Shown: positions 1 to 64,000 of the stretch, piece by piece
Layout of the letters: each line of letters starts with the position of its first letter
How positions within the stretch are numbered: the first letter of the stretch is position 1
From: a virus
DNA: 64,000 nucleotides
IMG/VR virus record: IMGVR_UViG_3300020156_000022
Coordinates: 40,983 to 104,982 of that record
Direction: 5' to 3' (one strand)
Made by a program: the position numbers and the translations under genes
The notes under the pieces: model-generated
The model's database searches: none
The model's input: the letters and a program-made list of their open reading frames with translations, nothing else
What the model was told of the DNA's origin: nothing

Positions 1-131
1 TTGAAAGATAACCGATGATCCTTCGACCCTGAAACTTGAAGTTGAACATGTGTTTGAGATCAAACTATGCCACTATGGGCAATTAATTTTGGAGTAATTA
101 TCTGATAATCGATCTCATTCGGCTCAACTTG

Positions 132-207
132 TACTCCGTACCGGATTTGAACCGGTGCTCTTCTGATTGAGAATCAGATGTCTTAGACCAGACTAGACGA
201 ACGGAGC
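132..207 (-). tRNA. tRNA-Glu(CTC)
   Basis: Cloverleaf GCTCCGT/ACGGAGT, anticodon loop TTCTCAA, T-loop TTCAAAT. Confidence 0.92.
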
Positions 208-239
208 ATGTCTGTAAGCACTAGCTGCTTACAGGTATT

Positions 240-268
240 ACCTTACACTACCTTCAGGCTGTTGTCAA
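240..268 (-). promoter_or_regulatory. SigA/HrdB-type promoter
   Basis: TTGACA-17nt-TAAGGT upstream of tRNA-Glu. Confidence 0.75.
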
Positions 269-701
269 CCGCATCATAAAAAGATCGACTATCTCCGTAC
301 AGATATGCATCAACAATTCGAGGCACAGTAAAAAAAGTATTGGCAGGAAGGGCATTCATATTAAACCAACGCCATTCTTCACACTTATCAGGTTCCATTA
401 CCTTAGGGTTGCCTGAAAGCCATATGCATACCATGCCAATATCAACATAATGCTTAGGCATGTATTCAGTCAGATTAATAGTGGAAATAGGGATAGGCCG
501 AGTAGTCTTTACCTGAGAGCCAATTTCTTCTGCCATCTCACGGTAAGCTGTATCAGCAAACGACTCACCATACTCAAGTGTTCCTCCTGGAAGACCCCAT
601 TGCCCTGCACCATGAGAACCCTTACGCTTACCTAGCAGGATAAGCTCCGGCATTCTTACTACAAGAACACCAATACCTACCTTGGTAATATTAGACATCA
701 A
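243..701 (-). CDS. Nudix hydrolase (MutT/NUDT15-like)
   Basis: Nudix box GGTLEYGESFADTAYREMAEEIG; EPDKCEEWRWF. Confidence 0.9.
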   Translation of the reverse strand: MMSNITKVGIGVLVVRMPELILLGKRKGSHGAGQWGLPGGTLEYGESFADTAYREMAEEIGSQVKTTRPIPISTINLTEYMPKHYVDIGMVCIWLSGNPKVMEPDKCEEWRWFNMNALPANTFFTVPRIVDAYLYGDSRSFYDAVDNSLKVV

Positions 702-861
702 ACTCTCCGGCCTTTACACCTTTAATAAATTCACGCCATTCGCGTTTATCAAAGCATACATAGTCTCCGTCAGAATCTCTGACAAAAACAACATCAGCTT
801 CTATCAGAACTTCTACACAGCAATCATTACCACAAAAAGAGGATTTCTTATGCTCAGGCAT
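691..861 (-). CDS. DUF397 (BldB-like) small protein, 56 aa
   Basis: Manual translation MPEHKKSSFCGNDCCVEV...VFVRDSDG...FDKREWREFIKGVKAGEFDV fits the DUF397 pattern KSS..CVEV..VRDS..W..F..VK.GEFD. Confidence 0.85.
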   Translation of the reverse strand: MPEHKKSSFCGNDCCVEVLIEADVVFVRDSDGDYVCFDKREWREFIKGVKAGEFDV

Positions 862-992
862 TATTTTTCTTTTCGAAAGATATTCTTAGGGCGATCTTGC
901 CCTTTCTTAGTGCCACAATTCCAGCACTTTTTCTCTTCTTCTCGTACCTCAGTATGGCAATATTTACATCGCCAGTGATTAAACGTATTCAC
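861..992 (-). CDS. Zinc-ribbon microprotein (RanBP2-like), 43 aa
   Basis: Manual translation MNTFNHWRCKYCHTEVREEEKKCWNCGTKK...; overlaps neighbouring start/stop codons. Confidence 0.7.
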   Translation of the reverse strand: MNTFNHWRCKYCHTEVREEEKKCWNCGTKKGQDRPKNIFRKEK

Positions 993-1189
993 GTACCATC
1001 AGCTCCACAAAGGTTACAAGTTAATTGGGTACCGTTAGAATTCCAGGTATTCAGTTTATGCTCGCACATTACAGTCCAATAAGCACAAGCATCACATTCT
1101 TCAACCTGGATTGAACCCAGCCAGTTCTCCATATAAAAAACGGAGGCTGAAAAACCTCCGTGCTCATCATGTTCCTTCAGATAGGACAT
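989..1189 (-). CDS. Small Cys-rich hypothetical protein
   Basis: CDAC, CEH and CNLC motifs; tightly packed in operon. Confidence 0.7.
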   Translation of the reverse strand: MSYLKEHDEHGGFSASVFYMENWLGSIQVEECDACAYWTVMCEHKLNTWNSNGTQLTCNLCGADGT

Positions 1190-1504
1190 TTACTTAATAC
1201 CTAGTTCCTTCAGAATAAGGTCATGCTCTACTGCATGGAATACATGCTCAGGAATCTTAACTCGATAGACCATCTTTTCGAATTCGTAGCTAATACTCAT
1301 CTCTAATTCTTGATGCATACCATCGCTATCGAGAAAAGCATTAGCTGCTTGGAGACGCTTAGTAATTTCGGGCAAAGCTTCAGAACGAACTTTTACCCAT
1401 CGACCCTTATAAGTTCTGTCAAAAATGCCGAAGCCATTAGTGAATAACCCTATAACTAGGATAATTCCTAAGACTACTATTAGGGTTTCTAACCAATCAG
1501 ACAT
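1190..1504 (-). CDS. Hypothetical membrane-anchored protein (start MSDWLETL)
   Basis: N-terminal hydrophobic helix; ATG directly after tRNA-Leu 3' end; the longer ORF-track start lies inside the tRNA. Confidence 0.75.
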   Translation of the reverse strand: MSDWLETLIVVLGIILVIGLFTNGFGIFDRTYKGRWVKVRSEALPEITKRLQAANAFLDSDGMHQELEMSISYEFEKMVYRVKIPEHVFHAVEHDLILKELGIK

Positions 1505-1505
1505 G

Positions 1506-1587
1506 TACTCACGGTGGGATTCGAACCCACAATCCTTTCGGCGCAGCATTTTAAGTGCTGAGTGTATACCAGTTCCACCACGCGAGC
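1506..1587 (-). tRNA. tRNA-Leu(TAA), bldA-type anticodon
   Basis: Cloverleaf with long variable arm, loop CTTAAAA, T-loop TTCGAAT. Confidence 0.93.
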
Positions 1588-1589
1588 AT

Positions 1590-1687
1590 TGGTTTTGTAA
1601 TCAGGAATAGTATCAGCATACGTTCTGACGTTTACCTGAACCAGACCTATCAACAAAGGCCCGTTCTAACATTAAACTATTACAAAA
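1590..1687 (-). ncRNA. tRNA-like RNA with encoded CCA and ~30 nt insertion in place of the T-loop
   Basis: Acceptor TTTGTAA/TTACAAA-A-CCA, D arm, anticodon-like stem GGCCT/AGGTC, T stem TCAGG/CCTGA enclosing an extra hairpin. Confidence 0.6.
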
Positions 1688-1688
1688 G

Positions 1689-1764
1689 TAGCGTCGGAGA
1701 GATTCGAACTCATCACTGTCAGGTTCCTAAGACCTGTGCCTCCTACCAATTGGGCTACGACGCC
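1689..1764 (-). tRNA. tRNA-Leu(TAG), short variable loop
   Basis: GGCGTCG/CGACGCT, loop CTTAGGA, T-loop TTCGAAT. Confidence 0.88.
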
Positions 1765-1769
1765 ATTGT

Positions 1770-2336
1770 TCATTTATATAGATTACGCATCTCGGCAACT
1801 TGTGCTGAGGTCTTCGCAACTGCTGCACTTAAGTCTGCCATACTAGAAGCTAGCTTGTCAACACTTGTCTGCAACTTAGCTAAGGCAACTTTAGTGTCAT
1901 CCACATAAGGCCATGGCTGCTGCACACCTAGTCTAGCATCTGGAAGGTACTGCTCGTAAGGTGCTGGTTTATCTGGTGCAGGCTTTTCAAAGACCATCCA
2001 AGACTTAAATGTTCTTCCTGCACCCTTAAAGATATCATAAGCTATCTTAACATTAACTTCAGGATCACGCCATCTACCACCGTTAGCCTGAATCTTAGGA
2101 TACTGCCAACGACCTGACAACTGAAAGATACCGTGATCTCTGTTTCCTACAGAACCAGGATCACTAGTTAACGGTGCAGTAGTACGAGAAATAGATTCAG
2201 TATCCGCAGATGACTCAGCTAACGCCACAGCAACGGCTACTACTGCCTCAGAATCATTAGTTCCGGGAACAATAGTAGTTTTACTAAAGCCTGCTTTAAT
2301 GCATAGATCCGCAACTTCATGTGGTGATAGCTTCAT
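1770..2336 (-). CDS. Lysozyme-like/lytic transglycosylase domain protein with C-terminal coiled coil
   Basis: AVAVALAESS...DHGIFQL...DPEVNVKIAY motif of SLT/lysozyme-like fold. Confidence 0.75.
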   Translation of the reverse strand: MKLSPHEVADLCIKAGFSKTTIVPGTNDSEAVVAVAVALAESSADTESISRTTAPLTSDPGSVGNRDHGIFQLSGRWQYPKIQANGGRWRDPEVNVKIAYDIFKGAGRTFKSWMVFEKPAPDKPAPYEQYLPDARLGVQQPWPYVDDTKVALAKLQTSVDKLASSMADLSAAVAKTSAQVAEMRNLYK

Positions 2337-2344
2337 GTCAAGTC

Positions 2345-2500
2345 CTAATTCTTATCAGCATTCTTTAGTTGCTCAGAATACATCTCTCTACGACGGATAG
2401 CTTCTTTACTAAACATCGGCGGCTCAACCTTTGTAGCTTTACGTCTAATGTCTGCCATTTCTTTATCTGAAATGGTATTAGGAATTTTATTCTTTTTCAA
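2345..2500 (-). CDS. Small basic hypothetical protein, 51 aa
   Basis: Manual translation MKKNKIPNTISDKEMADIRRK...; TTG start overlapping upstream stop. Confidence 0.5.
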   Translation of the reverse strand: MKKNKIPNTISDKEMADIRRKATKVEPPMFSKEAIRRREMYSEQLKNADKN

Positions 2501-2625
2501 GACGATTTCCTTTTGTCAGATTTATTGGATCTTTTGACAGGATTTCTTCTTGCTTTATCTCCGTTAGCATCTACTCGAATAATCTTAATCTTACCGTCTG
2601 ATTGCTTTTCGGGGTACTGTGCCAA
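2497..2625 (-). CDS. Small basic hypothetical protein, 42 aa
   Basis: Manual translation MAQYPEKQSDGKIKIIRVD...; GAGGTG SD upstream. Confidence 0.5.
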   Translation of the reverse strand: MAQYPEKQSDGKIKIIRVDANGDKARRNPVKRSNKSDKRKSS

Positions 2626-2712
2626 GATAAAAACACCTCATAAATTAGCTTTTCTTGCACTTAGGGCAATATTTTTCCATGATTCTACTATACCATAAGT
2701 TTGGAGACCTTG

Positions 2713-2786
2713 CACGGATGGAAGGACTCGAACCCTCGACAACGCAGGTTTGGAAGCTGCTGCTCTAGCCGCTGAGCTACACCCGT
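2713..2786 (-). tRNA. tRNA-Trp(CCA)
   Basis: Cloverleaf, loop TTCCAAA, G73. Confidence 0.9.
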
Positions 2787-2926
2787 ATAAAATTTTAATT
2801 CAGAAGAAAGGTCCGTGTACCGACCTTAACGCCACCCATTGCTACACTTGGTGACTACTTCCTAAGTAGAGAGAAGACCAACTCTTCTATGCGCATCGCA
2901 GGACTCGACCTGCACTCTCTAATTTG

Positions 2927-3002
2927 TAGCGGAAGCCGGATTTGAACCGACGATCTCAACCTCATGAGGGTTGCGAGGACGACCGAACTCCTCTACTCCG
3001 CA
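2927..3002 (-). tRNA. tRNA-Met(CAT), initiator-like
   Basis: Unpaired first acceptor position, D arm GAGGAGTTCGGTCGTCCTC, loop CTCATGA. Confidence 0.85.
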
Positions 3003-3004
3003 AG

Positions 3005-3076
3005 TGCCGAGTACTAGAATTGAACTAGTGTTTCAGGGTTATGAATCCTGTGTTCTAACCATTGAACTAACCCGGC
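3005..3076 (-). tRNA. tRNA-Met/Ile2(CAT)
   Basis: GCCGGGT/ACTCGGC, loop TTCATAA. Confidence 0.85.
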
Positions 3077-3088
3077 TTGTTACCTACT

Positions 3089-3117
3089 ACCTTACCATGT
3101 TGCTCAGCCCTTGTCAA
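3089..3117 (-). promoter_or_regulatory. SigA/HrdB-type promoter
   Basis: TTGACA-17nt-TAAGGT upstream of tRNA pair. Confidence 0.75.
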
Positions 3118-3206
3118 CAGGTTTCTTGTTTGATTTAGTTAGATAATTGATAATGTATACTTTGCTGTCCGTAACAGGTTTACGTAGAATTCTGCCTTTA
3201 AGTTGC

Positions 3207-3362
3207 TCAGTATTCATAGCACTTATCTTTTTTCCTGTTTCGACGATATTTCCTGCGATTTTCATGCTTTGATGCTGCACTAGAACGACGAAGCTCAAGG
3301 AGCTGACGCTGTTCCTCAGCAGTGTATTTACGCTTGTAGTTCATCATCAGCTCCTTTCTCAT
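3207..3362 (-). CDS. Small Arg/Lys-rich protein, 51 aa
   Basis: Manual translation ...MNYKRKYTAEEQRQLLELRRSSAASKHENRRKYRRNRKKDKCYEY; promoter TTGACA-17-TAGTGT at 3370-3398. Confidence 0.7.
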   Translation of the reverse strand: MRKELMMNYKRKYTAEEQRQLLELRRSSAASKHENRRKYRRNRKKDKCYEY

Positions 3363-3372
3363 GCTGTCTACA

Positions 3373-3597
3373 CTAGCGGATCAGGTTCTGGCTGTCAACC
3401 CACTGTACAACGGTTTTTCCTTGGTGTCCATGGATATCAATAACGTCTTGAATATTCTTATAGAAGCATAAAGATGTTTTAGAGCCTATCCAACGCATAG
3501 CACAACTGCCATCACTAAACTGTACACCTTCAGTAACAATACCTGTTCCTGAAATTCCAGTTTCATCTTCTATTCGATTAAGGTAGAATCGTCGCAA
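3373..3597 (-). CDS. Hypothetical phage protein
   Basis: ORF with SD; EDETGISGTGIVTEGVQFSDG pattern typical of small phage proteins. Confidence 0.7.
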   Translation of the reverse strand: MRRFYLNRIEDETGISGTGIVTEGVQFSDGSCAMRWIGSKTSLCFYKNIQDVIDIHGHQGKTVVQWVDSQNLIR

Positions 3598-3708
3598 GAT
3601 TTGTCTTCTCTCCTCAAAGAATATTTTCTAAAGATTTCATCTAATTCACCAAGAAGATCATTTACACGTTCTTGGTCTTTAGAGTCTAATTCTTCCCAAT
3701 CTAGATAA

Positions 3709-4044
3709 TCATTGTTCGTCATCGCTAGACCTCATAACTACTATCATCCATTCACCTGGACCTATTTTAAGATCTGAAGCTTCTCTTTCAGATAAATAAC
3801 GACCTTGGTATGAATAGTTAGTAGCTTCAGCCATACGCATAACCATTTCAGCGTTGCTTGCTGAAATTATAGAATGTACTTCTAATACACCGTCAGTTAG
3901 GCACGCCCAAATTTCCCCGCACTCAAAACCACGTTGAAATTCATTATCAACAGTATCAAATTCTAAAAGAAAATCTGAGGAATCGGCATCTGCGCGGATT
4001 CCTCTTCTCTCAGAATTACTTTCTGATCTCATGGTGCCTAACAC
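3709..4044 (-). CDS. Hypothetical protein
   Basis: ORF in operon context. Confidence 0.65.
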   Translation of the reverse strand: MLGTMRSESNSERRGIRADADSSDFLLEFDTVDNEFQRGFECGEIWACLTDGVLEVHSIISASNAEMVMRMAEATNYSYQGRYLSEREASDLKIGPGEWMIVVMRSSDDEQ

Positions 4045-4049
4045 CTTTC

Positions 4050-4994
4050 TTATGCATGAATCTCCTGGTTACATGTCGGACACCTACCAGCTTTGGTCAA
4101 TGTGTCATGTAGTTCATTCTCGGCTAGCAGTATACCAGATCGAACGGATTCAATGCTAGTGTCTTGCTCAACTATCGTTCGCTGAGCCTGAGCAAGTCGT
4201 TTCAAAATATTTTTAAACTTATTAAATTTAATGTAAGCTTTTTCCAGCTCTGCTATGTCAGGGAGGGCTGGAATATTTCTTACTGCCTCAAGGGCCTCTG
4301 ATGCCTTCTTAGCCTTACCTATGAGGTTAGCAAGAAGGTCCATACGCGCCTGGGTAGTTGTTGCTTGGGCAAGTAAAGCTTCTACTTGAGTTATTGATTT
4401 AGCTTGTTGCATAACATTAGCATAATCACCAAGTTGAAGTAAAAGCTTATCTTGATCCTTTTTACGGATATTGACCAAGCCTGATGCATTCTTCGCTCGC
4501 CTACTAGCTTCTTTAACTGCATTGAAAATAGTAGACACATTAGTTAGTTCACCAAGTACACGAGCAACAGAACTAGAACCTTCTTTAAGCAAATAAGGAG
4601 CATCGAATTGCCCGGCAAAATTAATTGATGCTACTTCTTGCGTGCCTGGCGAGATACCCAAAGCTTCTGTAACTTCGGAAGGTACTTGACGATTAAGCTT
4701 AGTAAAGCGGGATTCTTCGCTACCAGACTTAGCAACTTTGTAAACACTACTACCACCTATTTCTCTCTCTATAGTTACTGATGTTTCACTAGTTTTAACA
4801 GTAATCGCTGATACTTTAGTTCCTCTAGTAATGTAATCGGAGTCTAGGCTATTCATAGCAATAGCTTTCATAGCTCTAGTAAGTGCCGATTTTCCACTAG
4901 AAGACGCACCTACGATTACTGTCAGCTTTCCAAATTCCAATTCTACATCACGTAGACTTTGGAAGTTTTTAATTCTGATGGACTCGATCAACAA
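4050..4994 (-). CDS. SbcC/Rad50-like ATPase, N-terminal half ending in zinc hook
   Basis: IKNFQS, Walker A GASSSGKS, Q-loop FAGQFD, coiled coil, terminal CPTC. Confidence 0.85.
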   Translation of the reverse strand: MLIESIRIKNFQSLRDVELEFGKLTVIVGASSSGKSALTRAMKAIAMNSLDSDYITRGTKVSAITVKTSETSVTIEREIGGSSVYKVAKSGSEESRFTKLNRQVPSEVTEALGISPGTQEVASINFAGQFDAPYLLKEGSSSVARVLGELTNVSTIFNAVKEASRRAKNASGLVNIRKKDQDKLLLQLGDYANVMQQAKSITQVEALLAQATTTQARMDLLANLIGKAKKASEALEAVRNIPALPDIAELEKAYIKFNKFKNILKRLAQAQRTIVEQDTSIESVRSGILLAENELHDTLTKAGRCPTCNQEIHA

Positions 4995-5182
4995 TAATCC
5001 TTAACATCAGAAGGATCAACGAAAATTACCTCAGCCTCAGGATCTTCGTCCCTTACCTTAGCTAGTTTAACAGGGTAATCAATAGTCTTCAACCACTTAC
5101 CCAATCTGTGCTGCACAGTAAAACCTGCTATGATATTATCCGAAGTGTCTAGCACTATCCATAATGATGTGGCTCTAGCCAT
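4988..5182 (-). CDS. Hypothetical protein
   Basis: ORF with GGGAGA SD. Confidence 0.65.
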   Translation of the reverse strand: MARATSLWIVLDTSDNIIAGFTVQHRLGKWLKTIDYPVKLAKVRDEDPEAEVIFVDPSDVKDYC

Positions 5183-5205
5183 GTTGTTCTCCCATATAAG
5201 TATTA

Positions 5206-5379
5206 TTACCTATCTGCCGGATTGAGCCCATCTATTAGTGTACAGGTTGGCTTGCAATACTCCTTTTCTCCAACTTTGCACACAGGACACTTACCTTTAT
5301 TCGGCCTTAGCTTATACCCATTGATTTCTTTTAATGGCTTTCTAAATGGATTCTTTATTAGCGTCTTTCTATTTTGCAA
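5206..5379 (-). CDS. Cys-rich microprotein, ~57 aa (start uncertain)
   Basis: Manual translation ...KGKCPVCKVGEKEYCKPTCTLIDGLNPADR. Confidence 0.5.
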   Translation of the reverse strand: MQNRKTLIKNPFRKPLKEINGYKLRPNKGKCPVCKVGEKEYCKPTCTLIDGLNPADR

Positions 5380-5453
5380 TCAGGGCAAACATACATGTCA
5401 CTAGAATTTCCACTTTTGTGCTTGGCGCAAGCTACTAATATTTTTACAGTCAA
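5358..5453 (-). CDS. Zinc-ribbon microprotein, 31 aa
   Basis: MTVKILVACAKHKSGNSSDMYVCPDCKIERR; GGGGAG SD. Confidence 0.55.
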   Translation of the reverse strand: MTVKILVACAKHKSGNSSDMYVCPDCKIERR

Positions 5454-5472
5454 GACATCTCCCTAAACAAAC

Positions 5473-5500
5473 ATAGCCACCTGAATATTCAGGTGGCTAT
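5473..5500. terminator. Palindromic terminator-like hairpin
   Basis: ATAGCCACCTGAATATTCAGGTGGCTAT perfect inverted repeat followed by GTTTGTTT on minus strand. Confidence 0.7.
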
Positions 5501-5566
5501 TCTCAAAGTTCTGCTTTCCACGTCCTACGTCTGGCAATTTGCTTATCTTTAGGCATTTCAGTCTCC

Positions 5567-5662
5567 CTAGATAGGTCTGCCACAAGCTAGACAAATAAGG
5601 TTTCCTCGCTTATCCATCATAACTGTCCTACCGTGGTCTTTGCAAGCATCATGCTTACCCAT
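5567..5662 (-). CDS. Zinc-ribbon microprotein, 31 aa
   Basis: MGKHDACKDHGRTVMMDKRGNLICLACGRPI; GAGG SD. Confidence 0.6.
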   Translation of the reverse strand: MGKHDACKDHGRTVMMDKRGNLICLACGRPI

Positions 5663-5664
5663 GC

Positions 5665-5844
5665 CTAGACCTCGATAAACCCTGTACCTTTACAGCCTTT
5701 ACAAGAACCTTTAGCTGTTTGCCCGTTATTACAGCCCGCACAACGCAACTTATTGCCTTTTTGCATTCGCTTCTTTAAAGGATACCTGTTATCTCGCGGT
5801 GCGACCTCGTGTGGGGGTGTATTACCCTCTTTATAGCGAGCCAT
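5665..5844 (-). CDS. DnaJ-type zinc-finger microprotein, 59 aa
   Basis: ...RCAGCNNGQTAKGSCKGCKGTGFIEV; TAATG coupling with upstream ORF. Confidence 0.65.
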   Translation of the reverse strand: MARYKEGNTPPHEVAPRDNRYPLKKRMQKGNKLRCAGCNNGQTAKGSCKGCKGTGFIEV

Positions 5845-6023
5845 TAGGATTTATCTCCCTTATGGGAACCCTTATCACGGGAATGGTCTGGCTTACTGCC
5901 ACCACCAGTAGTTCCTCTACGACTAGTGTTAGTTCCTTTAGTCCAACGCCTTTCCACTTTCTGGGCATATTCCTCAAGCTGATCGGCAGACAGGTTCTTC
6001 TTATCGTCATCCTTTTTAGTCAT
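5844..6023 (-). CDS. Small hydrophilic protein, 59 aa
   Basis: MTKKDDDKKNLSADQLEEYAQKVERRW...; ATG directly after tRNA-Arg 3' end. Confidence 0.6.
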   Translation of the reverse strand: MTKKDDDKKNLSADQLEEYAQKVERRWTKGTNTSRRGTTGGGSKPDHSRDKGSHKGDKS

Positions 6024-6024
6024 G

Positions 6025-6097
6025 CACCCCTGACAGGATTCGAACCTGCGATTTACAGTTTAGAAGACTGTTGAGTTATCCGCTACTCTACAGGGGC
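6025..6097 (-). tRNA. tRNA-Arg(TCT)
   Basis: GCCCCTG/CAGGGGT, loop CTTCTAA. Confidence 0.9.
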
Positions 6098-6145
6098 ATT
6101 AAATTAGTTTTGAGTTTAAAGCGACCAAAACTATAAACAAACTTC

Positions 6146-6215
6146 GTGCATCGAGCGGGTTCGAACCGTATCTCTGGGTATGACCCCAGCGCATTTCCCT
6201 AATGCTACTCGATAC
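6146..6215 (-). pseudogene. Degenerate tRNA-like gene (CAT anticodon)
   Basis: Acceptor and D arm present, irregular anticodon loop, T stem of only 3 bp. Confidence 0.55.
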
Positions 6216-6364
6216 TAACATGGTGCCAGCCATGCTTTTACCATTACGAAAGACCCGGCTGCTACCGCATACCACACTTAATGCTGGCACACTAAGCTGA
6301 TCACGTTCGTACTCTCGGATTCCGTTTCTTAGCGTACGAAAGTCACCCGAGTATAACCAAACTG

Positions 6365-6436
6365 TACGCCGAGAGAATTACGATATCTCGTCCCGCGAGT
6401 TAAAAGCTCGCTGCTCTGCCTCTGAGCTACCGGCGC
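6365..6436 (-). tRNA. tRNA-Lys(TTT), atypical T-loop
   Basis: Loop CTTTTAA; T arm GAGAT-ATCGTAA-TTCTC. Confidence 0.85.
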
Positions 6437-6481
6437 TAGTCTTACAGAATACTACCAAGAACGTCTACATTTTGCTGAAAG

Positions 6482-6554
6482 TACGCCATAAGGGACTCGA
6501 ACCCTTGACCCACCGATTAAGAGTCGGTTGTCTCTGCCGCTGAGCTAATGGCGC
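6482..6554 (-). tRNA. tRNA-Lys(CTT)
   Basis: GCGCCAT/ATGGCGT, loop CTCTTAA. Confidence 0.92.
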
Positions 6555-6654
6555 TTGGTGAGATATTTGTTAGCCTCTCACTGGCATCAGCCTCACCCAT
6601 TTTACATCACGGAGGACATGATGTCTAGCTACTAGAAAGTTGACATGACATACC

Positions 6655-6710
6655 TGCACCAGCTAGGAATCGAACCCAGTATGCCACTGAACAGGTTTGC
6701 AACCCTGTTT
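6655..6710 (-). pseudogene. 5'-truncated tRNA remnant (anticodon and T arms only)
   Basis: ACAGG-GTTGCAAA-CCTGT and CTGGG-TTCGATT-CCTAG; no D arm or 5' acceptor strand. Confidence 0.55.
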
Positions 6711-6712
6711 TG

Positions 6713-6784
6713 TAGGGGCAGGGAATTTCGAAATCCCGACCTGCGGTATGTAACACCGCTGCTCTGCCTCTGAGCTACGCCCCC
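6713..6784 (-). tRNA. tRNA-Val(TAC)
   Basis: GGGGGCG/TGCCCCT, loop GTTACAT. Confidence 0.88.
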
Positions 6785-6945
6785 AAGCTACGTTTGAATT
6801 TATACCATCCAAACTGTTTTGCCGTTCTTCTTTTATGGCAGTTAGCACATCGTACCACACACTTCTCAATTTCTGCAAGTACTCGATCCCATTTAATTCC
6901 GTTTCTTACAGATTTACCTATATCAAAACTTTTTTCTTCTGGAAT
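6775..6945 (-). pseudogene. C-terminal remnant of an HNH endonuclease
   Basis: Frame reads PEEKSFDIGK...WDRVLAEIEKCVVRCANCHKRRTAKQFGW; N-terminal half and start codon missing. Confidence 0.7.
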
Positions 6946-7132
6946 TAGAAGGCTAGAACCGACTAAGGAAACTAGCCTTGATTGGCTTGCTGATAAAGCT
7001 TTACTAGCTGAACCTTCATTATGGGGTACTTTATCTGACAGTTTAGGGTATTGTATGAACTACCAGTTAACACAAACTAAGTCTAATGGTACATCCTTAG
7101 ATTTTATGTGTGCTTGAACCTGGCAGGATCTA

Positions 7133-7162
7133 ACTATAACTTAGGACTGCTTCCCCTGTCAA
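7133..7162 (-). promoter_or_regulatory. SigA/HrdB-type promoter
   Basis: TTGACA-18nt-TATAGT. Confidence 0.7.
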
Positions 7163-7330
7163 GCCAGGCTCGGCTGCCACTATTACTGCATATCGTTAAG
7201 CCTGTGCTAGGTCATTCGCCTACTTGCAGCATTGAGCTTATAGTTATCATACGTGCTTTGTCAACAGCCTTACTGTATACGCGCGCCGTTCGACGTAGTT
7301 TATTACATTGTGGAATGTGATATACTTGCG

Positions 7331-7402
7331 TGGAGAAATAGGGAGTTGAACCCTATCTTGAACTTTGCAAAAGTCCCGTGCAACCCTTAACACTTTATCC
7401 CC
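7331..7402 (-). tRNA. tRNA-Ala(TGC)
   Basis: G3:U70 pair, loop TTTGCAA, A73. Confidence 0.85.
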
Positions 7403-7454
7403 ATAGTAAGCGCAAGTGCGTCCAGTTTGCCCGGTCCTCGCGCTTACATCTACT

Positions 7455-7483
7455 ACTTTACATCGTCTTGGCTAGCTTGTCAA
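7455..7483 (-). promoter_or_regulatory. SigA/HrdB-type promoter
   Basis: TTGACA-17nt-TAAAGT. Confidence 0.75.
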
Positions 7484-7644
7484 CCCTCTAGACTCATAGA
7501 ATTTGCCAGAAGGATGTAGCCCTTTGCTGCTTCAGCCAATGCTTGAAGTCGATTCGCTTGAGCTTCACTCAAGTTGTAGCCCTGCGAGTCTTTTACCTTC
7601 TTCAGGCATTCCTCTGCTGACCTGAGTGCTTCATTTCGTGTCAT
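7480..7644 (-). CDS. Small leaderless hypothetical protein, 54 aa
   Basis: MTRNEALRSAEECLKKVK...; ATG 6 nt after the -10 of TTGACG-17-TAGGCT (7651-7679). Confidence 0.7.
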   Translation of the reverse strand: MTRNEALRSAEECLKKVKDSQGYNLSEAQANRLQALAEAAKGYILLANSMSLEG

Positions 7645-7692
7645 GCACCTAGCCTACAGGACTCTGACAGGATCGTCAAGGCTACGTATCTG

Positions 7693-7896
7693 TTATTTCT
7701 TAAATCTTCCTCGGCCTATAGCTCGTTGACTAATCAAATCAAGTAACTGCTCACGAATATCCATATTACGATTAAGAATTTTACGAGTATTAGCGATAGT
7801 AGTCTGACAGTTTGCTATGGCCGTCTCGACATCTAATAACTCTTCAGACAACTCTTTATCTGACCAATCACCGTAATCTGGTTGTTCAGTAAGCAT
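7693..7896 (-). CDS. Hypothetical coiled-coil protein
   Basis: ORF with SD, operon context. Confidence 0.65.
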   Translation of the reverse strand: MLTEQPDYGDWSDKELSEELLDVETAIANCQTTIANTRKILNRNMDIREQLLDLISQRAIGRGRFKK

Positions 7897-7900
7897 TTAT

Positions 7901-8506
7901 CTATTCCTTTTCATTTGGGTAAACATCATAGATCTTAAAATTATCAAAGGATCGGCTTATAGTTGGCCCAGCCTGGTACTGATAGTGCGATCCAGCTGCT
8001 CTTGAACCATACAACAAAGTAGTCGGCTCTGGTAAGTGGTAGAAGCCAAGTTGACTAACTTTCATACCTGGCCATAACAACAAAGGCATAGTTCCACTAT
8101 TACTTAATTCTAAGGTAATTTGCCCTTCAAATCCTGGATCAATAAACCCCGCAGTAGCATGAATAACCAACCCTAGCCTGCCTAAAGAACTTTTACCCTC
8201 AAGCTTAGCGGCTATGTTAGCACCTAATGCAATAGTTTCAAAGGTACAACCTAGCACAAATGCTCCTGGCTCTAATACAAATGCAGAACCCTTTGGAACA
8301 AATACATCTGTAAAGTAATCAGTTGAGTCTTCTTTAGGATCTACCAACGGCGCGTCCGCAGGGGAATCAAATTGTAACTGTACCTTAAACTCAGGAGAAA
8401 GTGTCATATCATAACTGGCAGGCTGAATTAGCTCTTCCCTGAAAGGCTGGATGATAATATTTTGGAATCTAATCTCTTCAAGAATTCCTCTATTAGATAC
8501 TAGCAT
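7901..8506 (-). CDS. dcd: dCTP deaminase
   Basis: IQPASYD, LEGKSSLGRLGL, HATAGFIDPGFEGQITLE. Confidence 0.95.
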   Translation of the reverse strand: MLVSNRGILEEIRFQNIIIQPFREELIQPASYDMTLSPEFKVQLQFDSPADAPLVDPKEDSTDYFTDVFVPKGSAFVLEPGAFVLGCTFETIALGANIAAKLEGKSSLGRLGLVIHATAGFIDPGFEGQITLELSNSGTMPLLLWPGMKVSQLGFYHLPEPTTLLYGSRAAGSHYQYQAGPTISRSFDNFKIYDVYPNEKE

Positions 8507-8732
8507 GATCTTCTCTCCATTCTAGTTTCACCTTGCCGCTTTCATGGAAAGCAAGATCAAGTATGGTATTATTATATACCTTTACCAGATCAATCTCAAT
8601 CTTTTTACCTAAAGGTACATATTTTCTTAGCAATGCCGCTGCGACAGCCTCATAGATTCTTACTTTTTCTTCAAGCACATCAAAAGACCTGGATGCTAGG
8701 TACTCATCCAGGTCTATAAATTCATTTGACAT
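8493..8732 (-). CDS. Hypothetical protein
   Basis: ORF with AAGG SD. Confidence 0.65.
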   Translation of the reverse strand: MSNEFIDLDEYLASRSFDVLEEKVRIYEAVAAALLRKYVPLGKKIEIDLVKVYNNTILDLAFHESGKVKLEWREDHASI

Positions 8733-8823
8733 TACTTACCTTTCTCAAGAAAATAGGAGCCGCATCGACAAACAACTTGCGGATCTTTGCCTACAAGTTA
8801 TCCTGGAGGTTGGCTCCTATTTG

Positions 8824-9174
8824 CTAGTATGCCTTATATTCAGCATGTCCAGCACTGACCATTCGATCATTGATGCTAGGAGTTTTAGTAGGGTCTTCTC
8901 CCCAAAGCCATAACTCTCCTAAATATCGGCCATACTTTTCTTTTTTATCCTTGGTAGTCATAACATATAGATACTTAAAACTACCATCAGGATTAGTAAG
9001 TAATTTCAATAACCATGCCCTGGCATTCTTACCGGCTTGTGTGGGTAGCTCAGGAGCATTAATTCTGTTGAATCTAATATGCATGTCTTGAAGAAGATCA
9101 CAACCAGCGTCTCGCCTTATTGTGATTGTATCAGCATCATAGACAGTTAAGATTTCAGCAGGGTAATCATACAT
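8824..9174 (-). CDS. Thermonuclease (SNase-like) family protein
   Basis: VYDADTI, IRFNRINAPE, KEKYGRYLG, INDRMVSAGHA. Confidence 0.88.
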   Translation of the reverse strand: MYDYPAEILTVYDADTITIRRDAGCDLLQDMHIRFNRINAPELPTQAGKNARAWLLKLLTNPDGSFKYLYVMTTKDKKEKYGRYLGELWLWGEDPTKTPSINDRMVSAGHAEYKAY

Positions 9175-9296
9175 ATTTATCTCCCATCGTATAAGAGATA
9201 AATCGGTAATAATTGAGGGTTGCAACTTCCAGTACAGCCGTGCAGCTTTCCCGGTTAACCAGATAGCTTTCTCACCTGTTCGTGGACCTCAATAAG

Positions 9297-9375
9297 AGCA
9301 GATAGGCGGAATCGAACCGCAGACATAAGACGCCTTTTGCAGAGGCGCGGCTATCACCAATAACCTTCTATCTGC
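9297..9375 (-). tRNA. tRNA-Cys(GCA) with non-canonical 8/4 fold
   Basis: 8 bp acceptor GCAGATAG/CTATCTGC, 4 bp T stem, long D stem, loop CTGCAAA, U73. Confidence 0.8.
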
Positions 9376-9410
9376 ACGTAAAGAATAATATTATTCTTTA
9401 CTAATAGAAT

Positions 9411-9521
9411 TTACTTTTTACCAGTACCTTTACATGCATTACAATCTATAGGAGGAAGACTATTACGTTCAAAAAACCCTCTACCTCTACATGACATACA
9501 TATTTCTTTTTCTTTTTCCAT
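9411..9521 (-). CDS. DnaJ-type zinc-finger microprotein, 36 aa
   Basis: MEKEKEICMSCRGRGFFERNSLPPIDCNACKGTGKK, two CxxCxGxG repeats; ATG directly after tRNA-Thr. Confidence 0.75.
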   Translation of the reverse strand: MEKEKEICMSCRGRGFFERNSLPPIDCNACKGTGKK

Positions 9522-9522
9522 G

Positions 9523-9597
9523 AGCCACCAGAGAGAATCGAACTCTCGACCTTTTCCGTACCAAGGAAACACTCTGACCAAACTGAGCTATGGCGGC
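9523..9597 (-). tRNA. tRNA-Thr(GGT)
   Basis: GCCGCCA/TGGTGGC, loop TTGGTAC. Confidence 0.92.
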
Positions 9598-9684
9598 AAA
9601 ACTAGTTTTTAGAAGCAGCCATTTCCCTTCCGGGCGGTACTGTGGAGAGACCCTTAGTTTCAAGGCTGAACTAGAAACCTTCCG

Positions 9685-9759
9685 AGCGGCCAGTGTGGCT
9701 CGAACACACTACTCTCTGCTTACGAGGCAGGGGCTTTAACCTGATTAAGCTACAGCCGC
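9685..9759 (-). tRNA. tRNA-Thr(CGT)
   Basis: GCGGCTG/TGGCCGC, loop CTCGTAA. Confidence 0.85.
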
Positions 9760-9763
9760 AATA

Positions 9764-9922
9764 TTAGTTAGACAATCTTTTTTGTTTTGTGCCGCAAGGC
9801 ACATGAGTAACTACCTTATTCTTGATTCTCCATCCACGAGTGCCTTTGCAATTGTCGCACACCCTAGGACCATTCTCATCAATGAGTCTTCCTCCGATTG
9901 TTGCATTATCTGTATTTGCCAT
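9764..9922 (-). CDS. Zinc-binding microprotein, 52 aa
   Basis: MANTDNATIGG...VCDNCKGTRGW...THVPCGTK; ATG directly after tRNA-Gly. Confidence 0.65.
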   Translation of the reverse strand: MANTDNATIGGRLIDENGPRVCDNCKGTRGWRIKNKVVTHVPCGTKQKRLSN

Positions 9923-9923
9923 G

Positions 9924-9994
9924 AGCGGAAGACGGGAATCGAACCCGCGACAAAACGTTGGAAGCGTCTTATGTTACCTCTACACCACATCCGC
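9924..9994 (-). tRNA. tRNA-Gly(TCC)
   Basis: GCGGATG/CTTCCGC, loop CTTCCAA, U73. Confidence 0.9.
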
Positions 9995-9996
9995 AT

Positions 9997-10079
9997 TGGT
10001 GCAACCGTACAGCCTGCGAGAATCTATTAGGCACGATTCTCATTGTCCTAGTGCCTGTAGGGACCAGCTTATCGGTTGC
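9997..10079 (-). ncRNA. CCA-ended RNA with acceptor-like stem and internal pseudoknot
   Basis: GCAACCG/CGGTTGC-A-CCA enclosing crossed helices AGGCAC/GTGCCT and GAGAATC/GATTCTC. Confidence 0.55.
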
Positions 10080-10163
10080 GTTGAGAAGTTTTCTAAGGCA
10101 TAAGCCTCGCATCTGAGCGGCCACTCTAGCATTAGCGCCCACCTATTCTCCCAAATCTCCGCG

Positions 10164-10234
10164 AGCGGCTAACGAGAATCGAACTCGTGCTTAAACCTTG
10201 GCAAGGTTTCGTGATACCATTTCACTATAGCCGC
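10164..10234 (-). tRNA. tRNA-Gly(GCC)
   Basis: GCGGCTA/TAGCCGC, loop TTGCCAA. Confidence 0.93.
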
Positions 10235-10243
10235 AATATTTAC

Positions 10244-10360
10244 TTATAGAAGTTTCTTGTCTATATAACCATTCTTACACTTGCCAGGACAATCTTTTAT
10301 TTTGCCTGCTTTAACTATAAAGCCCCTACCTCTACATGTCAAGCACATGACCAAGGCCAT
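10244..10360 (-). CDS. DnaJ-type zinc-finger microprotein, 38 aa
   Basis: MALVMCLTCRGRGFIVKAGKIKDCPGKCKNGYIDKKLL; GAGG SD. Confidence 0.7.
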   Translation of the reverse strand: MALVMCLTCRGRGFIVKAGKIKDCPGKCKNGYIDKKLL

Positions 10361-10365
10361 AAAAG

Positions 10366-10530
10366 TTAACCTCTTTTTCTAGGAGTATTCTTTACTCTTT
10401 TAATAAAGTCTTGTTGATTTTTCTTTGAAGTAGTTGCCAACAACGCAGCCGCATCTTCAAATTTCTTTTCTCTCAGAAGAGAGGCAGCAGTAAGATTAGC
10501 TTTTTTATCTAAACTGCTATGCTTTCCCAT
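10366..10530 (-). CDS. Small basic protein, 54 aa (start MGKHSS)
   Basis: GGAGG SD upstream of ATG. Confidence 0.65.
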   Translation of the reverse strand: MGKHSSLDKKANLTAASLLREKKFEDAAALLATTSKKNQQDFIKRVKNTPRKRG

Positions 10531-10657
10531 TGCGCTTAGCCTCCAAGTATTCTGCTTCTGAAAGCTTTGCTTTTGCAAGGTTTCTTATAGAAGGAGTCTT
10601 AGCTGCTTTACGTGTAGCTTTATTTAATTTTGTCCAAGGATCTTTTTTCTTAAGCAT
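10517..10657 (-). CDS. Small basic protein, 46 aa
   Basis: MLKKKDPWTKLNKATRKAAKTPSIRNLAKAKLSEAEYLEAKRNGKA; ATG directly after tRNA-Asp. Confidence 0.6.
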   Translation of the reverse strand: MLKKKDPWTKLNKATRKAAKTPSIRNLAKAKLSEAEYLEAKRNGKA

Positions 10658-10658
10658 G

Positions 10659-10733
10659 CGCGACTGAAGGGATTTGAACCCTCGATCTCTTGATTGACAA
10701 TCAAGTGCTTTAACCAGGCTAAGCTACAACCGC
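10659..10733 (-). tRNA. tRNA-Asp(GTC)
   Basis: GCGGTTG/CAGTCGC, loop TTGTCAA, G73. Confidence 0.9.
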
Positions 10734-10736
10734 ATA

Positions 10737-10859
10737 GAATTTTGCTGGAATCGAACCAGCGATGCAGGCTTTGCCCCGCATACCTCTCCAGAGGTGCTGT
10801 TATATAGGAATCGAACCTACCACCATAGTGTTACCTATGTCCTCCCCAAGAGGGTCAGC
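10737..10859 (-). ncRNA. Two tandem tRNA-like modules with canonical T arms but no proper acceptor stem
   Basis: Each unit: CCTC..GAGG hairpin, second hairpin, GG-TTCGATT-CC T arm. Confidence 0.5.
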
Positions 10860-10860
10860 G

Positions 10861-10933
10861 CGCTCACGACCGGATTCGAACCGGCGACTTCTTCCGTGAC
10901 AGGGAAGCACTCTTACCGCTGAGTTACGCAAGC
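10861..10933 (-). tRNA. tRNA-Asp(GTC), second copy
   Basis: GCTTGCG/CGTGAGC, loop CTGTCAC. Confidence 0.9.
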
Positions 10934-10989
10934 ATGGAGCTGGGAACAAGGGCCTACCGTCAAATCCCTTGATAAACGGATTCCCAACG

Positions 10990-11065
10990 CCCGAGCAACA
11001 GGATTCGAACCTGCATGTTTCCGTTAACCTTTCAACTGGTTCGTAGCCAGAGGGTATACGCCCGG
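10990..11065 (-). tRNA. Atypical tRNA-Arg(ACG) lacking a D arm at the normal position
   Basis: CCGGGCG/TGCTCGG, CTGG-CTACGAA-CCAG, canonical T arm. Confidence 0.65.
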
Positions 11066-11124
11066 ATGATGTAAGCGAAACCTGCTCAGTAAGGATAATT
11101 TTGGTTGTCCTGCTTACATCTACT

Positions 11125-11153
11125 ACTCTACATCAAACTTCTAATCGTGTCAA
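11125..11153 (-). promoter_or_regulatory. SigA/HrdB-type promoter at start of tRNA array
   Basis: TTGACA-17nt-TAGAGT. Confidence 0.78.
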
Positions 11154-11161
11154 GCCCTCAA

Positions 11162-11791
11162 TCAAGGTGCGTTTACAGCAACTATTGGAGACACATAATA
11201 AAAGGAGTTGAACACATTTAGCGATGAAGAGCTGCTAGGAGGACTGTTAGATACTCCTAGTCTAGACACTTCGTGGAAAACATTATTGGACGGTGATTTT
11301 ACCACCCACGTACCTGGAGCACCAGGGGGACTAGCAAATACATAGTGCCAAGTATACACAGCAGCAACATAATCATATGTAAACCCGTCTAATAACCTTA
11401 CGGGAGAATCAAACATAACATTATTATACTGCCCAGGTACGGGAGTAAACTCTTTACTAGCCAGAAGTGAATTATCTTGCTTACGATAAAGCATTACTCG
11501 GTGGTTAACTGTAGGTAATCCTGGATTAGGTGTGTTAGTAGGTGCGCGCCATTGAATACCTAAGCAATCTCGCTGGCCGACTCCACCAGTTAAGGCAAAC
11601 TCCGCACCCATAGCATAATACGTTGAACCATCTACACCGTCAACCCCTGTAGGTTGATAAGGCCAAGTTAATGTTTCTGTTAGAACAGGAGCACTGGCAC
11701 CAAAATCATCCCAAGCTCCTTCATAACGTACTTTACCTTGGTTACTGGCATTTACCCACGCCCCAGATCGGCGACCTTTAATTACACTCAT
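11162..11791 (-). CDS. Virion/tail-fibre-associated beta-rich protein (DUF4082-like)
   Basis: Coupled to fibre gene; GAEF..GIQW..NNVMFDSPVRL..YVAAVY pattern. Confidence 0.55.
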   Translation of the reverse strand: MSVIKGRRSGAWVNASNQGKVRYEGAWDDFGASAPVLTETLTWPYQPTGVDGVDGSTYYAMGAEFALTGGVGQRDCLGIQWRAPTNTPNPGLPTVNHRVMLYRKQDNSLLASKEFTPVPGQYNNVMFDSPVRLLDGFTYDYVAAVYTWHYVFASPPGAPGTWVVKSPSNNVFHEVSRLGVSNSPPSSSSSLNVFNSFYYVSPIVAVNAP

Positions 11792-13506
11792 GCGTCTGTA
11801 TCAATCCAAATAGATCCGTCAGGAACAGTACCAGGATCATTTGGACCAACATATATCCTGGCAGTTGAAGCTTCTACGTATGCGGAACCATTCCATAGCA
11901 TAACAACTGGTGTCATGTCTTCCACAGCAGTAACTCTGTTAGAAATTGCTGTAACAGTAGAAGTAGCTGCTTTAGCGTCTAAAGCTGTTTGAGTAGCTGT
12001 TGAAATAGGCTTATTCAAGTCTGAGGTATTGTCGACATTGCCTAAACCTACATCGCCCTTAACTAAGGTTACGGTGCCGGTTTTTCCAGCTACGCTGTCT
12101 ACAGGGAAATCTAAATCAGTTATCTGAGACTGTGTATGAGTATGGCTGGTATTAGCTTTTCCATTAAGTGCGGTTTGTGTAGCAGAGGAAATAGGCTTAT
12201 TAGCGTCAGAAGTATTATCTACGTTAGCAAGACCTACATCAGCCTTTACAAGAGTAACCACACCAGTTTTGCCTGCAACACTATCGACAGGGAAATCCAA
12301 GTCAGTAATCTGTGCCTGAGTATGGGTATGCCCTGTATTGGACTTTCCATCCAAAGCGGTCTGGGTTGCGGTACTGATTGGCTTTGATAGGTCTGAAGTA
12401 TTATCTACATTAGCCAACCCTACATCTGATTTTGTCAAAACTACATCACCAGTTCTACCGGCAACACTATCTACTGGATAATCAATGGTTGGAGTATCTT
12501 CCAAATCATTATAACTACCAGAAGTAGCTACATCTGCCAAAGATGAGATATTAGCTTTAGCATCAAGCGCAGCTTGAGTAGCAGTACTGATAGGTTTGCT
12601 TACATCAGAAGTATTGTCAACATTAGCTAATCCAACATCAGCCTTAGTTAATACAACATCACCAGTTCTGCCAGCAACGCTAGATACTTCAGATGAGCCT
12701 CCTACTGGCTTATCGAGTAAATCATTGTAACTTCCTGTAGTTGCTACAGTTGCTAAATCTGATATATTAGCCTTACTATTTAAAGCTGTTTGTGTAGCTG
12801 TGCTGACAGGCTTAGCCAGATCTGCGGTGTTGTCAACATTAGCAAGACCTACATCAGTCTTATTTAACGCTACTGCTCCTGTTTTACCCGCTACGCTAGT
12901 CACACTAGCCGTTGGAATTGTAGGCTTGTCAGCTAGGTCATTATAGCTTCCTGTAGTGGCTACAGTTGCCAATGAGCTAGTGTTCGCCTTACCCGCTAAA
13001 GCAGTATTTACCTCAGTTTCGGTATAATACCTATCATCGTGCAGGTGATCACCAAAAGCTACTTGAGAATGAGTAGTACCTACTGGCAATCGTGCAATAG
13101 ACAATACACCTGAAGTAATATCTGAAGCTGAATGCTCATGAGGCCCAGATGGTTGCTGAGTAACAGGTGCATTAACTACAGGAACTAGCTTTGATACTGG
13201 CAAGATATGATTAGGAGTATCGTAAGGAATGGCAACAGTCATAGTAGAGTAGTCACCAGACAACTTAAATACTAAGGTATAAGTCCAGCCAGAAGGAGTC
13301 CATTCAGGGTCATCGGTAGCTGGTAAAGCTACAGACACATATCCCTGAGAATTCAATGTTGCTTTGATCATAGAAGGTACTACTGTAGTAGTTCCGGCAG
13401 ATTCAAGAACATAGCCTCTGGAATAGAATTCTAAACTTCCTGACTCAGGTGTTCCATCTGCCTTTAGAAAGGTTCCTTGCACAGTAATCATTGTAGGCAT
13501 TCCCAC
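11788..13506 (-). CDS. Tail fibre/spike-like protein with tandem repeats
   Basis: Five VSSVAGKTG.V.L.K.DVGL.NVDNTSD..KPISTATQTAL-type repeats, plus LATVATTGSYNDL and HTHTQ.QITDL repeats. Confidence 0.8.
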   Translation of the reverse strand: MGMPTMITVQGTFLKADGTPESGSLEFYSRGYVLESAGTTTVVPSMIKATLNSQGYVSVALPATDDPEWTPSGWTYTLVFKLSGDYSTMTVAIPYDTPNHILPVSKLVPVVNAPVTQQPSGPHEHSASDITSGVLSIARLPVGTTHSQVAFGDHLHDDRYYTETEVNTALAGKANTSSLATVATTGSYNDLADKPTIPTASVTSVAGKTGAVALNKTDVGLANVDNTADLAKPVSTATQTALNSKANISDLATVATTGSYNDLLDKPVGGSSEVSSVAGRTGDVVLTKADVGLANVDNTSDVSKPISTATQAALDAKANISSLADVATSGSYNDLEDTPTIDYPVDSVAGRTGDVVLTKSDVGLANVDNTSDLSKPISTATQTALDGKSNTGHTHTQAQITDLDFPVDSVAGKTGVVTLVKADVGLANVDNTSDANKPISSATQTALNGKANTSHTHTQSQITDLDFPVDSVAGKTGTVTLVKGDVGLGNVDNTSDLNKPISTATQTALDAKAATSTVTAISNRVTAVEDMTPVVMLWNGSAYVEASTARIYVGPNDPGTVPDGSIWIDTDA

Positions 13507-13530
13507 AGCAATACCTCACTTAAAATAAAA

Positions 13531-13564
13531 ATGGTAGCCGACTAATGATATAATCGGCTACCAT
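13531..13564 (-). terminator. Intrinsic terminator containing late-promoter motif
   Basis: ATGGTAGCCGA...TCGGCTACCAT followed by TTTTATTTT. Confidence 0.75.
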
Positions 13565-13569
13565 CTTAA

Positions 13570-14055
13570 TTACTTCCTGTTGTAAAGATCAGTCCACTCG
13601 GGCACTCGTGGTGCAAACAACAAAGGCATCCTAGCTTCGTCAGGTGTTCTATCCCTCTTTTTGTTATTACATGGAGAGCATGCAGCAACAGTATTCTTCC
13701 AGGAATTCTTACCTCCCTTAGAACGAGGAATTACGTGATCAATAGTGTTCGCCCTGCCGTTACAGAAAGCACAAACATACTTATCACGTCTCAATACGCC
13801 AGATTTAGACCATTTAGGCTGCCTTTGATACCTCCAAGTAGTAACAACATACCTTAGAAGTCTGACAGAAATAGGACGTATGAAAACACCTATTAACTCA
13901 TCTGCTGCCTCATGTACTTCAGCCACACCGCGAACGATCATTCTAATCGCATGATTTAGAGATACGGTGTGAAGTACTTGAAGGTCTGCGTTTAATACTG
14001 TTACATTTCCACTCATCACCGCACTCCTTTCAAATAAATCGCGGTGTAAAATCAT
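13570..14055 (-). CDS. HNH endonuclease
   Basis: VLRRDKYVCAFC, TIDHVIPRSKGG, WKNTVAACSPCNNKK. Confidence 0.92.
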   Translation of the reverse strand: MILHRDLFERSAVMSGNVTVLNADLQVLHTVSLNHAIRMIVRGVAEVHEAADELIGVFIRPISVRLLRYVVTTWRYQRQPKWSKSGVLRRDKYVCAFCNGRANTIDHVIPRSKGGKNSWKNTVAACSPCNNKKRDRTPDEARMPLLFAPRVPEWTDLYNRK

Positions 14056-14061
14056 GCGCCT

Positions 14062-14090
14062 AGCTTACCACCAAGCGCATGACCTGTCAA
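14062..14090 (-). promoter_or_regulatory. SigA/HrdB-type promoter
   Basis: TTGACA-17nt-TAAGCT. Confidence 0.75.
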
Positions 14091-14094
14091 CATC

Positions 14095-15210
14095 TTAGTG
14101 AGTGTGCCCTAGCAGACGACCACAAGGATGATCTGCATTACATACACCAGTCTCAGCAGCTACCGGAATATCGCCACCTACCAGCATCAAACGGTTTACA
14201 TCCGTCGGAGAAAGGTCAGCGTTATTAGCAGCTTGAGTTACTGCCTGCATAAGAGAGTACATAGTCAGATTACTCTCGTTGATCATGTTATTGGTGATGG
14301 TATTACGAAGATTACCAGGCAGGCCGTACTCACGGAACATCTCATTCATAGTTTCGCGAGTCATTCCATCAAGATGAATATCAGTCATGGACTGAACACC
14401 ATCAAGAGCACCTTCTAGACCACCTAGAACTTCGTCAACAGCATCGCGAGCCCACTCGAATACAGCATCGTTGCGACCGTTAGCGCCTCGACGAGACCAA
14501 ATGCTGTTAGCACTGGTTCGAGTATCGATAGCACCATTAGTGCACCAATAACGGAAAAGATATCCATTGATCTGAGTCTGCTCAAGGCCTGTGAGTGAGT
14601 TGACTAGCTGAATACCTGTTGACCAAGTATCGTTCTCAGTTCCGGTATTCTCGATTACTCGCACATACTCAGGAACAATCAGACGAATGTGGGTCTGCTG
14701 AAGAGTATGAGTAAATTTGTAGTCAGCGAATACCTCACCACTACCGTACTTAGCCTCAATACCGTCCAGAAGAATTTCCAGTAGCCGAAGGTTTGAATAT
14801 GGCTGAACAGCAGCACGAGCTACAGCAGCAGCCTTATCACCGCGAACACCAAGAACCTTATATTCACCCTTCTCAAGGCCAGCACGGAAGAAATGGTTAA
14901 AGATTTCTTCCGTGATATGAGATGGCGCTTTGTAGAGGAAGCCCTTAGGCAGCTTAATTTCCTTCGCAAGGTCGTAAATACCACTCTGAGTTAGCTGTAG
15001 TTCCCGGCCACCTACGCTGATAAAACCGTTAATTTCGTTGTTAGGCTGGAGAGCCTTCAATCCATGGTTATAATCCTCGCCAAGGCGAAATGATACACCT
15101 TCGCCAACTTCAAACTCATGAATAGCTAGAGGCTCAGTATATGCTAGACGCTCACGAACGTCATCCAGCGAAAGTAGCTTGTCCTTTACGTCATCGATAG
15201 TAACTGACAA
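14095..15210 (-). CDS. DUF932-like phage protein
   Basis: GIQLVNS..G..FRYWCTNG and MYSLMQAVTQAAN patterns. Confidence 0.6.
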   Translation of the reverse strand: MSVTIDDVKDKLLSLDDVRERLAYTEPLAIHEFEVGEGVSFRLGEDYNHGLKALQPNNEINGFISVGGRELQLTQSGIYDLAKEIKLPKGFLYKAPSHITEEIFNHFFRAGLEKGEYKVLGVRGDKAAAVARAAVQPYSNLRLLEILLDGIEAKYGSGEVFADYKFTHTLQQTHIRLIVPEYVRVIENTGTENDTWSTGIQLVNSLTGLEQTQINGYLFRYWCTNGAIDTRTSANSIWSRRGANGRNDAVFEWARDAVDEVLGGLEGALDGVQSMTDIHLDGMTRETMNEMFREYGLPGNLRNTITNNMINESNLTMYSLMQAVTQAANNADLSPTDVNRLMLVGGDIPVAAETGVCNADHPCGRLLGHTH

Positions 15211-15263
15211 AATCGGCTCCTTAGTATATGAAATAGAGGGGCATCGGTTGCCCGTACCCCTCT

Positions 15264-15292
15264 ATCCTAGCAGAATCAGCTACCCTCGTCAA
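15264..15292 (-). promoter_or_regulatory. SigA/HrdB-type promoter
   Basis: TTGACG-17nt-TAGGAT. Confidence 0.7.
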
Positions 15293-15542
15293 CAGGTTCT
15301 TGTGGAGCTGGATTCTTCTGCTCATACCACCAGGCTACAAAGTCATTAGCTCGCTTTGTAGCATTGCCAACAGCCCAGCCTTCCTCACGGACCAACATGT
15401 AAAAAGATCTAAACAATGTTTCATCTGTTGGAGCTACAAAGTCTATGAATTGATCTACTAGCTTACAAGAATTAGCATGAGATAGTCCTAATTCTCTAAG
15501 ATGCTCATACAACTTCAAATCAAAAAAGTCATTAGCTTGCAT
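15276..15542 (-). CDS. Hypothetical protein
   Basis: ORF with GAGGAG SD. Confidence 0.7.
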   Translation of the reverse strand: MQANDFFDLKLYEHLRELGLSHANSCKLVDQFIDFVAPTDETLFRSFYMLVREEGWAVGNATKRANDFVAWWYEQKNPAPQEPVDEGS

Positions 15543-15547
15543 AAACT

Positions 15548-16639
15548 TTACTCCTCATCAATAAGTGATCCAACCTTCTTACTTTCTCGGTCCCGTTGCA
15601 ACAGCAATTCTGCTTCAGAGATAAGCTGCATTCGCCACGTAGGATCACTAGCGGCCTTAGAATTAAATTGAGCTGTACCGTTAAGGCTGTCCCCACCAAG
15701 GGTATCATCTAGCTTAATCCAAGCTCCTGAAGATTTAATCAACCCATTATGCTCAAGGATCTTACGAGCTGACCATAGATTATCAAAGCCTAGACCATAA
15801 CGAACTAAAGCTTTACCTTCACGCATAGGAATGCCAATTTTATTTTTGGTGCACACCATCTTGACTTCAGTAGCTATTGCTACTTCCACAAGTTCACCGT
15901 AGATGTTTTCTACCTTACCCTTTTCCTTAGTAGTGCTGATAAATTCTACCATCACACTAGAATAGTAGGTAAGCTTCTCGCCACCAGGACGAGTCTTCTG
16001 CGCACCACCGAAAGTAGGCATCCCACCAATCGCCAAATGCACGTGATTGATAAAAATAGCGGCAGTTTCAGTTTTAAACAGAATAGAATTCAGCATTCCA
16101 AGAAACGGAGACATAACTCTAGCTAGCGGTGCTACAGCAGCCTTACCTACTTCATCTTGAAATACCTGTGAAGGAATCATAGCAGGAACAGAATCCCAGA
16201 TAGCTAAAAGAATTTCGCCAGACTCAATAAGTTCTTTAGCCATATTAGCTCCGGTCTCAAAATCTTCGGGACGGAGCATAATTACTGTAGAAGTATCATG
16301 AATATTTAAGCCTAAACTCTCAGCATAATCTGCATCAAGTGCACACTCATAATCCATATATAAGATAAACTTATTAAGACCTTCTTCACGAATTCTCTTC
16401 TGGGCTAATGCTGCTGTTTGTAGTGCAGCGGTAGTCTTACCACTCTGAGACTTTCCGTAGAACTGAGTAATCCTACCTAAAGCAACGCCGCCACCCATAA
16501 TATCGTTTAGTGCCATGTTACCGGTATCCAAGAATTTCACATCACTATGAAACCCAAGTGAAAACTTATCTGCATATTTTTTATTCGCAGATGCTAAAAT
16601 ATCTGCTACGTTTGCTTTTGCTTTGTCTTTAGGGGGCAT
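15548..16639 (-). CDS. recA: RecA/UvsX-like recombinase
   Basis: Walker A GKSQSGKTT, WDSVPAM, IFINH, PGGEKLTYYSS, KNKIG. Confidence 0.92.
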   Translation of the reverse strand: MPPKDKAKANVADILASANKKYADKFSLGFHSDVKFLDTGNMALNDIMGGGVALGRITQFYGKSQSGKTTAALQTAALAQKRIREEGLNKFILYMDYECALDADYAESLGLNIHDTSTVIMLRPEDFETGANMAKELIESGEILLAIWDSVPAMIPSQVFQDEVGKAAVAPLARVMSPFLGMLNSILFKTETAAIFINHVHLAIGGMPTFGGAQKTRPGGEKLTYYSSVMVEFISTTKEKGKVENIYGELVEVAIATEVKMVCTKNKIGIPMREGKALVRYGLGFDNLWSARKILEHNGLIKSSGAWIKLDDTLGGDSLNGTAQFNSKAASDPTWRMQLISEAELLLQRDRESKKVGSLIDEE

Positions 16640-16817
16640 TAGATATATTTCTCCCTAAGCATCTAATAATTCATTAATTAGTTTTTCCAGCTTTAACTTA
16701 TCTTCAGGACTCAACTTGTCGATTCTTTCGCGGCCCTTATCTAGGGAATCCTGGATAGCCCTGTGTATACAATGATGAATTATGTGTCCATCACTTACAC
16801 AGCAATAAGGGTTTTCT

Positions 16818-17273
16818 TTAGTTCCCACGAATCTCCCTTAATAAACCTTGAGCTGGTGGATTTTGTAAGTAGTTTATATAGCGCTGTAATCTGTCAATAG
16901 CATGCCCAGAAGAATCTCCTACTTGCCCAATAAGTGAATTACATGGACCACAAATAAGACCTCTAATGCATTTTCCACAGATAGGGGGTGCCGGGCAGCA
17001 ACTATGATCATGGTCAACAGACAGTCTTTTACTCAATCCTCTATTACCTGTCCACTCACCACAAGTATAGCACATGCCACCTTGAGCTGCATAAAGAGCA
17101 TCGTATTCACCATCAGAAAGGTTATACATCTTCTGCATTCTTCCAGAATGGTTTTTAGCCTTTAGTTCTTTCTTTCTTAATCTATAACAAGTAGTACAAC
17201 GAGGGCCAGGATAAGGCAATTTCCTAGTCGTAGATCCACAATCTTTACATGATCTCTTTTTAGGTTCTGCCAT
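16818..17273 (-). CDS. Endonuclease VII family protein
   Basis: QGGMCYTC, LSVDHDH, IRGLICGPCN. Confidence 0.9.
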   Translation of the reverse strand: MAEPKKRSCKDCGSTTRKLPYPGPRCTTCYRLRKKELKAKNHSGRMQKMYNLSDGEYDALYAAQGGMCYTCGEWTGNRGLSKRLSVDHDHSCCPAPPICGKCIRGLICGPCNSLIGQVGDSSGHAIDRLQRYINYLQNPPAQGLLREIRGN

Positions 17274-17328
17274 ATTTATCCTGACCCTCATTAACTATAC
17301 GATATTTACTTGTCTAGTATAGCAGCTA

Positions 17329-18216
17329 TCAGTCTTCAATGCCATTAAGAAGGTCATCAAAACTGACAGCTTCTGCGCGCTTATTAGAATTCTTCTCAGC
17401 ATCAGCCATTGGCTTAGCCCAAGGGTCTTCCTTATCCAGAAGCCCATTAAGTCCTGCATCGAGATTGCGCTCAGCACCAACAAGACCATCAGAAGAACTT
17501 TCACCTGACAGGCCCTTAGCCTGTGCCCACTTACGCTTTACTTCATCAACCTTATCTTCGATGAAGTCCTTACCCATCTTGCGGCCGATGTAGCGGTAAA
17601 TATCCTTGGACCTATTTGAAGCTACATTCTCTTCAAAACGCTGACGGGTAGATTCATTGGCCTGCCAACCAGTCTTCTGACCAGCAATGATTTTAAACTT
17701 CTGGTATCCAGCATTCTCACATGGACCAAGAATCAGATCTACGTCCTGAGGAGCCTTTTCAGCTTCCTCGTAAATATCAATCAGCTCGCCGAACTTCTGA
17801 TCGGCAAAAGCCCAAACCTTTACAGTTCCCTCACCATTAGCAGGAGCCTTGTTAGTTCCGTTGGTCTGGTACTGGTAAACGTGAGTAGCGTACTTACGCT
17901 TTGGCTTGGCGAACATGTCAGGAGCATCCTGAGCAGCCTTGCAAGCAGGGCAGTTCTTAGCGTCTAGGCCACGCTCCTTGATGATATTCTCATCACCAAT
18001 ACAGATTGGATTACCTAGGAACTCAAAGTCCATCTCTTCGCCTTTGTACTGGACTTCACCGTTAATCATCTTCGGTGCACGAAGATTGTGCACATAAGCT
18101 GACTCAGGCTCTTCCAGGACAACAATACGGGCGGATTCCTTATTCTCAAGCCTTAGCTTGGGAAAGTTTTCTACTTCTGCGGCACGGTTATTGGAAGTAA
18201 AGGACATCTTAGCCAT
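17329..18216 (-). CDS. Single-stranded DNA-binding protein (gp32-like)
   Basis: C...CPAC zinc site, VKVWAF, acidic tail SFDDLLNGIED, near RecA. Confidence 0.7.
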   Translation of the reverse strand: MAKMSFTSNNRAAEVENFPKLRLENKESARIVVLEEPESAYVHNLRAPKMINGEVQYKGEEMDFEFLGNPICIGDENIIKERGLDAKNCPACKAAQDAPDMFAKPKRKYATHVYQYQTNGTNKAPANGEGTVKVWAFADQKFGELIDIYEEAEKAPQDVDLILGPCENAGYQKFKIIAGQKTGWQANESTRQRFEENVASNRSKDIYRYIGRKMGKDFIEDKVDEVKRKWAQAKGLSGESSSDGLVGAERNLDAGLNGLLDKEDPWAKPMADAEKNSNKRAEAVSFDDLLNGIED

Positions 18217-18269
18217 TAATTATCTCTTTTCTCTTTTAACTGAGCGAACACTTCTGGAACGCTATGTCT

Positions 18270-18298
18270 ATTCTACCATGATCCGTACCTTGGATCAA
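18270..18298 (-). promoter_or_regulatory. SigA/HrdB-type promoter
   Basis: TTGATC-17nt-TAGAAT. Confidence 0.65.
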
Positions 18299-18786
18299 GC
18301 TTGGTAGTAGCTTGTTTGTTGCAGGTCTAAACGCTTTCTAAGGTCTTGGCGAATCTTATCCAGACCATAGTAATGAAGCCTGATAATATCAACAGCCTCA
18401 TTAGCAAAACTCAATAATTCTTCTGCTTGATTTAATTGTCTAGCCTCTTCAAAAGCAGCTAGATTAGCATCTGCGGCACGTTCTTTTCCTGTGCTGTAAT
18501 CACCAAAGCTAGGACGTTTTCCAGCATTAACAATAGCTTTATCCCATACTTCCTGCCACTGCATTCTGAAAAGTGATACTCGCCTATCAGCAGCAGACTT
18601 AGCACGCATTGAACGAGACAAATAATTTTCTATACTGGTGAGAACTTCCTGTACAGCTACTAGGGCTGAATGAATCTCTACAACATCAGCAGAGAAATCA
18701 GGATTTTGAAATTCAAATCTTGCTTGAATAACAGCTTCAATATATTTTGTCAGCTCAGTCTGTAGTTCTTGGCTCAATAGGATCAA
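18295..18786 (-). CDS. Hypothetical helical protein (possible recombination mediator)
   Basis: All-helical ORF next to SSB; function inferred only from context. Confidence 0.55.
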   Translation of the reverse strand: MILLSQELQTELTKYIEAVIQARFEFQNPDFSADVVEIHSALVAVQEVLTSIENYLSRSMRAKSAADRRVSLFRMQWQEVWDKAIVNAGKRPSFGDYSTGKERAADANLAAFEEARQLNQAEELLSFANEAVDIIRLHYYGLDKIRQDLRKRLDLQQTSYYQA

Positions 18787-19339
18787 TTCCTTTCATGAAC
18801 AAAAGCAGTCGAACATCTTCTTCAAGCTGAGCGATTGAACTATTGTTATTGAGTATGTAGTCAACTTTATCTCTAATTGCTACAGATTCTGATGCATGTC
18901 CGTCCGAAGTCACCTCGGGCCGATCAATCCAGCAGATAGATCCATGCTTTTCATGAACAAATTCGACTTCGTTTTCAAACCGACAATCAGTGATAACGTA
19001 ACGAGTGTCATCCCAACTCAGCCCTGGAAATTGCTTATTGAGAATTTCAATCCAGACATCTTCGTGAAAGAAGTTTCGCCCCGCTTCAGTACCAATAACC
19101 TGAAGCAGCTTACGAACCTCGGAAATATTTCTCTTAGCCCAATCCCAGCCTGCATCAGCAATCAACTCTGAGAGCCGGATCATTCCATAATAGTGCGTAG
19201 GAATCCAAGGATCAATAATAAGTGCTAGTTCTCGTACAGCATCTGCAAAGGCTACTTTAGTAAATCCATACTCTGAAATAAGAACCTTTGCAGCAGTATC
19301 TTTACCCGATCCCTTGAGCCCAGAAAATGCAATTAGCAT
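18755..19339 (-). CDS. Deoxynucleoside monophosphate kinase
   Basis: GLKGSGKDT, AFADAVR, LLQVIGTE, VITDCRFENE, HASE. Confidence 0.92.
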   Translation of the reverse strand: MLIAFSGLKGSGKDTAAKVLISEYGFTKVAFADAVRELALIIDPWIPTHYYGMIRLSELIADAGWDWAKRNISEVRKLLQVIGTEAGRNFFHEDVWIEILNKQFPGLSWDDTRYVITDCRFENEVEFVHEKHGSICWIDRPEVTSDGHASESVAIRDKVDYILNNNSSIAQLEEDVRLLLFMKGIDPIEPRTTD

Positions 19340-19629
19340 CAGACCTCGCTATTAAAGTTGTCTTTGATTTTATTCAAAATCTTGTTGGCTCTGCCTCGTG
19401 CATCTTCAAAAGATATGTCGCCGACTGCACCTAATTGAGTCATCTTGGCAACTACAAGAAATTCAGCTTCGGCCTCTAGTAGCTGAAAAGCGTCTCTGAC
19501 AGAAAGAACATGACCAGCTATATCGTTAGCAATCAGAATTCGCTGGATATCGCTTTCATCAAGCTCTACATCAAATTTAACCCACTTGCCGGATGCTGTT
19601 TCGGCTGAGCCACCTCTAACTATTCTCAA
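19339..19629 (-). CDS. Hypothetical protein
   Basis: Coupled ORF with GGAGGA SD. Confidence 0.7.
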   Translation of the reverse strand: MRIVRGGSAETASGKWVKFDVELDESDIQRILIANDIAGHVLSVRDAFQLLEAEAEFLVVAKMTQLGAVGDISFEDARGRANKILNKIKDNFNSEV

Positions 19630-19889
19630 TCTTCATCCTCCTCCATAAGCAGCTCCTCATCTAAAAATTCAATGAACAGCCGTCCCGTATAGTCTATGAT
19701 CTTGCACCAACCTGTGTCAAGGTTGATTTTCCAGTCGGGGAAGTCCACAGCACACCCACACGACAAATAAATAGTCTGTCCAGCTTGGTAAGCTGCACTA
19801 TTAGTGAGCGTATAAGTAATGGATTGTGTCCAATTGTGGACTCTCCCGCCACAGCTATGACACTTAACTGAAAAGTCCTCAGTATCCAT
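19626..19889 (-). CDS. Hypothetical Cys-containing protein, leaderless
   Basis: CHSC..CGC; ATG 6 nt after TTGCGT-17-TAGACT. Confidence 0.65.
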   Translation of the reverse strand: MDTEDFSVKCHSCGGRVHNWTQSITYTLTNSAAYQAGQTIYLSCGCAVDFPDWKINLDTGWCKIIDYTGRLFIEFLDEELLMEEDED

Positions 19890-19913
19890 GCCACAAGTCT
19901 AGCAAGATCTCAG

Positions 19914-22502
19914 CTAGAACGCAATATCTGCCGTCAGCCTTTGGAATTGCTCAGGAGTCATGCCAGAAAATTCATACTGCACTATGGCCCCTCCTAAAGC
20001 CATAGAAATTATGTTTCTATGCTTCTCAGCATCTAGCTTAGTATCAGTCTGTGGCATCAACAATTCCCCCTCCGGAGTCTGGAGAAGAACATTCCTGGAG
20101 CCGCCTGAGAGCTTGTCTAGCAATTTATTGAAATTAACCCACTGTTCTTCTGTAGGCATGTGATCAATAATTACAACAACTCTTTCAGCTTGCTGCTTAG
20201 GACCGCAACCCTCAGGGTCTTCTAGATAAGCTTTTTCTTTTAGCTTCTTATCAATTTCTGCTGTAGAAGTGAACTTCTCTGCCTCAGATCCAAGTGTAGG
20301 TAAGTATATATTCCTAGGAGTATGGGCTACAGTCTCATCTACTTCTTCAGGAGTTGGAGGTTCCATTACAGTACCTTCAGAGATTCTGTTTGCTGGTTCA
20401 TCTTCAAGTGTAGGTAAGTATATATCTCCTGGAGTAAGTACAGGACCATCTTCTACTTGGATAGCTCCATCTTCAAGAAGCTTAATCTCCTTAACTGATC
20501 CCCAACGCTTTCCTACATGCCAATCAGCTTTCATCATAGGCCACCCCGGTACTGGAAAGATTACCGCAGGTTGAAGAACACGAATAACGTCAGCTGGATT
20601 AAGGCTGCGATGCACATAAAACTCCAGTGCATCGTGGACATTCATGAACAGCCTTACTTTATCTTTCCAACCCATTTTACGAATAGCCTTACGAGCACGA
20701 ACCATTCCAATTCTGACGTAATCACCAGTAGCTCCACCTTGTACAGGATAGTTGAAGCAAGCTCTTTCTCCGCCTTCACGAATCCAACGGCGAGAATCGG
20801 TAAGTTCCCAAATAGGAATCATACGACCAAATTTGGTAACTACATGTCCGTGCTGATAGCCGAATTCAACCTGCTTTTCGGTAAATCGCTTAAGCTTAGG
20901 AAAAGCAGCAAAATATTGATTGAACAGATCTTCTGCCTCTTCTCTGGAGACATTAAGTCTTTTACCCAAAGCAATAGGAGTCATACCGAACAAAAGGCCG
21001 AAACCAATAGTCTTAGCCTTGGATCGATATTCTTTTGTTACTTGATCTTTAGATAGCTTGAACATCATCATAGCTACCTTGGTGTGAACATCCTCATCGT
21101 TTTCGAATGCTTCGATGAGTGCTGTCTCATTTGCCAATCCTGCGGCTGCTCGATATTCAGCCTGAGACAGGTCAAATCCTAGAATATAGTAATCATCAGG
21201 TGCGATTACCGCGTCACGGAAATTCAATTTATAGCTGGTGCCGTCTGCCAACTTGTAGTAATAACTCAGCGGAGTCTTACCATCATCATCTTTCAGGTTT
21301 ACTGATGGCTGATTTTGCTGGTTAGGATTAGCGGAACTGAATCGAGCAGTGCGCACATAACTTTGGTTCAATGAAGGATGCACCATACCATCCGGAGCAT
21401 ATCCGTAATCCTTGGCATATTTATCCAAGAAAGATGTAGTCAGTCGCTTCATGTTCTTATAGTTGGAAATCTTCTTAACTACAGGATTCTTTTCTGCCAA
21501 AATATCCAGAGCCATCTTCCCAGTAGACATTTTTTTGTCTTCCTTGGCGGCACCCTTAGTACTTGTGGTATAGACATTTACCGTCAGACCCAGACGCTCG
21601 AACAGGATCTCAGATAGCTGTTTAGGGCTCCCCAGATTAATGTTGAGCTTAGTTCCTGGCATGCCTAGTAGTTCGGCTAGCTCAGACTGAATTTCGTCAT
21701 TTAATTTGGCTGTAAACTCCTTGGCTCGATCAGACGCCTCCTGCATGAAAAACCAGTCATAGCGGATGCCGCAGTCCTCCATATCACAAATGACATAGAC
21801 AACTTCCATATCCACTTTATAAACTAGTTGATCTTTCACTTTAGGGTACTGATCAAGATGTAAAGCTAAACACCATAGGGCGTCTTCACATGCATACGTT
21901 ACTACCTTTGAACTGAGATCTAGTACATTAAATCGAAAAGCCTTTTTCTTCTTCTCAGTAAGGTGCTCGAACAGTTCTTCGAACTTAATCATCTTGTGTC
22001 CGAATTTGTTCAGTACCAGATCCTTTAGACCAAAATCCTGAAACTCTCGGGTGATATAAGCTTCTACCTGAGTATCTGACCTGGCAGGAAAATACCCGCT
22101 AGATTCTCGAACGTCTTTTCCAAAAATAGGATGATCTGATAATATCTCACGAAAAAACCGTGCCATGCGTCTAAGTTCGAAACCTAAATTGTGCGCAACG
22201 ATCAATCCTGATTGGAATGACTTCCAGAGAATTTCTGCGATAGCTAGATGATCAGTAAGATTTTCAGCAAAGTCATGAGCCATAGGAACATACCTTGCCC
22301 AATTAAGAGAATTGGTAAAACTGAAACCTACTAACAGATTTGTTTCTAGCTTTAGTGATCCTCGATCATCATCTTCTCCATGATACCCTGTTTCAATATC
22401 AAAGCCGATAGGCAGACCCTTATCGATCATGCCTGCCCAGAATTTTTCTAATTCCTCTACAGATCTTACAATGTCGTAGTTTTTAGTTACTACAGTTGAC
22501 AT
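19914..22502 (-). CDS. polA: Family A DNA polymerase with 3'-5' exonuclease and C-terminal extension
   Basis: DIET, AHN, YACEDA exonuclease motifs; RFSSANPNQQN, DLSQAEYR, KTIGFGLLFG, VHDAL. Confidence 0.95.
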   Translation of the reverse strand: MSTVVTKNYDIVRSVEELEKFWAGMIDKGLPIGFDIETGYHGEDDDRGSLKLETNLLVGFSFTNSLNWARYVPMAHDFAENLTDHLAIAEILWKSFQSGLIVAHNLGFELRRMARFFREILSDHPIFGKDVRESSGYFPARSDTQVEAYITREFQDFGLKDLVLNKFGHKMIKFEELFEHLTEKKKKAFRFNVLDLSSKVVTYACEDALWCLALHLDQYPKVKDQLVYKVDMEVVYVICDMEDCGIRYDWFFMQEASDRAKEFTAKLNDEIQSELAELLGMPGTKLNINLGSPKQLSEILFERLGLTVNVYTTSTKGAAKEDKKMSTGKMALDILAEKNPVVKKISNYKNMKRLTTSFLDKYAKDYGYAPDGMVHPSLNQSYVRTARFSSANPNQQNQPSVNLKDDDGKTPLSYYYKLADGTSYKLNFRDAVIAPDDYYILGFDLSQAEYRAAAGLANETALIEAFENDEDVHTKVAMMMFKLSKDQVTKEYRSKAKTIGFGLLFGMTPIALGKRLNVSREEAEDLFNQYFAAFPKLKRFTEKQVEFGYQHGHVVTKFGRMIPIWELTDSRRWIREGGERACFNYPVQGGATGDYVRIGMVRARKAIRKMGWKDKVRLFMNVHDALEFYVHRSLNPADVIRVLQPAVIFPVPGWPMMKADWHVGKRWGSVKEIKLLEDGAIQVEDGPVLTPGDIYLPTLEDEPANRISEGTVMEPPTPEEVDETVAHTPRNIYLPTLGSEAEKFTSTAEIDKKLKEKAYLEDPEGCGPKQQAERVVVIIDHMPTEEQWVNFNKLLDKLSGGSRNVLLQTPEGELLMPQTDTKLDAEKHRNIISMALGGAIVQYEFSGMTPEQFQRLTADIAF

Positions 22503-22532
22503 ATATTCTCCTAGTGTTGATTACAGGGAACA

Positions 22533-22961
22533 CTATATCCCATATGATTTTTCATCTTCTTTAGATTTTTTCGTATGGCAAGTACTACAAAGCATCTGTA
22601 AATTATCTGGGTGGTGCTTGCAACTAAAACGAGACTTATCTCCGCGACGAGGAATAATATGATCGCAGGTCATCTCGTCTCCACGTAGTCTTACTATGTT
22701 CTCACACAGGCCACAGTCAGCGCAATGGCTATGGCGAGGTTCACCATGACTACGTATACAGTTACATTTGCGCCTAGATAACTTAACAGCTAACTGTCTA
22801 GCTAAAAAATAACGGTGGTGCAGACGCCATGCCTCAAGACATGATCCACTGCACCACCTTTTTTGTTCAGGTTTAAGCTGTCCAGAACACCAGCGACAAT
22901 CACTATCCTTGCCAGACCAGCTAGATAGCGTACAATGAAGAGGATTTACTGTCATAGGCAA
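22533..22961 (-). CDS. HNH endonuclease
   Basis: CDHIIP...NLQMLCSTCHTKKS. Confidence 0.85.
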   Translation of the reverse strand: MPMTVNPLHCTLSSWSGKDSDCRWCSGQLKPEQKRWCSGSCLEAWRLHHRYFLARQLAVKLSRRKCNCIRSHGEPRHSHCADCGLCENIVRLRGDEMTCDHIIPRRGDKSRFSCKHHPDNLQMLCSTCHTKKSKEDEKSYGI

Positions 22962-23396
22962 TCACAATAGAGCGAAAAGCCCAGCCGAAACCCACAAGGC
23001 TAATTTGTGTAATGATTGATCTGACTGATACATCCCACAAACAGGAGTTTGCATTTCAGCAAAATTAGCTGAGCCTGTTTTTTGTAGAAGCCATCTTACT
23101 GGCCAGCGTCTATCAATAAACCCATGAGTAATGGCTGAAAAAAGTATAGCAGCAATAAAACCTAGGAAAGTAATTGGTAGATTGAATACTGCAACCACAA
23201 TAATCAACATTACTACCATTACAGCATGATAAGCTAGCACATGCTGAATTATGTGTGACCAACCAAGCCACCCAGGTTTGGCTTTGTTCGCTGCCATTTT
23301 ATCAGTCTGTCCTGCAATATGATCAGCAAATTCATGAGCTACGCCAGCAGTCCAAGCAAACATCAATGCTGTAACTGCCGTAGGAATCCATTCCAT
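22962..23396 (-). CDS. DUF3307-like membrane protein
   Basis: HEFADH..QTDKMA.NK, H..ID, DQSLH motifs with TM helices. Confidence 0.8.
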   Translation of the reverse strand: MEWIPTAVTALMFAWTAGVAHEFADHIAGQTDKMAANKAKPGWLGWSHIIQHVLAYHAVMVVMLIIVVAVFNLPITFLGFIAAILFSAITHGFIDRRWPVRWLLQKTGSANFAEMQTPVCGMYQSDQSLHKLALWVSAGLFALL

Positions 23397-23593
23397 TACA
23401 GGATTCCTGTCTTAGCCATTTTCCCCAGCGTCATCCACTTCTTGTGAACAGCAAGAGCCTCTTGAGGAGTTAGCTCGCCCTTGGAGCCGAAATTGTTCTT
23501 AGCGTTCCACGCCTTCCAAATTTCGTCGTAGGACATTTCCCAAGTTGGCTTCTGATCTGACACTATATTTCTCCTTATTCGATTTACTTACTG

Positions 23594-23674
23594 TACCGGT
23601 GACGAGAGTCGAACTCGCATGCCTTTCGGCCAAGGGGTTTGAATCCTCTATGTATACCATTCCATCACACCGGC
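23594..23674 (-). tRNA. tRNA-Leu(CAA)
   Basis: GCCGGTG/CACCGGT, loop TTCAAAC, long variable arm. Confidence 0.92.
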
Positions 23675-23783
23675 CTACGTTCCCTAACTTCAGGATGAGA
23701 CTATGCCCAAACCTGACCTCCATGTTGATCATATATGCGCAATCAGATCAACCCCTCCCTCAGGAACAACTCTATCTTACCAC

Positions 23784-24176
23784 TCAATCGGTCAATCGTC
23801 CAGCGTTGACTTTCTCAACGCTGTAGGAGCCTACCTCGTTAGTGTAGACGATCTCCTTGATGCCTGCCTCAACAATAGCCAACATACACCAGACGCAAGG
23901 CCGACTCATCATTGTTTCTCCATGCTTATTGATTCTAGCAATATAGATGGTGCAACCTCGAAGATCCTCACGAACCTTCAGCAATTCTCTCAAGGTTGCA
24001 CGCTCAGCATGGTCAGAAACATTATGCTCATCTACTGCTGGGGCATTACGAAATTTATTAGGAGCAAAACCTAGAACCTTATTACCCTTAGCGACGACAG
24101 CGCCATGCTTCCATCGATAAGTGCTGCCCTGTGCCACCTTGACAGCACGTCGGATCAGGGTCTCATGTCTCTTCAT
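23784..24176 (-). CDS. Cytidine/dCMP deaminase-family zinc protein, leaderless
   Basis: HAE and PCVWC motifs; promoter TTGACA-17-TAAGCT at 24184-24212. Confidence 0.88.
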   Translation of the reverse strand: MKRHETLIRRAVKVAQGSTYRWKHGAVVAKGNKVLGFAPNKFRNAPAVDEHNVSDHAERATLRELLKVREDLRGCTIYIARINKHGETMMSRPCVWCMLAIVEAGIKEIVYTNEVGSYSVEKVNAGRLTD

Positions 24177-24194
24177 GTTGTGAAGCTTACACGG

Positions 24195-24500
24195 TCAGTG
24201 TGTTCGTGTCAACTCTGCACGATTACAGTAGGTCAAAAAATTAATGCCTAGATTTTCCATATAAGTCATTGCTACTACAGAATCCCACCAAGCATTATGT
24301 ACGAAGGCAATGTGCTTAGCTTCATATTCTGTTAAGAACGATCCCAATTCAAATCGTCCCTCGTAAGGATTAAGTGTAGCTACTGATTGGTCTATATTAC
24401 TGATAGACCATCCTCCGATGGTATCATCAATTACAGCGTACCAACGACAGTACAAAATCTCAACCTCAGTAATAGGCTCTTTCTTAAAATCTCTTGCCAT
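24195..24500 (-). CDS. Hypothetical protein
   Basis: ORF with GGAGAGG SD. Confidence 0.7.
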   Translation of the reverse strand: MARDFKKEPITEVEILYCRWYAVIDDTIGGWSISNIDQSVATLNPYEGRFELGSFLTEYEAKHIAFVHNAWWDSVVAMTYMENLGINFLTYCNRAELTRTH

Positions 24501-24552
24501 GTAACCTCTCCTTTTTGGAAATAATGTATTGCTGTTTTAAGTGTTTTTAGGG

Positions 24553-25509
24553 TTACCACAAACAGATTAACGCTTCCAATACTCCTACTTTGGCTCCATC
24601 TCGCATAGCGCCATCGATTGTTGCTAAAAGCTGACGACAATACTTAATCTTTTTGTCGTCGTAATCTCTAACAACCGGTTTAAACTTTTTGATAAGAAAG
24701 ATTTTAATCCCTGTAGTAGCTGCGATATCTCCGTCATACATTCGCCTACGAACGCATCTGCCAATTTCTGAAATCATAGTTAGTCTACTGTCTAGTCTAG
24801 CTACTACTCTAGAAACTTCATCTTCAGAAATTGTTTTCAGCGCAGTATACGCAGCAACTTTATCTTGTGTAATTAAATAATCTGCGAAGGAATCCAAAGC
24901 CAATTCTTCAGATAACAATGCTAAAGCTTTAGCATTAGGTGATCCCTGCCATAAATGTACCTTACGCAGTACATTATATAGCTCTGCGGTATCACCTGAG
25001 GTTCGTTCTATAAGTTCTTTTGCTGCATTACTAGTTAATCCATAACTAGTAACCCATTTCATTAGGTCTTCATCATTAGGCATAGAACATCTGATGAATT
25101 TACCTTTAGTCCTTATCAGTTCAATATGTTCAGCGTAAGTGACTTTTTTACCCTTACTGAAAATTGCTGAAGCGTCACTCTGGTAAGATATTAGAAGTAA
25201 ATAATTTTTTGGATTACTTCTTGAATTCGCTAGCCAATCATAAATGCCTGACCAATCGGAAATCTGCTCAGCGTTCCTGATTATAGTAAGTCTGTTTGCT
25301 TCAGGATCAAGCGGGTATTGGCTGATAGATTCCCAAGTAATCTCGTCTTGACCTGCGTCAAGATTAATAAAATCAGTAGCAGGTGCCTGCAAGATATTCT
25401 TAATGTCATCTATCACCAGCTCAACTAAAGTAAACTGATCTCCACAAACATACGTTACTTTTGAGACATCTTGTTTTCTGGCATATCCCTGCCACTGATT
25501 AAAGTTCAT
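24553..25509 (-). CDS. DNA polymerase III delta (HolA)-like clamp-loader subunit
   Basis: YVCGDQFTL, LTIIRNAE, LIERTSGD..L.N.L.K and ID..MRDG...LE pattern of HolA. Confidence 0.7.
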   Translation of the reverse strand: MNFNQWQGYARKQDVSKVTYVCGDQFTLVELVIDDIKNILQAPATDFINLDAGQDEITWESISQYPLDPEANRLTIIRNAEQISDWSGIYDWLANSRSNPKNYLLLISYQSDASAIFSKGKKVTYAEHIELIRTKGKFIRCSMPNDEDLMKWVTSYGLTSNAAKELIERTSGDTAELYNVLRKVHLWQGSPNAKALALLSEELALDSFADYLITQDKVAAYTALKTISEDEVSRVVARLDSRLTMISEIGRCVRRRMYDGDIAATTGIKIFLIKKFKPVVRDYDDKKIKYCRQLLATIDGAMRDGAKVGVLEALICLW

Positions 25510-25812
25510 CTACTGTCCTGGAACAAATAACTTAGCTGGATTGACATTGCCTACGCCTTGCATAAGCTGTGCTTCGCGAACAACCTTTAAGGTTTTTTCT
25601 AATTCAGCCTTCATGCGAATCTGATAATTTCTTTCAAATACCAGACGGGCACCCTCATCTAGGAAAGTATCAATAAATACCTCAAGTTTGATGAGGGCAA
25701 TTCCAGCTAAATCAATTTCTCCAGGAATACCACGAGCCTTATCCTTATTACTCTGGGCTAGGCGTTCAATATCCTTTTTTATCTCTTCCAAGTTTATTTC
25801 TTCTGAAGCCAC
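25510..25812 (-). CDS. Hypothetical protein
   Basis: GTG start with AAGGA SD. Confidence 0.65.
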   Translation of the reverse strand: MASEEINLEEIKKDIERLAQSNKDKARGIPGEIDLAGIALIKLEVFIDTFLDEGARLVFERNYQIRMKAELEKTLKVVREAQLMQGVGNVNPAKLFVPGQ

Positions 25813-25814
25813 AA

Positions 25815-26600
25815 TTATCCTTTCATAAGTGCTTCTAATGCTACACGCACAGCAAGCTGCGGCCGTGCTGATGCTACTGTACTCCACATGCCGAGAATCT
25901 TCAAGGCCAACATCCGATCAGCAAAAGGTCCTAGTAATTTGGGAGAATACAATTTCCAGTTTTGACTAGCAGATTCCTGTAACATGTCTATAATAACAGA
26001 AGCTACTCCTTCATCAACAGCCTTATAAGCTTGACAGAATAATACATAATCTTGACTCTCTACAGCCTGCAAGACATTAATTGCTGTAAGCTGTAGGGTG
26101 GAATTTCTATACGCATCCATAGCCAAGTCAACTCGACCTAAAGTACTTACTCTTTTAGCTTCTTCCTCAGGCAAGCCTTTCTCGATAAGAATAGTAAAAA
26201 GTTCATCAGGTTTTAGCAGACCTACAGAGTATTTTTGTCCTCTGGTACGCAGAGTGGCAGGGAGACGATTTGAACTAATTAGAGAAAATCTGGCGTACGT
26301 TGGAGGCTGTTCTAGAGTCTTAAGAAGCTTATCCATAGCCCTGTCTGTTGCTAAGTCAAGATTAATAAGAGCAAACTTTAAATTCCTGACAGGATAGGTT
26401 GCCATAAAATCTTTAACCCTGATAGCTTCTTCAACTGTTAAATGAGAAATCTCCGTAAAATCTACTCTGGCGATATTGTTTTTGATTGCTGCATAAGTAG
26501 CAATCATTCTTTTGCCTACAGAAGGAGGCCCGGTAATAATAGAAACCGGGGGCAACTGTGAGCTTAATGCTCCAATTACCCCCTGGTGACCTACAAGCAT
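25815..26600 (-). CDS. DNA polymerase III delta-prime (HolB)-like clamp-loader subunit
   Basis: GHQ, GPPSVGK, AMDKLLKTLEQPP, LPATLRTR. Confidence 0.85.
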   Translation of the reverse strand: MLVGHQGVIGALSSQLPPVSIITGPPSVGKRMIATYAAIKNNIARVDFTEISHLTVEEAIRVKDFMATYPVRNLKFALINLDLATDRAMDKLLKTLEQPPTYARFSLISSNRLPATLRTRGQKYSVGLLKPDELFTILIEKGLPEEEAKRVSTLGRVDLAMDAYRNSTLQLTAINVLQAVESQDYVLFCQAYKAVDEGVASVIIDMLQESASQNWKLYSPKLLGPFADRMLALKILGMWSTVASARPQLAVRVALEALMKG

Positions 26601-26606
26601 ATTTTC

Positions 26607-26996
26607 TTATCCTTCGAAATGCTGAGTTTCGTTTGGGTTTACATAAGTTTCGCCTGGTTGCGTTACTGGGCTAGCATCCCCAGGCATATCACGTCCAGCC
26701 CAAGTTTCAGCTTGCTCAATAGGTTCTTTACGTGGACGACCACGACGTTTTGGCTCAGGCTTTTCTACAGCGCTATACTCATCAGCTAGAGTATTAAGCA
26801 AACTCTTACCAACAACAAAGCTATCTCCACCATCAACAGGAGCAAGCCTATATCCAGTTTTTACCTTATAGCCTAATGGAGTAGCTACAGCTTCGTCTGA
26901 TTTAAATTCCTCAACTACAGTGAATTGCTTACCTGCAAACAATTCATCCATACGAGCTTTACGAGTACTATGCCACTTAGTATTTTTTTCTGCCAT
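26607..26996 (-). CDS. Hypothetical protein with AT-hook motif
   Basis: PKRRGRPRK. Confidence 0.7.
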   Translation of the reverse strand: MAEKNTKWHSTRKARMDELFAGKQFTVVEEFKSDEAVATPLGYKVKTGYRLAPVDGGDSFVVGKSLLNTLADEYSAVEKPEPKRRGRPRKEPIEQAETWAGRDMPGDASPVTQPGETYVNPNETQHFEG

Positions 26997-27028
26997 ATTA
27001 CACCTCTCTCAGTAGTAGCAAGCGCTAC

Positions 27029-27211
27029 TTACTTTAAAATCGGTGGAATATGACTTTTTCCTGTCTGTCGAATCTCCTGAATATCAGTGAAAAGCTCATG
27101 AGCTATACCTTTATAGAGGGATTCGTGTTGATCATGCTCCGCAGCAGCTTGGCAATACCTGACATATAGAACTACTTCTAAATTCAGTAATTCGGCGACA
27201 TCGTTGTCCAT
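27029..27211 (-). CDS. Hypothetical protein
   Basis: Small ORF in operon. Confidence 0.55.
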   Translation of the reverse strand: MDNDVAELLNLEVVLYVRYCQAAAEHDQHESLYKGIAHELFTDIQEIRQTGKSHIPPILK

Positions 27212-27229
27212 CGAGAAAATCCTTAACAG

Positions 27230-27640
27230 CTAATCTTCAGCATTCAACATGCTAACGGTTTTAGAATAATTAAGTATCTCCTTGTAATCCCAATTGTTTA
27301 TCGTACAAGTATGTCTAAATATAGACAACGCTAAACGCTGAAGTTCTACACGATCAATACCTAAAGCATAGGAGCCTATAGCCTGCGCATGCTGAATCCA
27401 GTGTTTGGGACACATGGTTAACCTTAGATTAAATGAGTCTAACATCACAGGATCGTACCTGTCAAGATATTCTCCTTGCATCCCCATCTTGGTCAGTGTC
27501 AACTCTAGTAACGCATATATTTGAGGAGTAAATTCTAGAGTTGTCAGAAGACCACAACAATCTGACGGATAACTTTGTATAAGCTGCTGAAAGAACTCAA
27601 ACTCAGTTTGCGAATCATGTACTGTCATTTGACAACTCAT
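27230..27640 (-). CDS. Hypothetical protein (start MSCQMTV)
   Basis: ATGA overlap with upstream gene, GGAG SD. Confidence 0.65.
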   Translation of the reverse strand: MSCQMTVHDSQTEFEFFQQLIQSYPSDCCGLLTTLEFTPQIYALLELTLTKMGMQGEYLDRYDPVMLDSFNLRLTMCPKHWIQHAQAIGSYALGIDRVELQRLALSIFRHTCTINNWDYKEILNYSKTVSMLNAED

Positions 27641-28206
27641 AGCTTCTCCAACATATCTTTCATAACCTTCTTGCAGACAGTCAACCATTTGACTGCGTCT
27701 TCGTCTGTCTTAACAACACTAAGTAAATCAAGGCATTGATTAAGTTTACTAGCAATAGTATCTTCTAATTGCTTAGAAGCCCAGTCTGTAATAATTCCAG
27801 AGCAATACATTTTCAAAGCATCAGCCAAAGCTAATATATCAGGATTTTCATGAGGTTTAATAGTAGCCTCTTCCCAGCGCTCTTCAAGAGACTTGGGAGC
27901 ATATCCAATATCCTCTAGCAAAATAAAAGCTGCATTCTGCCAAGAACAATCTCTCTTAGCTGCGGTAAGTGTAACAGGTGAATACCGCTTACTGCAAGAA
28001 AAACAATAAGCGGTATTACTATTACCATATACACGCATAGCTTTAGAGATTCCTCCGTCTGAATGATAGAACCCAAAAGGACAATAAACCTTTTTGTTTC
28101 CCCCATTTCGGACAGATTCTGGTACTGCTATACCTAAACTTGTCAGAACATCAGCGATATGTACGCGCTCATTTGCTTCGTCTATCCATGACTTCTGACG
28201 CAACAT
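27637..28206 (-). CDS. Primase-type zinc-binding domain protein
   Basis: CPFGFYH.D....MRVY...AYCFSC (CHC2-like); no TOPRIM motifs. Confidence 0.75.
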   Translation of the reverse strand: MLRQKSWIDEANERVHIADVLTSLGIAVPESVRNGGNKKVYCPFGFYHSDGGISKAMRVYGNSNTAYCFSCSKRYSPVTLTAAKRDCSWQNAAFILLEDIGYAPKSLEERWEEATIKPHENPDILALADALKMYCSGIITDWASKQLEDTIASKLNQCLDLLSVVKTDEDAVKWLTVCKKVMKDMLEKL

Positions 28207-28208
28207 AA

Positions 28209-28412
28209 TTAGTGAACCTCAGCTCCTACTGCTTGAGTAGTCAGAAGTGTACGAATATCAATACTAATAGCCCAGCCATCGGCATCGAGAGCATCTCCTA
28301 GTTTGGTAGTGTGATGCCCACAAAAATCCAATTCGGCAGAACCTTTATTAAATCGTACATAAGCTTGCGCGCCACAACGGTCACACCTATCAGTACTTAC
28401 TAATGAATCCAT
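28209..28412 (-). CDS. Small zinc-binding protein of actinobacterial type
   Basis: DRCDRCGAQAYV...ELDFCGHH. Confidence 0.75.
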   Translation of the reverse strand: MDSLVSTDRCDRCGAQAYVRFNKGSAELDFCGHHTTKLGDALDADGWAISIDIRTLLTTQAVGAEVH

Positions 28413-28455
28413 TTTCTGCCCCTTTCCAAGTGGCTAGTATACAGGAAATATCGGA

Positions 28456-29937
28456 TCACAGGTCAAACAGGCTAACAGAGTTTGTTGCCATGAAACTACC
28501 TAGATCTCGATTTGCTTCGAATGCTCCGTTAGAGGCAGAAGCAAAGTAGCTCGTTGCGTAGTCTACAGTAAGATCGATGCCGTGCACAACTTCACCATCA
28601 CGATTCTTGACAATCTGGGCCTTAAGGTCAGAAATCCGAGTCTTTTCCATCGGCTCAAGAATAGTAATAACTATATCAGATGAAGCTGACGCTTCTGCCG
28701 TTTCAGCCAAAGCTGAGGAATTGTAATAACCAGCATCCTGCGCTTCCTTCCAAGATTGCCTGTTAGTCTGCCAGGGAGAGACAATAGGAATTCCACGACC
28801 ATCATCAAAGGTAGTAGCAAACTGCTTTACCTCCTTGAGGGATTCCGCCAGCTCTTCACGGGTAGTTCCAAACCTGCGATCAGGTTTGAGAAGATTGATC
28901 GAGTCAATAACCAACAGATCAACATTAAATTCTCTTTGAAACCTATTTACCTTAGCTTCTGATGTTCCGATAGTAGCATTCCTAGGAACCTGAACAATCA
29001 CCAACTTTCCATAATTAGGATTGTTAGTGAAGTCATCCACGATGGCGCGGAATATTTCCAACTTGTCCTTAGGGAAAAACTCGATTCCCTTTTTGATATC
29101 GTTAGAGTTAATTCCTTCAGGTAAATCAAATTGCGGATGTCGAGAATGTCTAGCCAGTAGACGCCTTCTTACTTGAGGGCGAAGAGTTTCTGTGGTAAGA
29201 ATAACTACATTCTTACCTTGCTCAATAGCTGCACTCCATGTCAATTGAGTTGAACCTAATGTACTCTTGCCGCTAGACGTATATCCAACTACCAAGTCTA
29301 GTTCCCCTGGATAGAGCCCATTAATATGCCTATCAATAGCCGGAATGCCAAACTTAATTCCACCTGCTGCACGAGGGGAGGTGAATTCTTCCCAAATTTC
29401 ATTGTTTTCCTCGCGAGCATCACCTTCTGGAGATTCTTGCATAGAAAGTTCGCGATCAATTTCGGCAAACTTTTCCAATACTACTGAACGAGCATCTTTG
29501 TGCCCGAACAAATCAATGCCCTTAGCACCCTTGGCCCCTCTATTAAGAACTTCCATTCCTAAAGTAATAGCTTCTGCTGTTTTCTTTTCAGCAGACAATT
29601 CCTTTAGTTGTTCAATACTCCATCTAAAGTCATCATCTCTAATGACTTGCTTAGCAAGCGTATCGTAAGTTTCTAGATAAAGTGCTTGACGGCCAGCGTC
29701 GATACCCTTATTTACTAGAAGATCTTCTAGTGCTGCACGACTTAAGATTCCTCTTGCTGCTTCAAGATAACGTGAAAGCAAAAGGAATAATGTTTTGTAT
29801 TGAGCATCAGGAAAATGTACTTCGGTTAGTTGGTTAAATGCTCGATCAAGTAACTGAAGTCGTTCATTATATGGGCGGTCTTCAGATAGAATTGCTCCTA
29901 GAACAACTTTACTATGTTCTAAGGATGTACGAGCCAC
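28456..29937 (-). CDS. dnaB: DnaB-like replicative helicase
   Basis: GYTSSGKS, LLVIDSINLL, WQTNR, KNRDG. Confidence 0.9.
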   Translation of the reverse strand: MARTSLEHSKVVLGAILSEDRPYNERLQLLDRAFNQLTEVHFPDAQYKTLFLLLSRYLEAARGILSRAALEDLLVNKGIDAGRQALYLETYDTLAKQVIRDDDFRWSIEQLKELSAEKKTAEAITLGMEVLNRGAKGAKGIDLFGHKDARSVVLEKFAEIDRELSMQESPEGDAREENNEIWEEFTSPRAAGGIKFGIPAIDRHINGLYPGELDLVVGYTSSGKSTLGSTQLTWSAAIEQGKNVVILTTETLRPQVRRRLLARHSRHPQFDLPEGINSNDIKKGIEFFPKDKLEIFRAIVDDFTNNPNYGKLVIVQVPRNATIGTSEAKVNRFQREFNVDLLVIDSINLLKPDRRFGTTREELAESLKEVKQFATTFDDGRGIPIVSPWQTNRQSWKEAQDAGYYNSSALAETAEASASSDIVITILEPMEKTRISDLKAQIVKNRDGEVVHGIDLTVDYATSYFASASNGAFEANRDLGSFMATNSVSLFDL

Positions 29938-30195
29938 TTAGTTATCCTTTCGTACAAATGCTAGCACTTCAGTATCTCTGGGATAGAAACCTTCATTTGA
30001 CTCCCCTGCGGCTACATACCACATATCATCGCAAGAGTGAAATACACTTGATACTAGCCCTTTACCTGCTAATAAATCATCTTTTTGAAGGTCCTGTACT
30101 TTAATATTGCGCCATTCACGGTCTACTGCTTGTCCTGCGGTAGCAGTAGGGCGGCCAAAACCTTTTCTAGATTTTTTACTTTTAAATTGCCCCAC
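29938..30195 (-). CDS. Hypothetical protein
   Basis: ORF with GGAGG SD. Confidence 0.65.
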   Translation of the reverse strand: MGQFKSKKSRKGFGRPTATAGQAVDREWRNIKVQDLQKDDLLAGKGLVSSVFHSCDDMWYVAAGESNEGFYPRDTEVLAFVRKDN

Positions 30196-30637
30196 TTGTC
30201 AAACCTCCTGTTGATCCGTGGCCTGATTCGCCACGTTCAGTTGAGTCTAGCTCATCTACTTCCAAAAAGCTAGCTTGCTCATGCCTCTGGAATACAATCT
30301 GAGCAATTCTGTCCCCTTTTGCGATGTTCACAGGAACAGAACCCAAATTTATCAGGTTAACAAATATTTGTCCTCGATAACCAGAATCGATGGTTCCAGG
30401 AGAATTAAGAAGAGTAACAGCATTTTGTGCTGCCAACCCGGAACGAGGTTGTACTAAACCTACCCAGCCTACCGGCATAGCAATAGCAATTCCTGTTGCA
30501 AACAGATGCCATGCACCAGGCATCAATTCAGCAGCCTCAAAACTATAAAGATCTGCTCCTGCATCTCCCTTGTAAGAATAATTCGGAATAATAGCTTCCG
30601 GATATAACTTTTTTATCTTAACCATATTTCCATACAT
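30182..30637 (-). CDS. dut: dUTPase (trimeric)
   Basis: GDAGADL, PRSGLA, GTIDSGYRG, RIAQ, RGESGHGSTG. Confidence 0.96.
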   Translation of the reverse strand: MYGNMVKIKKLYPEAIIPNYSYKGDAGADLYSFEAAELMPGAWHLFATGIAIAMPVGWVGLVQPRSGLAAQNAVTLLNSPGTIDSGYRGQIFVNLINLGSVPVNIAKGDRIAQIVFQRHEQASFLEVDELDSTERGESGHGSTGGLTSGAI

Positions 30638-30639
30638 TT

Positions 30640-31359
30640 TTATCCTCTTTCCAAGGCTGCGGCAGTCATTGCGTCTTTCACAGCGACAACTCCGAGAGCG
30701 TGTAGTTGTGATACTCGTGACTCTTCTAGTGCTAGCTCTTCTGCTACTCTACGCAAATCCATTTTACCATAATAACGTAGTGCTAAAATTACTTGAATCT
30801 CTGGGGGCAAATTTTCTACTGTTGATGTCAAAATAGTCAACATATCACGTGAAAATGCTGCGCCCTCAGTATCGATAGAGTCTTGCAACTCAGGAACTAC
30901 TGAAGCATTATCTTGCACACTATTACTAAAGTGAGCTTCAAGACTAATAGGTCGTGCAGATAGTCGAGCGTAAACTTTATTAATTTCAACTACAGACATA
31001 CCTGTTTTTTCTGCTAATTCTTCTATAGGTATGCCTTCATCCTGCCCTGCGTCTTTTAGCTTTTTAGCTTTGCTCCTGAGGGTTCTCGTAGCCCAATCCT
31101 CGCGTCTGATGTGGTCACGAATTGTGCCTCTGATCCTAAGACTGGCAAATACTTTAAAAAATTGCACTGCCTTAGGATCATAGCCATTCTTCTCACAATA
31201 AGGTACCCAACGATTGGCTGCGTCGGTAAGTCCTTCGTATGCTAACGAAACCATATCATCTAACTTGAGCGCATGAGTAGCTGTCCGCCATTCTCTATTA
31301 GCTATAGTCTTAGCTAAATCTAAGTGATTTAAAATAAGCGAATCTTTATCGTAACTCAT
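30640..31359 (-). CDS. RNA polymerase sigma factor, FliA/WhiG (sigma-28) family
   Basis: FASLRIRGTIRDHIRREDWATRTLRSK (region 2.4) and ESRVSQLH (region 4.2). Confidence 0.9.
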   Translation of the reverse strand: MSYDKDSLILNHLDLAKTIANREWRTATHALKLDDMVSLAYEGLTDAANRWVPYCEKNGYDPKAVQFFKVFASLRIRGTIRDHIRREDWATRTLRSKAKKLKDAGQDEGIPIEELAEKTGMSVVEINKVYARLSARPISLEAHFSNSVQDNASVVPELQDSIDTEGAAFSRDMLTILTSTVENLPPEIQVILALRYYGKMDLRRVAEELALEESRVSQLHALGVVAVKDAMTAAALERG

Positions 31360-32966
31360 CTCCCAGCCCCTCCAATCATATTCAACATTGCCAGAGGGGA
31401 CAGAGCATCAAATAGCTCACTTCGGCTATCCCAGATAAAGTCAATCAGAGCTTGCTCACGTTCTAATGCTGGCAAATATCTCTCTTCTTGAGTACCTACG
31501 GTCAATAAATTGTGCACATAAACAGAACTATACTTCGACCCATCGCGACGGATGCGGCCTGCAAGCTGTTCCATACGTGAAGGATTCATAATCATGTCAA
31601 CATTAATCAAATGGCGAGCTACTTGAAGATTAAGTGACTGCTCAATAGAAGTAGTCCCAATCAATACTCGACAGTTGGGATCATTCCAGAATTGCTGCTG
31701 CGCTGCAAAACGATCAGCGTTATTCTTAGTCTCGCCCCAAATAGTAGAAAAGCCTACACCAGCTCTACTCAATCTGGATTGAAGTGCTCGAACGCCGTTT
31801 TTAAAATTAATAAATACTACGACCTTCTCATCAGAAAGATCACCATCAACTAGCTTCTCTTCAACCCAGTCAAGCTTTACTGAGGTGTTAGGACCATCAG
31901 GCTCTCCTAATGTAGCCAACCCTCCGCAGATTTGCGCACCATAAAGGAATTTAGCAATAGCGGTGGCTCGCTTTACTTCTTCACCCTGAGTTTTTATGAT
32001 TCTTAAAACACCTTGCTGGAGTTCTCGATATTTATCCATTTGAGCTTTGTACGGCTCAAGAAATACATTAGTTGGGATAACCGCTGGTAGGTCGACATCA
32101 TCAATATCGTTAGCAGTCCTTCGCAAAGCCAGATGCTTTGTTTTTTCCTTAAATTCAGGAAGGTTCTTATACCCCACTACTTTACGTTTAGTACTAATCT
32201 TACCTGTAGAAGAAACTTCATTCACCAATTCCTTTTGCAGATATCTGCGCTCAAACGAAACTGGTGAGCCAAGAACTTCTCGGGCACCAAGTAGGGAAAG
32301 AATATTGTAAAGATCTTGTAGCCTCTTTTGCAGAGGGGTTCCTGTGAGTACATAGATGTGCGGAGATCTTCTAGTAATACGCCCCACAGCATAAGCTGTT
32401 GCTGTATCACCATTTCTAAGCGCATCAACATCGTCAATAAATACAGCTTGGAAATTAAACGCCATATCAAGTTGTTCTAGATCGTTAATCAAAATAATAG
32501 GGTTTACAACACAGATTTCCCATTCTGTAAAATACTTTTCCCTGCGCTTTTCTTTTGGACCTTCTGCAACAATCACCTTAGTATCTTTCAACAAACGATT
32601 AAGTTGCATTTCCCATTGCGGCACAGCAGCAGGGCGGCATACTACTAGAATTCTCCCGCCATCAGCTAATTCATTAGCCTCTTTCAATACAGCAGCGGTT
32701 CCGGCCGCCTGAATAGTCTTTCCGGTTCCAACGCTGTCAGCAAGCAATCCGAGTCCAGCCGTATAAAGCCAGGCTACTCCCACTCGCTGATGCTTACGAA
32801 AAACAACCCCACACTGCTGACAGGTGGGGTCTAAATCTTCATGCTCTTCGCAAGGGGAGCTATTAAAATATTTTAGATCAGGAAGTTCAATGTCTGTAAC
32901 ATTCCTAATTCTCTCTGCTACCGCTTTCCTTTTGGCAGTCGATAGCTTATTGATCTCAAATAGCAC
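31356..32966 (-). CDS. SNF2-family helicase
   Basis: LADSVGTGKT, LTGTPLQ, SLNLQ, NPSRMEQLAGRIRR. Confidence 0.9.
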   Translation of the reverse strand: MLFEINKLSTAKRKAVAERIRNVTDIELPDLKYFNSSPCEEHEDLDPTCQQCGVVFRKHQRVGVAWLYTAGLGLLADSVGTGKTIQAAGTAAVLKEANELADGGRILVVCRPAAVPQWEMQLNRLLKDTKVIVAEGPKEKRREKYFTEWEICVVNPIILINDLEQLDMAFNFQAVFIDDVDALRNGDTATAYAVGRITRRSPHIYVLTGTPLQKRLQDLYNILSLLGAREVLGSPVSFERRYLQKELVNEVSSTGKISTKRKVVGYKNLPEFKEKTKHLALRRTANDIDDVDLPAVIPTNVFLEPYKAQMDKYRELQQGVLRIIKTQGEEVKRATAIAKFLYGAQICGGLATLGEPDGPNTSVKLDWVEEKLVDGDLSDEKVVVFINFKNGVRALQSRLSRAGVGFSTIWGETKNNADRFAAQQQFWNDPNCRVLIGTTSIEQSLNLQVARHLINVDMIMNPSRMEQLAGRIRRDGSKYSSVYVHNLLTVGTQEERYLPALEREQALIDFIWDSRSELFDALSPLAMLNMIGGAGR

Positions 32967-33153
32967 AGTCGCCCCTAAAGTTTATTTTTCTTCTTATTAG
33001 CGTTGCGCTTCTTGTCAGAACGAGCCGACTCCAAGATATGTACGGCATACATTACGTCTTGCCCAAATGCGAGCAACGCTTCAGTTACTAGTGTATCATA
33101 CTTGGCCCAGTCAGGACTAGGTTGTTCTTGGAGTCGGTTCGTCACGTATTACC

Positions 33154-33498
33154 TTACCTTACGTCTGTATCTGTAGTATTGCCTGGGACTAACTTTGGTG
33201 TGGCTTCAGTCTGATGACGATCCAAAGCCTTAAGTGCGTCCTTACCAACAGATCCTAGAGATCCTACCACAGTACCTAGAACAATCTGAGACCATAGGCT
33301 CAACTGATCCAGGGAATGGTTAGCGATCTCAATACCCTGAGCAACGTCTACATGCGCGCCGATGAATACGACTGCGATACCAGATGCCCAGGCTAGAAGC
33401 TGAGTAAGAACAGCACTGGTGTCTCTACCACGAAGCTGTCGAACAAAATCCACAAGCTTCTTTGCAAATGCGGCTAGTAATGCCAGCTCTGCTCCCAT
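33154..33498 (-). CDS. Holin-like membrane protein
   Basis: Small protein with 2-3 hydrophobic helices at end of tail module. Confidence 0.55.
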   Translation of the reverse strand: MGAELALLAAFAKKLVDFVRQLRGRDTSAVLTQLLAWASGIAVVFIGAHVDVAQGIEIANHSLDQLSLWSQIVLGTVVGSLGSVGKDALKALDRHQTEATPKLVPGNTTDTDVR

Positions 33499-33573
33499 TT
33501 TTCCTCCTTGAGTGGAGATAAGCAAGTTTTACTTATCTGTAATTATAACAACAAAACTAGAATTGATCAAGTT

Positions 33574-34653
33574 TTAAGCAATCCTAGTTACAATTAACAT
33601 TGTATATTGTTTCAATGTAGTTGTTCCTGTAGCAGAAATCTGTGCCCAGTTGATGGTAATGTTTCCTGAATCAGCCCCTACGATAATAATTCCTTTTTCG
33701 TGGAAAGAAATTGCTCCGACAGTGGTATCAGTTCCATAACCAACATCAGTATTGAAAGCATAAGAACCTACACGAGTAGCTGTAGAATCTCGGCTCGTCA
33801 TTGTTAAAGCTGGACCAGAAATCATTCTCTGTCCAACGCTTCCAGGTGGTGCCCACCAGTTAATACGGATATCTCCACCAGAAGACCCGTCAGCATGCCC
33901 AACTAATTCAACCTCATAAACGCCATTAGGTACTACAGGAATAATTAATTGAGGATCGAATGTTGGTGTAGTAGTTCCTGATCGAGAAAGGTCAGAGGTT
34001 TTATACGCTACTTGTCTCTTTCCGATTCCTCCAACATTCAGATTTCCCGCTAAGTTCAAGTCTCCTGTAAAGGTTCCATCTACATCCAAGTTTCCTGTAA
34101 CCTGAACATTACTAAAGCTACTCGACCCTGTAACAGATAACTGATTCTGAAGGCTAAGATTTCCTGTAACTGCAAGCTGATTGCTTGTAGCACGATAGAT
34201 CCTAGTTTCTGGTGCTGTAGTTCCTCCACCGATTCTGATGCCATCATGGTTGATTTCAAGAGAATGTGTTGCATGACTAGCTTGCTTGAATTTAAGCAGG
34301 GGAACAGAAGTAATAGTAGCTACTACAACGTCAAATATAGCGGCAGGAGAGGTAATACCTATACCAATTCTATTTGCTGTTCCCAACAGAATGTTGTTCA
34401 AGAAAGTAGCTCCGGCATTTAGCAAATAATTCCAGGCTGATCCAACACGAAACTTTGCTCGCCCTGTGTCAGTCTCATATGAAGCAACTCCTTCATACAT
34501 TACAGTAGGGTTGACCGCTGACGTAGACTGAACAAAGCCAACAGCGTTATCGAGCTTCTCAAGATTATCGTTAAGATCAGTAGCTACATTCATAGGTTCG
34601 CTACCATCGTCAGCAGGCATATACATGCCTACTCTTGGTGTTGTGCTAGCCAC
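33574..34653 (-). CDS. Minor tail/fibre protein
   Basis: TTPRVGMYMP..DLNDNLEKLD N-terminus, beta-repeat shaft, C-terminal domain similar to 40187 gene. Confidence 0.75.
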   Translation of the reverse strand: MASTTPRVGMYMPADDGSEPMNVATDLNDNLEKLDNAVGFVQSTSAVNPTVMYEGVASYETDTGRAKFRVGSAWNYLLNAGATFLNNILLGTANRIGIGITSPAAIFDVVVATITSVPLLKFKQASHATHSLEINHDGIRIGGGTTAPETRIYRATSNQLAVTGNLSLQNQLSVTGSSSFSNVQVTGNLDVDGTFTGDLNLAGNLNVGGIGKRQVAYKTSDLSRSGTTTPTFDPQLIIPVVPNGVYEVELVGHADGSSGGDIRINWWAPPGSVGQRMISGPALTMTSRDSTATRVGSYAFNTDVGYGTDTTVGAISFHEKGIIIVGADSGNITINWAQISATGTTTLKQYTMLIVTRIA

Positions 34654-34715
34654 TATTACCTCCTAGGTTCCCTTGTTAAATCGGCTAGAGTTGAAGTGTA
34701 GGTAAGTATATATTC

Positions 34716-35612
34716 CTAGGGATGGATCAGGTTCTCAGCTTCAAGATGTTTGTTAGTGATCAATGCATCTACTCCTACGTCAGCCATCTTCTGCCAGCAA
34801 GATGCAACATCAGTTGTTGGAGAATCTGTAGTCCAAGTAAATATCTTTAATCCACTAGCCTTATACATACCTACGACTGCTTTATCTAATCTGTCATATC
34901 GAACAACATAACCTTCAGCACCAATTTGTTTGATTGTCGTAGGCAAGCGTGTCATTCCTGCGGGAGGATATTCAATAACGAAAGTTGTCACATCTGGATA
35001 GAAGTCTTCCATTGCTGTAACACTAGCTACACTACCCATGTAGACTGTCTTATTCAGGTAATTGAAACGAATAATATAATCATAAAGCTTTTGAGCCTGG
35101 GCCTGAGTAGGGATAGCTTGCATATCTAGCAGCAAGCCAACATTGGCATCACGAGCAGCATCAAAGAACTCGTAGCCATAAGGCAAGTGCAACTTATCTG
35201 TGGACGCATCTACCTTACCGTGGTATTCTGGATATTGCCAGCTACCATCAGACTTCTTTCTGTTCCAAGGATCGTAATTAGCAGCATTCAAATTTTGTGT
35301 TTGGGACAGCCACAAGTTACTTACCAGGCCAGTACCGTCAGTAGTTACACCTACATCAGACCCATGCAAAGCTACTGGGAAGTTGGATTTGTTGAAATTA
35401 ACATCAATCTCTACCCAGGTCAGATTAGAGTTTTTCTTTTTAGCTGAAACTATACCTTGAACTGAGTTTTCTGGTGCTTCTAGTGGACCTGTTTTATGGG
35501 CGATTATTACAGGAGTGTCAGATGATAGATTTGGTGCCGCAGTAGCCGGGGATGCACCAGCTACTACAACCAATAAGGTACTTACGATTGCTAATACTTT
35601 TTTCAATTTCAA
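34716..35612 (-). CDS. Glycerophosphodiester phosphodiesterase with signal peptide
   Basis: IIAHK..APENS, VEIDV, H..V..TTDGTG, WT, GVDALITN; N-terminal Sec signal. Confidence 0.88.
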   Translation of the reverse strand: MKLKKVLAIVSTLLVVVAGASPATAAPNLSSDTPVIIAHKTGPLEAPENSVQGIVSAKKKNSNLTWVEIDVNFNKSNFPVALHGSDVGVTTDGTGLVSNLWLSQTQNLNAANYDPWNRKKSDGSWQYPEYHGKVDASTDKLHLPYGYEFFDAARDANVGLLLDMQAIPTQAQAQKLYDYIIRFNYLNKTVYMGSVASVTAMEDFYPDVTTFVIEYPPAGMTRLPTTIKQIGAEGYVVRYDRLDKAVVGMYKASGLKIFTWTTDSPTTDVASCWQKMADVGVDALITNKHLEAENLIHP

Positions 35613-35615
35613 TCC

Positions 35616-38600
35616 TTACTTAACGTAGACAATAGTCAAGACAGGTTCATTTGACTGCCCATTACCATTAAATTTTCCATATTGAGTTTTTGTTCCATCT
35701 GTAGGTCCAAGTGCGATACCTTTTGCTGCACCTGATTGGAAATCTTGACCTACTGCAACACCTAGGCTGACTTTTCTCTTTCCAGGCTTTGGCCAATTTG
35801 ATGAGGTTACTCTTTGCTCATCTACACGAGAACTGCTCCAAGTAGAAGGTCTTCCTGTATAATTGTGCGTACCAATTCTTGCCGTACCACCATCATTCCA
35901 ATACCAGTGATTAGCATACATAGTAATATAACAAGCTTTAATAGTAGCATCCTTGGTGTCTGCTAAGATTTTTGCATAATCAAAACCACACAAGGCTCTA
36001 GCATCATTAAGCCAGTTATCCGCACCTGAGTTTCCTTGCACCATCGTTGATCCATGAGAAGATGAATAATCTCCATTGGATCGATAGGTACCAGACCAGG
36101 TTGCAGCATAATTCTTGGTATATTCAATTTTAGGTTTAGGTGCTACTGCGCGAGGAGTATCGATAGTCGGAGCTGGTGTTCCTGCTGGGCTTACACCAGC
36201 ATCATTAATGATTACCGTGTCTGTTTTAGGAAGACCTACATCCTCTACCCAAATTAATGTTGTGCTTTCTACTCCTGTGTTACCTTGCGCGTTTACTGTA
36301 GGAGTACCAGCACCTCCTTGAATTGACCACAAAATTCTGTGGAGCCCAGGAGTAAAGGTTCCAGCATAAGTAATGTGAGCAGCAGCATTACCGCCAGCCG
36401 CAGCAGCGCCTACGGAAATAGACTGCTGAATCCATGGCATATCTAAAGTAGGGGAAATTTCCCCAGCATCACGAAGCCTCATTACAAGACGATCGTTAGC
36501 TGCGGTAGATTCCCATTCTGTTACAGCACAGATCATATATGTACGGGATTCTTCCGCGATAAAACTGATTTCTAAGAATCCTCTTTCATTACCTGCGGCT
36601 GCTCCAACAATAGAAGCACCAGGATAGTATCCAATCGAGATAACACCCTTACCCATTGGATCAATAATATCAGACTTTAGTGAATCACCGCCAATATTAA
36701 TATCATTTGTGATAGAAATATCTTGGAATGACCCTCGACCGGTACCATCAATTCCCGCAAGAGTAATGGTAGGATCTTCTAGATCTTTAATCAATAGGAA
36801 GTTACCATTTACACCGGGATTACCTAACAAGCTAACAGTAGGATCTTCGTCTTCAGAATAAATTCTGAATCCTTCAAAGTTCATTTCAGCACGAGCACCG
36901 CTTTCGCCGGTCTTAATTACCCCACCAAGAATGATAGAGGCGCTAATAGTTCCGGCTGTAATCTTTGAAGCTGTTAGGTCACTGATATGTGCATCGTCAA
37001 TAAGATTTACTGTAGCAGTAACAGCATTAGATGGTGCAGATCTGTTTCCAGCAGTATCTATTGCGATTACTCGAACATAAATGTTTTCAGTAGAGTCTAC
37101 ATTGAATGTCTGAATAACCGGAGTACCTGAACGAAGCATTCCTGCGTCTGCTAAAATTTTTCCTACTCTGGTAGTTTCGTTGGGATAGAAATTAGCATCA
37201 CCTACGTGCACCTCTAAATATGCCATATCTGGAGGCAAATTGAAGGTTCCTCCTTCTGCCTTGCCTAAGAAATGCTGAACCTGAATGGCTACCATGCTAG
37301 AAGCAATTACAGGTGGCGCAGGCTTAGGCGGAGCAATAGTATCAGTTTGCGCAGTAAAGCTGAAACTGTCTGACCACTCAGAGAAATGCTGAGGTGTAGA
37401 TGAGTCTACCGCACGAATTTGTAAATCATAAGTTACTCCTGGGGTAAGCTCCTGAATTACAGTGTTTAATTGCCCCCAAGCTACATAAACTGTTTGCCAC
37501 CCGGCATTAGTAATTGGTGGTAATACAGGCTGAGCCCAAGTAAGTAGATCTGACCATGCAGCCTCTCCTTCAACAGTTTCCCAAGATGACTGCAAATCAG
37601 CAGTAACAGAAGGCTTGTACCTTAATTCATAATGATGACCATCAGTGATGTATGAACCATCTGTATTGTAAGGCAATTCCCAAGAAATATCTGCTTGAGC
37701 GCGAACAGAAACTCCATCGGAAGGGTAATATACATTACTGTACACACTAGTAAGATTAGGAGTTTCAGGAATGGTTTTATCTCCCGGAGCCTGAGGAATC
37801 CAGTATCCGCGAGAAAAAGTTAGAACATCGCCTTCTACAGCACTACTTACTACAACATCTCTTAATCCTGCTAGAGTTACTTGCTCAATTAAAGTAATAG
37901 CACTGATAGCAGAACCTAGGGTAGTTCCTCCTGAAGCACTCGAAGCTGATAAATTAGCTACTTGCTGCTTTAATCTTTCAATCAGCAATTCACGTCGAGA
38001 TTGTAAGGTTAATTCAACAGTTTGGGTGGCATCAGATGCTACATTGACAGCAATACCTACTACGCGCCATTGGCCAATAGAAACATTATGATTTGAATCG
38101 ATATTCTCAATAGAGATCCAATCACCTACATCGTAATCTTTAAATACTCTACGACCTTCCTGATTGGCTGCAACAGATACTCTCCAAGATACCTTCTCGT
38201 CCTTTAAATCTTCTAAAGATGAGTTAAGAACTTGGGTAAGGTCATCTAAGTCTGTGGCGTTTCCAGCAGAAATGAAAGCCTCTCTCTTCTGGTATTTAGC
38301 CATAGACTCTTTGTCTTCAGTATACACATATGAGCCAGATTGGTTTTTACCAACAATAGCATTAGCAATAGTGTCTCGACTTCTGTTTCTTTCCTTACTA
38401 ATCTGTGAACCGGTTTCATGGAAAACTACATCTTGCTTACTGAAAAATGCCGGAGGAATAGCTTCATCTGTTTTAGATCTTTGATACACATTTAAATTAA
38501 AGTCTGTATCCATAATCCAATCAGCTTGCTGTACTTGAGCAAGAGATGCTAATACCGCATCTAATCTTGTTCCTTCAGCTACATCTACTCCTAGCTTGCC

Positions 38601-40169
38601 TGTCCAAGGAAGCCCTCGGGAATCTTCGGCATCTGTAAAAGTAGTTTTTACATAAGGAATAACACCTCGTGCCTGAGACTCTGAAAGATATTTCTTGAAC
38701 AACTGCATGGCTGTTTCAGTTGAAGGAATAGTAGACTTATTCAGATTATAAAAATAAGCTGGTAATGGTGCCGCAATTCCTACGTTTCCAATAAGCTCTA
38801 GTCCTAATTGCAATACAACATGAGTTGATGGCCATACATAAGCAGTTCTGAATCGTTCAGTCCATACAGTATTATCCGCAGATGTATCAAAAACTACCTC
38901 TCCAGAGTCTTCTCTGATTCTCCAATATTTCTGAGAAGTAACATCATATGCCCATTCTTCATTGGCAACTGAGCTACCGTTAGAAACTTCAGCCACAATA
39001 CGTAAATTGCCATTAATGCGTTGTGTGTACATTCTAGCATAATTACTAGAGCTATTAGTAAATTGCCCCGGGTCATGAATTAGCTTTACAATAGTAGAAA
39101 CTTGCCCGGTACCAGAAGCTAATGACGGACCAGGCTCTACAGCAACAGATAATCCAGAACTTTCAAAATCATAAGTTCTGGAAGTTATGTATTTGGTGGG
39201 CTGACCAGAAGATACTACTAATTTAGCATGTCCAGCAGTTTCATCTGAAGTAACAGCTCCGAAGAAAGTCATACGTTGAGTAGCTTGAGTTAGATTTTTT
39301 TGATTTACATCTAAGGCAGTATTGACTTTATCCAACTCGGCCTTTGCTTCATTAAGCTGCTTTAGAGCTTCTTTCTTTTCTGCTGCGGTGGCTGCTGGAT
39401 TCTTTTGCTTCATTACTTGATCATAACTCTGTTTTTCAGAGTTATAACTATTAGTTGCAGATGTTTTCTGCTCAGTTAATCCTGTACGTTCCTGCTGATA
39501 CTTATCTCTATCTGCCTCAGCTTCACGCCTTCCGCCTTCCGCTTGCACAGTAATATTAGGATCAAGTGAGGTTCTAGTCCATACAAGTTGGTCTAATTCT
39601 GATCCAAATGCGTCAACAGCAGTTTCTAACTTAGTGACAATTCTGTCAGGAAACCCTGATGGGAATACAGTAGCCCATTCAAGTACCTTACCGATACCGG
39701 CACCTGAGATGGTCGCAGACAATGTTTCTGTGTCGTTGATTTGAGAATCTGTGCTAGCGGTACCTAGGAATTGAAATACTACATCGCCATCAAAACGAAT
39801 TTCCCACAAGTTTTCATAGTCAAACAAAGTCTCAATAGGTGAGCCATCATTTAATGACTGCTGAAATAGAGGATGATTTAAGTTTAGACCGAAAGATGCC
39901 ATACCGTAAGCATTTAATTCCTTGGTAAAGGTAAGACTGGTCATATCTGTAGTTCGTAGCAACTCAGTCTGGAAGTCACTATGGGATCTACAAATAAGCT
40001 CCCATCCAACACTTCCGTAAGCTACTTCTGAATCTACAGAACGAGCACTAAGGGTAAATGGTAATCTCTTAGGTAATACTCCTGTAAACCCACGGGCCCC
40101 CGTCTCGGCAGGACGAACTAGTCCTCCGAGCTTGAAAGGAATTCTATGCGGTAGTGATGCTAGACTCAC
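35616..40169 (-). CDS. Large tail tip/host-specificity protein
   Basis: Tail-tip N-terminus, FN3-like repeats (LTPGVTYDLQIRAVD, YVRVIAIDTAGNRS), LTASKITAGTI. Confidence 0.85.
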   Translation of the reverse strand: MSLASLPHRIPFKLGGLVRPAETGARGFTGVLPKRLPFTLSARSVDSEVAYGSVGWELICRSHSDFQTELLRTTDMTSLTFTKELNAYGMASFGLNLNHPLFQQSLNDGSPIETLFDYENLWEIRFDGDVVFQFLGTASTDSQINDTETLSATISGAGIGKVLEWATVFPSGFPDRIVTKLETAVDAFGSELDQLVWTRTSLDPNITVQAEGGRREAEADRDKYQQERTGLTEQKTSATNSYNSEKQSYDQVMKQKNPAATAAEKKEALKQLNEAKAELDKVNTALDVNQKNLTQATQRMTFFGAVTSDETAGHAKLVVSSGQPTKYITSRTYDFESSGLSVAVEPGPSLASGTGQVSTIVKLIHDPGQFTNSSSNYARMYTQRINGNLRIVAEVSNGSSVANEEWAYDVTSQKYWRIREDSGEVVFDTSADNTVWTERFRTAYVWPSTHVVLQLGLELIGNVGIAAPLPAYFYNLNKSTIPSTETAMQLFKKYLSESQARGVIPYVKTTFTDAEDSRGLPWTGKLGVDVAEGTRLDAVLASLAQVQQADWIMDTDFNLNVYQRSKTDEAIPPAFFSKQDVVFHETGSQISKERNRSRDTIANAIVGKNQSGSYVYTEDKESMAKYQKREAFISAGNATDLDDLTQVLNSSLEDLKDEKVSWRVSVAANQEGRRVFKDYDVGDWISIENIDSNHNVSIGQWRVVGIAVNVASDATQTVELTLQSRRELLIERLKQQVANLSASSASGGTTLGSAISAITLIEQVTLAGLRDVVVSSAVEGDVLTFSRGYWIPQAPGDKTIPETPNLTSVYSNVYYPSDGVSVRAQADISWELPYNTDGSYITDGHHYELRYKPSVTADLQSSWETVEGEAAWSDLLTWAQPVLPPITNAGWQTVYVAWGQLNTVIQELTPGVTYDLQIRAVDSSTPQHFSEWSDSFSFTAQTDTIAPPKPAPPVIASSMVAIQVQHFLGKAEGGTFNLPPDMAYLEVHVGDANFYPNETTRVGKILADAGMLRSGTPVIQTFNVDSTENIYVRVIAIDTAGNRSAPSNAVTATVNLIDDAHISDLTASKITAGTISASIILGGVIKTGESGARAEMNFEGFRIYSEDEDPTVSLLGNPGVNGNFLLIKDLEDPTITLAGIDGTGRGSFQDISITNDINIGGDSLKSDIIDPMGKGVISIGYYPGASIVGAAAGNERGFLEISFIAEESRTYMICAVTEWESTAANDRLVMRLRDAGEISPTLDMPWIQQSISVGAAAAGGNAAAHITYAGTFTPGLHRILWSIQGGAGTPTVNAQGNTGVESTTLIWVEDVGLPKTDTVIINDAGVSPAGTPAPTIDTPRAVAPKPKIEYTKNYAATWSGTYRSNGDYSSSHGSTMVQGNSGADNWLNDARALCGFDYAKILADTKDATIKACYITMYANHWYWNDGGTARIGTHNYTGRPSTWSSSRVDEQRVTSSNWPKPGKRKVSLGVAVGQDFQSGAAKGIALGPTDGTKTQYGKFNGNGQSNEPVLTIVYVK

Positions 40170-40186
40170 GGCCTTACACTCCTAAA

Positions 40187-41011
40187 TTATCCGTTAATTA
40201 GTTTCTTTACTGTCATATAAGATGCTCCACGCATTACTGTCTGATCTGCATGAGATGTACTCTGTGCGTGCTGCAACACTACTTCACCAGCATTGGAACC
40301 TATAGGCAAAATAAATCTTTCCTGGATGGCTGTCCAATACATCGCGCTGGCCAGACCGTAGGCTACTTCAGTAGTCATCTGGCTTGCGTTAGTTCGCATT
40401 AAAGTATTACCGTTATCTGTTGAGTTTACGGCGGGTCCAGTACATGCTCGTAATCCCACTGTTCCAGAAGGGACTTTCCAAGCAAGTTTGATATTACCAT
40501 TCTGCCCGGAGCAAATAGCAAATAACTCTACGCGATACTTGGTATTTGCAGAAGCACTAAACCTTAGAACAGTATCGTCATTCAATGTGGTGTCGTTGGA
40601 ATAGCCCTGGTCGGTGTTCTTATAGATAGTGAACTCTGGCTCAAAAGCAGAATCAGGCAGCCCGTGCACACCTGGAGAAACATTAGCTATGTGGTCTTGA
40701 GCCTCTTGAAAATCTCTTGCGGAAACTCCATGAACTACAGGTGCTCCCTGAGCGTGAGATTTAGCTGTGGTTCCGTCTTGTCCACGAGTAATGAGGAATG
40801 TCCCCGGTGATCCGCCCTTAGGACCAGTTACAGTAACCAGCTCTTCATTAGAAGTATCTGGATCTAATCTTAAAGTATAGGGGTATTGTGATGGAAATCC
40901 TGTACTGGTGCTTAGAGCTACTTCTGTAGCTCCGGTAGAAATTCCACCTACTGTTGCAATAGTGGACAGTGCTGCTGTATTACTGTAATAGCGCATTATA
41001 TGTTCTCCCAA
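40187..41011 (-). CDS. Minor tail protein
   Basis: EELVTVT..ITRGQDGTTAKSHAQGA.V.H motif; position in tail module. Confidence 0.75.
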   Translation of the reverse strand: MGEHIMRYYSNTAALSTIATVGGISTGATEVALSTSTGFPSQYPYTLRLDPDTSNEELVTVTGPKGGSPGTFLITRGQDGTTAKSHAQGAPVVHGVSARDFQEAQDHIANVSPGVHGLPDSAFEPEFTIYKNTDQGYSNDTTLNDDTVLRFSASANTKYRVELFAICSGQNGNIKLAWKVPSGTVGLRACTGPAVNSTDNGNTLMRTNASQMTTEVAYGLASAMYWTAIQERFILPIGSNAGEVVLQHAQSTSHADQTVMRGASYMTVKKLING

Positions 41012-41016
41012 AATCC

Positions 41017-41862
41017 TTATAGATACGCTGGCTTAAATTTCAACACAGCATTTCCTGTGTTGTTACCTGTAGATGTTAATTTAATAGAATTGTTTCCTGG
41101 CAACAGCTTCATCCAAGCTCTAAACCCTGAATGAGTAACAGAGCCAGTTAAGTTACTGTTGTCAAATGAGTTTATCACAGAAAACTGTCCAACATCAACA
41201 TTTACAGGATTTCCAATAATGGCAGTATTGACTCTCATCCATGTATTGGGTGTTGCTGTCAAGTTAGTTATCAACGGGGATACAAGCTCTCCGTTGAGTT
41301 GGATTTTAATTGATGTCCAGATCGGAATATCGCCTGGGTTACTAACTACTGTGGTTCCGCCTGGAGATAAATTGTACGTTAATTCTGGACCGTAAAAATA
41401 GGGGTCTGAGAGTAGGAGGTCCACAGCGAAATCAGCTCGGGTTCGTCCTGTCATCGTAGGGTCCATAGTCCCCGCTAATTCACACAGAGCGGTTGCTTCA
41501 CGAAGTACTGGCGAAGCAGCATTCTCCCACCAGCGACGAGTCAATACCAATTGTTCCTCAGGTGACCAAAGCAATTGCTGTAAAGTTCGCCAGTTATCGT
41601 TGAACTGTACGTCTTGTGTGCCTCCAGCCCTTGGCTGATCTGTACTTGGGTTAACTCCTGCGACCCACATTGCCAGAGTAATTACTCTGGAATCAGCATT
41701 CTTTGTTCTGAACGATCTACCGTCTCGGAAAGGGAAGAGAGTGTTATCTCCACGAAGTTTAGGTACAGCTAATCGTGAACCACCTATAGTTTTGATCGCC
41801 CAGCAATACTGATTCAGCGAGACGCCGTTTATGCTCCAATATTCTTCTGATGAGTTAGACAT
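41017..41862 (-). CDS. Distal tail (Dit)-like protein
   Basis: Follows tape measure; DPYFY, NPGD, LLPGNNSI motifs. Confidence 0.8.
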   Translation of the reverse strand: MSNSSEEYWSINGVSLNQYCWAIKTIGGSRLAVPKLRGDNTLFPFRDGRSFRTKNADSRVITLAMWVAGVNPSTDQPRAGGTQDVQFNDNWRTLQQLLWSPEEQLVLTRRWWENAASPVLREATALCELAGTMDPTMTGRTRADFAVDLLLSDPYFYGPELTYNLSPGGTTVVSNPGDIPIWTSIKIQLNGELVSPLITNLTATPNTWMRVNTAIIGNPVNVDVGQFSVINSFDNSNLTGSVTHSGFRAWMKLLPGNNSIKLTSTGNNTGNAVLKFKPAYL

Positions 41863-41880
41863 TCTCTTCCCCTCCCTTCT

Positions 41881-44800
41881 TTAGTATAACAATTGAGTTC
41901 TGTAAAGTGCATCACGGATTGAATCTCCTGCACGCTCTGGCATAGGGTTATTAATAATAACGTCACCAAAGGTTCTTGTGTTATCTGTTGAGTTATTAAC
42001 TACTGAGCTAGCAGCCGGTGATAGGGTTCTTGGAGTAGTAGGCAATGAAGTTTGTTGTTTAGGCATAATATTTTGCATATTCAGCATTTCCATCAAATCA
42101 ACTAAACCTCCCTGGTTAAATGCCCAGTGATCGTGCGGATTTCCACCTGCGAAATTGTGCTGATTCCAAACTGCTCCAGTATACCTATGTGGCTTACCAT
42201 TCCAAATATTCAAATCGTTATAAGGAGTAATAAGTTCCTTAGTCCTTGCACCAAAGTTAGATCTAATCCACTGAGCTACATCCCTACGAGGAGGAAGGTC
42301 AACCGCTCTACCTAATGCGTGGTAAGACCTGTTTCCTGATAGTGTTCTAGCTCCAGGCCTTGGTCCAGAGATTAATGGCAATCCGGGGAATCTTTGGCGA
42401 AGTACCTGCATTTGCCATTTGTAGCCTCCAGGACCACCAGCACCGCCTAAGCCAACTTCAGCCCAAGCCTTTTTAATCATGGTGTCAGAAACATCGACTG
42501 GGAACGGCCAACCTACTCCACCACCTTTAGCAAACTTATGGCCACCGCTTGCACAGATAGGACATTCTTTGCTGTGTACAGTGCCTCCTGAAGCAAACTT
42601 ATCATTAGACACATCTGGCAAAGCTTCTGCAACTACAGTTCTGTCAAGTTTCTTTTGGCGCAAAGCCTCCATTACCGGAAGCCCATAGTATTCTACGGCA
42701 TCTGTCGGATGAACAAATTCGCCGTTAGACAACCAGGCTCTAATGGAATCAGAAGTTCTAGTTCCAGCACCCCACACAGGGCCACCACTTCTGAATCCAG
42801 GAGCACCATAACCATCTCCCCAACCTTTCATGGAAGCACGAGCTTTAGATTCTTCTACTTCTCGTTCAGCTTCCTTCAGACTCTTACCACTTTGCAGAGA
42901 AGCCTGAAGGGCTTTCAGGTCTTGCATTTCTTGGTATACTTTTACGTAACCTTTTGTAGATAGCTCAGTTTGTACATCTTCAGGAACTTCACCATACATT
43001 TTGATAAGGTCGCGAGTTTCCTTCTTGGTACCTAGTGCCTTATCTGCTTCTTTTTGAAGTTCCTTAATGCGGTCTCTGTGACGCTGAGTAGCTTCCTTCA
43101 TAGGTACGCCAGAGGCAATATCCTCAAGATACAAATCTCGGGCAGCTTTTGCGGCAGCCTGCAATGCATCCCTGTTTCTTAGACCTTCACGACTATGAAC
43201 GCTTAAACTCTTACCGTTGGCTTCTACTGACTCCTTCAGAGTAAGAATTTGGCTATTCCAGTTTTCAGTAGCTTCATTGGCTGTCATCATTTCGCCATAT
43301 TCGGCCTTAATGATGTCAGACAAAGCACTGCTTCTATCCCTAGCAGTAGAAGTCGCGCTGGACATGGTATCCAAAGCAGAAGACAAGGTTTGAATTCTAG
43401 CTTCTAAATCACCTGCGGCAACTACACTATCAACCTGGGCTTGAGTCATTCCTGCTAGACGATCCTGATAGGTTCGTGCGGAATCAGCACTAGTCTTAGT
43501 TAACTCATTGTTTCTGCTCTGAGCTTCAGCCACCTGGTTAATTGAATCTTTGAATTCAATCGCTTCGTCTTTTAATTGCTTATAAGGAATTGCAGCAGTA
43601 GGTCCACCAGCTTCTAATGCTGCGATACGCAAACGCTCATAAGTAGCAATCTGTGCATCAAGCTGAGTATTAACTCTAGTTAGATTTTGGTCGTTGTCAT
43701 TTAGAGCGCCAGATACGTCTGTCAAACTAACGCCAAACCTCTCAGCCCTTTCTGCAAGTTCCTTGAACTTCTTATCAGTTTCAGCTAACTGGTTTACTTG
43801 ATCTGTATTTCCCTGAGAAAGATCAGAATAAGCAGATTTCAAAGCTTGGAATGCGTTTTTAGTATCTTCAGCTTCTCGCCTTTGCCCCATTAAACTGTCA
43901 ACTAGGAATGTCACTCCTACTGCGGCAGCACTTAACGCAATTCCCCAAGGCCCACCTAGGAAACCTACGAGTCCTCCTAATGCGCCTTGTACTCGTGATC
44001 CAGCAGTGCTAAGCCCTCCTACAGTTCTACTAAATACAGATACTTTGCCATTAGCATTTTCTGCTGCGCGACCAGTATTTTCAATACTTCGAGCAGTATT
44101 ACCTCCACCGACAATCTCAGAGCCAATACCTGCAATAGGTGAAGGAGTATTCCTAGCTATTGGTGCGGATTGCCCAGAAGATTGTAACCCAGCAGCATTT
44201 CTAGCAGCATCAGCAAAAGCTCCAGATAGGTTTCCTCTGTTTCGTACCATCCAAGTAAAGAAGTCCCATAACTTGAACAGCCCTGTAAACCTTGCCACAA
44301 TAGATACAGCAGCCAAAGCAGCAAGACCGGCTGCCAATCCGCCTAAGACATTACTTACTCCTGGAAGAGACGCAATGTTGAACAGTAGCTCGGCAAAATT
44401 AGCCAAAACAGTAACGAATACTGTTAATGCGGATGCAGCACCACTTTCTAAGAAAGTAGAAATAGCTTCAAGCATGTCGCCCAAAGCTTCAGCTACAGTA
44501 ACCGCAATACCTGAGTCATTAAGGTGCTGCAAGATTTCTAGAATAGGCGGCAGAACACGAGTCCTTAATGTGTCTAGCAGGTCAATCATAGTCTGAATAT
44601 TGCTTTGATTAGACGCTAAGTTTCCAATTCCTCGGGCAAGATCTCTAATCAAATCTCCTAGCGCTGACAATACAGGTCTAATATTGGTCATCCATTCACG
44701 CAGAGGAGAATTAGCTTGCTCTTGAGCATCAGCAACATCAGCCCAGTGGCCTGTAATATCTTCTAGGGTACGTAAATATGATTGACCTTCGTCTACTGTA

Positions 44801-46605
44801 GCGTTAAAGAATGAACTTACAATACTCCCAAGGTTTTTGAAGATCTGCCAAAGAGACTGTAAACTTTCTTTAGTTTCGTCTAGGAAGTCAGCAATAGACC
44901 CGTTAGATCTAGCCTGAGCTGACCAATCAGCAAAGGCGTCTGCCCCTTCTTTTAATGCACGGGTAATCCATGTAGTAAAAGGACCAGCAGCAATGGCAAT
45001 ATTACGGAATACATTAGCAAGACTGAGTCCTGCACGAGCCATATTGGTAATTACCGTATAGTTGTTTTCAGAAATAGTTCTGAAGTCTCTCTTCCAAGGA
45101 CCAGAAGTAATCATTCTGATACCTTCGTCTGCAACCTTGCCCAAGGCACTTGCAGATCTACCAAAGAAATTCTCAGCTATAGGCAATAAAGTATTAAGGC
45201 GATCAGTGGAATCAACAACTTCCTTGAAGAAGTTTTCTCCGACAATTTCAGAAGTTTTTGCCCACTTATTAGAAAAGTCAACAATGGCTTTTGTGACATC
45301 TCGTGTGGCAGGAGCCATATCCTTAAGCGCAAGGTTGTACTTCTGGGTGGCAGTCAAAGCCTTATCTGTGCCTAAACGTGCCTGTTCTTTTACCTGAGAT
45401 TCTTCAATTTCAGCTTTCTGAGCTTCTTTTAAAACATCTCCAAAGCCCCCAAAAGCACTCGTAAGGCCTCCTATAGCGCCGATAGCAGCAAAACCTAATC
45501 CAGGAATGGCAGCAATAGCTCCACCAGCAGCGCCTATACCACTAGCCAAGCTTAATGCTCCACCACCTAATGCTCCAATTCCAGAAATAAGAGCAGGAAT
45601 AGCAGATACCAAAACAGCAATAAGTCCTGGCATTCTATAAAGCTCACCAGAAACTCTACCTAATCTTTGTAATAGCCTAGAGCTTGATTCGGAGAAGTCA
45701 TCGAATCCTGAAATAAAGCTTCGAAGGAATCCTCCACCGCCCCCACCAGCAGATGCGGCCTGTCGCAACTTGGTAAATACACTAGTGCCTCTATCAGCTT
45801 CCTCGAATACACGAGTCATATCTGCCATAGCAGTTAACGCCCAGAAACGAAAAGACTTTCCAGAAGGTAGCGCATCAATTTTTTCAAGTTCTCGCCTGAT
45901 ACGTTCAGCATCTTTTAATGCTTCAGCTCCAAGTTCATCCTTTAGGCTACGAGAGATAGTGCGAATATCGCCTAAAGCTCTATTAGATAAAATTCTGACA
46001 TTAATGTCAGTGTCCTCGTGAGCTAGTTTTTTAAGTTCAAACTCAATAGCTGCAATACTTTGGTTGGCATCTTCTGCGTCAACATCAAGAACTAACGGAT
46101 CTAACTTTAGTTGACTTAATGTACGATTTAGTGTTCGTAGCCTGCCACCTAGTGAACTATTAATCTTGTCTTCTGCTCGCTTAGCAAAGTCTTCACCAGC
46201 AGATTCTCCAGCCTTGCCAAAAGTATCCTGAAAAGCTTTAATAGTAGCTTGAATTAGCTGACGGTTTCCACCAGAGTTATTACTCCTTTGAATGCCTCGT
46301 CCTAATCCTTTATGATAAGAAGACCCTGCTTCCTCACCGGCTTTTCCAGCGGCATCTCCACGATTAAGGTCAGCAATAGCTGCTTTGGCTGAGTTTGCAC
46401 TTTCGCGTTCAGCACGTGCACGATTCTGCTTTGATGCAGTAATTTTTTGATCGTCAGAAAGAGATTGAGAATTAAGCTTAGCTTCCTCTTCACGCAATTC
46501 TCTTAATGCACGGCGAGCATCGCGTGCAGCACGAATTAGGCTATCGAATTCTCCGAGGGCGCGATAACGAGATACGTGTTCTGAACCACTGCCGGGACTA
46601 GTCAC
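41881..46605 (-). CDS. Tape measure protein with C-terminal putative peptidoglycan hydrolase
   Basis: 1574 aa Ala/Gly-rich helical; GAGTRTSDSIRAWLSNGEFV; YHALGRAVD...HDH. Confidence 0.92.
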   Translation of the reverse strand: MTSPGSGSEHVSRYRALGEFDSLIRAARDARRALRELREEEAKLNSQSLSDDQKITASKQNRARAERESANSAKAAIADLNRGDAAGKAGEEAGSSYHKGLGRGIQRSNNSGGNRQLIQATIKAFQDTFGKAGESAGEDFAKRAEDKINSSLGGRLRTLNRTLSQLKLDPLVLDVDAEDANQSIAAIEFELKKLAHEDTDINVRILSNRALGDIRTISRSLKDELGAEALKDAERIRRELEKIDALPSGKSFRFWALTAMADMTRVFEEADRGTSVFTKLRQAASAGGGGGGFLRSFISGFDDFSESSSRLLQRLGRVSGELYRMPGLIAVLVSAIPALISGIGALGGGALSLASGIGAAGGAIAAIPGLGFAAIGAIGGLTSAFGGFGDVLKEAQKAEIEESQVKEQARLGTDKALTATQKYNLALKDMAPATRDVTKAIVDFSNKWAKTSEIVGENFFKEVVDSTDRLNTLLPIAENFFGRSASALGKVADEGIRMITSGPWKRDFRTISENNYTVITNMARAGLSLANVFRNIAIAAGPFTTWITRALKEGADAFADWSAQARSNGSIADFLDETKESLQSLWQIFKNLGSIVSSFFNATVDEGQSYLRTLEDITGHWADVADAQEQANSPLREWMTNIRPVLSALGDLIRDLARGIGNLASNQSNIQTMIDLLDTLRTRVLPPILEILQHLNDSGIAVTVAEALGDMLEAISTFLESGAASALTVFVTVLANFAELLFNIASLPGVSNVLGGLAAGLAALAAVSIVARFTGLFKLWDFFTWMVRNRGNLSGAFADAARNAAGLQSSGQSAPIARNTPSPIAGIGSEIVGGGNTARSIENTGRAAENANGKVSVFSRTVGGLSTAGSRVQGALGGLVGFLGGPWGIALSAAAVGVTFLVDSLMGQRREAEDTKNAFQALKSAYSDLSQGNTDQVNQLAETDKKFKELAERAERFGVSLTDVSGALNDNDQNLTRVNTQLDAQIATYERLRIAALEAGGPTAAIPYKQLKDEAIEFKDSINQVAEAQSRNNELTKTSADSARTYQDRLAGMTQAQVDSVVAAGDLEARIQTLSSALDTMSSATSTARDRSSALSDIIKAEYGEMMTANEATENWNSQILTLKESVEANGKSLSVHSREGLRNRDALQAAAKAARDLYLEDIASGVPMKEATQRHRDRIKELQKEADKALGTKKETRDLIKMYGEVPEDVQTELSTKGYVKVYQEMQDLKALQASLQSGKSLKEAEREVEESKARASMKGWGDGYGAPGFRSGGPVWGAGTRTSDSIRAWLSNGEFVHPTDAVEYYGLPVMEALRQKKLDRTVVAEALPDVSNDKFASGGTVHSKECPICASGGHKFAKGGGVGWPFPVDVSDTMIKKAWAEVGLGGAGGPGGYKWQMQVLRQRFPGLPLISGPRPGARTLSGNRSYHALGRAVDLPPRRDVAQWIRSNFGARTKELITPYNDLNIWNGKPHRYTGAVWNQHNFAGGNPHDHWAFNQGGLVDLMEMLNMQNIMPKQQTSLPTTPRTLSPAASSVVNNSTDNTRTFGDVIINNPMPERAGDSIRDALYRTQLLY

Positions 46606-46629
46606 CGCGCTACCTCCAAGGTTTTATAG

Positions 46630-47052
46630 TTAGCCTGGTGGTGGATTGTCCATACCAAAAGCTAACATCTCTAGCATTTCAAAACTATTCTTATCTGCCG
46701 ACTTTTCAAAGTTCTCCTGAGTAGCAACATCTTGAGTAGATCCATGAACTGGCAAATTACTGGATACAGATTTGGATTCGACCTTGCCGAATTCCTGGTA
46801 TTCTTCATAATCTATCGTCAAATTTGATGCATACGTCATCAAATCTTCATTAGCATTAGCTCCGGCAGCAGCAGCGACCATAGCAATACTTCTAGTTTGC
46901 CAAGAGATAATCAAACGCTGTTCACGTCTTTGATTATATTTATCTTCAAGTATGACTGCCAAGATTTGCCTGATACGACGTAAGGTTTTATCTAGAATCT
47001 CATCATCATCCCAACGATAGGTAGAGCTGATAGTATGAAAGACTCTAGCCAT
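46630..47052 (-). CDS. Tail assembly chaperone, frameshift extension (GT-like)
   Basis: In the -1 frame of the upstream chaperone, open from the slippery site. Confidence 0.8.
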   Translation of the reverse strand: MARVFHTISSTYRWDDDEILDKTLRRIRQILAVILEDKYNQRREQRLIISWQTRSIAMVAAAAGANANEDLMTYASNLTIDYEEYQEFGKVESKSVSSNLPVHGSTQDVATQENFEKSADKNSFEMLEMLAFGMDNPPPG

Positions 47053-47087
47053 AGGACCTACCAGCTCTAACCCAGGAATATCTGGGA

Positions 47088-47612
47088 TTATTCGGTTGAG
47101 TTCTGTACTGTCAGATTCTCTGGAACTTGCCCTGTCTTCTTCGCCAGGTCGAACATTGCCATTAGTCGTTTTCCCAAGGCTTGCAGATCTTCTGCTTCAC
47201 GCTTAACAATAGCTTCAACTAAAGTTACTAGATCTTCTAGTTCTGGGTTATACAGCTCATCGAATAGTTCATCATTAAGACGTTTATTCTCAGCGATCTC
47301 ATCTTTACTGAGTCTACGACCAGCTTTTTCGCCTACAGGACGAGCCATAGATAATAGGAAGTCAATTACTTCCTCTTCGGCATCAGGAATAGCAAAACCT
47401 ACTAAAGCAATCAGCTTCCCGCCAAACTCTTCAGGAGTATCTTCAGGGGAAAATTTAACATTCAAAAGCATGCCCCCCGCACCATGAGTAATGATACGTA
47501 GTAGCTTAAAGAATTGACGTGCCTTAAGTGGCTGCAAAACAACCTGTGTGCCGGTAGATAGGGTAACTACGTCACCCTCATCGACAATAACTTCAATGTC
47601 GGATTTTGCCAT
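47088..47612 (-). CDS. Tail assembly chaperone (G-like)
   Basis: Between major tail and tape measure genes; contains G GGA AAA slippery site. Confidence 0.85.
   Translation of the reverse strand: MAKSDIEVIVDEGDVVTLSTGTQVVLQPLKARQFFKLLRIITHGAGGMLLNVKFSPEDTPEEFGGKLIALVGFAIPDAEEEVIDFLLSMARPVGEKAGRRLSKDEIAENKRLNDELFDELYNPELEDLVTLVEAIVKREAEDLQALGKRLMAMFDLAKKTGQVPENLTVQNSTE
47169..47175 (-). other. -1 programmed ribosomal frameshift site GGGAAAA
   Basis: TTG GGA AAA CGA; the -1 frame continues without a stop into MARVFH. Confidence 0.85.
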
Positions 47613-47655
47613 TATTGACTCCTGGTCTACTTGGACTTATTAGATTTTGTTAATA

Positions 47656-48213
47656 TCAAGCTGAGCGGTTAACGATACGCCCAATTGCGCGCTTTGTTAG
47701 CGGAGTACCCTTTTCATCCTTGTCAGAAATAACTGCTCGACCTGTGTAGTTAAGCAATAGTCCAGACTTGTAGGATGGACCGGTGAAGTTAATAGGACCG
47801 AAGATCACCTTATAGAGAATGAAGTCCATAACTCTAATAGCTCCATCGCTGTCCTTGGATGGGCAGCGAATCAGCATAGGTCGAGCAGGCTGATTTACGG
47901 AATCTTCTTCCCATAGACCCATGGAGTAGGTAGTTCCTGCTCCTGAGCCAGATGAAGTCAAAGTAGCTCCAGATAGAAGCTGAATTGTACGGAATGGTAG
48001 ATAGCCAGCTTCAACGGTAACTGTGGCGAAGTTCAGCCAGAACCATGATGACAGTACGTAGTCATCACCGGTGTTATCATAGTTACCAGTATCAGCAGCA
48101 ATAGTTCCAGAACGTACACCATAAATGTCGCCAAACTCTTCCTCAGTACCGTCAGTACCATCTAAGATAGCTGCATGGCTGATAGAAAAGCCTTCAAAAT
48201 TAGTGCCAGCCAT
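47656..48213 (-). CDS. Major tail protein
   Basis: Size and position upstream of chaperones; strong SD and late motif. Confidence 0.8.
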   Translation of the reverse strand: MAGTNFEGFSISHAAILDGTDGTEEEFGDIYGVRSGTIAADTGNYDNTGDDYVLSSWFWLNFATVTVEAGYLPFRTIQLLSGATLTSSGSGAGTTYSMGLWEEDSVNQPARPMLIRCPSKDSDGAIRVMDFILYKVIFGPINFTGPSYKSGLLLNYTGRAVISDKDEKGTPLTKRAIGRIVNRSA

Positions 48214-48276
48214 ATAAATCTCCTTTTCTTAGTTCTAGGAGCCATATGGTCCTAGCGTTTTCTTTGGCTACTTAAA

Positions 48277-48286
48277 TAATCGGCAA
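48277..48286 (-). promoter_or_regulatory. Late promoter motif TTGCCGATTA
   Basis: Recurrent GCCGAT motif upstream of structural genes. Confidence 0.65.
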
Positions 48287-48321
48287 GCAGTAATAACCTA
48301 TTTGGATTATCCTGCGCTATT

Positions 48322-48567
48322 TTAATAAGCAGTCACTTTGCTGGTCACACAATTACCTTGTGTATCGTAATAATGCAACACACGCTTAGCACTAGGTGCA
48401 CCATTTAATCTGGCCCACTTAGCACAATCAGCACAAGCGATTTCCATATACATGCCTTCAACAGGCATGTGCTCTTGCTTAAGTACAAGAAATAGTTTTT
48501 TGAACTTTCCTGGACAACGTATTTCTACACTGTTCTCTGGCACCTTAAAGTTTTCATCTATCCACAT
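48322..48567 (-). CDS. Small Cys-containing hypothetical protein
   Basis: IRCP..IACADC; overlaps end of glycosyltransferase. Confidence 0.65.
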   Translation of the reverse strand: MWIDENFKVPENSVEIRCPGKFKKLFLVLKQEHMPVEGMYMEIACADCAKWARLNGAPSAKRVLHYYDTQGNCVTSKVTAY

Positions 48568-49675
48568 ATTCTGCTCCTGCCATTAACGATTTTTCATAAA
48601 TCTTAGAGCCTTCGCCAGGAACAGCCTGAGATACCTTCAGATATAATTTCTTAACGACATTATCCCAGCTATGTGTTTGAGGAATAACTTCCGCTGCTAG
48701 GTCAGCTTTTCGTTTTACTTCAGCTCTGTTTCTAAATGTGTGCAACATGAGAGCTTTCATATGGTCTTTATCGGCCCTAGCATTTAATACTTTAGGGTTA
48801 TCATCTAAAGGCATTAACTTATAGTCCAGGGGATAGGCATACTCAGGAGACAGCCATCCTGTATGGCCACCCCAATTAGTAGCAATTACCGCTCCGCCCA
48901 TAGCTTGAAATTCTAGTGCAGGCATATTCTTCCCTTCTCCGCGAGAAGGAGCGCAGAGAACATGCTGAACAGAATAGAATTGTTTTAAGACATCCTCGGG
49001 CCAAGAATCATAATGCACTCGTAATTTTGGAACCCATTGCTCCATTGCAGAATGCAATCCTGGTGACATAGTTTTGAGGTGTAGTTCTGCGGGCTCAAAT
49101 TCTTCAGGATATTCTTCTTTTAGCTCTTTAAAGGCCATGATGGTTACGAAAGGATCTTTTCTTTCATGCAGCATACCTGTCATGCAAAACCCGAATCTGT
49201 TACTAAACCAATCCTTTTCTACCTTAGGCCAATTCTCAGGCAGAAACCCACCCTGAAGTATTTCTAGTTTTGTGCTTTTTGGGTTTATGTAAGGTAGAAA
49301 GCAATCTTTAGTAACCTGATCATAGCCTAGAAGTAGATCATATCTACTTAGAGCTTTGCGTAATTTTGATCTACCCTTTAGGTTGTTGAAGTTGGTATAT
49401 TCCCACATTGACCAACCTACTGTTACTTTACTGGCTCTACGTTCTTCAGGTAGTAGACCCATTTGGCCAGGATCTACATGATGAATCATCAAATCGAACG
49501 GAGCTTCTAACCGCTTGCTGAATAGACTCAACACGTCGGGAGGCAGTGGAGCATCGACATGAGTTGGCTGAACATAGACATCTGCACCACTTCGAATAAG
49601 AGCACGTGCCAGACCTATCCCGTCGTTGCCGTATCCTGTATAAGTAGATAGTGGAGTCTTCAATAGTACCTTCAA
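48554..49675 (-). CDS. Glycosyltransferase (GT-B, GT4-like)
   Basis: TGYG, ERKD, APSRGEGKNMPALEFQAMG..VIATNWGGH. Confidence 0.9.
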   Translation of the reverse strand: MKVLLKTPLSTYTGYGNDGIGLARALIRSGADVYVQPTHVDAPLPPDVLSLFSKRLEAPFDLMIHHVDPGQMGLLPEERRASKVTVGWSMWEYTNFNNLKGRSKLRKALSRYDLLLGYDQVTKDCFLPYINPKSTKLEILQGGFLPENWPKVEKDWFSNRFGFCMTGMLHERKDPFVTIMAFKELKEEYPEEFEPAELHLKTMSPGLHSAMEQWVPKLRVHYDSWPEDVLKQFYSVQHVLCAPSRGEGKNMPALEFQAMGGAVIATNWGGHTGWLSPEYAYPLDYKLMPLDDNPKVLNARADKDHMKALMLHTFRNRAEVKRKADLAAEVIPQTHSWDNVVKKLYLKVSQAVPGEGSKIYEKSLMAGAEYVDR

Positions 49676-49723
49676 TTTATCCTCCTGGGATCTAGAGTTA
49701 CTAAAAGTACTATCGGATTAAAA

Positions 49724-50206
49724 TCAGAAAAATACTGAGTAGTATACGGAAGCTATCATTATTCCATCACCATCAGTTACAGCGACAGGCTCACTTAAAT
49801 CAACAATTCTATCAGAACTGATAGTAACTAAATCGCCCCACATTTGCATTTCAGGATTTACTCGATGCAGGTACTTGTCAACAACCTTAAAAGTATCATT
49901 CAATTTAAGTCTGACAGATTTACTACCTATCAAATTTCCTGACGCATCACGAGTACCGTTGGCCCAAATAGTTACTCGTAACCTACGACCTCGGTATCTG
50001 CTCAATCCTGTAATATTGGCGTAAGGCCCTGCGTCTTCTACTACAATTGCACTGACAGCTTCGTATTGGCCATCTTCTAGATTAGCAAGCATTTCATCTC
50101 TAAAAATGAAAGGTTTCAATGAGACAGAAAATTTGCCAACACTATTAACTACTTCAGAAATACCTAGAAGATACTTTGCGCAAGCTCCTTGTAAATCGTC
50201 TGCCAT
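49724..50206 (-). CDS. Tail terminator-like protein
   Basis: Position in head-tail joining block. Confidence 0.6.
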   Translation of the reverse strand: MADDLQGACAKYLLGISEVVNSVGKFSVSLKPFIFRDEMLANLEDGQYEAVSAIVVEDAGPYANITGLSRYRGRRLRVTIWANGTRDASGNLIGSKSVRLKLNDTFKVVDKYLHRVNPEMQMWGDLVTISSDRIVDLSEPVAVTDGDGIMIASVYYSVFF

Positions 50207-50207
50207 A

Positions 50208-50570
50208 TCAACCTCCTAGGAATTTGTTCATAGCTGCAATATACTCATGGCCTAGAGCTTCAGCAGGACGTAAGAAATCGTGGTTTAGTCCTCGTTCACG
50301 CTCATATTCAGCATAATCTACAGGGTTGTGAATACCTTGCGATGGGCCACCATAAGAAATTTCTCCCTCCCAGTAGGTTTGTCCAGCATCACTGGAAAGT
50401 TTACCTGAGGATTTTAAACTTCTAGTAATAACGTGCACCGCAGCTTGAGTAGCACGAAATTGTTCAGTAAGGACACGCTCAAACTCGGCAATATCTTCTA
50501 AAGACAAGCCATTAGCTAAGCGATTAACTTCGTCCTCTATTCCGTCAGAAAACTTTTCAATCTTTATCAT
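50208..50570 (-). CDS. HK97 gp10-like neck protein
   Basis: VHVITRSLKSSG, VDYAEYE, FLRPA. Confidence 0.7.
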   Translation of the reverse strand: MIKIEKFSDGIEDEVNRLANGLSLEDIAEFERVLTEQFRATQAAVHVITRSLKSSGKLSSDAGQTYWEGEISYGGPSQGIHNPVDYAEYERERGLNHDFLRPAEALGHEYIAAMNKFLGG

Positions 50571-50983
50571 GATGGTGCTCCTGCTGGATACCTCAAGCTA
50601 GCTTGCGCCACCTCGAATACTTGAACTTCAATATGGTGAGTACCATTAAAATCTTGAGCCTCATCAGGTCTCATTTTCATCATGAAGGATGAACCTATAT
50701 GCGGACCCTTAACTACACGAACAATTTGTCCGCTTTGAAGTGCAGGTGAATAAGAGCAGAACATAATTCCAGTCCTATCCGGACTACGGCCCGCAACAAC
50801 AGGAGAAGGTTGATCCTTACCTACTCGCAAAAAGTTAAGGTCTAATCTGCATTTCATTATTCCTGGGGGCTGCGTTCTATCAAAACTAGCTCCTGACTTT
50901 TGCCAGGTTTGTACACGAGCACCATCTACAACATCAGTAACAGATTGTAAAACTTCTACAGTAGAGTTAAATAAGTGTCGCAT
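50567..50983 (-). CDS. Head-to-tail stopper/adaptor
   Basis: Position; THHIEV motif. Confidence 0.65.
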   Translation of the reverse strand: MRHLFNSTVEVLQSVTDVVDGARVQTWQKSGASFDRTQPPGIMKCRLDLNFLRVGKDQPSPVVAGRSPDRTGIMFCSYSPALQSGQIVRVVKGPHIGSSFMMKMRPDEAQDFNGTHHIEVQVFEVAQASLRYPAGAPS

Positions 50984-50995
50984 AATTAACTCCTC

Positions 50996-51523
50996 TCAGT
51001 AGAAAAATGTTATTCTTGTTTCTGGGGGACTATTAAATGCGTCTACATCGTTTAATAGTCTACGGGTGCCACTACCACCAACTATTTTAGATCTACCTTC
51101 AGAGGAAGTCTCAATGCCGTCCCACTCCATGCCTTCAATAGACCCTGTAGACCCGATGGCGGAGCTTCCTGACTTGAGTTTACTTACTGCTAGATCAAAC
51201 CACATAACTCCAGTAGCATCACCTTTTTTGACAGCAGAAACTGTTCTGCTATAAGAATAAGATCCAATACTTTCGGATTGGTAAGGAGATGCTGAAGCTT
51301 CTCGATATGGCTGACTTAGATAAATCTTGTCAGCCATATCTAAAATTCCATACTTAGCTAGCTTAGATTGATCTAAGTCAGTTGGGTATTCATTAATACC
51401 TGTGGCTAGATAGAAAAGTAATGTAGCTTGAGCTAGCGCCTCACCGGCAAAATCGTTAAAACTTGTACTTTCACGACCTGTAAATATAGCTAAATCAGCT
51501 ACAGTAGGGGACGCTAGCGCCAT
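50996..51523 (-). CDS. Head-to-tail adaptor
   Basis: QSESIGSYSYS motif. Confidence 0.75.
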   Translation of the reverse strand: MALASPTVADLAIFTGRESTSFNDFAGEALAQATLLFYLATGINEYPTDLDQSKLAKYGILDMADKIYLSQPYREASASPYQSESIGSYSYSRTVSAVKKGDATGVMWFDLAVSKLKSGSSAIGSTGSIEGMEWDGIETSSEGRSKIVGGSGTRRLLNDVDAFNSPPETRITFFY

Positions 51524-51528
51524 AACTA

Positions 51529-52227
51529 TTACCTCTTCTCAAAGAATACTTTGCCGTAACGTTCCATCTGCTCATCCGCAGATAGTTCATACCAGACATT
51601 GCCCTCGGCGTCCTGATGAGTCTTCTTACTAGCCTCATTATCTTCAAGCACAAGAACTTGTCCAGCTTTCCAAACACGTGCTGCTACAGTAAGCCCAGAT
51701 TCTAAGAATTCAATTTCGAGATGCTCACGCTCATCGTTATCAGGGTCGTTAGAACCTTCAATATTTTTAGCATCAAGTACAGATTCAGTTTGACGAACTC
51801 GTGCACGACGCTTTTCTGCTTCTGGGTCATCTGTAATTAGCTCAGGAAATGGCTTACTTACGTCAAATTTAACTCCAGCCGCATCTTCAAGAATTACTGG
51901 CTCTGGGTGGCGGTCAACCATTTCTAACCCTGGATTCATTTGGTTATGCACAGTTTCATCAACCTCATGAGCGGGGGCCATCTTTGGAACCTCAGCTACT
52001 TCTGGCTCAGGATTAGTAGATTCGCGTTCTTCTGTTGAAGTTCCAGGGTTTTCCTGATTCTCTACAGGCTTATCTACATCATTAGCTGCGGCTGTTTTGG
52101 CAACTTCTGGCTCTTGAGTTTCCTCTGTAGATTCGCGTGCCTCTACATTAATTCCAGGGTTTTCCTGGTTTTCTACAGTCGGGTCTACCTTCTTGGCAGC
52201 CGCAGACTTCTTTACCCTTGGTGGCAT
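51529..52227 (-). CDS. Acidic protein with N-terminal tandem repeats
   Basis: Three V(E/H)NQ.NPG repeats about 37 aa apart. Confidence 0.75.
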   Translation of the reverse strand: MPPRVKKSAAAKKVDPTVENQENPGINVEARESTEETQEPEVAKTAAANDVDKPVENQENPGTSTEERESTNPEPEVAEVPKMAPAHEVDETVHNQMNPGLEMVDRHPEPVILEDAAGVKFDVSKPFPELITDDPEAEKRRARVRQTESVLDAKNIEGSNDPDNDEREHLEIEFLESGLTVAARVWKAGQVLVLEDNEASKKTHQDAEGNVWYELSADEQMERYGKVFFEKR

Positions 52228-52248
52228 TAAAGATCACAACCTTTCAGT

Positions 52249-52593
52249 CTATTTTCCATGTGTAACATCGTCATATTGACCAGATAAGCGCTTACGCAAC
52301 TTTTGGCCTCTTTTACCAAATTGTACTTGAAAGAATCCTACAATAGATGTCAACATAGTTATAGCTAACACCCAGAAGATTGTTAATCTTACCCACTCAA
52401 CACCTGGAAGAGATACGTTCCAAATACGAAGTGAAAGATAAGCGCACAAAATCAGTACGCTAACCGCAAAAATAGCAATTACTGTACCAACAAAGCTTTT
52501 ACGCCATCTAGATAAAGTAAGATACATAGCAGTAAACACTAATGTGCTAAATGTGAAGGCCAGGAAGCCAACATCTCCCCAAAATTCTAACAT
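52249..52593 (-). CDS. Three-TM membrane protein (possible holin)
   Basis: Three hydrophobic helices, basic C-terminus. Confidence 0.65.
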   Translation of the reverse strand: MLEFWGDVGFLAFTFSTLVFTAMYLTLSRWRKSFVGTVIAIFAVSVLILCAYLSLRIWNVSLPGVEWVRLTIFWVLAITMLTSIVGFFQVQFGKRGQKLRKRLSGQYDDVTHGK

Positions 52594-52604
52594 ACTAGCC
52601 TCCC

Positions 52605-52787
52605 TTACTCATTAAATAATTCTTCAAGCATCAGGCGAAAATGATTCCTTCTCCTAAGCTCGCGAAACCTACTAGTTAAATCGTCAACCTTTTCAAATCT
52701 GTTTTCAGTTGACTTCTTAGCTTCATCTAACTCATGCTGCACAGCGTTAAGTTCCTTCTCTTCGTCCGGATTGTGGTTAGCAGTCAT
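52605..52787 (-). CDS. Small hypothetical protein
   Basis: RRRNHF motif, GGAGG SD. Confidence 0.65.
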   Translation of the reverse strand: MTANHNPDEEKELNAVQHELDEAKKSTENRFEKVDDLTSRFRELRRRNHFRLMLEELFNE

Positions 52788-52789
52788 TA

Positions 52790-53188
52790 TCAGCCCTCCC
52801 TACCTGGACGCACTACGTGAGTAGTTTTACGAGTTTTTTGCTCATCTGATTGGCCAAATTTTGCCCCGTGAACTGCTTCTAGTAACTTAACTGAAGTCTC
52901 ACTCAACTCTGTAACAATGTCGAGCTGCCTTGTCTGCATATTTACAATCTGTAACGCTTCCGCAGTTTTGTCTTTCCACTCTTGTTCACGTTCTCTGGAT
53001 TCTACTATTCTAGCTTCATAGTTAGCTTTCATCTCAGTAATACGAGCTTCCTGGGACTCATGCACCTTTTGAACAGATGCAGGAGTTAATAGCCAACCTC
53101 TTACCAAAGCAATGAACAGCAAAGGCAAAGGACCAATTGTACCAATCCAAGGCCCAATGGCATCTAATGCACCTTGTACTACCTCCAT
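52790..53188 (-). CDS. Membrane-anchored coiled-coil protein
   Basis: N-terminal TM then RGWL, coiled coil. Confidence 0.7.
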   Translation of the reverse strand: MEVVQGALDAIGPWIGTIGPLPLLFIALVRGWLLTPASVQKVHESQEARITEMKANYEARIVESREREQEWKDKTAEALQIVNMQTRQLDIVTELSETSVKLLEAVHGAKFGQSDEQKTRKTTHVVRPGREG

Positions 53189-53258
53189 GATACCTGCCTA
53201 TAAGATAAAAGCCGGAACGCCCGTAAGCGCCCGGCTTTAACTACTGCCTACAATTAAA

Positions 53259-53268
53259 TTATCGGCAG
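53259..53268 (-). promoter_or_regulatory. Late promoter motif CTGCCGATAA
   Basis: Exact sigma-28 -10 consensus GCCGATAA in intergenic space. Confidence 0.7.
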
Positions 53269-53275
53269 AATCATA

Positions 53276-54607
53276 TTAAATTACAGAAAGTTCATCCCAG
53301 CCACGCTCACCAGCAGCAAGGCCTACTACCATTCCTAGCATTCCTGGCTTAGACCAAACACCTGAAGAATCATAAAACCACTGACTTGACTTCTCAGCCT
53401 CAAGTGCAGGGCAACCAAAGAATGTACGCCCACGATCTTCGATGACATTAAAGTGGTGATAATGTGCTGTTACGAACAAAGAGGTATCAACAAGTTCTGA
53501 AGTTCTACCGAGAATTTGCTTCTCAATAGCATTCTTAGAACTTACTCCACCAGTCTTAGGCCCTGAGCCATTAGATACATGACCATGAGTGAAGTTAACC
53601 TTTACTCCTGAAAGTTCTAGGTTGGCATCTTGACGATCTGTAGCGATGTCCCACTTAATATCATCACCAACGCCTGTACCATCAAAAACTTTCTTTACAA
53701 GGCTCGCAACCATAGTAGAGGAGTTGTCATAGATACTAGTAAGGGCCTTGTTACTTCCAAAGCGCGTATGCTCACCATGATTTGACGGAACAGAAGCAAT
53801 ATTCATTCTCAAACCATCCTCTAGTAGAGTACGGATACTCCATGTACGCATATCGAAATCTAGAGTAATTTGATCAGAATAGTTCAATTCAATTTCATAA
53901 GGTTGAGAAGCATAATTACCTACTGCACCTTCGTGCTCATCTCCCATGAAGGCTAGAGCAATCTTTTCAATAGGATACCCAGCGTCAATTAAATGACGAA
54001 TTCTGAGATGGTGTCCGTTTATCCCGTTGGTCCAATTATTTAAAGCCTCCTGCGTTCCTGGCTTGCCTAATTGGGGGTCTGCAACCATAATCAGATAGCT
54101 TAGTCCAGAATTTTGAAAACTTCGTCCAGGAATGAACTCAAGATTTCGGAGATTGTCTCTCCAACCTTGGATATCCACTCGATCTTCGATCGGTGTTTCT
54201 TCTGGCGCTTTCTTTTGAATCCTAGCCGCATAACTATATCTGAATTCTCCTGGCTTGCCCCATGCCTTCATAGTAACAGGCTGAATAACTTCAAATACTT
54301 CAGGATCGAGACCCCAAAGCTTAATAGTATCTGTCCAGTCAGTAATTGGCTCATTAACTGTACCTGTTTTAATTACACCAGAATCACCAGTTAGTGAAAC
54401 ACTAGGTAATTCTCCGCCAGCCAATCGGCTAGGCTCATCTACAAGATTGTCAGCAGTACCTAGAAGGTATTCTCGGCCTGCATACTCGCGCCTACGACGC
54501 TTGAGTGTTTCAAGGTTGGATTCTGGGAAAGCCAGTAGCAAATCTTCATCTGTCATAGCAGCTAGAAGTTTAGCTACATTCTCTTCATTCCATTCAATCT
54601 TTGACAA
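53276..54607 (-). CDS. Calcineurin-like metallophosphoesterase/nuclease
   Basis: ADPQLG, GDEHEG, SNHGE, THGH, AHYHH motifs. Confidence 0.85.
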   Translation of the reverse strand: MSKIEWNEENVAKLLAAMTDEDLLLAFPESNLETLKRRRREYAGREYLLGTADNLVDEPSRLAGGELPSVSLTGDSGVIKTGTVNEPITDWTDTIKLWGLDPEVFEVIQPVTMKAWGKPGEFRYSYAARIQKKAPEETPIEDRVDIQGWRDNLRNLEFIPGRSFQNSGLSYLIMVADPQLGKPGTQEALNNWTNGINGHHLRIRHLIDAGYPIEKIALAFMGDEHEGAVGNYASQPYEIELNYSDQITLDFDMRTWSIRTLLEDGLRMNIASVPSNHGEHTRFGSNKALTSIYDNSSTMVASLVKKVFDGTGVGDDIKWDIATDRQDANLELSGVKVNFTHGHVSNGSGPKTGGVSSKNAIEKQILGRTSELVDTSLFVTAHYHHFNVIEDRGRTFFGCPALEAEKSSQWFYDSSGVWSKPGMLGMVVGLAAGERGWDELSVI

Positions 54608-54683
54608 AATGTTTTATCCTTAAGTTTATGTGCTCACGATCACTGAGCGTCTGGTTCCATTATACCATGAGGATCAGCGATGT

Positions 54684-55451
54684 CTACCAGTTGCCTTCAC
54701 CTGGGTAGTCTTGCAATGGTCGAAGGTCAACATAATGTGCCATGACTTGAGAAAGTTTTGGCTTCATTTCTATCTTACCAAGCATAGTATTACAATGCCA
54801 GCACAGCAAGTGGCGCACACAATTACCACAAGAAGTCTTACCTGAGCAGCATCTATGGTCATGATCTACAGAGAGATTCATGATATTCCCTGTGCGTCCG
54901 TCAATTCTTGATTCTTGCTCGCCACACAAAAAACATACACCATTTTGTATGCTAAGCAACCAACTAAACTGATCAAACGTAATATTAAAATTCTTCTTCA
55001 ATTTAAAGAGTTTATTATTAACACTGAGTTTTTCCTTGTTAGCTGCGACATATTTTGCAGTGGAGGCTAGACGCCGTTCCGCTCGTTCTTCTTCGTCAAG
55101 AGCACGAGGTTTATCAGTTTGCGCATTCATACGTTCCCGTCTAGCAAGATGTCTACAAACTTTGCAACGAGGATCTTTACCGCAAGGAGTCTCTTTATTG
55201 TTGGGAAATTCCTCAATAAGCTTCATCTTATTGCAGCCAGTACAACGATGCTGAATCCCATCACAATCAAGCATTGCATGACGTGGAGTAGATTTAGGCT
55301 TCCAATCAGGACCACGCGCTTTGGCGCGAAGCCTTGCCATTTTAGTGTTATTGTACTCACGCATGCAAGGAGTACACTTAAAATTTACATTGCCCCATTT
55401 TTTCTCCGTACCTTCGGCTATAGCCTCTTTGCAGGTAACACAAGTATACAA
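54684..55451 (-). CDS. Endonuclease VII-type homing endonuclease
   Basis: Multiple CxxC, QNGVCFLC, LSVDHDH, VRHLLCWHCN; own promoter TTGACA-18-TAAAAT at 55502-55531. Confidence 0.88.
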   Translation of the reverse strand: MYTCVTCKEAIAEGTEKKWGNVNFKCTPCMREYNNTKMARLRAKARGPDWKPKSTPRHAMLDCDGIQHRCTGCNKMKLIEEFPNNKETPCGKDPRCKVCRHLARRERMNAQTDKPRALDEEERAERRLASTAKYVAANKEKLSVNNKLFKLKKNFNITFDQFSWLLSIQNGVCFLCGEQESRIDGRTGNIMNLSVDHDHRCCSGKTSCGNCVRHLLCWHCNTMLGKIEMKPKLSQVMAHYVDLRPLQDYPGEGNW

Positions 55452-55554
55452 TTCAACTCCAAATAAAATAGACTAGCACCCCATTTACGAGGCACTAGTC
55501 TATTTTAGCAGTTCAGAGGCTGTATTGTCAACTGGGCTGAACAGTTAGTTTACT

Positions 55555-56553
55555 TTAGGGAATGAGGTCGGCAATAACAAATTGCTCTGGACGAGTCACA
55601 ATTGGTAGGAAGTTGTACTCAATCAAGATCTGGCGACCTGATGGGTCAGGTTCAGTCCAGCTCTTGGAGAAACGACCAATAAAGTTCTGTGGAGCTGAGA
55701 AGTCAGCAGTTGGTCCTTCGACAAGTTCTACTGGACGGTTAGCGTCAAAGTTACCCAGGATAAGAGTATCATCAGCTAGGTAACCAACTTCGTCACCGTT
55801 ATCAGTCTCATATACGTGCTCTACAGGAGTCCAGTCCATTCCTAGGAATCCTGGAATAGTTCCTGTGCTAAAGTACTGGTCACGCATTCTATCTGATAGA
55901 AGGTATCCAGCGTCAGCGCCATTAGCTACGAATGAGTGAATAATACGATCTAGAGTAGCCTGAGTAGCGTAAGCACGATTAGCTGCTACACGACCGTGGT
56001 TAAGAACAAGCTTCTTCCATGCGGTGATCATTTCTACAATCTGCACAGGAGTAGCAGTTGCCCATGAAGTTGCAGCAGTTACCTTATGATCTGCTGGGAA
56101 CTTGTAATCTACACTAGCCTGTACATCTGGGAAGTCAAGTACTAGATTTCCACCTAGGGCTTTCCACAAAGTGTACTCTACGAAAGCATCAATGCGAGCA
56201 TTTAAGTCTTGTAGCTCGCGAACAATTTCACGCTCAGCATTAATACGGCCACTAACGGTTCCAGCTTCACGAAGCCACATAAGAGTAGTAGGTTCGAAAA
56301 CCTTCTTCTCACGTACGTATAGTAGGCTAGCAGATGCCTGCTCGCGTCCTAGACGACCTACAATGTGGGCTTCAGAGTTAGGAACGTTTGGCTTTGCCAT
56401 CATACGGCTACCACGAATAATATCCCAAGTAAATGTCTGGGTTGGTACCTGGCGCTTTGGTGTTCCGTTCATCAGAATCATATTCTGAGATAGGGGCAGC
56501 TTTTCTACAACGCCCAACAGAACCAAAGGCTCTAATAGACTAAGATCTGGCAC
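55555..56553 (-). CDS. Major capsid protein (lambda gpE-like; start VPDLSLLEP)
   Basis: Size, position, VDYKFP and KSWTEPDPSG..I motifs; AAGGAG SD. Confidence 0.88.
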   Translation of the reverse strand: MPDLSLLEPLVLLGVVEKLPLSQNMILMNGTPKRQVPTQTFTWDIIRGSRMMAKPNVPNSEAHIVGRLGREQASASLLYVREKKVFEPTTLMWLREAGTVSGRINAEREIVRELQDLNARIDAFVEYTLWKALGGNLVLDFPDVQASVDYKFPADHKVTAATSWATATPVQIVEMITAWKKLVLNHGRVAANRAYATQATLDRIIHSFVANGADAGYLLSDRMRDQYFSTGTIPGFLGMDWTPVEHVYETDNGDEVGYLADDTLILGNFDANRPVELVEGPTADFSAPQNFIGRFSKSWTEPDPSGRQILIEYNFLPIVTRPEQFVIADLIP

Positions 56554-56681
56554 AAGAGTCTCCTTAATAATTAGGGCGCACAAAATGCTGTCCCAAAAAA
56601 TTATCAGCGACCCCGTAAGGCCCGACCTGCACTGCCAAAAAGGCTCAACCAGTTGGTCTAACTATTGTCATTCTTTTCTAA

Positions 56682-56691
56682 TTATCGGCAG
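56682..56691 (-). promoter_or_regulatory. Late promoter motif CTGCCGATAA
   Basis: Exact GCCGATAA upstream of capsid gene. Confidence 0.7.
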
Positions 56692-56720
56692 TTCTTTTTC
56701 TGAACTGCTAAAGAAAGTTT

Positions 56721-57392
56721 TTAGAAGTTAAATTTTACTGCAACTCTCGGTCCCTGCCCCATTACTGGAGTAGATGTAAAGGTTCCAGGAGGTGCAGCAG
56801 TAACAGAATCTTGATACATAGCATTAAAATTTGTATTCATGTTTGGCGTTGCCCCAGAATCATTAATAAATTCATGAAAACCTGTTACTGATCTAAATAA
56901 TCCTGTAGTAGCTCCGGTGCCACCCTGATTAACAATTCCTATCCAGTACATTCCAGCGGTAAGATCTAGACTTGGTGCCCAAGTTTTAACACCAACTGTT
57001 GCTGCTACTGTACCCAGGTCAGCAACTAAGGTTCCAGGATTTGCGAATCCATTATCACGATATACGGCTGCTCTAACATTTCCAGCAGTTGTCCATGCTG
57101 TAGCAACTTCAATGGCTATCCCGCCTAGTTGGGCATATCTGTTAATAGAAAATGGTATAGTAAATAGCCTACCTGCGGTTGCGGTAGCTGTACTTGATGG
57201 ACCAACTTGAGTTTGATACCAACGACCTTGATAAAATCTGGTATATCTGACGCCCTCAGCAAAGGCTACTCCACTTCCATCAGCAGTAAGATATCTAGGC
57301 TGATCACGAGTAGAATCGTACCAAACTTCACCTTCTTGCCCTGTAATGTTTCCAGCAATAAATGGTAGTCTTAACTTATTTAACAATTTCAT
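56721..57392 (-). CDS. Virion structural protein (head fibre-associated)
   Basis: EGEVWYD, beta-rich, coupled to fibre gene. Confidence 0.6.
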   Translation of the reverse strand: MKLLNKLRLPFIAGNITGQEGEVWYDSTRDQPRYLTADGSGVAFAEGVRYTRFYQGRWYQTQVGPSSTATATAGRLFTIPFSINRYAQLGGIAIEVATAWTTAGNVRAAVYRDNGFANPGTLVADLGTVAATVGVKTWAPSLDLTAGMYWIGIVNQGGTGATTGLFRSVTGFHEFINDSGATPNMNTNFNAMYQDSVTAAPPGTFTSTPVMGQGPRVAVKFNF

Positions 57393-58336
57393 CAGGCGTG
57401 AACCACCACTCTATATGCTCCTGTTGCAGGAGCTGTGGCAAATGTCAAAGTTAAAGTATTAGCGTCTGTAGCTACAGCATCAACTTCAACAAATTCATAG
57501 GTAGTTGAATCATAAACAGCATAAGTAAGATCACGAGTACCGAGATTATGAGTAACTGCAATATTAGTAGCTGAAGCATTTCCAATAGTCTGAGAAAACT
57601 TACGAACAACTACGGAAGTATCAATTCCTACAGTATCAGCAGCAACAGATAAGCCTGTACCAGCACCGACAGCTAGTACACCAGAAGTTAAAGTAAGACC
57701 ATTTCCGGCTGCTGAAGCAGCTAAAGTAATACCAGACGCACCTACAGTAAGTCCTCCAGAGGCAACAACAGATACTCCTCCGGCTCCAACAGAAATACCT
57801 CCGTTAGTTGCAGGACTTACTGCAAAAGATGTTCCTGTTAAAGTAAGACCGTTACCTGCTGAATAGGAAACTCCTGCACCAGTCTGTGCCCAAGTAAGAG
57901 CAGTAGTTCCTAAATTAATTGGCCCATCGGTAGTCAACTGCCAAGTAGAGTTTCCTAGATTTGCAGAACCTTCAGATACAAATACTTGGGTTCCTGGTTT
58001 AACCTCTTCGCTAGAATCCGCATCTGCGGAACGAGTTAGGGCCGAGCCAGCTCCGTTGAAATCATAAATACCATTTTGACTAGCAGTTGATTGTGCAGCT
58101 AGCAAAACTCGATCACCATTGCTTAAAGTTACACCGTCAATAGCTGAGCCAGGAGAAGCTAATGAAATATTACTGGTAGCTACTACACGTACAGCTTCTT
58201 TTCTAGAGGTTACCCCTGCAATTAATCTACGAGCTGACTGTAAGTTAACGGCATCAGTATCAGCCTGCGGGTCAGCTACCGCAATCAAACGCTGATTACC
58301 AAAATTCTTTCCTGTACCCAAGTACTTGGTTGTCAT
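57392..58336 (-). CDS. Head/tail fibre-like protein
   Basis: IDGVTLSNGDRVLLAAQSTASQNGIY, AGNGLT repeats, VTHNLGT. Confidence 0.75.
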   Translation of the reverse strand: MTTKYLGTGKNFGNQRLIAVADPQADTDAVNLQSARRLIAGVTSRKEAVRVVATSNISLASPGSAIDGVTLSNGDRVLLAAQSTASQNGIYDFNGAGSALTRSADADSSEEVKPGTQVFVSEGSANLGNSTWQLTTDGPINLGTTALTWAQTGAGVSYSAGNGLTLTGTSFAVSPATNGGISVGAGGVSVVASGGLTVGASGITLAASAAGNGLTLTSGVLAVGAGTGLSVAADTVGIDTSVVVRKFSQTIGNASATNIAVTHNLGTRDLTYAVYDSTTYEFVEVDAVATDANTLTLTFATAPATGAYRVVVHA

Positions 58337-58671
58337 ACTAATACCGCCTTACCCGATGTTGGAAGTGCAAAAACAACAGTTATTTGATTAAGGCTATTAT
58401 AAAAAATATCTGCCTCGAAAAGGTTGCCCTCATCATCAATCAAAGTAACTTGAGGATACTTATTAAGATTATGTTCTATAATCCATGCGGCGGAAGGTAC
58501 TTCTTTTCTATCATATACCATATAAGGTGAAGAGGACCCCGCAGTAGGATTTGCAGCAAAATAATTAATTAAGTTTCTAGCTATTTGCTCATCAGAAACT
58601 CTTACATTTCTAATCATTGTCATTAAACGTGTCTGAACAAGATTTGATGATGAAGAAGTTACTTGCTCCAT
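58333..58671 (-). CDS. Virion structural protein
   Basis: WIIEHNLNKYPQVT..SGKAVL motif. Confidence 0.65.
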   Translation of the reverse strand: MEQVTSSSSNLVQTRLMTMIRNVRVSDEQIARNLINYFAANPTAGSSSPYMVYDRKEVPSAAWIIEHNLNKYPQVTLIDDEGNLFEADIFYNSLNQITVVFALPTSGKAVLV

Positions 58672-58710
58672 TCTTAATCGCCTCCTATCTGTTATTAGCT
58701 ATCGACAGAA

Positions 58711-58736
58711 AAAGGGACTGCAATTGCAGTCCCTTT
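58711..58736 (-). terminator. Intrinsic terminator
   Basis: AAAGGGACTGCAATTGCAGTCCCTTT palindrome plus T run. Confidence 0.8.
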
Positions 58737-58751
58737 AACCAAAAAGCAAAC

Positions 58752-59144
58752 TCAGAAAATGAATGTACCCATAGCTGCGCTGGTACGAGCATTCAGAGAA
58801 GTAATAGCATTAGAATCTGCACCAGAAACTAGAGCTAGTTTTAGTGCACCACTGATAACAATATTACCCTGCTGCTCGCCGGTATTAGTGTTAACAGCAC
58901 GACGTAGAATACCTACTGGAGTACCAAGTCCATTAGCGCCACCATTAGTGTAAACATAGTAACGCTTATTGCTAGAATGCTGAGCAAGTACAGTACCTGC
59001 TGGAAGAATCCCCTGGTTAGCTGCGAGAGTTACACCCTTCTGACGAAGACCTACAGCAGAGTAAAGAATCTCTGTAGGAGCATAAGAATGGGTAGGGCTC
59101 ACAAAGCCAGGTGAAGGAATCTTCTCAAAAGAATCATTCGCCAT
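58752..59144 (-). CDS. Head decoration protein
   Basis: GVTLAANQGILPAGTVLA..PVGIL; follows protease/scaffold. Confidence 0.75.
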   Translation of the reverse strand: MANDSFEKIPSPGFVSPTHSYAPTEILYSAVGLRQKGVTLAANQGILPAGTVLAQHSSNKRYYVYTNGGANGLGTPVGILRRAVNTNTGEQQGNIVISGALKLALVSGADSNAITSLNARTSAAMGTFIF

Positions 59145-59175
59145 TAGTAATCAACCTTTCCTTTAATTCAATTCC

Positions 59176-60327
59176 TTAGACAGTGCGACTAAACTGGGCT
59201 AGACGCTCAATTTCAGCGGTTACATCTGTCTCTTCTACCTTATTCTCGTTAGCCTCGACAGAGGTTCCTACTTCCTTGCCACTTAGATTAACTAGAGGCT
59301 CAGAAGGTACTAACTTTTCATACAGACTCTTATTTGTCATGTAAAGCTCAGTCATAGGACCTTCATTTGCTGGCTCAATAAAACCATCACGAATCTTGGT
59401 CTTAACTTCGAACTTAGCTTCATTCTCAAGACTATTCTTTTCAAGCTTCTCAATACGATTTGAAAGCTCTACATTATCCTTGGCAAGTTCAACAACTGCT
59501 CCAACAACCTGCTCAACATTCTCAGCAGCATTATCATTGGATAGCTTTACTACGCCTAGGTCAGTCAAAGTAGCAACTAGCTTGTTTGAAAGCTCAGCCG
59601 CAGGATCAGTATCCTGTGGCTTGGTTGCCTCGGCCTGAAGAGCATCAACGTCAATGCCGTGCTCATTCTTTAGAGCCGCAATTAGCTCTTCCTTAGTCAT
59701 TGTCTTGTGCTCCTCTACCTCTGGTTCTTCTGCGGAACCGGTATTGTCAATTTCTTCTACAGCCGGTTCAGTTAGAAGAACCGCTTCATCTGAATTATCG
59801 GCTGATGCCTTAACAATTTCTTCGTAATCCTCTAAATTAGTAATGTAGGGACGATTAGTCACAGCTACATGACATAAAGTAGGGCCAGCCCTCTTGCCGG
59901 TGGAAGTATCAGTATAATCCAAGGACAACATGGCAGAAGCACCAATGTAAGTCTTATTCTTAAACTTTTCAACAGCCTTAGGATCACGTGCATCAATAAC
60001 AGCATAAACTTTATTGTTCTTGACTTCGATATCAACTACTTCGCCGACATTTCTGTCTGGGTTTTCCACATGCTGATTTGAATCGTTGGCAAGAGGTACT
60101 TGAACAATGTCACATACCTTATTGTCGAAGTTCATCTTCAACTTAGTTACGAAAGCATCGTCAATCTTAATACGTGCACCAGTAGCAGGATGAATCAAAT
60201 CGCCCTTATTAAGAATATGCTTCCTGAACAAGGTGCCGCTACTTTTGCGAGATAACTCAACATTAGCTTCTGACATTTCATCATAAGCTGTGCCATCCTT
60301 GCTCGGAATAATAACAAAATCATTCAC
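59176..60327 (-). CDS. Capsid maturation protease/scaffold
   Basis: IGASA..GPTLCHVAVTNRPYI, acidic coiled-coil C-terminus. Confidence 0.85.
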   Translation of the reverse strand: MNDFVIIPSKDGTAYDEMSEANVELSRKSSGTLFRKHILNKGDLIHPATGARIKIDDAFVTKLKMNFDNKVCDIVQVPLANDSNQHVENPDRNVGEVVDIEVKNNKVYAVIDARDPKAVEKFKNKTYIGASAMLSLDYTDTSTGKRAGPTLCHVAVTNRPYITNLEDYEEIVKASADNSDEAVLLTEPAVEEIDNTGSAEEPEVEEHKTMTKEELIAALKNEHGIDVDALQAEATKPQDTDPAAELSNKLVATLTDLGVVKLSNDNAAENVEQVVGAVVELAKDNVELSNRIEKLEKNSLENEAKFEVKTKIRDGFIEPANEGPMTELYMTNKSLYEKLVPSEPLVNLSGKEVGTSVEANENKVEETDVTAEIERLAQFSRTV

Positions 60328-60358
60328 TATAAACCTCCATTATGCCAACATTAATCTA

Positions 60359-60367
60359 GATCGGCAG
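60359..60367 (-). promoter_or_regulatory. Late promoter motif CTGCCGATC
   Basis: GCCGAT motif upstream of protease gene. Confidence 0.6.
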
Positions 60368-60370
60368 AAT

Positions 60371-60655
60371 TTAAATTTCCCCCAAAAAAGTTGACATGCC
60401 TGCATCCCAATGGGTAAGGAATGCTTTCTCGGTCAACCTCTTGCTTAGCTGTCCGTGCTTATTCTGGTAATAAGTTTGCCCATCAATACCTACTACAAGA
60501 AATGCTTTTGCATATCCCTTAGCTCTACCGTAACGGCCGGGCTTCAATGTCTTTCCTGCGAACTTTACAAACTCAGGCTCCTTGGCCTCAAAGATTATTT
60601 CTTTTTCACCAAGTTCCACCAGAGCATTACGTAAGTCTAGTGTGAACTGATTCAT
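60371..60655 (-). CDS. Hypothetical protein (start MNQFTL)
   Basis: ATGA overlap with portal stop, GGAGG SD. Confidence 0.65.
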   Translation of the reverse strand: MNQFTLDLRNALVELGEKEIIFEAKEPEFVKFAGKTLKPGRYGRAKGYAKAFLVVGIDGQTYYQNKHGQLSKRLTEKAFLTHWDAGMSTFLGEI

Positions 60656-62451
60656 TTCTTTTCGCCTCCTGCTGCATTGGTTCCCCAACCTTTCTTCTGG
60701 AATGCTCTCCAGTCAAATTCTCTTCGCAAAGATTTAGTTCCGTCGGGGAATTGGAACTGAACTGTACCATCAGCATAAACCAGAAGTTTAATTCCTTTAG
60801 CTTTAGGGTTAGAGAGAATACGTAATACTCCTGCTCCACTTTCAACAGGCTTTCCTGCCCGTACTGGCTGCTTATCACCATGTACACGAGGGTCTGAAGA
60901 TTTCTGAATAGTGCCTTCAGCAGGTGCAGGAGCCTTACTACGCTTTTGCCCTGTACCTTTCTTTACACTTTGGCCTAATGGAGTACCTATTGGTAAGCCA
61001 TAACGACGAACACCTTCTTGAGAATTAACTTTTCGCTCAGCCAATTCAATCATTCCAAAATCTTGTGCGTGTGCTAAGGTAAAACCCTCTGGCAGTAAAT
61101 CAGTTGGAATAGTATTTTCAGGAGATGGCTGACCCTCCGGAGACAATTCGCCGCCCGCATCTACAGCCTCAGCAGTTTCGGCAGCTTCCTCTTCCTGCTC
61201 AATAGTCTCATAATCAATTTCGAGTCCAAACTGATCAGACATTTTCTTCTCTAACTCACGGAAGAATTCTGAAGTAAAGTTGCCACCTTGAATTCCAGCA
61301 AGACTAGTAAATACATCCTGAATCGCGGACTTGTCATCATCAGTGAACGGACCCCAATGAAATTCAGGATATTTGCCTGAATTGAAGTTCCAATCAATAA
61401 AACGAGGAATGATGTAATGATTAATAATAGAAGCAATTTCTGTCATTATAGTTTGGAGCATCATTACGAACAATGAATCAGTTTGCTTACCAAAATCTAC
61501 TAAGGATGCGTCCCCACCGGTACCTTGATTCTCGTCAAAGAATGCAGCAAGAATAGACTTGGACATTTGGGAATTATGGTGGTTGATGTATGAAAGGAAG
61601 TCAAACGAACCACCCTCTTTAAGGAGTTCTACCAAATACCCTTCAGGTTTAGTCATCCACTGAGCTACACCAAGATCTGCTAATCCCATACGGAAAGCAG
61701 TAAGTTCATCTGTTGAGTGATCTTCTGGAACTGTACCTACGCGAGTACCTACCGCTGATCTTTGTGCTGCTAGGTGCATAAGATAATAAAGCTTTACCTT
61801 CTTGTCATAATGATAAAACGCACTTTCGAAATAGCTAAGTCCGTAGAAACGGTTTTCCTCCTCTTGTGCGGCATAATATACACAAGCATCTCTAGGAATC
61901 TTAACATCAAGGATATTGCCGCCTGGCTTTTGAGTAACTTGTCTAAAACCATCAAAGCTTCCATCCTCAGTTACCAAGAACCTCACAGTATTAGCGGGAA
62001 GGTAATTTAGCTTCTTTAAGATCCACTTTCCTTTTAGTGGCCCCTTTTTGGCATAGTCATAGACCATTTCGAAAGGGGCGAAGCCATCAAAAATTGCTTG
62101 AAGCATTTGTGCGATTACGCGAGTAAAAGGAACACTCATACCTCCAACATTAGGAGGCAAATTAAAAAGCTGATCAATAAATGCTGCTTCGTCTTCCCCA
62201 CCTTCAACATTAGTAGCGGGTACAAAAGTAGCAGTCTGAAGTGCTGCACGAATAGGCAGCGTAATAAGACGATACAAAGCCCTTGCTTGTCCGTCTGTTC
62301 GTCTCATTCTCGCAAGCTGATCTAGTGTTACATCAGAATGCTTTGAAACTAAGTGTGAACCTTTATATGGTTCCGTAAAAGGCATGAAATCACTAAAGCC
62401 ACGCTCAATTAAGGGGCGTGGCTTAGGGGTTGCCATATCATCTCTAGCCAT
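60652..62451 (-). CDS. Portal protein (DUF935/Mu gp29-like) with C-terminal extension
   Basis: FDGFAPFEMVY, YGLSYF, INHHNSQMSKSIL, IPRFIDWNF; follows terminase. Confidence 0.88.
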   Translation of the reverse strand: MARDDMATPKPRPLIERGFSDFMPFTEPYKGSHLVSKHSDVTLDQLARMRRTDGQARALYRLITLPIRAALQTATFVPATNVEGGEDEAAFIDQLFNLPPNVGGMSVPFTRVIAQMLQAIFDGFAPFEMVYDYAKKGPLKGKWILKKLNYLPANTVRFLVTEDGSFDGFRQVTQKPGGNILDVKIPRDACVYYAAQEEENRFYGLSYFESAFYHYDKKVKLYYLMHLAAQRSAVGTRVGTVPEDHSTDELTAFRMGLADLGVAQWMTKPEGYLVELLKEGGSFDFLSYINHHNSQMSKSILAAFFDENQGTGGDASLVDFGKQTDSLFVMMLQTIMTEIASIINHYIIPRFIDWNFNSGKYPEFHWGPFTDDDKSAIQDVFTSLAGIQGGNFTSEFFRELEKKMSDQFGLEIDYETIEQEEEAAETAEAVDAGGELSPEGQPSPENTIPTDLLPEGFTLAHAQDFGMIELAERKVNSQEGVRRYGLPIGTPLGQSVKKGTGQKRSKAPAPAEGTIQKSSDPRVHGDKQPVRAGKPVESGAGVLRILSNPKAKGIKLLVYADGTVQFQFPDGTKSLRREFDWRAFQKKGWGTNAAGGEKK

Positions 62452-62480
62452 TGAATCCTCCTGCCGACATCTTTTTTAAG

Positions 62481-62489
62481 TATCGGCAG
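62481..62489 (-). promoter_or_regulatory. Late promoter motif CTGCCGATA within SD-sequestering inverted repeat
   Basis: GAATCTCCTGCCGA...TCGGCAGGAGGATTC upstream of portal ATG. Confidence 0.65.
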
Positions 62490-62496
62490 GAGATTC

Positions 62497-64000
62497 TCAA
62501 AATTCTCGTTCATACATCATTGCATGGCTAAGTCCGGCTGGTAATTCCACTCTTTCACCCATAAAAAACTCGGCTTTTTGGTAAAAAGCTTCTTCCCCGG
62601 CTTCATTTTCTCGGCCACCTTGCTCTACGGCTCCAAAAATTGCACAAGCCGCAGCATCCGCCAAATCCTTAGAGCCCATTCTCGGGTGGTCCACTTTACC
62701 ATTAGGGAGAATAGTTAATCCGAGAATTTCATCGATCAAAAGATCATTTCTTTGCGCTATCAGACGGCCATCGTACATGACATCCATTAAATTTCGCCAA
62801 GGCTCGTTTGTACGGTCAGTTGAAACTCTCTTAGACTCAATTCCTGACTTTTCAAGAATCTGCATCGAGTCACGAGATTCATAACCATCAAAGGTAAATC
62901 TCTTAATTCTAAATCCTCGTTTCTTAAGTTCATAAGCTAGTTCACGAGCCCAGCGAATCTGAATCTCTCGTGGAGGATTTTCCCCCTTAGCTGCTTCGAA
63001 TGCGAAAACAAAATCGAGTTTGACAATAGGACGCAATTCCCTGACGATTACAGTCTCACCATTTTCGACCTGAACCTGGGACTCGAATTCTTCTTTTCTA
63101 ACGACATGAGCCATAGCAATACCGGCTCGGTCTTGTGTTACAGCCAAATCGCCATGCATACAGTACTGCGCGCCTTTAATAGGCTTAAAGTCAGGAGCGA
63201 AATCATAATCCACTTCCCAAGAACTGCCTTCTTTTCGGTAACTGATAGTTACCGGTGCACGGGTAGCTTCCTGAAATGCTGAACGTACCAGAAATTCATT
63301 TCTGAAGAATGGGTTAGACGCCTTACTAGGCTTACATTCATACTTAGCTTTCGCCATGGCAGAATCTTCTTCGTAATCAGACACATAAACCTCAGGAACT
63401 AATTCTTCAGTTCCTTGGACTTCTACCATTTCGAATTTTAAGAAATTAGGATTGACTTTCCAAGTAGGGAGCGGGCCTGAAACATAATGACGAGATTTCT
63501 CTCCTCGCTTACTGTTATCTTCACGTGATTGGGCAGTTAGACGTTGAATCATAGAGCCAAGATAACGAGGATATGAAATTCTTACATTTTTGAAAGTAAT
63601 AGGGAAACGAGTAGAACTTGAGGTACGCATCATATCCAAAATACCTTCTACAGTATTTTGTGGTACACGTCCAGTAGTGTTTCCTCGAACCTCTTCCTTG
63701 GACCTGAAACCATCGATCTCGTCAGCTACTCCTAAAAGTAGGTTAAGACCTTCCTGAGACTCGGCTTCTGAGTGCCCTGAGATCGCCTCTACGTTTTTAG
63801 CGTAAACAATAGCACCTCGGGTAGGGGCAGCTTTATCTTTAAACCATGGAGACGTTCTCACAAGCTTTTCAATAGGATCGAAGAATGCTCGTTGAGCCTG
63901 TTGCGCATTCATAGCTACGTTAAGCAGGTGGATAGAGTCTTGCCCTGGCATACCGAAGTAATCCTGAGGAGATCGCAGACATAGCAGTAAGTAGGCTACT
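62497..64000 (-). CDS. Terminase large subunit (5' end outside window)
   Basis: Walker B VADEID, ISYPR, HGDLAV, TFDGYES, KVDHP..GSKDLADA. Confidence 0.9.
   Translation of the reverse strand, partial: VAYLLLCLRSPQDYFGMPGQDSIHLLNVAMNAQQAQRAFFDPIEKLVRTSPWFKDKAAPTRGAIVYAKNVEAISGHSEAESQEGLNLLLGVADEIDGFRSKEEVRGNTTGRVPQNTVEGILDMMRTSSSTRFPITFKNVRISYPRYLGSMIQRLTAQSREDNSKRGEKSRHYVSGPLPTWKVNPNFLKFEMVEVQGTEELVPEVYVSDYEEDSAMAKAKYECKPSKASNPFFRNEFLVRSAFQEATRAPVTISYRKEGSSWEVDYDFAPDFKPIKGAQYCMHGDLAVTQDRAGIAMAHVVRKEEFESQVQVENGETVIVRELRPIVKLDFVFAFEAAKGENPPREIQIRWARELAYELKKRGFRIKRFTFDGYESRDSMQILEKSGIESKRVSTDRTNEPWRNLMDVMYDGRLIAQRNDLLIDEILGLTILPNGKVDHPRMGSKDLADAAACAIFGAVEQGGRENEAGEEAFYQKAEFFMGERVELPAGLSHAMMYEREF

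Follow-up and report, generated by a model that had tools for sequence, protein, structure and literature searches.

Ojala, Montoya and Attardi reportedly described, in 1981, tRNA punctuation in animal mitochondrial transcripts. In E. coli, the thrU-tyrU-glyT-thrT-tufB operon combines tRNA genes and a protein gene that share a promoter and are separated by processing. Leaderless translation in mycobacteria has been demonstrated on primary transcripts, and processed 5'-monophosphate ends, which attract RNase E/J, may be poorer for translation. In mycobacteria, leaderless translation requires an ATG or GTG at the 5' terminus and needs nothing more, and leadered starts that have no Shine-Dalgarno (SD) sequence went untranslated (Shell 2015, PMC4633059).

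We describe here small ORFs that begin flush with tRNA genes in an uncultured soil phage, represented by a 105-kb contig of 43% GC. Coordinates refer to the window, which is the whole 64,000-nt stretch of this DNA that was analysed, and all features given for it lie on the minus strand. The host is probably an actinobacterium, as the preliminary description had supposed. The major capsid protein shares 53% identity with its counterpart in Microbacterium phage Magritte; the Ro60 protein is 55-57% identical to the versions in Streptomyces phages, with actinophages accounting for about 350 of its 357 matches; a DUF397 protein has its top cellular matches in Actinoplanes, Pseudonocardia and Streptomyces; and the phage encodes an Lsr2-like domain. 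We looked for WhiB in the phage and did not find it.

The tRNA-ORF junctions

We placed tRNA ends with ARAGORN and with the Rfam tRNA model, whose last position is N73. By both methods, 5 tRNAs in the window are followed by N73, a single C (C74) and an ATG that occupies tRNA positions 75-77, at the ATG positions first reported for them (1504, 6023, 9521, 9922 and 10657). The first, tRNA-Leu(UAA) (1505..1587; Rfam score 53.9 bits), has N73 = A at 1506 and C74 at 1505, and its junction ORF (1190..1504), which matched no Pfam family, encodes 104 aa that include a hydrophobic helix near the N-terminus. A terminator-like hairpin of 9 bp with a T run (1140..1161) lies about 30 nt past this ORF. The second, tRNA-Arg(UCU) (6024..6097; 66.5 bits; N73 = G at 6025, C74 at 6024), precedes a basic, Gly-rich ORF of 59 aa (5844..6023), which is the first cistron of a chain. 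Behind it are 3 micro-ORFs (5503..5844): one of 59 aa (5665-5844) joined by a TAATG stop/start overlap, one of 31 aa (5567-5662) with GAGG upstream, and one of 17 aa (5503-5556) with GGGAGA upstream. The unit ends in a terminator-like hairpin of 12 bp with a T run (5473..5500).

The other 3 junctions are close together. tRNA-Thr(GGU) (9522..9597; 65.5 bits; N73 = T at 9523, C74 at 9522) adjoins an ORF of 36 aa (9411..9521) with 2 CxxC pairs and a weak match to DnaJ_CXXCXGXG (E = 0.0014), the stop codon of which is 35 nt ahead of tRNA-Cys (9296-9375). tRNA-Gly(UCC) (9923..9994; 60.2 bits; N73 = T at 9924, C74 at 9923) adjoins a zinc-ribbon-like ORF of 52 aa (9764..9922), and because its TAA stop is 4 nt ahead of tRNA-Thr(CGU) (9684..9759, by ARAGORN), this ORF fills the gap between the 2 tRNAs exactly; the 5' end of tRNA-Thr(CGU) would define the 3' end of its message. 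Lastly, tRNA-Asp(GUC) (10658..10733; 70.6 bits; N73 = G at 10659, C74 at 10658) is followed by a Lys-rich ORF of 46 aa (10517..10657), which has an orthologue at the same tRNA junction in an uncultured relative, G001. Two micro-ORFs (10244..10530) lie downstream: one (10366-10530) overlaps the junction ORF and has GGAGG 10 nt upstream, and the other (10244-10360) encodes 38 aa with a CxxC motif. Thus the earlier characterization of the products as zinc-finger and membrane proteins agrees with the CxxC pairs of the Thr and Gly ORFs and the hydrophobic helix of the Leu ORF, and the translationally coupled chains it reported are found behind the Arg ORF (the TAATG overlap) and the Asp ORF (the overlapping, GGAGG-led ORF).

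Across the whole contig, the junction occurs at 8 of the 29 tRNAs detected by ARAGORN and at 1 tRNA-like element in addition, and all 8 of the ATGs behind tRNAs start ORFs, which range from 34 to 104 aa. C74 is encoded in 28/29 tRNAs and CCA in none (0/29). The excess of junctions is significant given C74 (binomial P = 2.5e-8), and it persists given C74-A75 (P = 4.7e-7), which answers the reservation, raised at the outset, that tRNAs ending in N-C-A favour an ATG by chance. We observed that 2 tRNA-like elements consisting of an acceptor stem and T arm only also precede C-ATG ORFs, which suggests that the processing signal matters, not the identity of the tRNA.

An enrichment of the N73-C-ATG junction had been proposed as a check in relatives, and it is present in 3 uncultured ones: at 8/33 tRNAs in G001 and 4/26 in G002, each with one C-GTG besides, and at 2/15 in G003. 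Among cultured Streptomyces phages, Samisti12 and Forrest have junctions at 5/41 and 4/36 tRNAs, respectively. A general phage sample showed no enrichment, with a G after N73-CAT in only 9 of 74 tRNAs; some ORFs in this sample begin a base later. Similar junctions are present in 3/7 in L157, a phage of 29% GC for which an actinobacterial host is unlikely. Given the L157 junctions and the displaced starts, neither actinobacterial proficiency in leaderless translation nor a cut at C74 can account for everything. HNH genes overlap tRNA ends in the present phage, Magritte and Forrest.

Coding status and start codons

By comparison of orthologues, the junction ORFs are real genes that begin at the junction codon, as the preliminary description had judged them to be. 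Their N-termini are conserved from Met1, their cysteines are conserved, and purifying selection acts on them. G000 and G001 share the N-terminus MITLQE in the Glu(UUC) ORF, the 2 versions of which differ by 22 synonymous and 29 non-synonymous changes with all Cys residues retained. The Arg ORF differs between G002 and G003 by 13 synonymous and 4 non-synonymous changes, and GTG replaces ATG at the identical base.

No Shine-Dalgarno match was found at the junction ORFs, in agreement with the earlier view of them as SD-less: their anti-SD duplex energies are at the random level (-2.3 kcal/mol for the Leu ORF), compared with -5.5 kcal/mol as the median at ordinary ORF starts. The first 45 nt of the junction ORFs are A-rich and folded less than random 45-mers (P = 0.003). 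Members of the same protein families have coupled starts where they lie away from tRNAs (861-992 and 691-861 in the window) and flush ATGs where they lie beside them (the Leu and Glu junctions of G001).

These weakly folded, A-rich start regions would also suit another explanation, which we think quite unlikely: that genes are merely packed up to a required C74, and that initiation is internal and SD-less, on RNA that is unprocessed or otherwise processed, with tRNA cutting irrelevant to expression. The packing is indeed tight: TAATG and GTGA overlaps occur, some ORFs occupy the whole gap between two tRNAs, and the junction is found too in low-GC phages of other hosts. Yet packing should produce various small offsets and the occasional TTG start, and we found an ATG with an ORF of at least 28 aa at offset 1 and at none of the offsets from -6 to 0 or from 2 to 8. 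The codons at junctions with ORFs of at least 28 aa are 22 ATG and 2 GTG; 2 TTG cases in G002 are both ambiguous, and TTG makes up 12% of a crude set of SD-led starts. Moreover, the 7-bp acceptor stem of the folded tRNA ends two bases before the AUG, and a 30S subunit requires roughly 12-15 single-stranded nucleotides there. The failure of mycobacteria to translate leadered SD-less starts also argues against this explanation (PMC4633059).

The ORFs behind particular tRNAs are not fixed. The Leu-UAA tRNA is followed by different ORFs in G000 and G001, and members of one ORF family are found at different tRNAs. Such shifts, together with the HNH genes at tRNA ends noted above, would fit a history of cassette exchange in which tRNA genes act as anchors for recombination or as targets of homing nucleases and the flush ATG is a cassette border, not an expression device. 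As a full account of the junction we regard this as very improbable, since it leaves unexplained both the constant join after exactly one C and how SD-less first cistrons, which are under purifying selection from Met1, are translated. Cassette exchange is, however, compatible with release of the ORFs by tRNA processing and is not a true alternative to it.

Transcription signals and the probable processing site

The tRNAs and junction ORFs are all on one strand. A consensus scan revealed no promoter-like site positioned to initiate at any of the 5 window ATGs, and no promoter- or terminator-like site between a tRNA and its junction ORF. Promoter-like sites do lie ahead of tRNA runs, as do terminator-like hairpins behind ORF chains, although the counts from both scans are not above those in shuffled controls. 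The former, which are consensus matches only, include TTGACA-17-TATAGT (10314..10342) upstream of tRNA-Gly(GCC), and sites at 7133-7162 and 7455-7483 upstream of an Ala-Val-Lys-Lys-Arg tRNA run. Behind some junction ORF stops, the next tRNA is close, at 4 nt (Gly) and 35 nt (Thr) in the window, and distances of 1 nt and 27 nt occur in G003 and G001, respectively; the remaining junction ORFs continue into coupled ORFs and terminators.

We favour, with modest confidence, the explanation that tRNA excision frees a leaderless, translation-ready message from these arrays; the shared transcript, the position of the cut and translation without a leader are inferred steps. A few sigma-70-like promoters would drive transcription of the arrays into long precursors that include the small protein genes. 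A gene directly behind a tRNA has its start codon at tRNA positions 75-77, so that when the host cuts the tRNA 3' end the downstream fragment would start at the AUG or one base earlier. The freed message, having neither leader nor Shine-Dalgarno sequence, would be translated by leaderless initiation, an efficient process in actinobacteria. Cistrons further along the same fragment would be reached by stop/start overlap or through an SD sequence of their own, and the 3' end of the message would be defined by the next tRNA, through the RNase P cut, or by a terminator.

Where the host cuts was addressed in the preliminary description, which had assumed the RNase Z cleavage after N73 by which, in textbook accounts, Bacillus matures its CCA-less tRNAs. 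By that route the message would carry a one-base leader, C-AUG, and C74 would be lost and then restored as part of CCA. An RNase Z homologue is present in S. coelicolor (PMC4681348), and the ORF starts one base further downstream in the general phage sample imply that very short leaders are seemingly tolerated. We nevertheless consider cleavage after N73 unlikely. Retention of C74 without CCA would be odd if that base were discarded, and C74 is encoded in 28/29 tRNAs of the present phage and in 49/49 actinobacterial tRNA genes sampled (25/25 in Streptomyces, 4 of them with CCA, and 24/24 in Actinoplanes, 2 with CCA). C74 is also encoded in 35/36 tRNAs of Forrest and 41/41 of Samisti12, all or nearly all without CCA. 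Furthermore, 5'-end maps of P. acnes, which is without an obvious RNase Z (PMC3848588), and of S. coelicolor place an endonucleolytic cut between C74 and C75 (PMC3848588, PMC4681348). This mapped cut was observed on CCA-encoding tRNAs; for the CCA-less tRNAs of S. coelicolor, cuts are located only 'within a few nucleotides downstream' (PMC4681348). The requirement in mycobacteria for a start codon at the very 5' end (PMC4633059) likewise disfavours C-AUG. Because CCA is seldom encoded beyond C74 in the tRNA genes of Streptomyces, Actinoplanes and the phage, and because the mapped cut is at C74/C75, C74 probably stays on the tRNA, where the host nucleotidyltransferase would complete CCA, and the message probably begins exactly at AUG. 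The most likely cut is thus after C74, as in the Streptomyces and Propionibacterium maps, and less likely after N73. In summary, the preliminary reading of these loci as tRNA punctuation is supported as regards its real, SD-less ORFs, its enriched junction and its probable actinobacterial host, but probably not as regards a cut after N73.

Comparison with known systems

In the cultured phages Forrest and Samisti12, too, ORFs of 49-109 aa follow tRNAs at N73-C-ATG or N73-C-GTG, but the junction is rarer in them, at about 11-12% of tRNAs as against 24-28% here. Two of the 4 junction ORFs of Forrest (gp127 and gp138) are annotated as CDS beginning on the base after the tRNA. Our literature searches found no paper on this junction in phages, Forrest and Samisti12 included.

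The tufB operon resembles the proposed phage units in that tRNAs and a protein gene are together in one unit. However, tufB has a normal leader and a Shine-Dalgarno sequence some distance from the last tRNA, whereas the phage starts are flush and have no such site; the junction ORFs, having neither leader nor SD sequence, do not conform to the tufB type. With the leaderless mRNAs of actinobacteria, the proposed messages share the absence of both elements and a first codon that is ATG or GTG, and many of those mRNAs also encode small proteins (PMC4633059, PMC3848588, PMC4681348). The known leaderless mRNAs are, however, primary transcripts with a promoter-defined +1 and a triphosphate, and the phage end would be cleaved and carry a monophosphate. 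If the proposed mechanism is correct, bacterial leaderless translation uses processed RNA ends besides primary ones, protein output is coupled to tRNA maturation, and phages have a new mode of expression in which an upstream tRNA replaces the promoter and ribosome-binding site. The mechanism would also explain the abundant orphan micro-ORFs within phage tRNA arrays, provide a rationale for why actinobacterial tRNA genes encode C74 alone, and mean that annotation should allow starts flush with tRNA ends.

There is a likeness in arrangement to animal mitochondria, where ORFs adjoin tRNAs without an untranslated region and messages are leaderless, as is proposed here; in both, RNase P and a 3' endonuclease would set the 2 message ends. 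The differences are that the phage system, known from its sequence, belongs to a bacterial host in which initiation otherwise relies on Shine-Dalgarno sequences; that only about a quarter of the phage tRNAs serve in this way; that one encoded C intervenes, probably staying on the tRNA; and that phage fragments can carry several cistrons, the later ones being coupled. We suggest, more tentatively than the mechanism itself and with some doubt, that the tRNA arrays of many actinobacterial phages, among them cultured Streptomyces phages, are promoter-free and SD-free expression platforms, cut by a host endonuclease behind C74 into messages with AUG or GUG at the very 5' end, from which microproteins are made under the control of upstream tRNA folding and processing, and that they are the first bacterial case of messages rendered leaderless by tRNA maturation. 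If so, these arrays would be a bacterial-virus counterpart to mitochondrial tRNA punctuation.

tRNA-ORF junctions of the phage contig

The window forms the final 64 kb of a single virus contig (104,982 bp, 42.8% GC), which is identified as a tailed phage by genes for a portal, a major head protein, a DNA polymerase, helicases and a collagen-like tail protein. Of the sequencing runs listed as containing this DNA, all are from soil-metagenome DNA and none is from RNA. Its minus strand carries all 29 tRNA genes and nearly every gene. The preliminary description had reported that five tRNAs in the window are followed directly by C and an ATG, and we observed the same arrangement: ARAGORN and the Rfam tRNA model agreed on the discriminator, N73, at positions 1506, 6025, 9523, 9924 and 10659 (minus strand), followed in each case by one C and then ATG. 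These ATGs, at 1504, 6023, 9521, 9922 and 10657 on the minus strand, open ORFs of 104, 59, 36, 52 and 46 aa after the tRNAs for Leu, Arg, Thr, Gly and Asp, respectively. Outside the window, the same junction follows tRNA-Ser-GCU (ORF of 64 aa), tRNA-Ile-UAU (34 aa) and tRNA-Glu-UUC (79 aa), and a C-ATG ORF of 69 aa follows a tRNA-like element of ~115-120 nt that consists of a 7-bp acceptor stem and T arm only. G001, an uncultured relative, has another tRNA-like element that precedes a C-ATG ORF. The Gly-UCC junction ORF occupies the gap up to tRNA-Thr-CGU with 4 nt left over. No Pfam family matched the junction ORFs above threshold.

In the whole contig, C74 is encoded in 28/29 tRNAs and CCA in none of the 29. 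The probability of eight ATGs is 2.5e-8 given C74, and 4.7e-7 given C74-A75, so the excess outlasts the earlier caveat that many of these tRNAs end in N-C-A. An ATG with an ORF of at least 28 aa was confined to offset 1 from the discriminator, with no instance at offsets -6 to 0 or at 2 to 8; together, this single-offset spike and the P values rule out chance as the source of the junctions. We also rejected the idea that CAT serves as a processing motif rather than as part of a start codon. All eight N73-CAT sequences precede G and a frame that has no stop for 34 codons or more; from base composition, we estimate that about one random frame in ten would reach this length. In a general sample of IMG/VR tRNAs ending in N73-CAT (n=74), by comparison, G followed in just 9/74, which is the chance level.

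Several other features of the tRNA array were observed. T-arm hairpins (GGTTCGAWTCC, 5-bp stem) that are not part of a full cloverleaf occur between tRNA genes, with predicted N73 at 10736, 10796, 10990 and 6655 (minus strand); the one that ends at 10990 possesses a complete acceptor helix of 7 bp and was matched weakly by the Rfam tRNA model (22 bits, window 10990-11065). These hairpins may derive from decayed tRNAs or may act as processing signals. Three ARAGORN tRNAs (window 6146-6215; genome c[40694-40771] and c[40847-40921]) have abnormal anticodon loops, namely a two-base 'ca' and the four-base 'gatt' and 'atat', and may represent genes in decay, tRNAs resembling frameshift suppressors, or spacers for processing. 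Between tRNA-Gly(GCC) and tRNA-Gly(UCC), the gap of 83 nt (window 9997-10079, minus strand) gave no ARAGORN or Rfam match. C-T-T lies directly 3' of 9/29 tRNAs in this contig, and an identical 15-nt trailer, CTTGAAATTGTATGG, stands behind different tRNAs in three phages: Tyr-GUA here (genome c[26952-27037]) and Lys-CUU in the relatives G002 (22139-22214) and G003 (54239-54314).

Related phages and coding constraint

Using the array's dCTP deaminase gene as query, we obtained three related uncultured contigs of 41-43% GC (G001, G002 and G003), and analysed them complete. Enrichment of the junction in related tRNA arrays, which had been suggested as a check, was evident: 8/33, 4/26 and 2/15 tRNAs, respectively, carry it, along with two C-GTG junctions, and the relatives exhibit the same lone spike at offset 1. 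The Glu-UUC junction ORF begins with MITLQE in both G000 (the present contig) and G001, and the two versions differ by 22 synonymous and 29 non-synonymous codons with all cysteines retained. Between G002 and G003, the Asp junction ORF shows 11 synonymous and 6 non-synonymous differences, and the Arg junction ORF 13 and 4; the latter starts at the identical base with ATG in one phage and GTG in the other. By these codon comparisons, the orthologous junction ORFs are under coding constraint, and the synonymous changes and kept cysteines bear out the earlier impression that the ORFs are real.

In G001, a zinc-ribbon protein lies flush after Leu-UAA and a DUF397 protein flush after Glu-CUC. Members of the same families in the window (861-992 and 691-861) stand apart from any tRNA and are started via GTGA and TAATG stop/start overlaps, so the mode of starting depends on context. 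Near-identical phage DNA was not found, except for 85 nt of an HNH gene common to the Streptomyces phages Forrest and Jada, where it is gp124 (86% DNA identity). The corresponding HNH endonuclease frame (window ~6775-7030, minus strand) is intact in its C-terminal part and broken upstream, and its end falls inside the 5' end of tRNA-Val; HNH genes likewise overlap tRNA ends in Forrest and in the Microbacterium phage Magritte.

The host clues uniformly point to actinobacteria. The closest cultured capsid is that of Magritte (53% identity). A Ro60 gene (TROVE + vWA; genome 37934-39676) adjoins the tRNA array just upstream of the window, and its product is 55-57% identical to the Ro60 proteins of Streptomyces phages, with ~350 of 357 phage matches coming from actinophages. 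Ro60 also stands beside a tRNA array in Streptomyces, Mycobacterium, Gordonia and Microbacterium phages. For the DUF397 protein, the top cellular matches are from Actinoplanes, Pseudonocardia and Streptomyces; homologues also occur on short contigs (L217, L218, L222, L230, L234, L240 and others) binned as Patescibacteria, Saccharibacteria, Verrucomicrobiota or Acidobacteria MAGs, which may be mis-binned contigs of phages related to this one. An Lsr2-like domain scored 28 bits, slightly below the curated cut-off, and WhiB, looked for in the phage as a host marker, was not found.

Translation signals and transcription units

Ordinary ORF starts of this genome had a median anti-Shine-Dalgarno duplex energy of -5.5 kcal/mol, with 65% at or below -4, compared to a median of -2.8 kcal/mol at random positions. 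The junction ORFs paired at the random level, in agreement with their earlier characterization as SD-less. Any chance Shine-Dalgarno match ahead of them falls within the 3' strand that helps form the acceptor stem; a Shine-Dalgarno sequence concealed in that strand was rejected, given these random-level energies and the pairing of the strand within the stem. Over their initial 45 nt, the junction ORFs show less folding than random 45-mers do (P = 0.003), and A makes up 41% of codons 2-11. Junction start codons are 22 ATG and 2 GTG; their contrast with strongly SD-led starts (66% ATG, 22% GTG and 12% TTG in a crude set) is a weak trend. The junctions could reflect packing only, with SD-less initiation occurring internally, a reading that we consider improbable.

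Promoter-like sites of the TTGACA-17/18-TATAGT type, recognized by consensus match only, lie ahead of tRNA runs at 10342-10314, 7483-7455 and 7162-7133, and strong terminator-like hairpins, likewise recognized, lie at 5500-5473, after the Arg chain, and at 1161-1140, after the Leu ORF. An origin of the messages as primary leaderless transcripts, initiated at promoters within the tRNAs, was rejected, since none of the five ATGs has a promoter-like site ending ~7 nt ahead. The Arg unit consists, in order, of tRNAs, the junction ORF, a TAATG-overlapping ORF, two SD-led micro-ORFs and the terminator-like hairpin; coupled micro-ORF chains, as previously described, are represented here.

Putative release by tRNA 3' processing

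C74 is encoded in almost all tRNA genes, and CCA in few of them, in this contig, in Forrest, Samisti12 (Streptomyces), Cece (Microbacterium) and Magritte, and in the sampled actinobacteria, which comprised one Streptomyces and one Actinoplanes genome (L292-L321). The Streptomyces genes have C74 in 25/25 and CCA in 4, and the Actinoplanes genes C74 in 24/24 and CCA in 2, the same pattern as the phage. In the present contig C75 is avoided (0/28), and C74 occurs in 496/551 other tRNAs of the IMG/VR sample, whose loci were picked for one N73-CAT tRNA each. Neither an RNase Z nor a CCA-adding enzyme is encoded by any of the ten largest ORFs upstream, whose products include ThyA, Ro60, a sliding clamp, a metallophosphatase and a PD-(D/E)XK nuclease.

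In 5'-end mapping studies of P. acnes (PMC3848588) and S. coelicolor (PMC4681348), tRNA precursors were cleaved between the two Cs of an encoded CCA, that is, after C74, and the P. acnes authors suggested that the same nuclease may also cleave CCA-less precursors (PMC3848588). In mycobacteria, a 5'-terminal ATG or GTG, though not TTG, is necessary and sufficient for efficient leaderless translation (PMC4633059). If the host cut the phage precursors after C74, as in these two species, the downstream product would start exactly at A75, the A of AUG. On the strength of these C74 cuts and the requirement for a terminal ATG or GTG, the encoded C probably belongs to the tRNA rather than to a leader, which refines the preliminary description, in which cleavage by RNase Z after N73 would free (C)AUG-led messages.

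Release of the junction messages through tRNA 3' processing, by either cut, appears likely, and we lean slightly toward cleavage after C74, which would yield an exact 5'-AUG; cleavage after N73, yielding C-AUG, seems rather improbable. Some points weigh against the C74 cut: the published cut site comes from CCA-encoding tRNAs, and low-GC phages of other hosts have related junctions with slightly shifted offsets. Also, processed RNA ends bear a monophosphate, whereas primary transcripts were used as the mycobacterial reporters. That the junctions are purely a by-product of cassette borders is very improbable, and would itself be compatible with release by cleavage after C74.

Distribution and relation to known systems

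Among cultured phages, junction ORFs follow 5/41 tRNAs in Samisti12, 4/36 in Forrest, 1/27 in Trina (Rhodococcus), one doubtful case of 32 in Bxz1 (Mycobacterium), and none in Cece (0/45) and Magritte (0/26); in view of the last three phages, the junction is not universal among actinophages. In Forrest, 2 of the 4 junction ORFs (gp127 and gp138) are annotated as CDS, with the first base right after the tRNA. In the general IMG/VR sample, ORF starts peak slightly at positions 75-76, and a C-ATG ORF of at least 28 aa follows 8 of the 551 other tRNAs in its loci. Repeated use was seen in a few unrelated phages, at 3/7 tRNAs in L157 (GC 29%) and 3/9 in L202 (GC 59%). This clade makes heavy use of the junction, which also occurs in cultured Streptomyces phages and appears sporadically in other phages.

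Full-text literature searches turned up no account, for phages or bacteria, of leaderless genes that abut tRNAs, and no paper that joins tRNA punctuation with leaderless mRNAs in these systems. Each element has its known counterpart: tRNA punctuation in mitochondria, and leaderless mRNAs in actinobacteria.

What the first reader, a model, noticed from the sequence alone, without database searches (positions are those of the whole stretch)
9297..9375. tRNA-Cys with an 8/4 fold and tRNA-Sec-like D arm
Seen: 8 bp acceptor, 4 bp T stem, G rather than U at position 8, up to 7 bp D stem (GGTTATT/GATAGCC) with a tiny loop, 6 bp anticodon stem, GCA anticodon and U73. Known: 8/4 cloverleaves are described for rare selC*-type tRNA-Cys and allo-tRNAs. 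Its presence in a phage array beside many Cys-rich microproteins is notable.
Basis: partly seen in the sequence, partly recalled or inferred. Interest (0 to 1): 0.7.

Follow-up and report, generated by a model that had tools for sequence, protein, structure and literature searches.

The report
Phage tRNA-Cys with 8/4 cloverleaf
This soil phage carries a real cysteine tRNA whose acceptor stem is one pair longer and T stem one pair shorter than normal, with a selenocysteine-tRNA-like core. The same odd shape is conserved, unremarked, in relatives including more than 50 cultured Streptomyces phage records.

Summary
On the minus strand, 9375..9297 is a tRNA-Cys(GCA) with these features:
- a perfect 8-bp acceptor stem, in which G8 pairs with C;
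- a 2-nt linker;
- a 6-bp D stem with a 5-nt loop;
- a 5-bp anticodon stem extended by a G·U pair;
- a stemless 9-nt variable loop;
- a 4-bp T stem and U73.

ARAGORN calls it. Rfam's general tRNA model misses it, and its best Rfam match is tRNA-Sec (39 bits, below that family's threshold).

I assembled 17 homologues: syntenic soil viral contigs, other IMG/VR contigs, an actinobacterial tRNA array, Streptomyces phage pSt2308 and cluster-BE Streptomyces phages. The eighth acceptor pair forms in 17/17 with six pair types. The rival fifth T-stem pair forms in only 3/17. As a control, 27 cellular Actinomycetes tRNA-Cys were all canonical 7/5.

The anticodon GCA and U73 are invariant, and the acceptor/T stack stays at 12 bp. 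It is therefore most likely an ordinary Cys-decoding elongator tRNA charged by host CysRS and carried by EF-Tu.

It is not tRNA-Sec, selC* or allo-tRNA: it has no V-arm, no bulge, no UCA anticodon, and the contig encodes no SelB or CysRS.

Verdict: a new variant of the known 8/4 tRNA kind. Why it has this shape is unknown.

The parts
9297..9375 (-). Whole tRNA-Cys(GCA) gene, 79 nt from G1 to discriminator U73. C at 9296 follows and no CCA is encoded.
   Evidence: ARAGORN; model R2 87.6 bits; Rfam tRNA-Sec 39.1 bits, general tRNA model below 29 bits; MFE fold.
9368..9375 (-). Acceptor stem 5' strand, GCAGAUAG (positions 1-8). G8 is paired, so there is no free U8.
   Evidence: Sequence. The eighth pair is paired in 17/17 homologues with 6 pair types.
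9298..9305 (-). Acceptor stem 3' strand, CUAUCUGC.
   Evidence: Sequence; helix 1 is 100% paired and 7 of 8 pairs show changes on both sides.
9297..9297 (-). Discriminator U73, the major CysRS identity element.
   Evidence: Sequence; T in all 17 aligned homologues. Its identity role is from PMC5389517.
9366..9367 (-). Two-nucleotide linker AA between the acceptor and D stems.
   Evidence: Sequence and fold.
9349..9365 (-). D arm: 6-bp stem GGUUAU/AUAGCC (third pair U.G) and 5-nt loop UGGUG carrying the G18-G19 equivalent.
   Evidence: Fold. The five inner pairs are paired in 15-17 of 17 homologues and four of them change on both sides. The outermost pair holds only in the window's subgroup (9/17).
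9330..9348 (-). Anticodon arm: 5 Watson-Crick pairs plus G28.U46 (the 26:44 equivalent) and loop CUGCAAA.
   Evidence: Fold; helix 3 is 99% paired; the G.U pair is kept in 15/17, with A-U and G-C once each.
9338..9340 (-). Anticodon GCA, which reads UGC and UGU.
   Evidence: ARAGORN; invariant in 17/17.
9321..9329 (-). Variable loop CUUAUGUCU: 9 unpaired nt, with no V-arm stem.
   Evidence: Fold; homologues have 5-14 nt here and only L108 has a small hairpin.
9306..9320 (-). T arm: 4-bp stem GCGG/CCGC and loop UUCGAUU.
   Evidence: Sequence; helix 4 is 100% paired and 3 of 4 pairs change on both sides; a fifth pair is unpaired in 14/17.

Best explanation
This is a genuine, selectively maintained phage gene for an elongator tRNA-Cys(GCA) that folds as an 8/4 cloverleaf rather than the standard 7/5.

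Its core resembles tRNA-Sec. The D stem is long with a short loop, so the usual U8:A14 and 15:48 tertiary contacts cannot form. The anticodon stem is extended by a 26:44 G.U pair. The variable loop is enlarged but has no stem.

Inferred mechanism:
- It is transcribed with the rest of the minus-strand tRNA array.
- RNase P trims it; RNase P measures the 12-bp acceptor/T stack, which is unchanged.
- The host CCA-adding enzyme adds CCA.
- Host CysRS charges it with cysteine through U73 and the GCA anticodon.
- EF-Tu delivers it, because 8+4 = 12 bp is the standard length, unlike the 13 bp of tRNA-Sec.
- It decodes UGU/UGC for phage proteins.

It belongs to a conserved family found so far in tRNA arrays of actinophage-type viruses and actinobacterial contigs. 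The cellular Actinomycetes tRNA-Cys I sampled are canonical.

Shown here: the gene, the fold, its conservation and covariation, its distribution, and the absence of dedicated partner genes in the contig. Inferred: charging, EF-Tu use, expression, and an actinobacterial host.
For: Fold:
- The MFE and centroid structures are the 8/4 cloverleaf, z = -3.4. ARAGORN also draws it 8/4.

Covariation in 17 homologues (A6):
- 97.3% of cells are paired, against 62% in shuffles.
- 20 of 24 pairs change on both sides.
- The covariation score is 0.94 against 0.23 in shuffles (0/500 shuffles reach it) and at most 0.18 for slid registers.
- The eighth acceptor pair is GC6 AU5 CG2 GU2 UA1 UG1, with none unpaired.
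- Swapping it for a fifth T-stem pair leaves 14 of 17 unpaired.
- An independent count anchored on the T loop gives the same result.

Control:
- 27 published cellular Actinomycetes tRNA-Cys are all 72 nt with U8. The eighth pair is possible in 0/27 and the fifth T pair in 27/27.

Synteny:
- The gene sits after tRNA-Thr and before a nuclease and dCTP deaminase in L002, L003 and L004. L202 keeps the upstream tRNA order.

Identity elements:
- U73 and GCA are invariant, G1:C72 occurs in 16/17, and the T loop and D-loop GG are kept.
- Literature: U73 and GCA are the main CysRS identity elements, and 8/4 tRNAs work in E. coli translation (PMC5389517).

Other:
- It is the only tRNA-Cys, and the only 8/4 call, among 29 tRNAs in the 105-kb contig.
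- The contig has no CysRS, EF-Tu/SelB-type GTPase or CCA-adding enzyme.
- One contig from a soil metatranscriptome library matches 9327-9544 without a mismatch. This is only a weak hint of transcription.
Against: - There is no direct evidence of expression, processing, aminoacylation or ribosomal use. The RNA-library contig could be carried-over DNA.
- The host is unknown. The actinobacterial assignment rests on indirect links: the best isolate-phage DNA polymerase hit is only 38% identical, to a Microbacterium phage, plus shared RNA elements and this tRNA family.
- E. coli-type CysRS also uses the G15:G48 / A13:A22 core, which this architecture cannot present. Charging therefore depends on a host enzyme that does not need that core.
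- The contig is about 77% complete, so a partner gene could lie in the missing part.
- Alignments A4-A6 were fitted to an 8/4 model, which favours that structure. The key columns 8, 72 and 88 are gap-free and were checked independently.
Confidence: 0.72

Rival explanations
1. Anti-defence variant. The tRNA still decodes Cys, but its non-canonical body (8/4, no U8:A14 or 15:48 core, U31-A39 closing pair) exists so that a host tRNA-Cys-directed nuclease or a modification-dependent defence cannot recognise it. Phage Cys decoding would then continue while host tRNA-Cys is depleted.
For: - The phage family differs consistently in shape from sampled cellular Actinomycetes tRNA-Cys: 17/17 against 0/27 for the eighth pair.
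- The pair closing the anticodon loop is U-A in 16/17 family members. It is mostly C-G in the cellular set.
- Published hypothesis: phage tRNAs resist host anticodon nucleases such as VapC (PMC10264068). That paper cites Barth et al. 2021 on M. tuberculosis VapC4. That VapC4 targets tRNA-Cys is from my own knowledge; the paper was not held.
Against: - The 7-nt anticodon loop CUGCAAA is identical to the cellular one, so the loop-mutation signature described in PMC10264068 is absent.
- No nuclease is known to read the acceptor/T split.
- The other 28 tRNAs of this phage are not reshaped.
- The host and its defences are unknown.
Confidence: 0.13
2. Non-translational tRNA mimic. The RNA keeps a tRNA shape but acts as a decoy, sponge, primer or processing signal and is not used on the ribosome.
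For: - The same array holds several aberrant tRNA-like elements. One is 6146-6215(-), with an 8-bp acceptor, a 3-bp T stem and a 6-nt anticodon loop.
- Some natural 8/4 or irregular tRNAs were charged but not used in translation (PMC5389517).
- Rfam's general tRNA model fails on it.
Against: - Everything needed for decoding is kept in 17/17: a 7-nt loop with U33 and GCA, U73, the T loop, the D-loop GG and the 12-bp stack.
- It is the contig's only tRNA-Cys, within an array that supplies 18 of the 20 amino acids (no Phe, Gln or Asn tRNA called).
Confidence: 0.1
3. Ordinary 7/5 tRNA-Cys with a mismatched 49:65 pair. The 8/4 drawing would then be an artefact of folding software.
For: 8/4 and 7/5 differ by reassigning a single nucleotide. 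Three of 17 homologues (L209, L176, L245) could form either pair.
Against: - The eighth pair covaries through six pair types with no mismatch in 17. The alternative pair is unpaired in 14 of 17.
- A 7/5 fold would put G, A, C or U at position 8 and leave three linker nucleotides.
- Cellular controls behave the opposite way, 27/27.
Confidence: 0.03
4. A tRNA-Sec or selC*-type tRNA working with a SelB-like factor for recoding.
For: - tRNA-Sec is the best Rfam family for the window copy (39.1 bits) and for homologues (35-54 bits).
- The copy in L209 even passes the tRNA-Sec gathering score.
Against: - The anticodon is GCA, not UCA, in 17/17, and the discriminator is U, not G.
- The stack is 12 bp, not 13, and there is no V-arm.
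- The contig has no EF-Tu/SelB-type GTPase and no CysRS.
Confidence: 0.02

Closest known systems
selC* tRNA-Cys (Mukai et al. 2017, NAR, PMC5389517)
   Same: - Cysteine identity: U73, a GCA anticodon in part of that family, and mostly G1:C72.
- An 8-bp acceptor with a 4-bp T stem, and a longer anticodon stem.
- It surfaces as a near-hit of the tRNA-Sec covariance model.
   Different: - selC* has a long V-arm. Its delta-proteobacterial 8/4 forms carry an A51a bulge and often a UCA anticodon.
- selC* occurs in anaerobic bacteria that have complete Sec machinery, sometimes next to selB* and cysS*.
- Here the variable loop is 9 unpaired nt, there is no bulge, GCA is invariant, the gene is phage-borne, and the contig has no SelB-like or CysRS gene.
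Phage and bacterial (8/4) tRNA-Ser and tRNA-His, and allo-tRNAs (PMC5389517)
   Same: - An 8/4 split of a 12-bp acceptor branch.
- Location in phage tRNA gene clusters.
- A tRNA-Sec-like long D stem with a short loop, as in allo-tRNAs.
   Different: - Different amino-acid identity: Ser via V-arm plus G73/U73, and His.
- Those phages were linked to alpha-proteobacteria and marine samples.
- That paper reports no phage 8/4 tRNA-Cys. Its supplement was not available to me.
tRNA-Cys genes annotated in cluster-BE Streptomyces phages (Stanwilliamsviridae: Mildred21, Jay2Jay, Coruscant, Tomas and others) and the unannotated copy in Streptomyces phage pSt2308
   Same: - They match the same covariance model at 48-58 bits.
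- They share the 8-bp acceptor, 4-bp T stem, extended anticodon stem, GCA and U73.
- In the cluster-BE phages the gene is adjacent to tRNA-Thr genes in a large tRNA array.
   Different: - They are shorter, 74-75 nt, with a 1-nt linker, a 5-bp D stem, a 4-5-nt D loop and a 5-7-nt variable loop.
- Sequence identity to the window copy is too low for blastn to find them from it.
- The records label them simply tRNA-Cys, without structural comment.
Bacterial tRNA-Sec (Rfam RF01852)
   Same: An 8-bp acceptor, a 6-bp D stem with a small loop, a 6-bp anticodon stem, and no U8.
   Different: - tRNA-Sec has a 5-bp T stem (13-bp branch), a UCA anticodon, G73 and a long V-arm.
- The window copy scores 39.1 bits against a gathering score of 47.

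Membership tests
Canonical class I elongator tRNA (Rfam RF00005) | Reaches the curated gathering score (29 bits) of the general tRNA model | tested here: not met
   There is no RF00005 hit at 9297-9375 at gathering threshold, while 17 other tRNAs in 1-25000 pass. tRNA-Sec outranks it in the clan.
Canonical class I elongator tRNA (Rfam RF00005) | 7-bp acceptor, 5-bp T stem and unpaired U8 | tested here: not met
   Position 8 is G paired with C. A 49:65 pair would be U:C. Across the family the eighth pair forms in 17/17 and the fifth T pair in 3/17.
tRNA-Cys (functional identity) | GCA anticodon in a 7-nt loop with U33 | tested here: met
   The loop is CUGCAAA and is invariant in 17 homologues.
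tRNA-Cys (functional identity) | Discriminator U73 | tested here: met
   T at 9297 on the minus strand; 17/17. Its role in CysRS identity is from PMC5389517.
tRNA-Cys (functional identity) | Aminoacylation with cysteine by CysRS | not testable with these tools
   This needs in vitro charging or in vivo acid-gel/mass analysis.
8/4 tRNAs (Mukai 2017) | 12-bp acceptor branch split into an 8-bp acceptor and a 4-bp T stem | tested here: met
   Sequence and MFE; covariation.
selC* tRNA-Cys | Long V-arm (stem-loop) | tested here: not met
   The variable loop has 9 unpaired nt and no stem in the MFE or centroid structure. Homologues have 5-14 nt, and only L108 has a hairpin.
selC* tRNA-Cys | Genomic association with selenocysteine machinery, selB* or cysS* | tested here: not met
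   The 105-kb contig (77% complete) has no PF00009 or PF01406 match, and the controls were positive in 14/14 genomes.
selC* tRNA-Cys | A51a bulge in the T stem (delta-proteobacterial 8/4 forms) | tested here: not met
   The T stem GCGG/CCGC is uninterrupted. Helix 4 is 100% paired with no insertion in 17 sequences.
tRNA-Sec (RF01852) | Gathering score of 47 bits, UCA anticodon, G73 and a 13-bp branch | tested here: not met
   39.1 bits; anticodon GCA, U73 and an 8+4 branch.
allo-tRNA | Long V-arm giving SerRS identity, together with an 8/4 or 9/3 branch | tested here: not met
   There is no V-arm. A ninth pair is impossible because A9 faces C.

The most novel reading that the evidence does not exclude
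The 8/4, tRNA-Sec-like body is an adaptive disguise. Under this reading, actinophages maintain a tRNA-Cys that host CysRS, EF-Tu and the ribosome accept, but that a host tRNA-Cys-directed nuclease or other tRNA-sensing defence does not recognise. That would secure translation of Cys codons, including those of the many zinc-finger micro-ORFs interleaved with the array, while host tRNA-Cys is being destroyed. It would be the first case of defence evasion through tRNA body architecture rather than anticodon-loop mutation.
Probability: 0.12. Interest if true: 0.8.

Novelty: new variant of a known kind. Interest (0 to 1): 0.5.

Why it matters
8/4 tRNAs were described in 2017 as rare exceptions to the near-universal 7/5 rule. 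In phages only Ser and His species were reported. The only 8/4 tRNA-Cys, selC*, is tied to selenocysteine machinery in anaerobes.

This finding adds a third kind: a V-arm-less, tRNA-Sec-cored tRNA-Cys confined so far to phage-type tRNA arrays. It contrasts with uniformly canonical tRNA-Cys in the sampled cellular Actinomycetes.

- **Tractability.** The same architecture sits, labelled as plain tRNA-Cys, in more than 50 records of cultured Streptomyces phages. Charging, EF-Tu use and the reason for the shape can therefore be tested at the bench.
- **Annotation.** General tRNA models miss these genes. ARAGORN missed three of the five copies in the window's own lineage (L002, L004, L202). One homologue passes Rfam's tRNA-Sec threshold and could be mislabelled selC.
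- **Engineering.** Such tRNAs are also candidate scaffolds for orthogonal tRNA design.

Tried and rejected
- An exact 21-nt match of the T arm plus acceptor in IMG/VR found nothing.
- blastn of the window tRNA against isolated phages hit only the T-arm region of pSt2308. blastn with the pSt2308 copy found only itself.
- MAFFT misaligned the 5' halves (A1 and A2). I therefore built covariance models R1 and R2 and used model-guided alignments, then cross-checked them with a T-loop-anchored script.
It mostly returned 7/5 tRNA-Cys with short V-arm hairpins, plus non-tRNA matches.
- The genome-collection scan returned mostly chance matches. The exceptions were actinobacterial arrays (L209, L217) and a degenerate copy in Actinoplanes with two acceptor mismatches.
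- The Pfam families for CysRS, the EF-Tu/SelB GTPase domain and the CCA-adding enzyme were not found in the contig. The contig is about 77% complete, so absence is not proven.
- Read laying gave only two RNA-library contigs, and the parts they do not cover say nothing either way. I do not claim expression.
- Microbacterium phages Magritte and A3Wally have 7/5 tRNA-Cys, so the trait is not general to actinophages.
- I rejected the seventh D-stem pair and a 9/3 fold.
- The Mukai 2017 supplement and Barth et al. 2021 were not held.
- Two unpublished genomes (G027, G035) appeared in the class sample.

Full report
**1. What is there**

The window is part of a 104,982-bp IMG/VR viral contig, estimated 77% complete and recovered from soil metagenomes. 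It is about 42% G+C, and in the first 30 kb of the window nearly all the long ORFs lie on the minus strand. It encodes phage-type DNA polymerase, a UvsX-like recombinase, a DnaB-like helicase and tail proteins.

ARAGORN finds 20 tRNA genes in the window and 29 in the contig, all on the minus strand.

Read on the minus strand, the RNA is:
- acceptor GCAGAUAG;
- linker AA;
- D arm GGUUAU-UGGUG-AUAGCC;
- anticodon arm GCGCCU-CUGCAAA-AGGCGU;
- variable loop CUUAUGUCU;
- T arm GCGG-UUCGAUU-CCGC;
- acceptor 3' strand CUAUCUGC;
- discriminator U, followed by C (no CCA encoded).

RNAfold returns exactly this 8/4 cloverleaf as both MFE and centroid: -30.6 kcal/mol against -20.8 ± 2.9 for shuffles, with 0 of 200 shuffles as stable. 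ARAGORN draws 8/4 as well, and this is its only 8/4 call among the 29 tRNAs.

Rfam's general tRNA model does not reach threshold here, although it finds 17 neighbouring tRNAs. The best Rfam family is tRNA-Sec at 39.1 bits, below its gathering score of 47.

**2. Is the 8/4 fold real?**

A single sequence cannot separate 8/4 from a 7/5 fold with one mismatch, so I collected homologues.

*Syntenic relatives.* The neighbouring dCTP deaminase led to three related viral contigs, L002, L003 and L004, at 64-78% protein identity. They have a closely similar tRNA order. Each carries a homologue in the same slot, after tRNA-Thr and before a nuclease and the deaminase. ARAGORN called only one of the three.

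*IMG/VR and the genome collection.* Degenerate pattern scans of IMG/VR added L202, another relative whose ARAGORN-called tRNA order upstream of the slot (Arg, Asp, Gly, Gly, Thr) matches; ARAGORN missed its tRNA-Cys too. They also added unrelated contigs L108, L152, L169 and L176. The same pattern over one genome per prokaryotic species returned almost nothing. The exceptions were dense tRNA arrays on actinobacterial MAG contigs (Rugosimonospora L209, Trebonia L217) and a degenerate copy in Actinoplanes.

*Isolated phages.* A covariance model built from the family (R1, then R2) found an unannotated copy in Streptomyces phage pSt2308. It also showed that the annotated tRNA-Cys of Streptomyces phage Mildred21 has the same architecture. 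blastn with the Mildred21 gene then found 55 records of cluster-BE (Stanwilliamsviridae) Streptomyces phages. Nearly all of those records label it simply tRNA-Cys. I checked five diverged representatives.

*Pair counts.* On the 17-sequence alignment (A6):
- 97.3% of pair cells are standard pairs, against 62% in shuffles.
- 20 of 24 pairs change on both sides.
- The covariation score is 0.94, against 0.23 for shuffles (0 of 500 reach it) and at most 0.18 for slid registers.
- The decisive eighth acceptor pair is GC 6, AU 5, CG 2, GU 2, UA 1, UG 1, with none unpaired.
- Replacing it with a fifth T-stem pair leaves 14 of 17 sequences unpaired.

The alignment was fitted to an 8/4 model, so I repeated the count with a script anchored only on the T loop and the 3' end. 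The result was the same.

*Negative control.* I sampled 151 Actinomycetes genomes with R2. The 27 published cellular tRNA-Cys I extracted are all 72 nt with U8. The fifth T pair is possible in 27/27 and an eighth acceptor pair in 0/27.

The 8/4 fold is therefore a conserved, selected property of this family and not a software artefact.

**3. The rest of the architecture**

*D stem.* The five inner pairs are paired in 15-17 of the 17 sequences. Four of them change on both sides; the third is mostly U.G or C-G. For example, the pair closing the loop is CG 10, AU 4, GC 2, UA 1. The outermost, sixth pair holds in the window's subgroup but is mismatched in the cluster-BE phages, which have a 1-nt linker and a 5-bp stem.

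As in tRNA-Sec, such a D arm leaves no free nucleotides for U8:A14 or a 15:48 Levitt pair. That point rests on established tRNA-Sec structural knowledge and is an inference for this RNA.

*Anticodon stem.* The sixth pair is the 26:44 equivalent. It is G.U in 15/17, with A-U and G-C once each.

*Variable loop.* It is 9 nt here and 5-14 nt in the family. It has no stem except for a small hairpin in L108.

*Rfam across the family.* tRNA-Sec is the top Rfam family for the homologues tested, at 35-54 bits. The Rugosimonospora copy exceeds the tRNA-Sec gathering score despite having GCA and U73.

**4. What it most likely does**

All features needed for cysteine decoding are invariant or nearly so: loop CUGCAAA with U33 and GCA, U73, G1:C72 in 16/17, T loop UUCGAUU (minor variants in some homologues), and GG in the D loop of all but pSt2308.

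U73 and GCA are the principal CysRS identity elements. Natural 8/4 tRNAs, including an 8/4 tRNA-Cys, function in E. coli translation, and the 8-bp acceptor was important for that tRNA-Cys (PMC5389517). The acceptor/T stack is 12 bp as in all EF-Tu substrates, not the 13 bp of tRNA-Sec.

The contig encodes no CysRS, no EF-Tu/SelB-type GTPase and no CCA-adding enzyme. The RNA must therefore use host enzymes.

It is the contig's only tRNA-Cys. The phage uses UGU over UGC at 142:83 in long ORFs, with Cys at 0.94% and GC3 at 0.33. There are also about 14-18 small ORFs with four or more cysteines in the array region, several with DnaJ-type CxxCxGxG motifs.

My best reading is an ordinary supply function, a phage-borne elongator tRNA-Cys carried in an unusual body (confidence 0.72).

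Expression is not shown. One 218-nt contig from a soil metatranscriptome library matches 9327-9544 perfectly. It spans the 5' part of tRNA-Cys, the spacer and the 3' end of tRNA-Thr. DNA carry-over cannot be excluded.

**5. Why the odd shape?**

This is unknown. The options are listed below.
- **Neutral inheritance.** The scaffold may be ancient and simply move among actinophage tRNA arrays.
- **Descent from, or convergence on, a tRNA-Sec-like scaffold.**
- **Evasion of host factors that recognise tRNA-Cys.** The published evasion signature is anticodon-loop mutation (PMC10264068). It is absent here, because the loop is identical to the cellular one. Only the closing pair differs: U-A in 16/17 family members against mostly C-G in cells. 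I give the anti-defence idea about 0.12-0.13.
- **Non-translational mimic.** I give this about 0.10. It is kept alive by other aberrant tRNA-like elements in the same array.
- **Plain 7/5 fold or a Sec/SelB role.** Both are essentially excluded.

**6. Comparison with what is known**

The closest described classes are in Mukai et al. 2017 (PMC5389517): phage 8/4 tRNA-Ser and tRNA-His, allo-tRNAs and selC* tRNA-Cys. This RNA shares the 8/4 split, the Sec-like D and anticodon arms, and cysteine identity.

It fails the defining features of selC*, which are a long V-arm, an A51a bulge in the 8/4 forms, a Sec-machinery context and anaerobic hosts. It also fails those of allo-tRNA (a V-arm giving Ser identity) and tRNA-Sec (see the membership table).

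I found no description of a phage 8/4 tRNA-Cys in that paper, in a 2020 review of non-canonical tRNAs, in a 2022 survey of cysteine-encoding systems, or among the papers returned by a search on cluster-BE Streptomyces phages (titles and abstracts only). Supplementary data of the 2017 paper were not available, so prior mention there cannot be ruled out.

The genes themselves are already annotated as tRNA-Cys in many Streptomyces phage records. What is new is recognising their shared architecture.

**7. Host**

The host is probably a soil actinobacterium. The evidence is listed below.
- The best isolate-phage hit for the DNA polymerase is Microbacterium phage Magritte, at 38%.
- A 60-nt element at about 11000-11060 is 92-93% identical to intergenic DNA of Streptomyces and Microbacterium phages.
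- This tRNA family is shared with Streptomyces phages and actinobacterial arrays.

All of this is indirect.

**8. Verdict**

Novelty is a new variant of a known kind. Interest is 0.5: a solid and experimentally tractable addition to the short list of natural non-7/5 tRNAs, but not a new principle unless the shape proves adaptive.

Noticed in passing
window 6146-6215 (-); L002:9876-9947; L004:12380-12449: This is a tRNA-like element with an 8-bp acceptor, only a 3-bp T stem and a 6-nt anticodon loop. ARAGORN reports it as 'tRNA-???' with a 2-nt anticodon. Homologues have a 7-nt loop GUGCAAA with A73 (L002, called tRNA-Cys) or the 6-nt loop GCGAAA (L004). All are preceded by a conserved hairpin motif (GGUAAAAGCA-GGCUGGCACC-UGUUA-like). 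In L003 the hairpin is present but the tRNA-like element is absent.
   Followed up: partly
window about 11000-11060 (-): A 60-nt stretch upstream of the array is 92-93% identical to unannotated intergenic DNA in cluster-BE Streptomyces phages (Mildred21, Braelyn, Navo and others) and in Microbacterium phages (A3Wally). ARAGORN and Rfam call nothing here. In relatives L002-L004 the first tRNA of the array at this end is tRNA-Arg(ACG).
   Followed up: partly
contig C1:40694-40771 and 40847-40921 (just upstream of the window start): ARAGORN reports two tRNA-like genes with 8-nt anticodon loops, that is 4-nt anticodons 'gatt' and 'atat'.
   Followed up: no
window 861-1189, 5206-5844, 9411-9581, 9764-9922, 10244-10360 (-): Small ORFs of 31-66 aa with 3-5 cysteines in paired CxxC knuckles are interleaved with the tRNAs. 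Three have DnaJ-type CxxCxGxG motifs. About 14-18 such ORFs lie in the contig's array region, and TGT outnumbers TGC 57:27 in them.
   Followed up: partly
L209:3479-3554 (Rugosimonospora MAG contig) and L217 (Trebonia MAG): These actinobacterial contigs carry dense arrays of 12-16 tRNAs that include a Sec-like tRNA-Cys. The L209 copy scores 53.8 bits on Rfam tRNA-Sec, above the gathering score of 47, although it has GCA and U73. Automated pipelines could mislabel it as selC.
   Followed up: partly
L108 (IMGVR_UViG_3300009506_000002), 1-8925: This viral contig has 33 tRNA genes in 9 kb. They include an 8/4 tRNA-Cys(GCA) with a short V hairpin, a second tRNA called Cys(ACA), and a tRNA with a UUA anticodon, a possible ochre suppressor.
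   Followed up: no
window 9294-9328, run X4: Another soil metagenome holds contigs of a related phage. Its tRNA-Cys anticodon stem differs from that of L003 by a compensatory change (GCUGGU/ACCAGU against GCUCGU/ACGAGU). A 6-nt insertion also occurs at 9502.
   Followed up: no
window tRNA 3' ends, e.g. 9296: In the ARAGORN listing most of the contig's tRNAs are followed by a single C rather than CCA, and no CCA-adding enzyme (PF01743) was found in the contig. Maturation must therefore rely on the host enzyme.
   Followed up: partly
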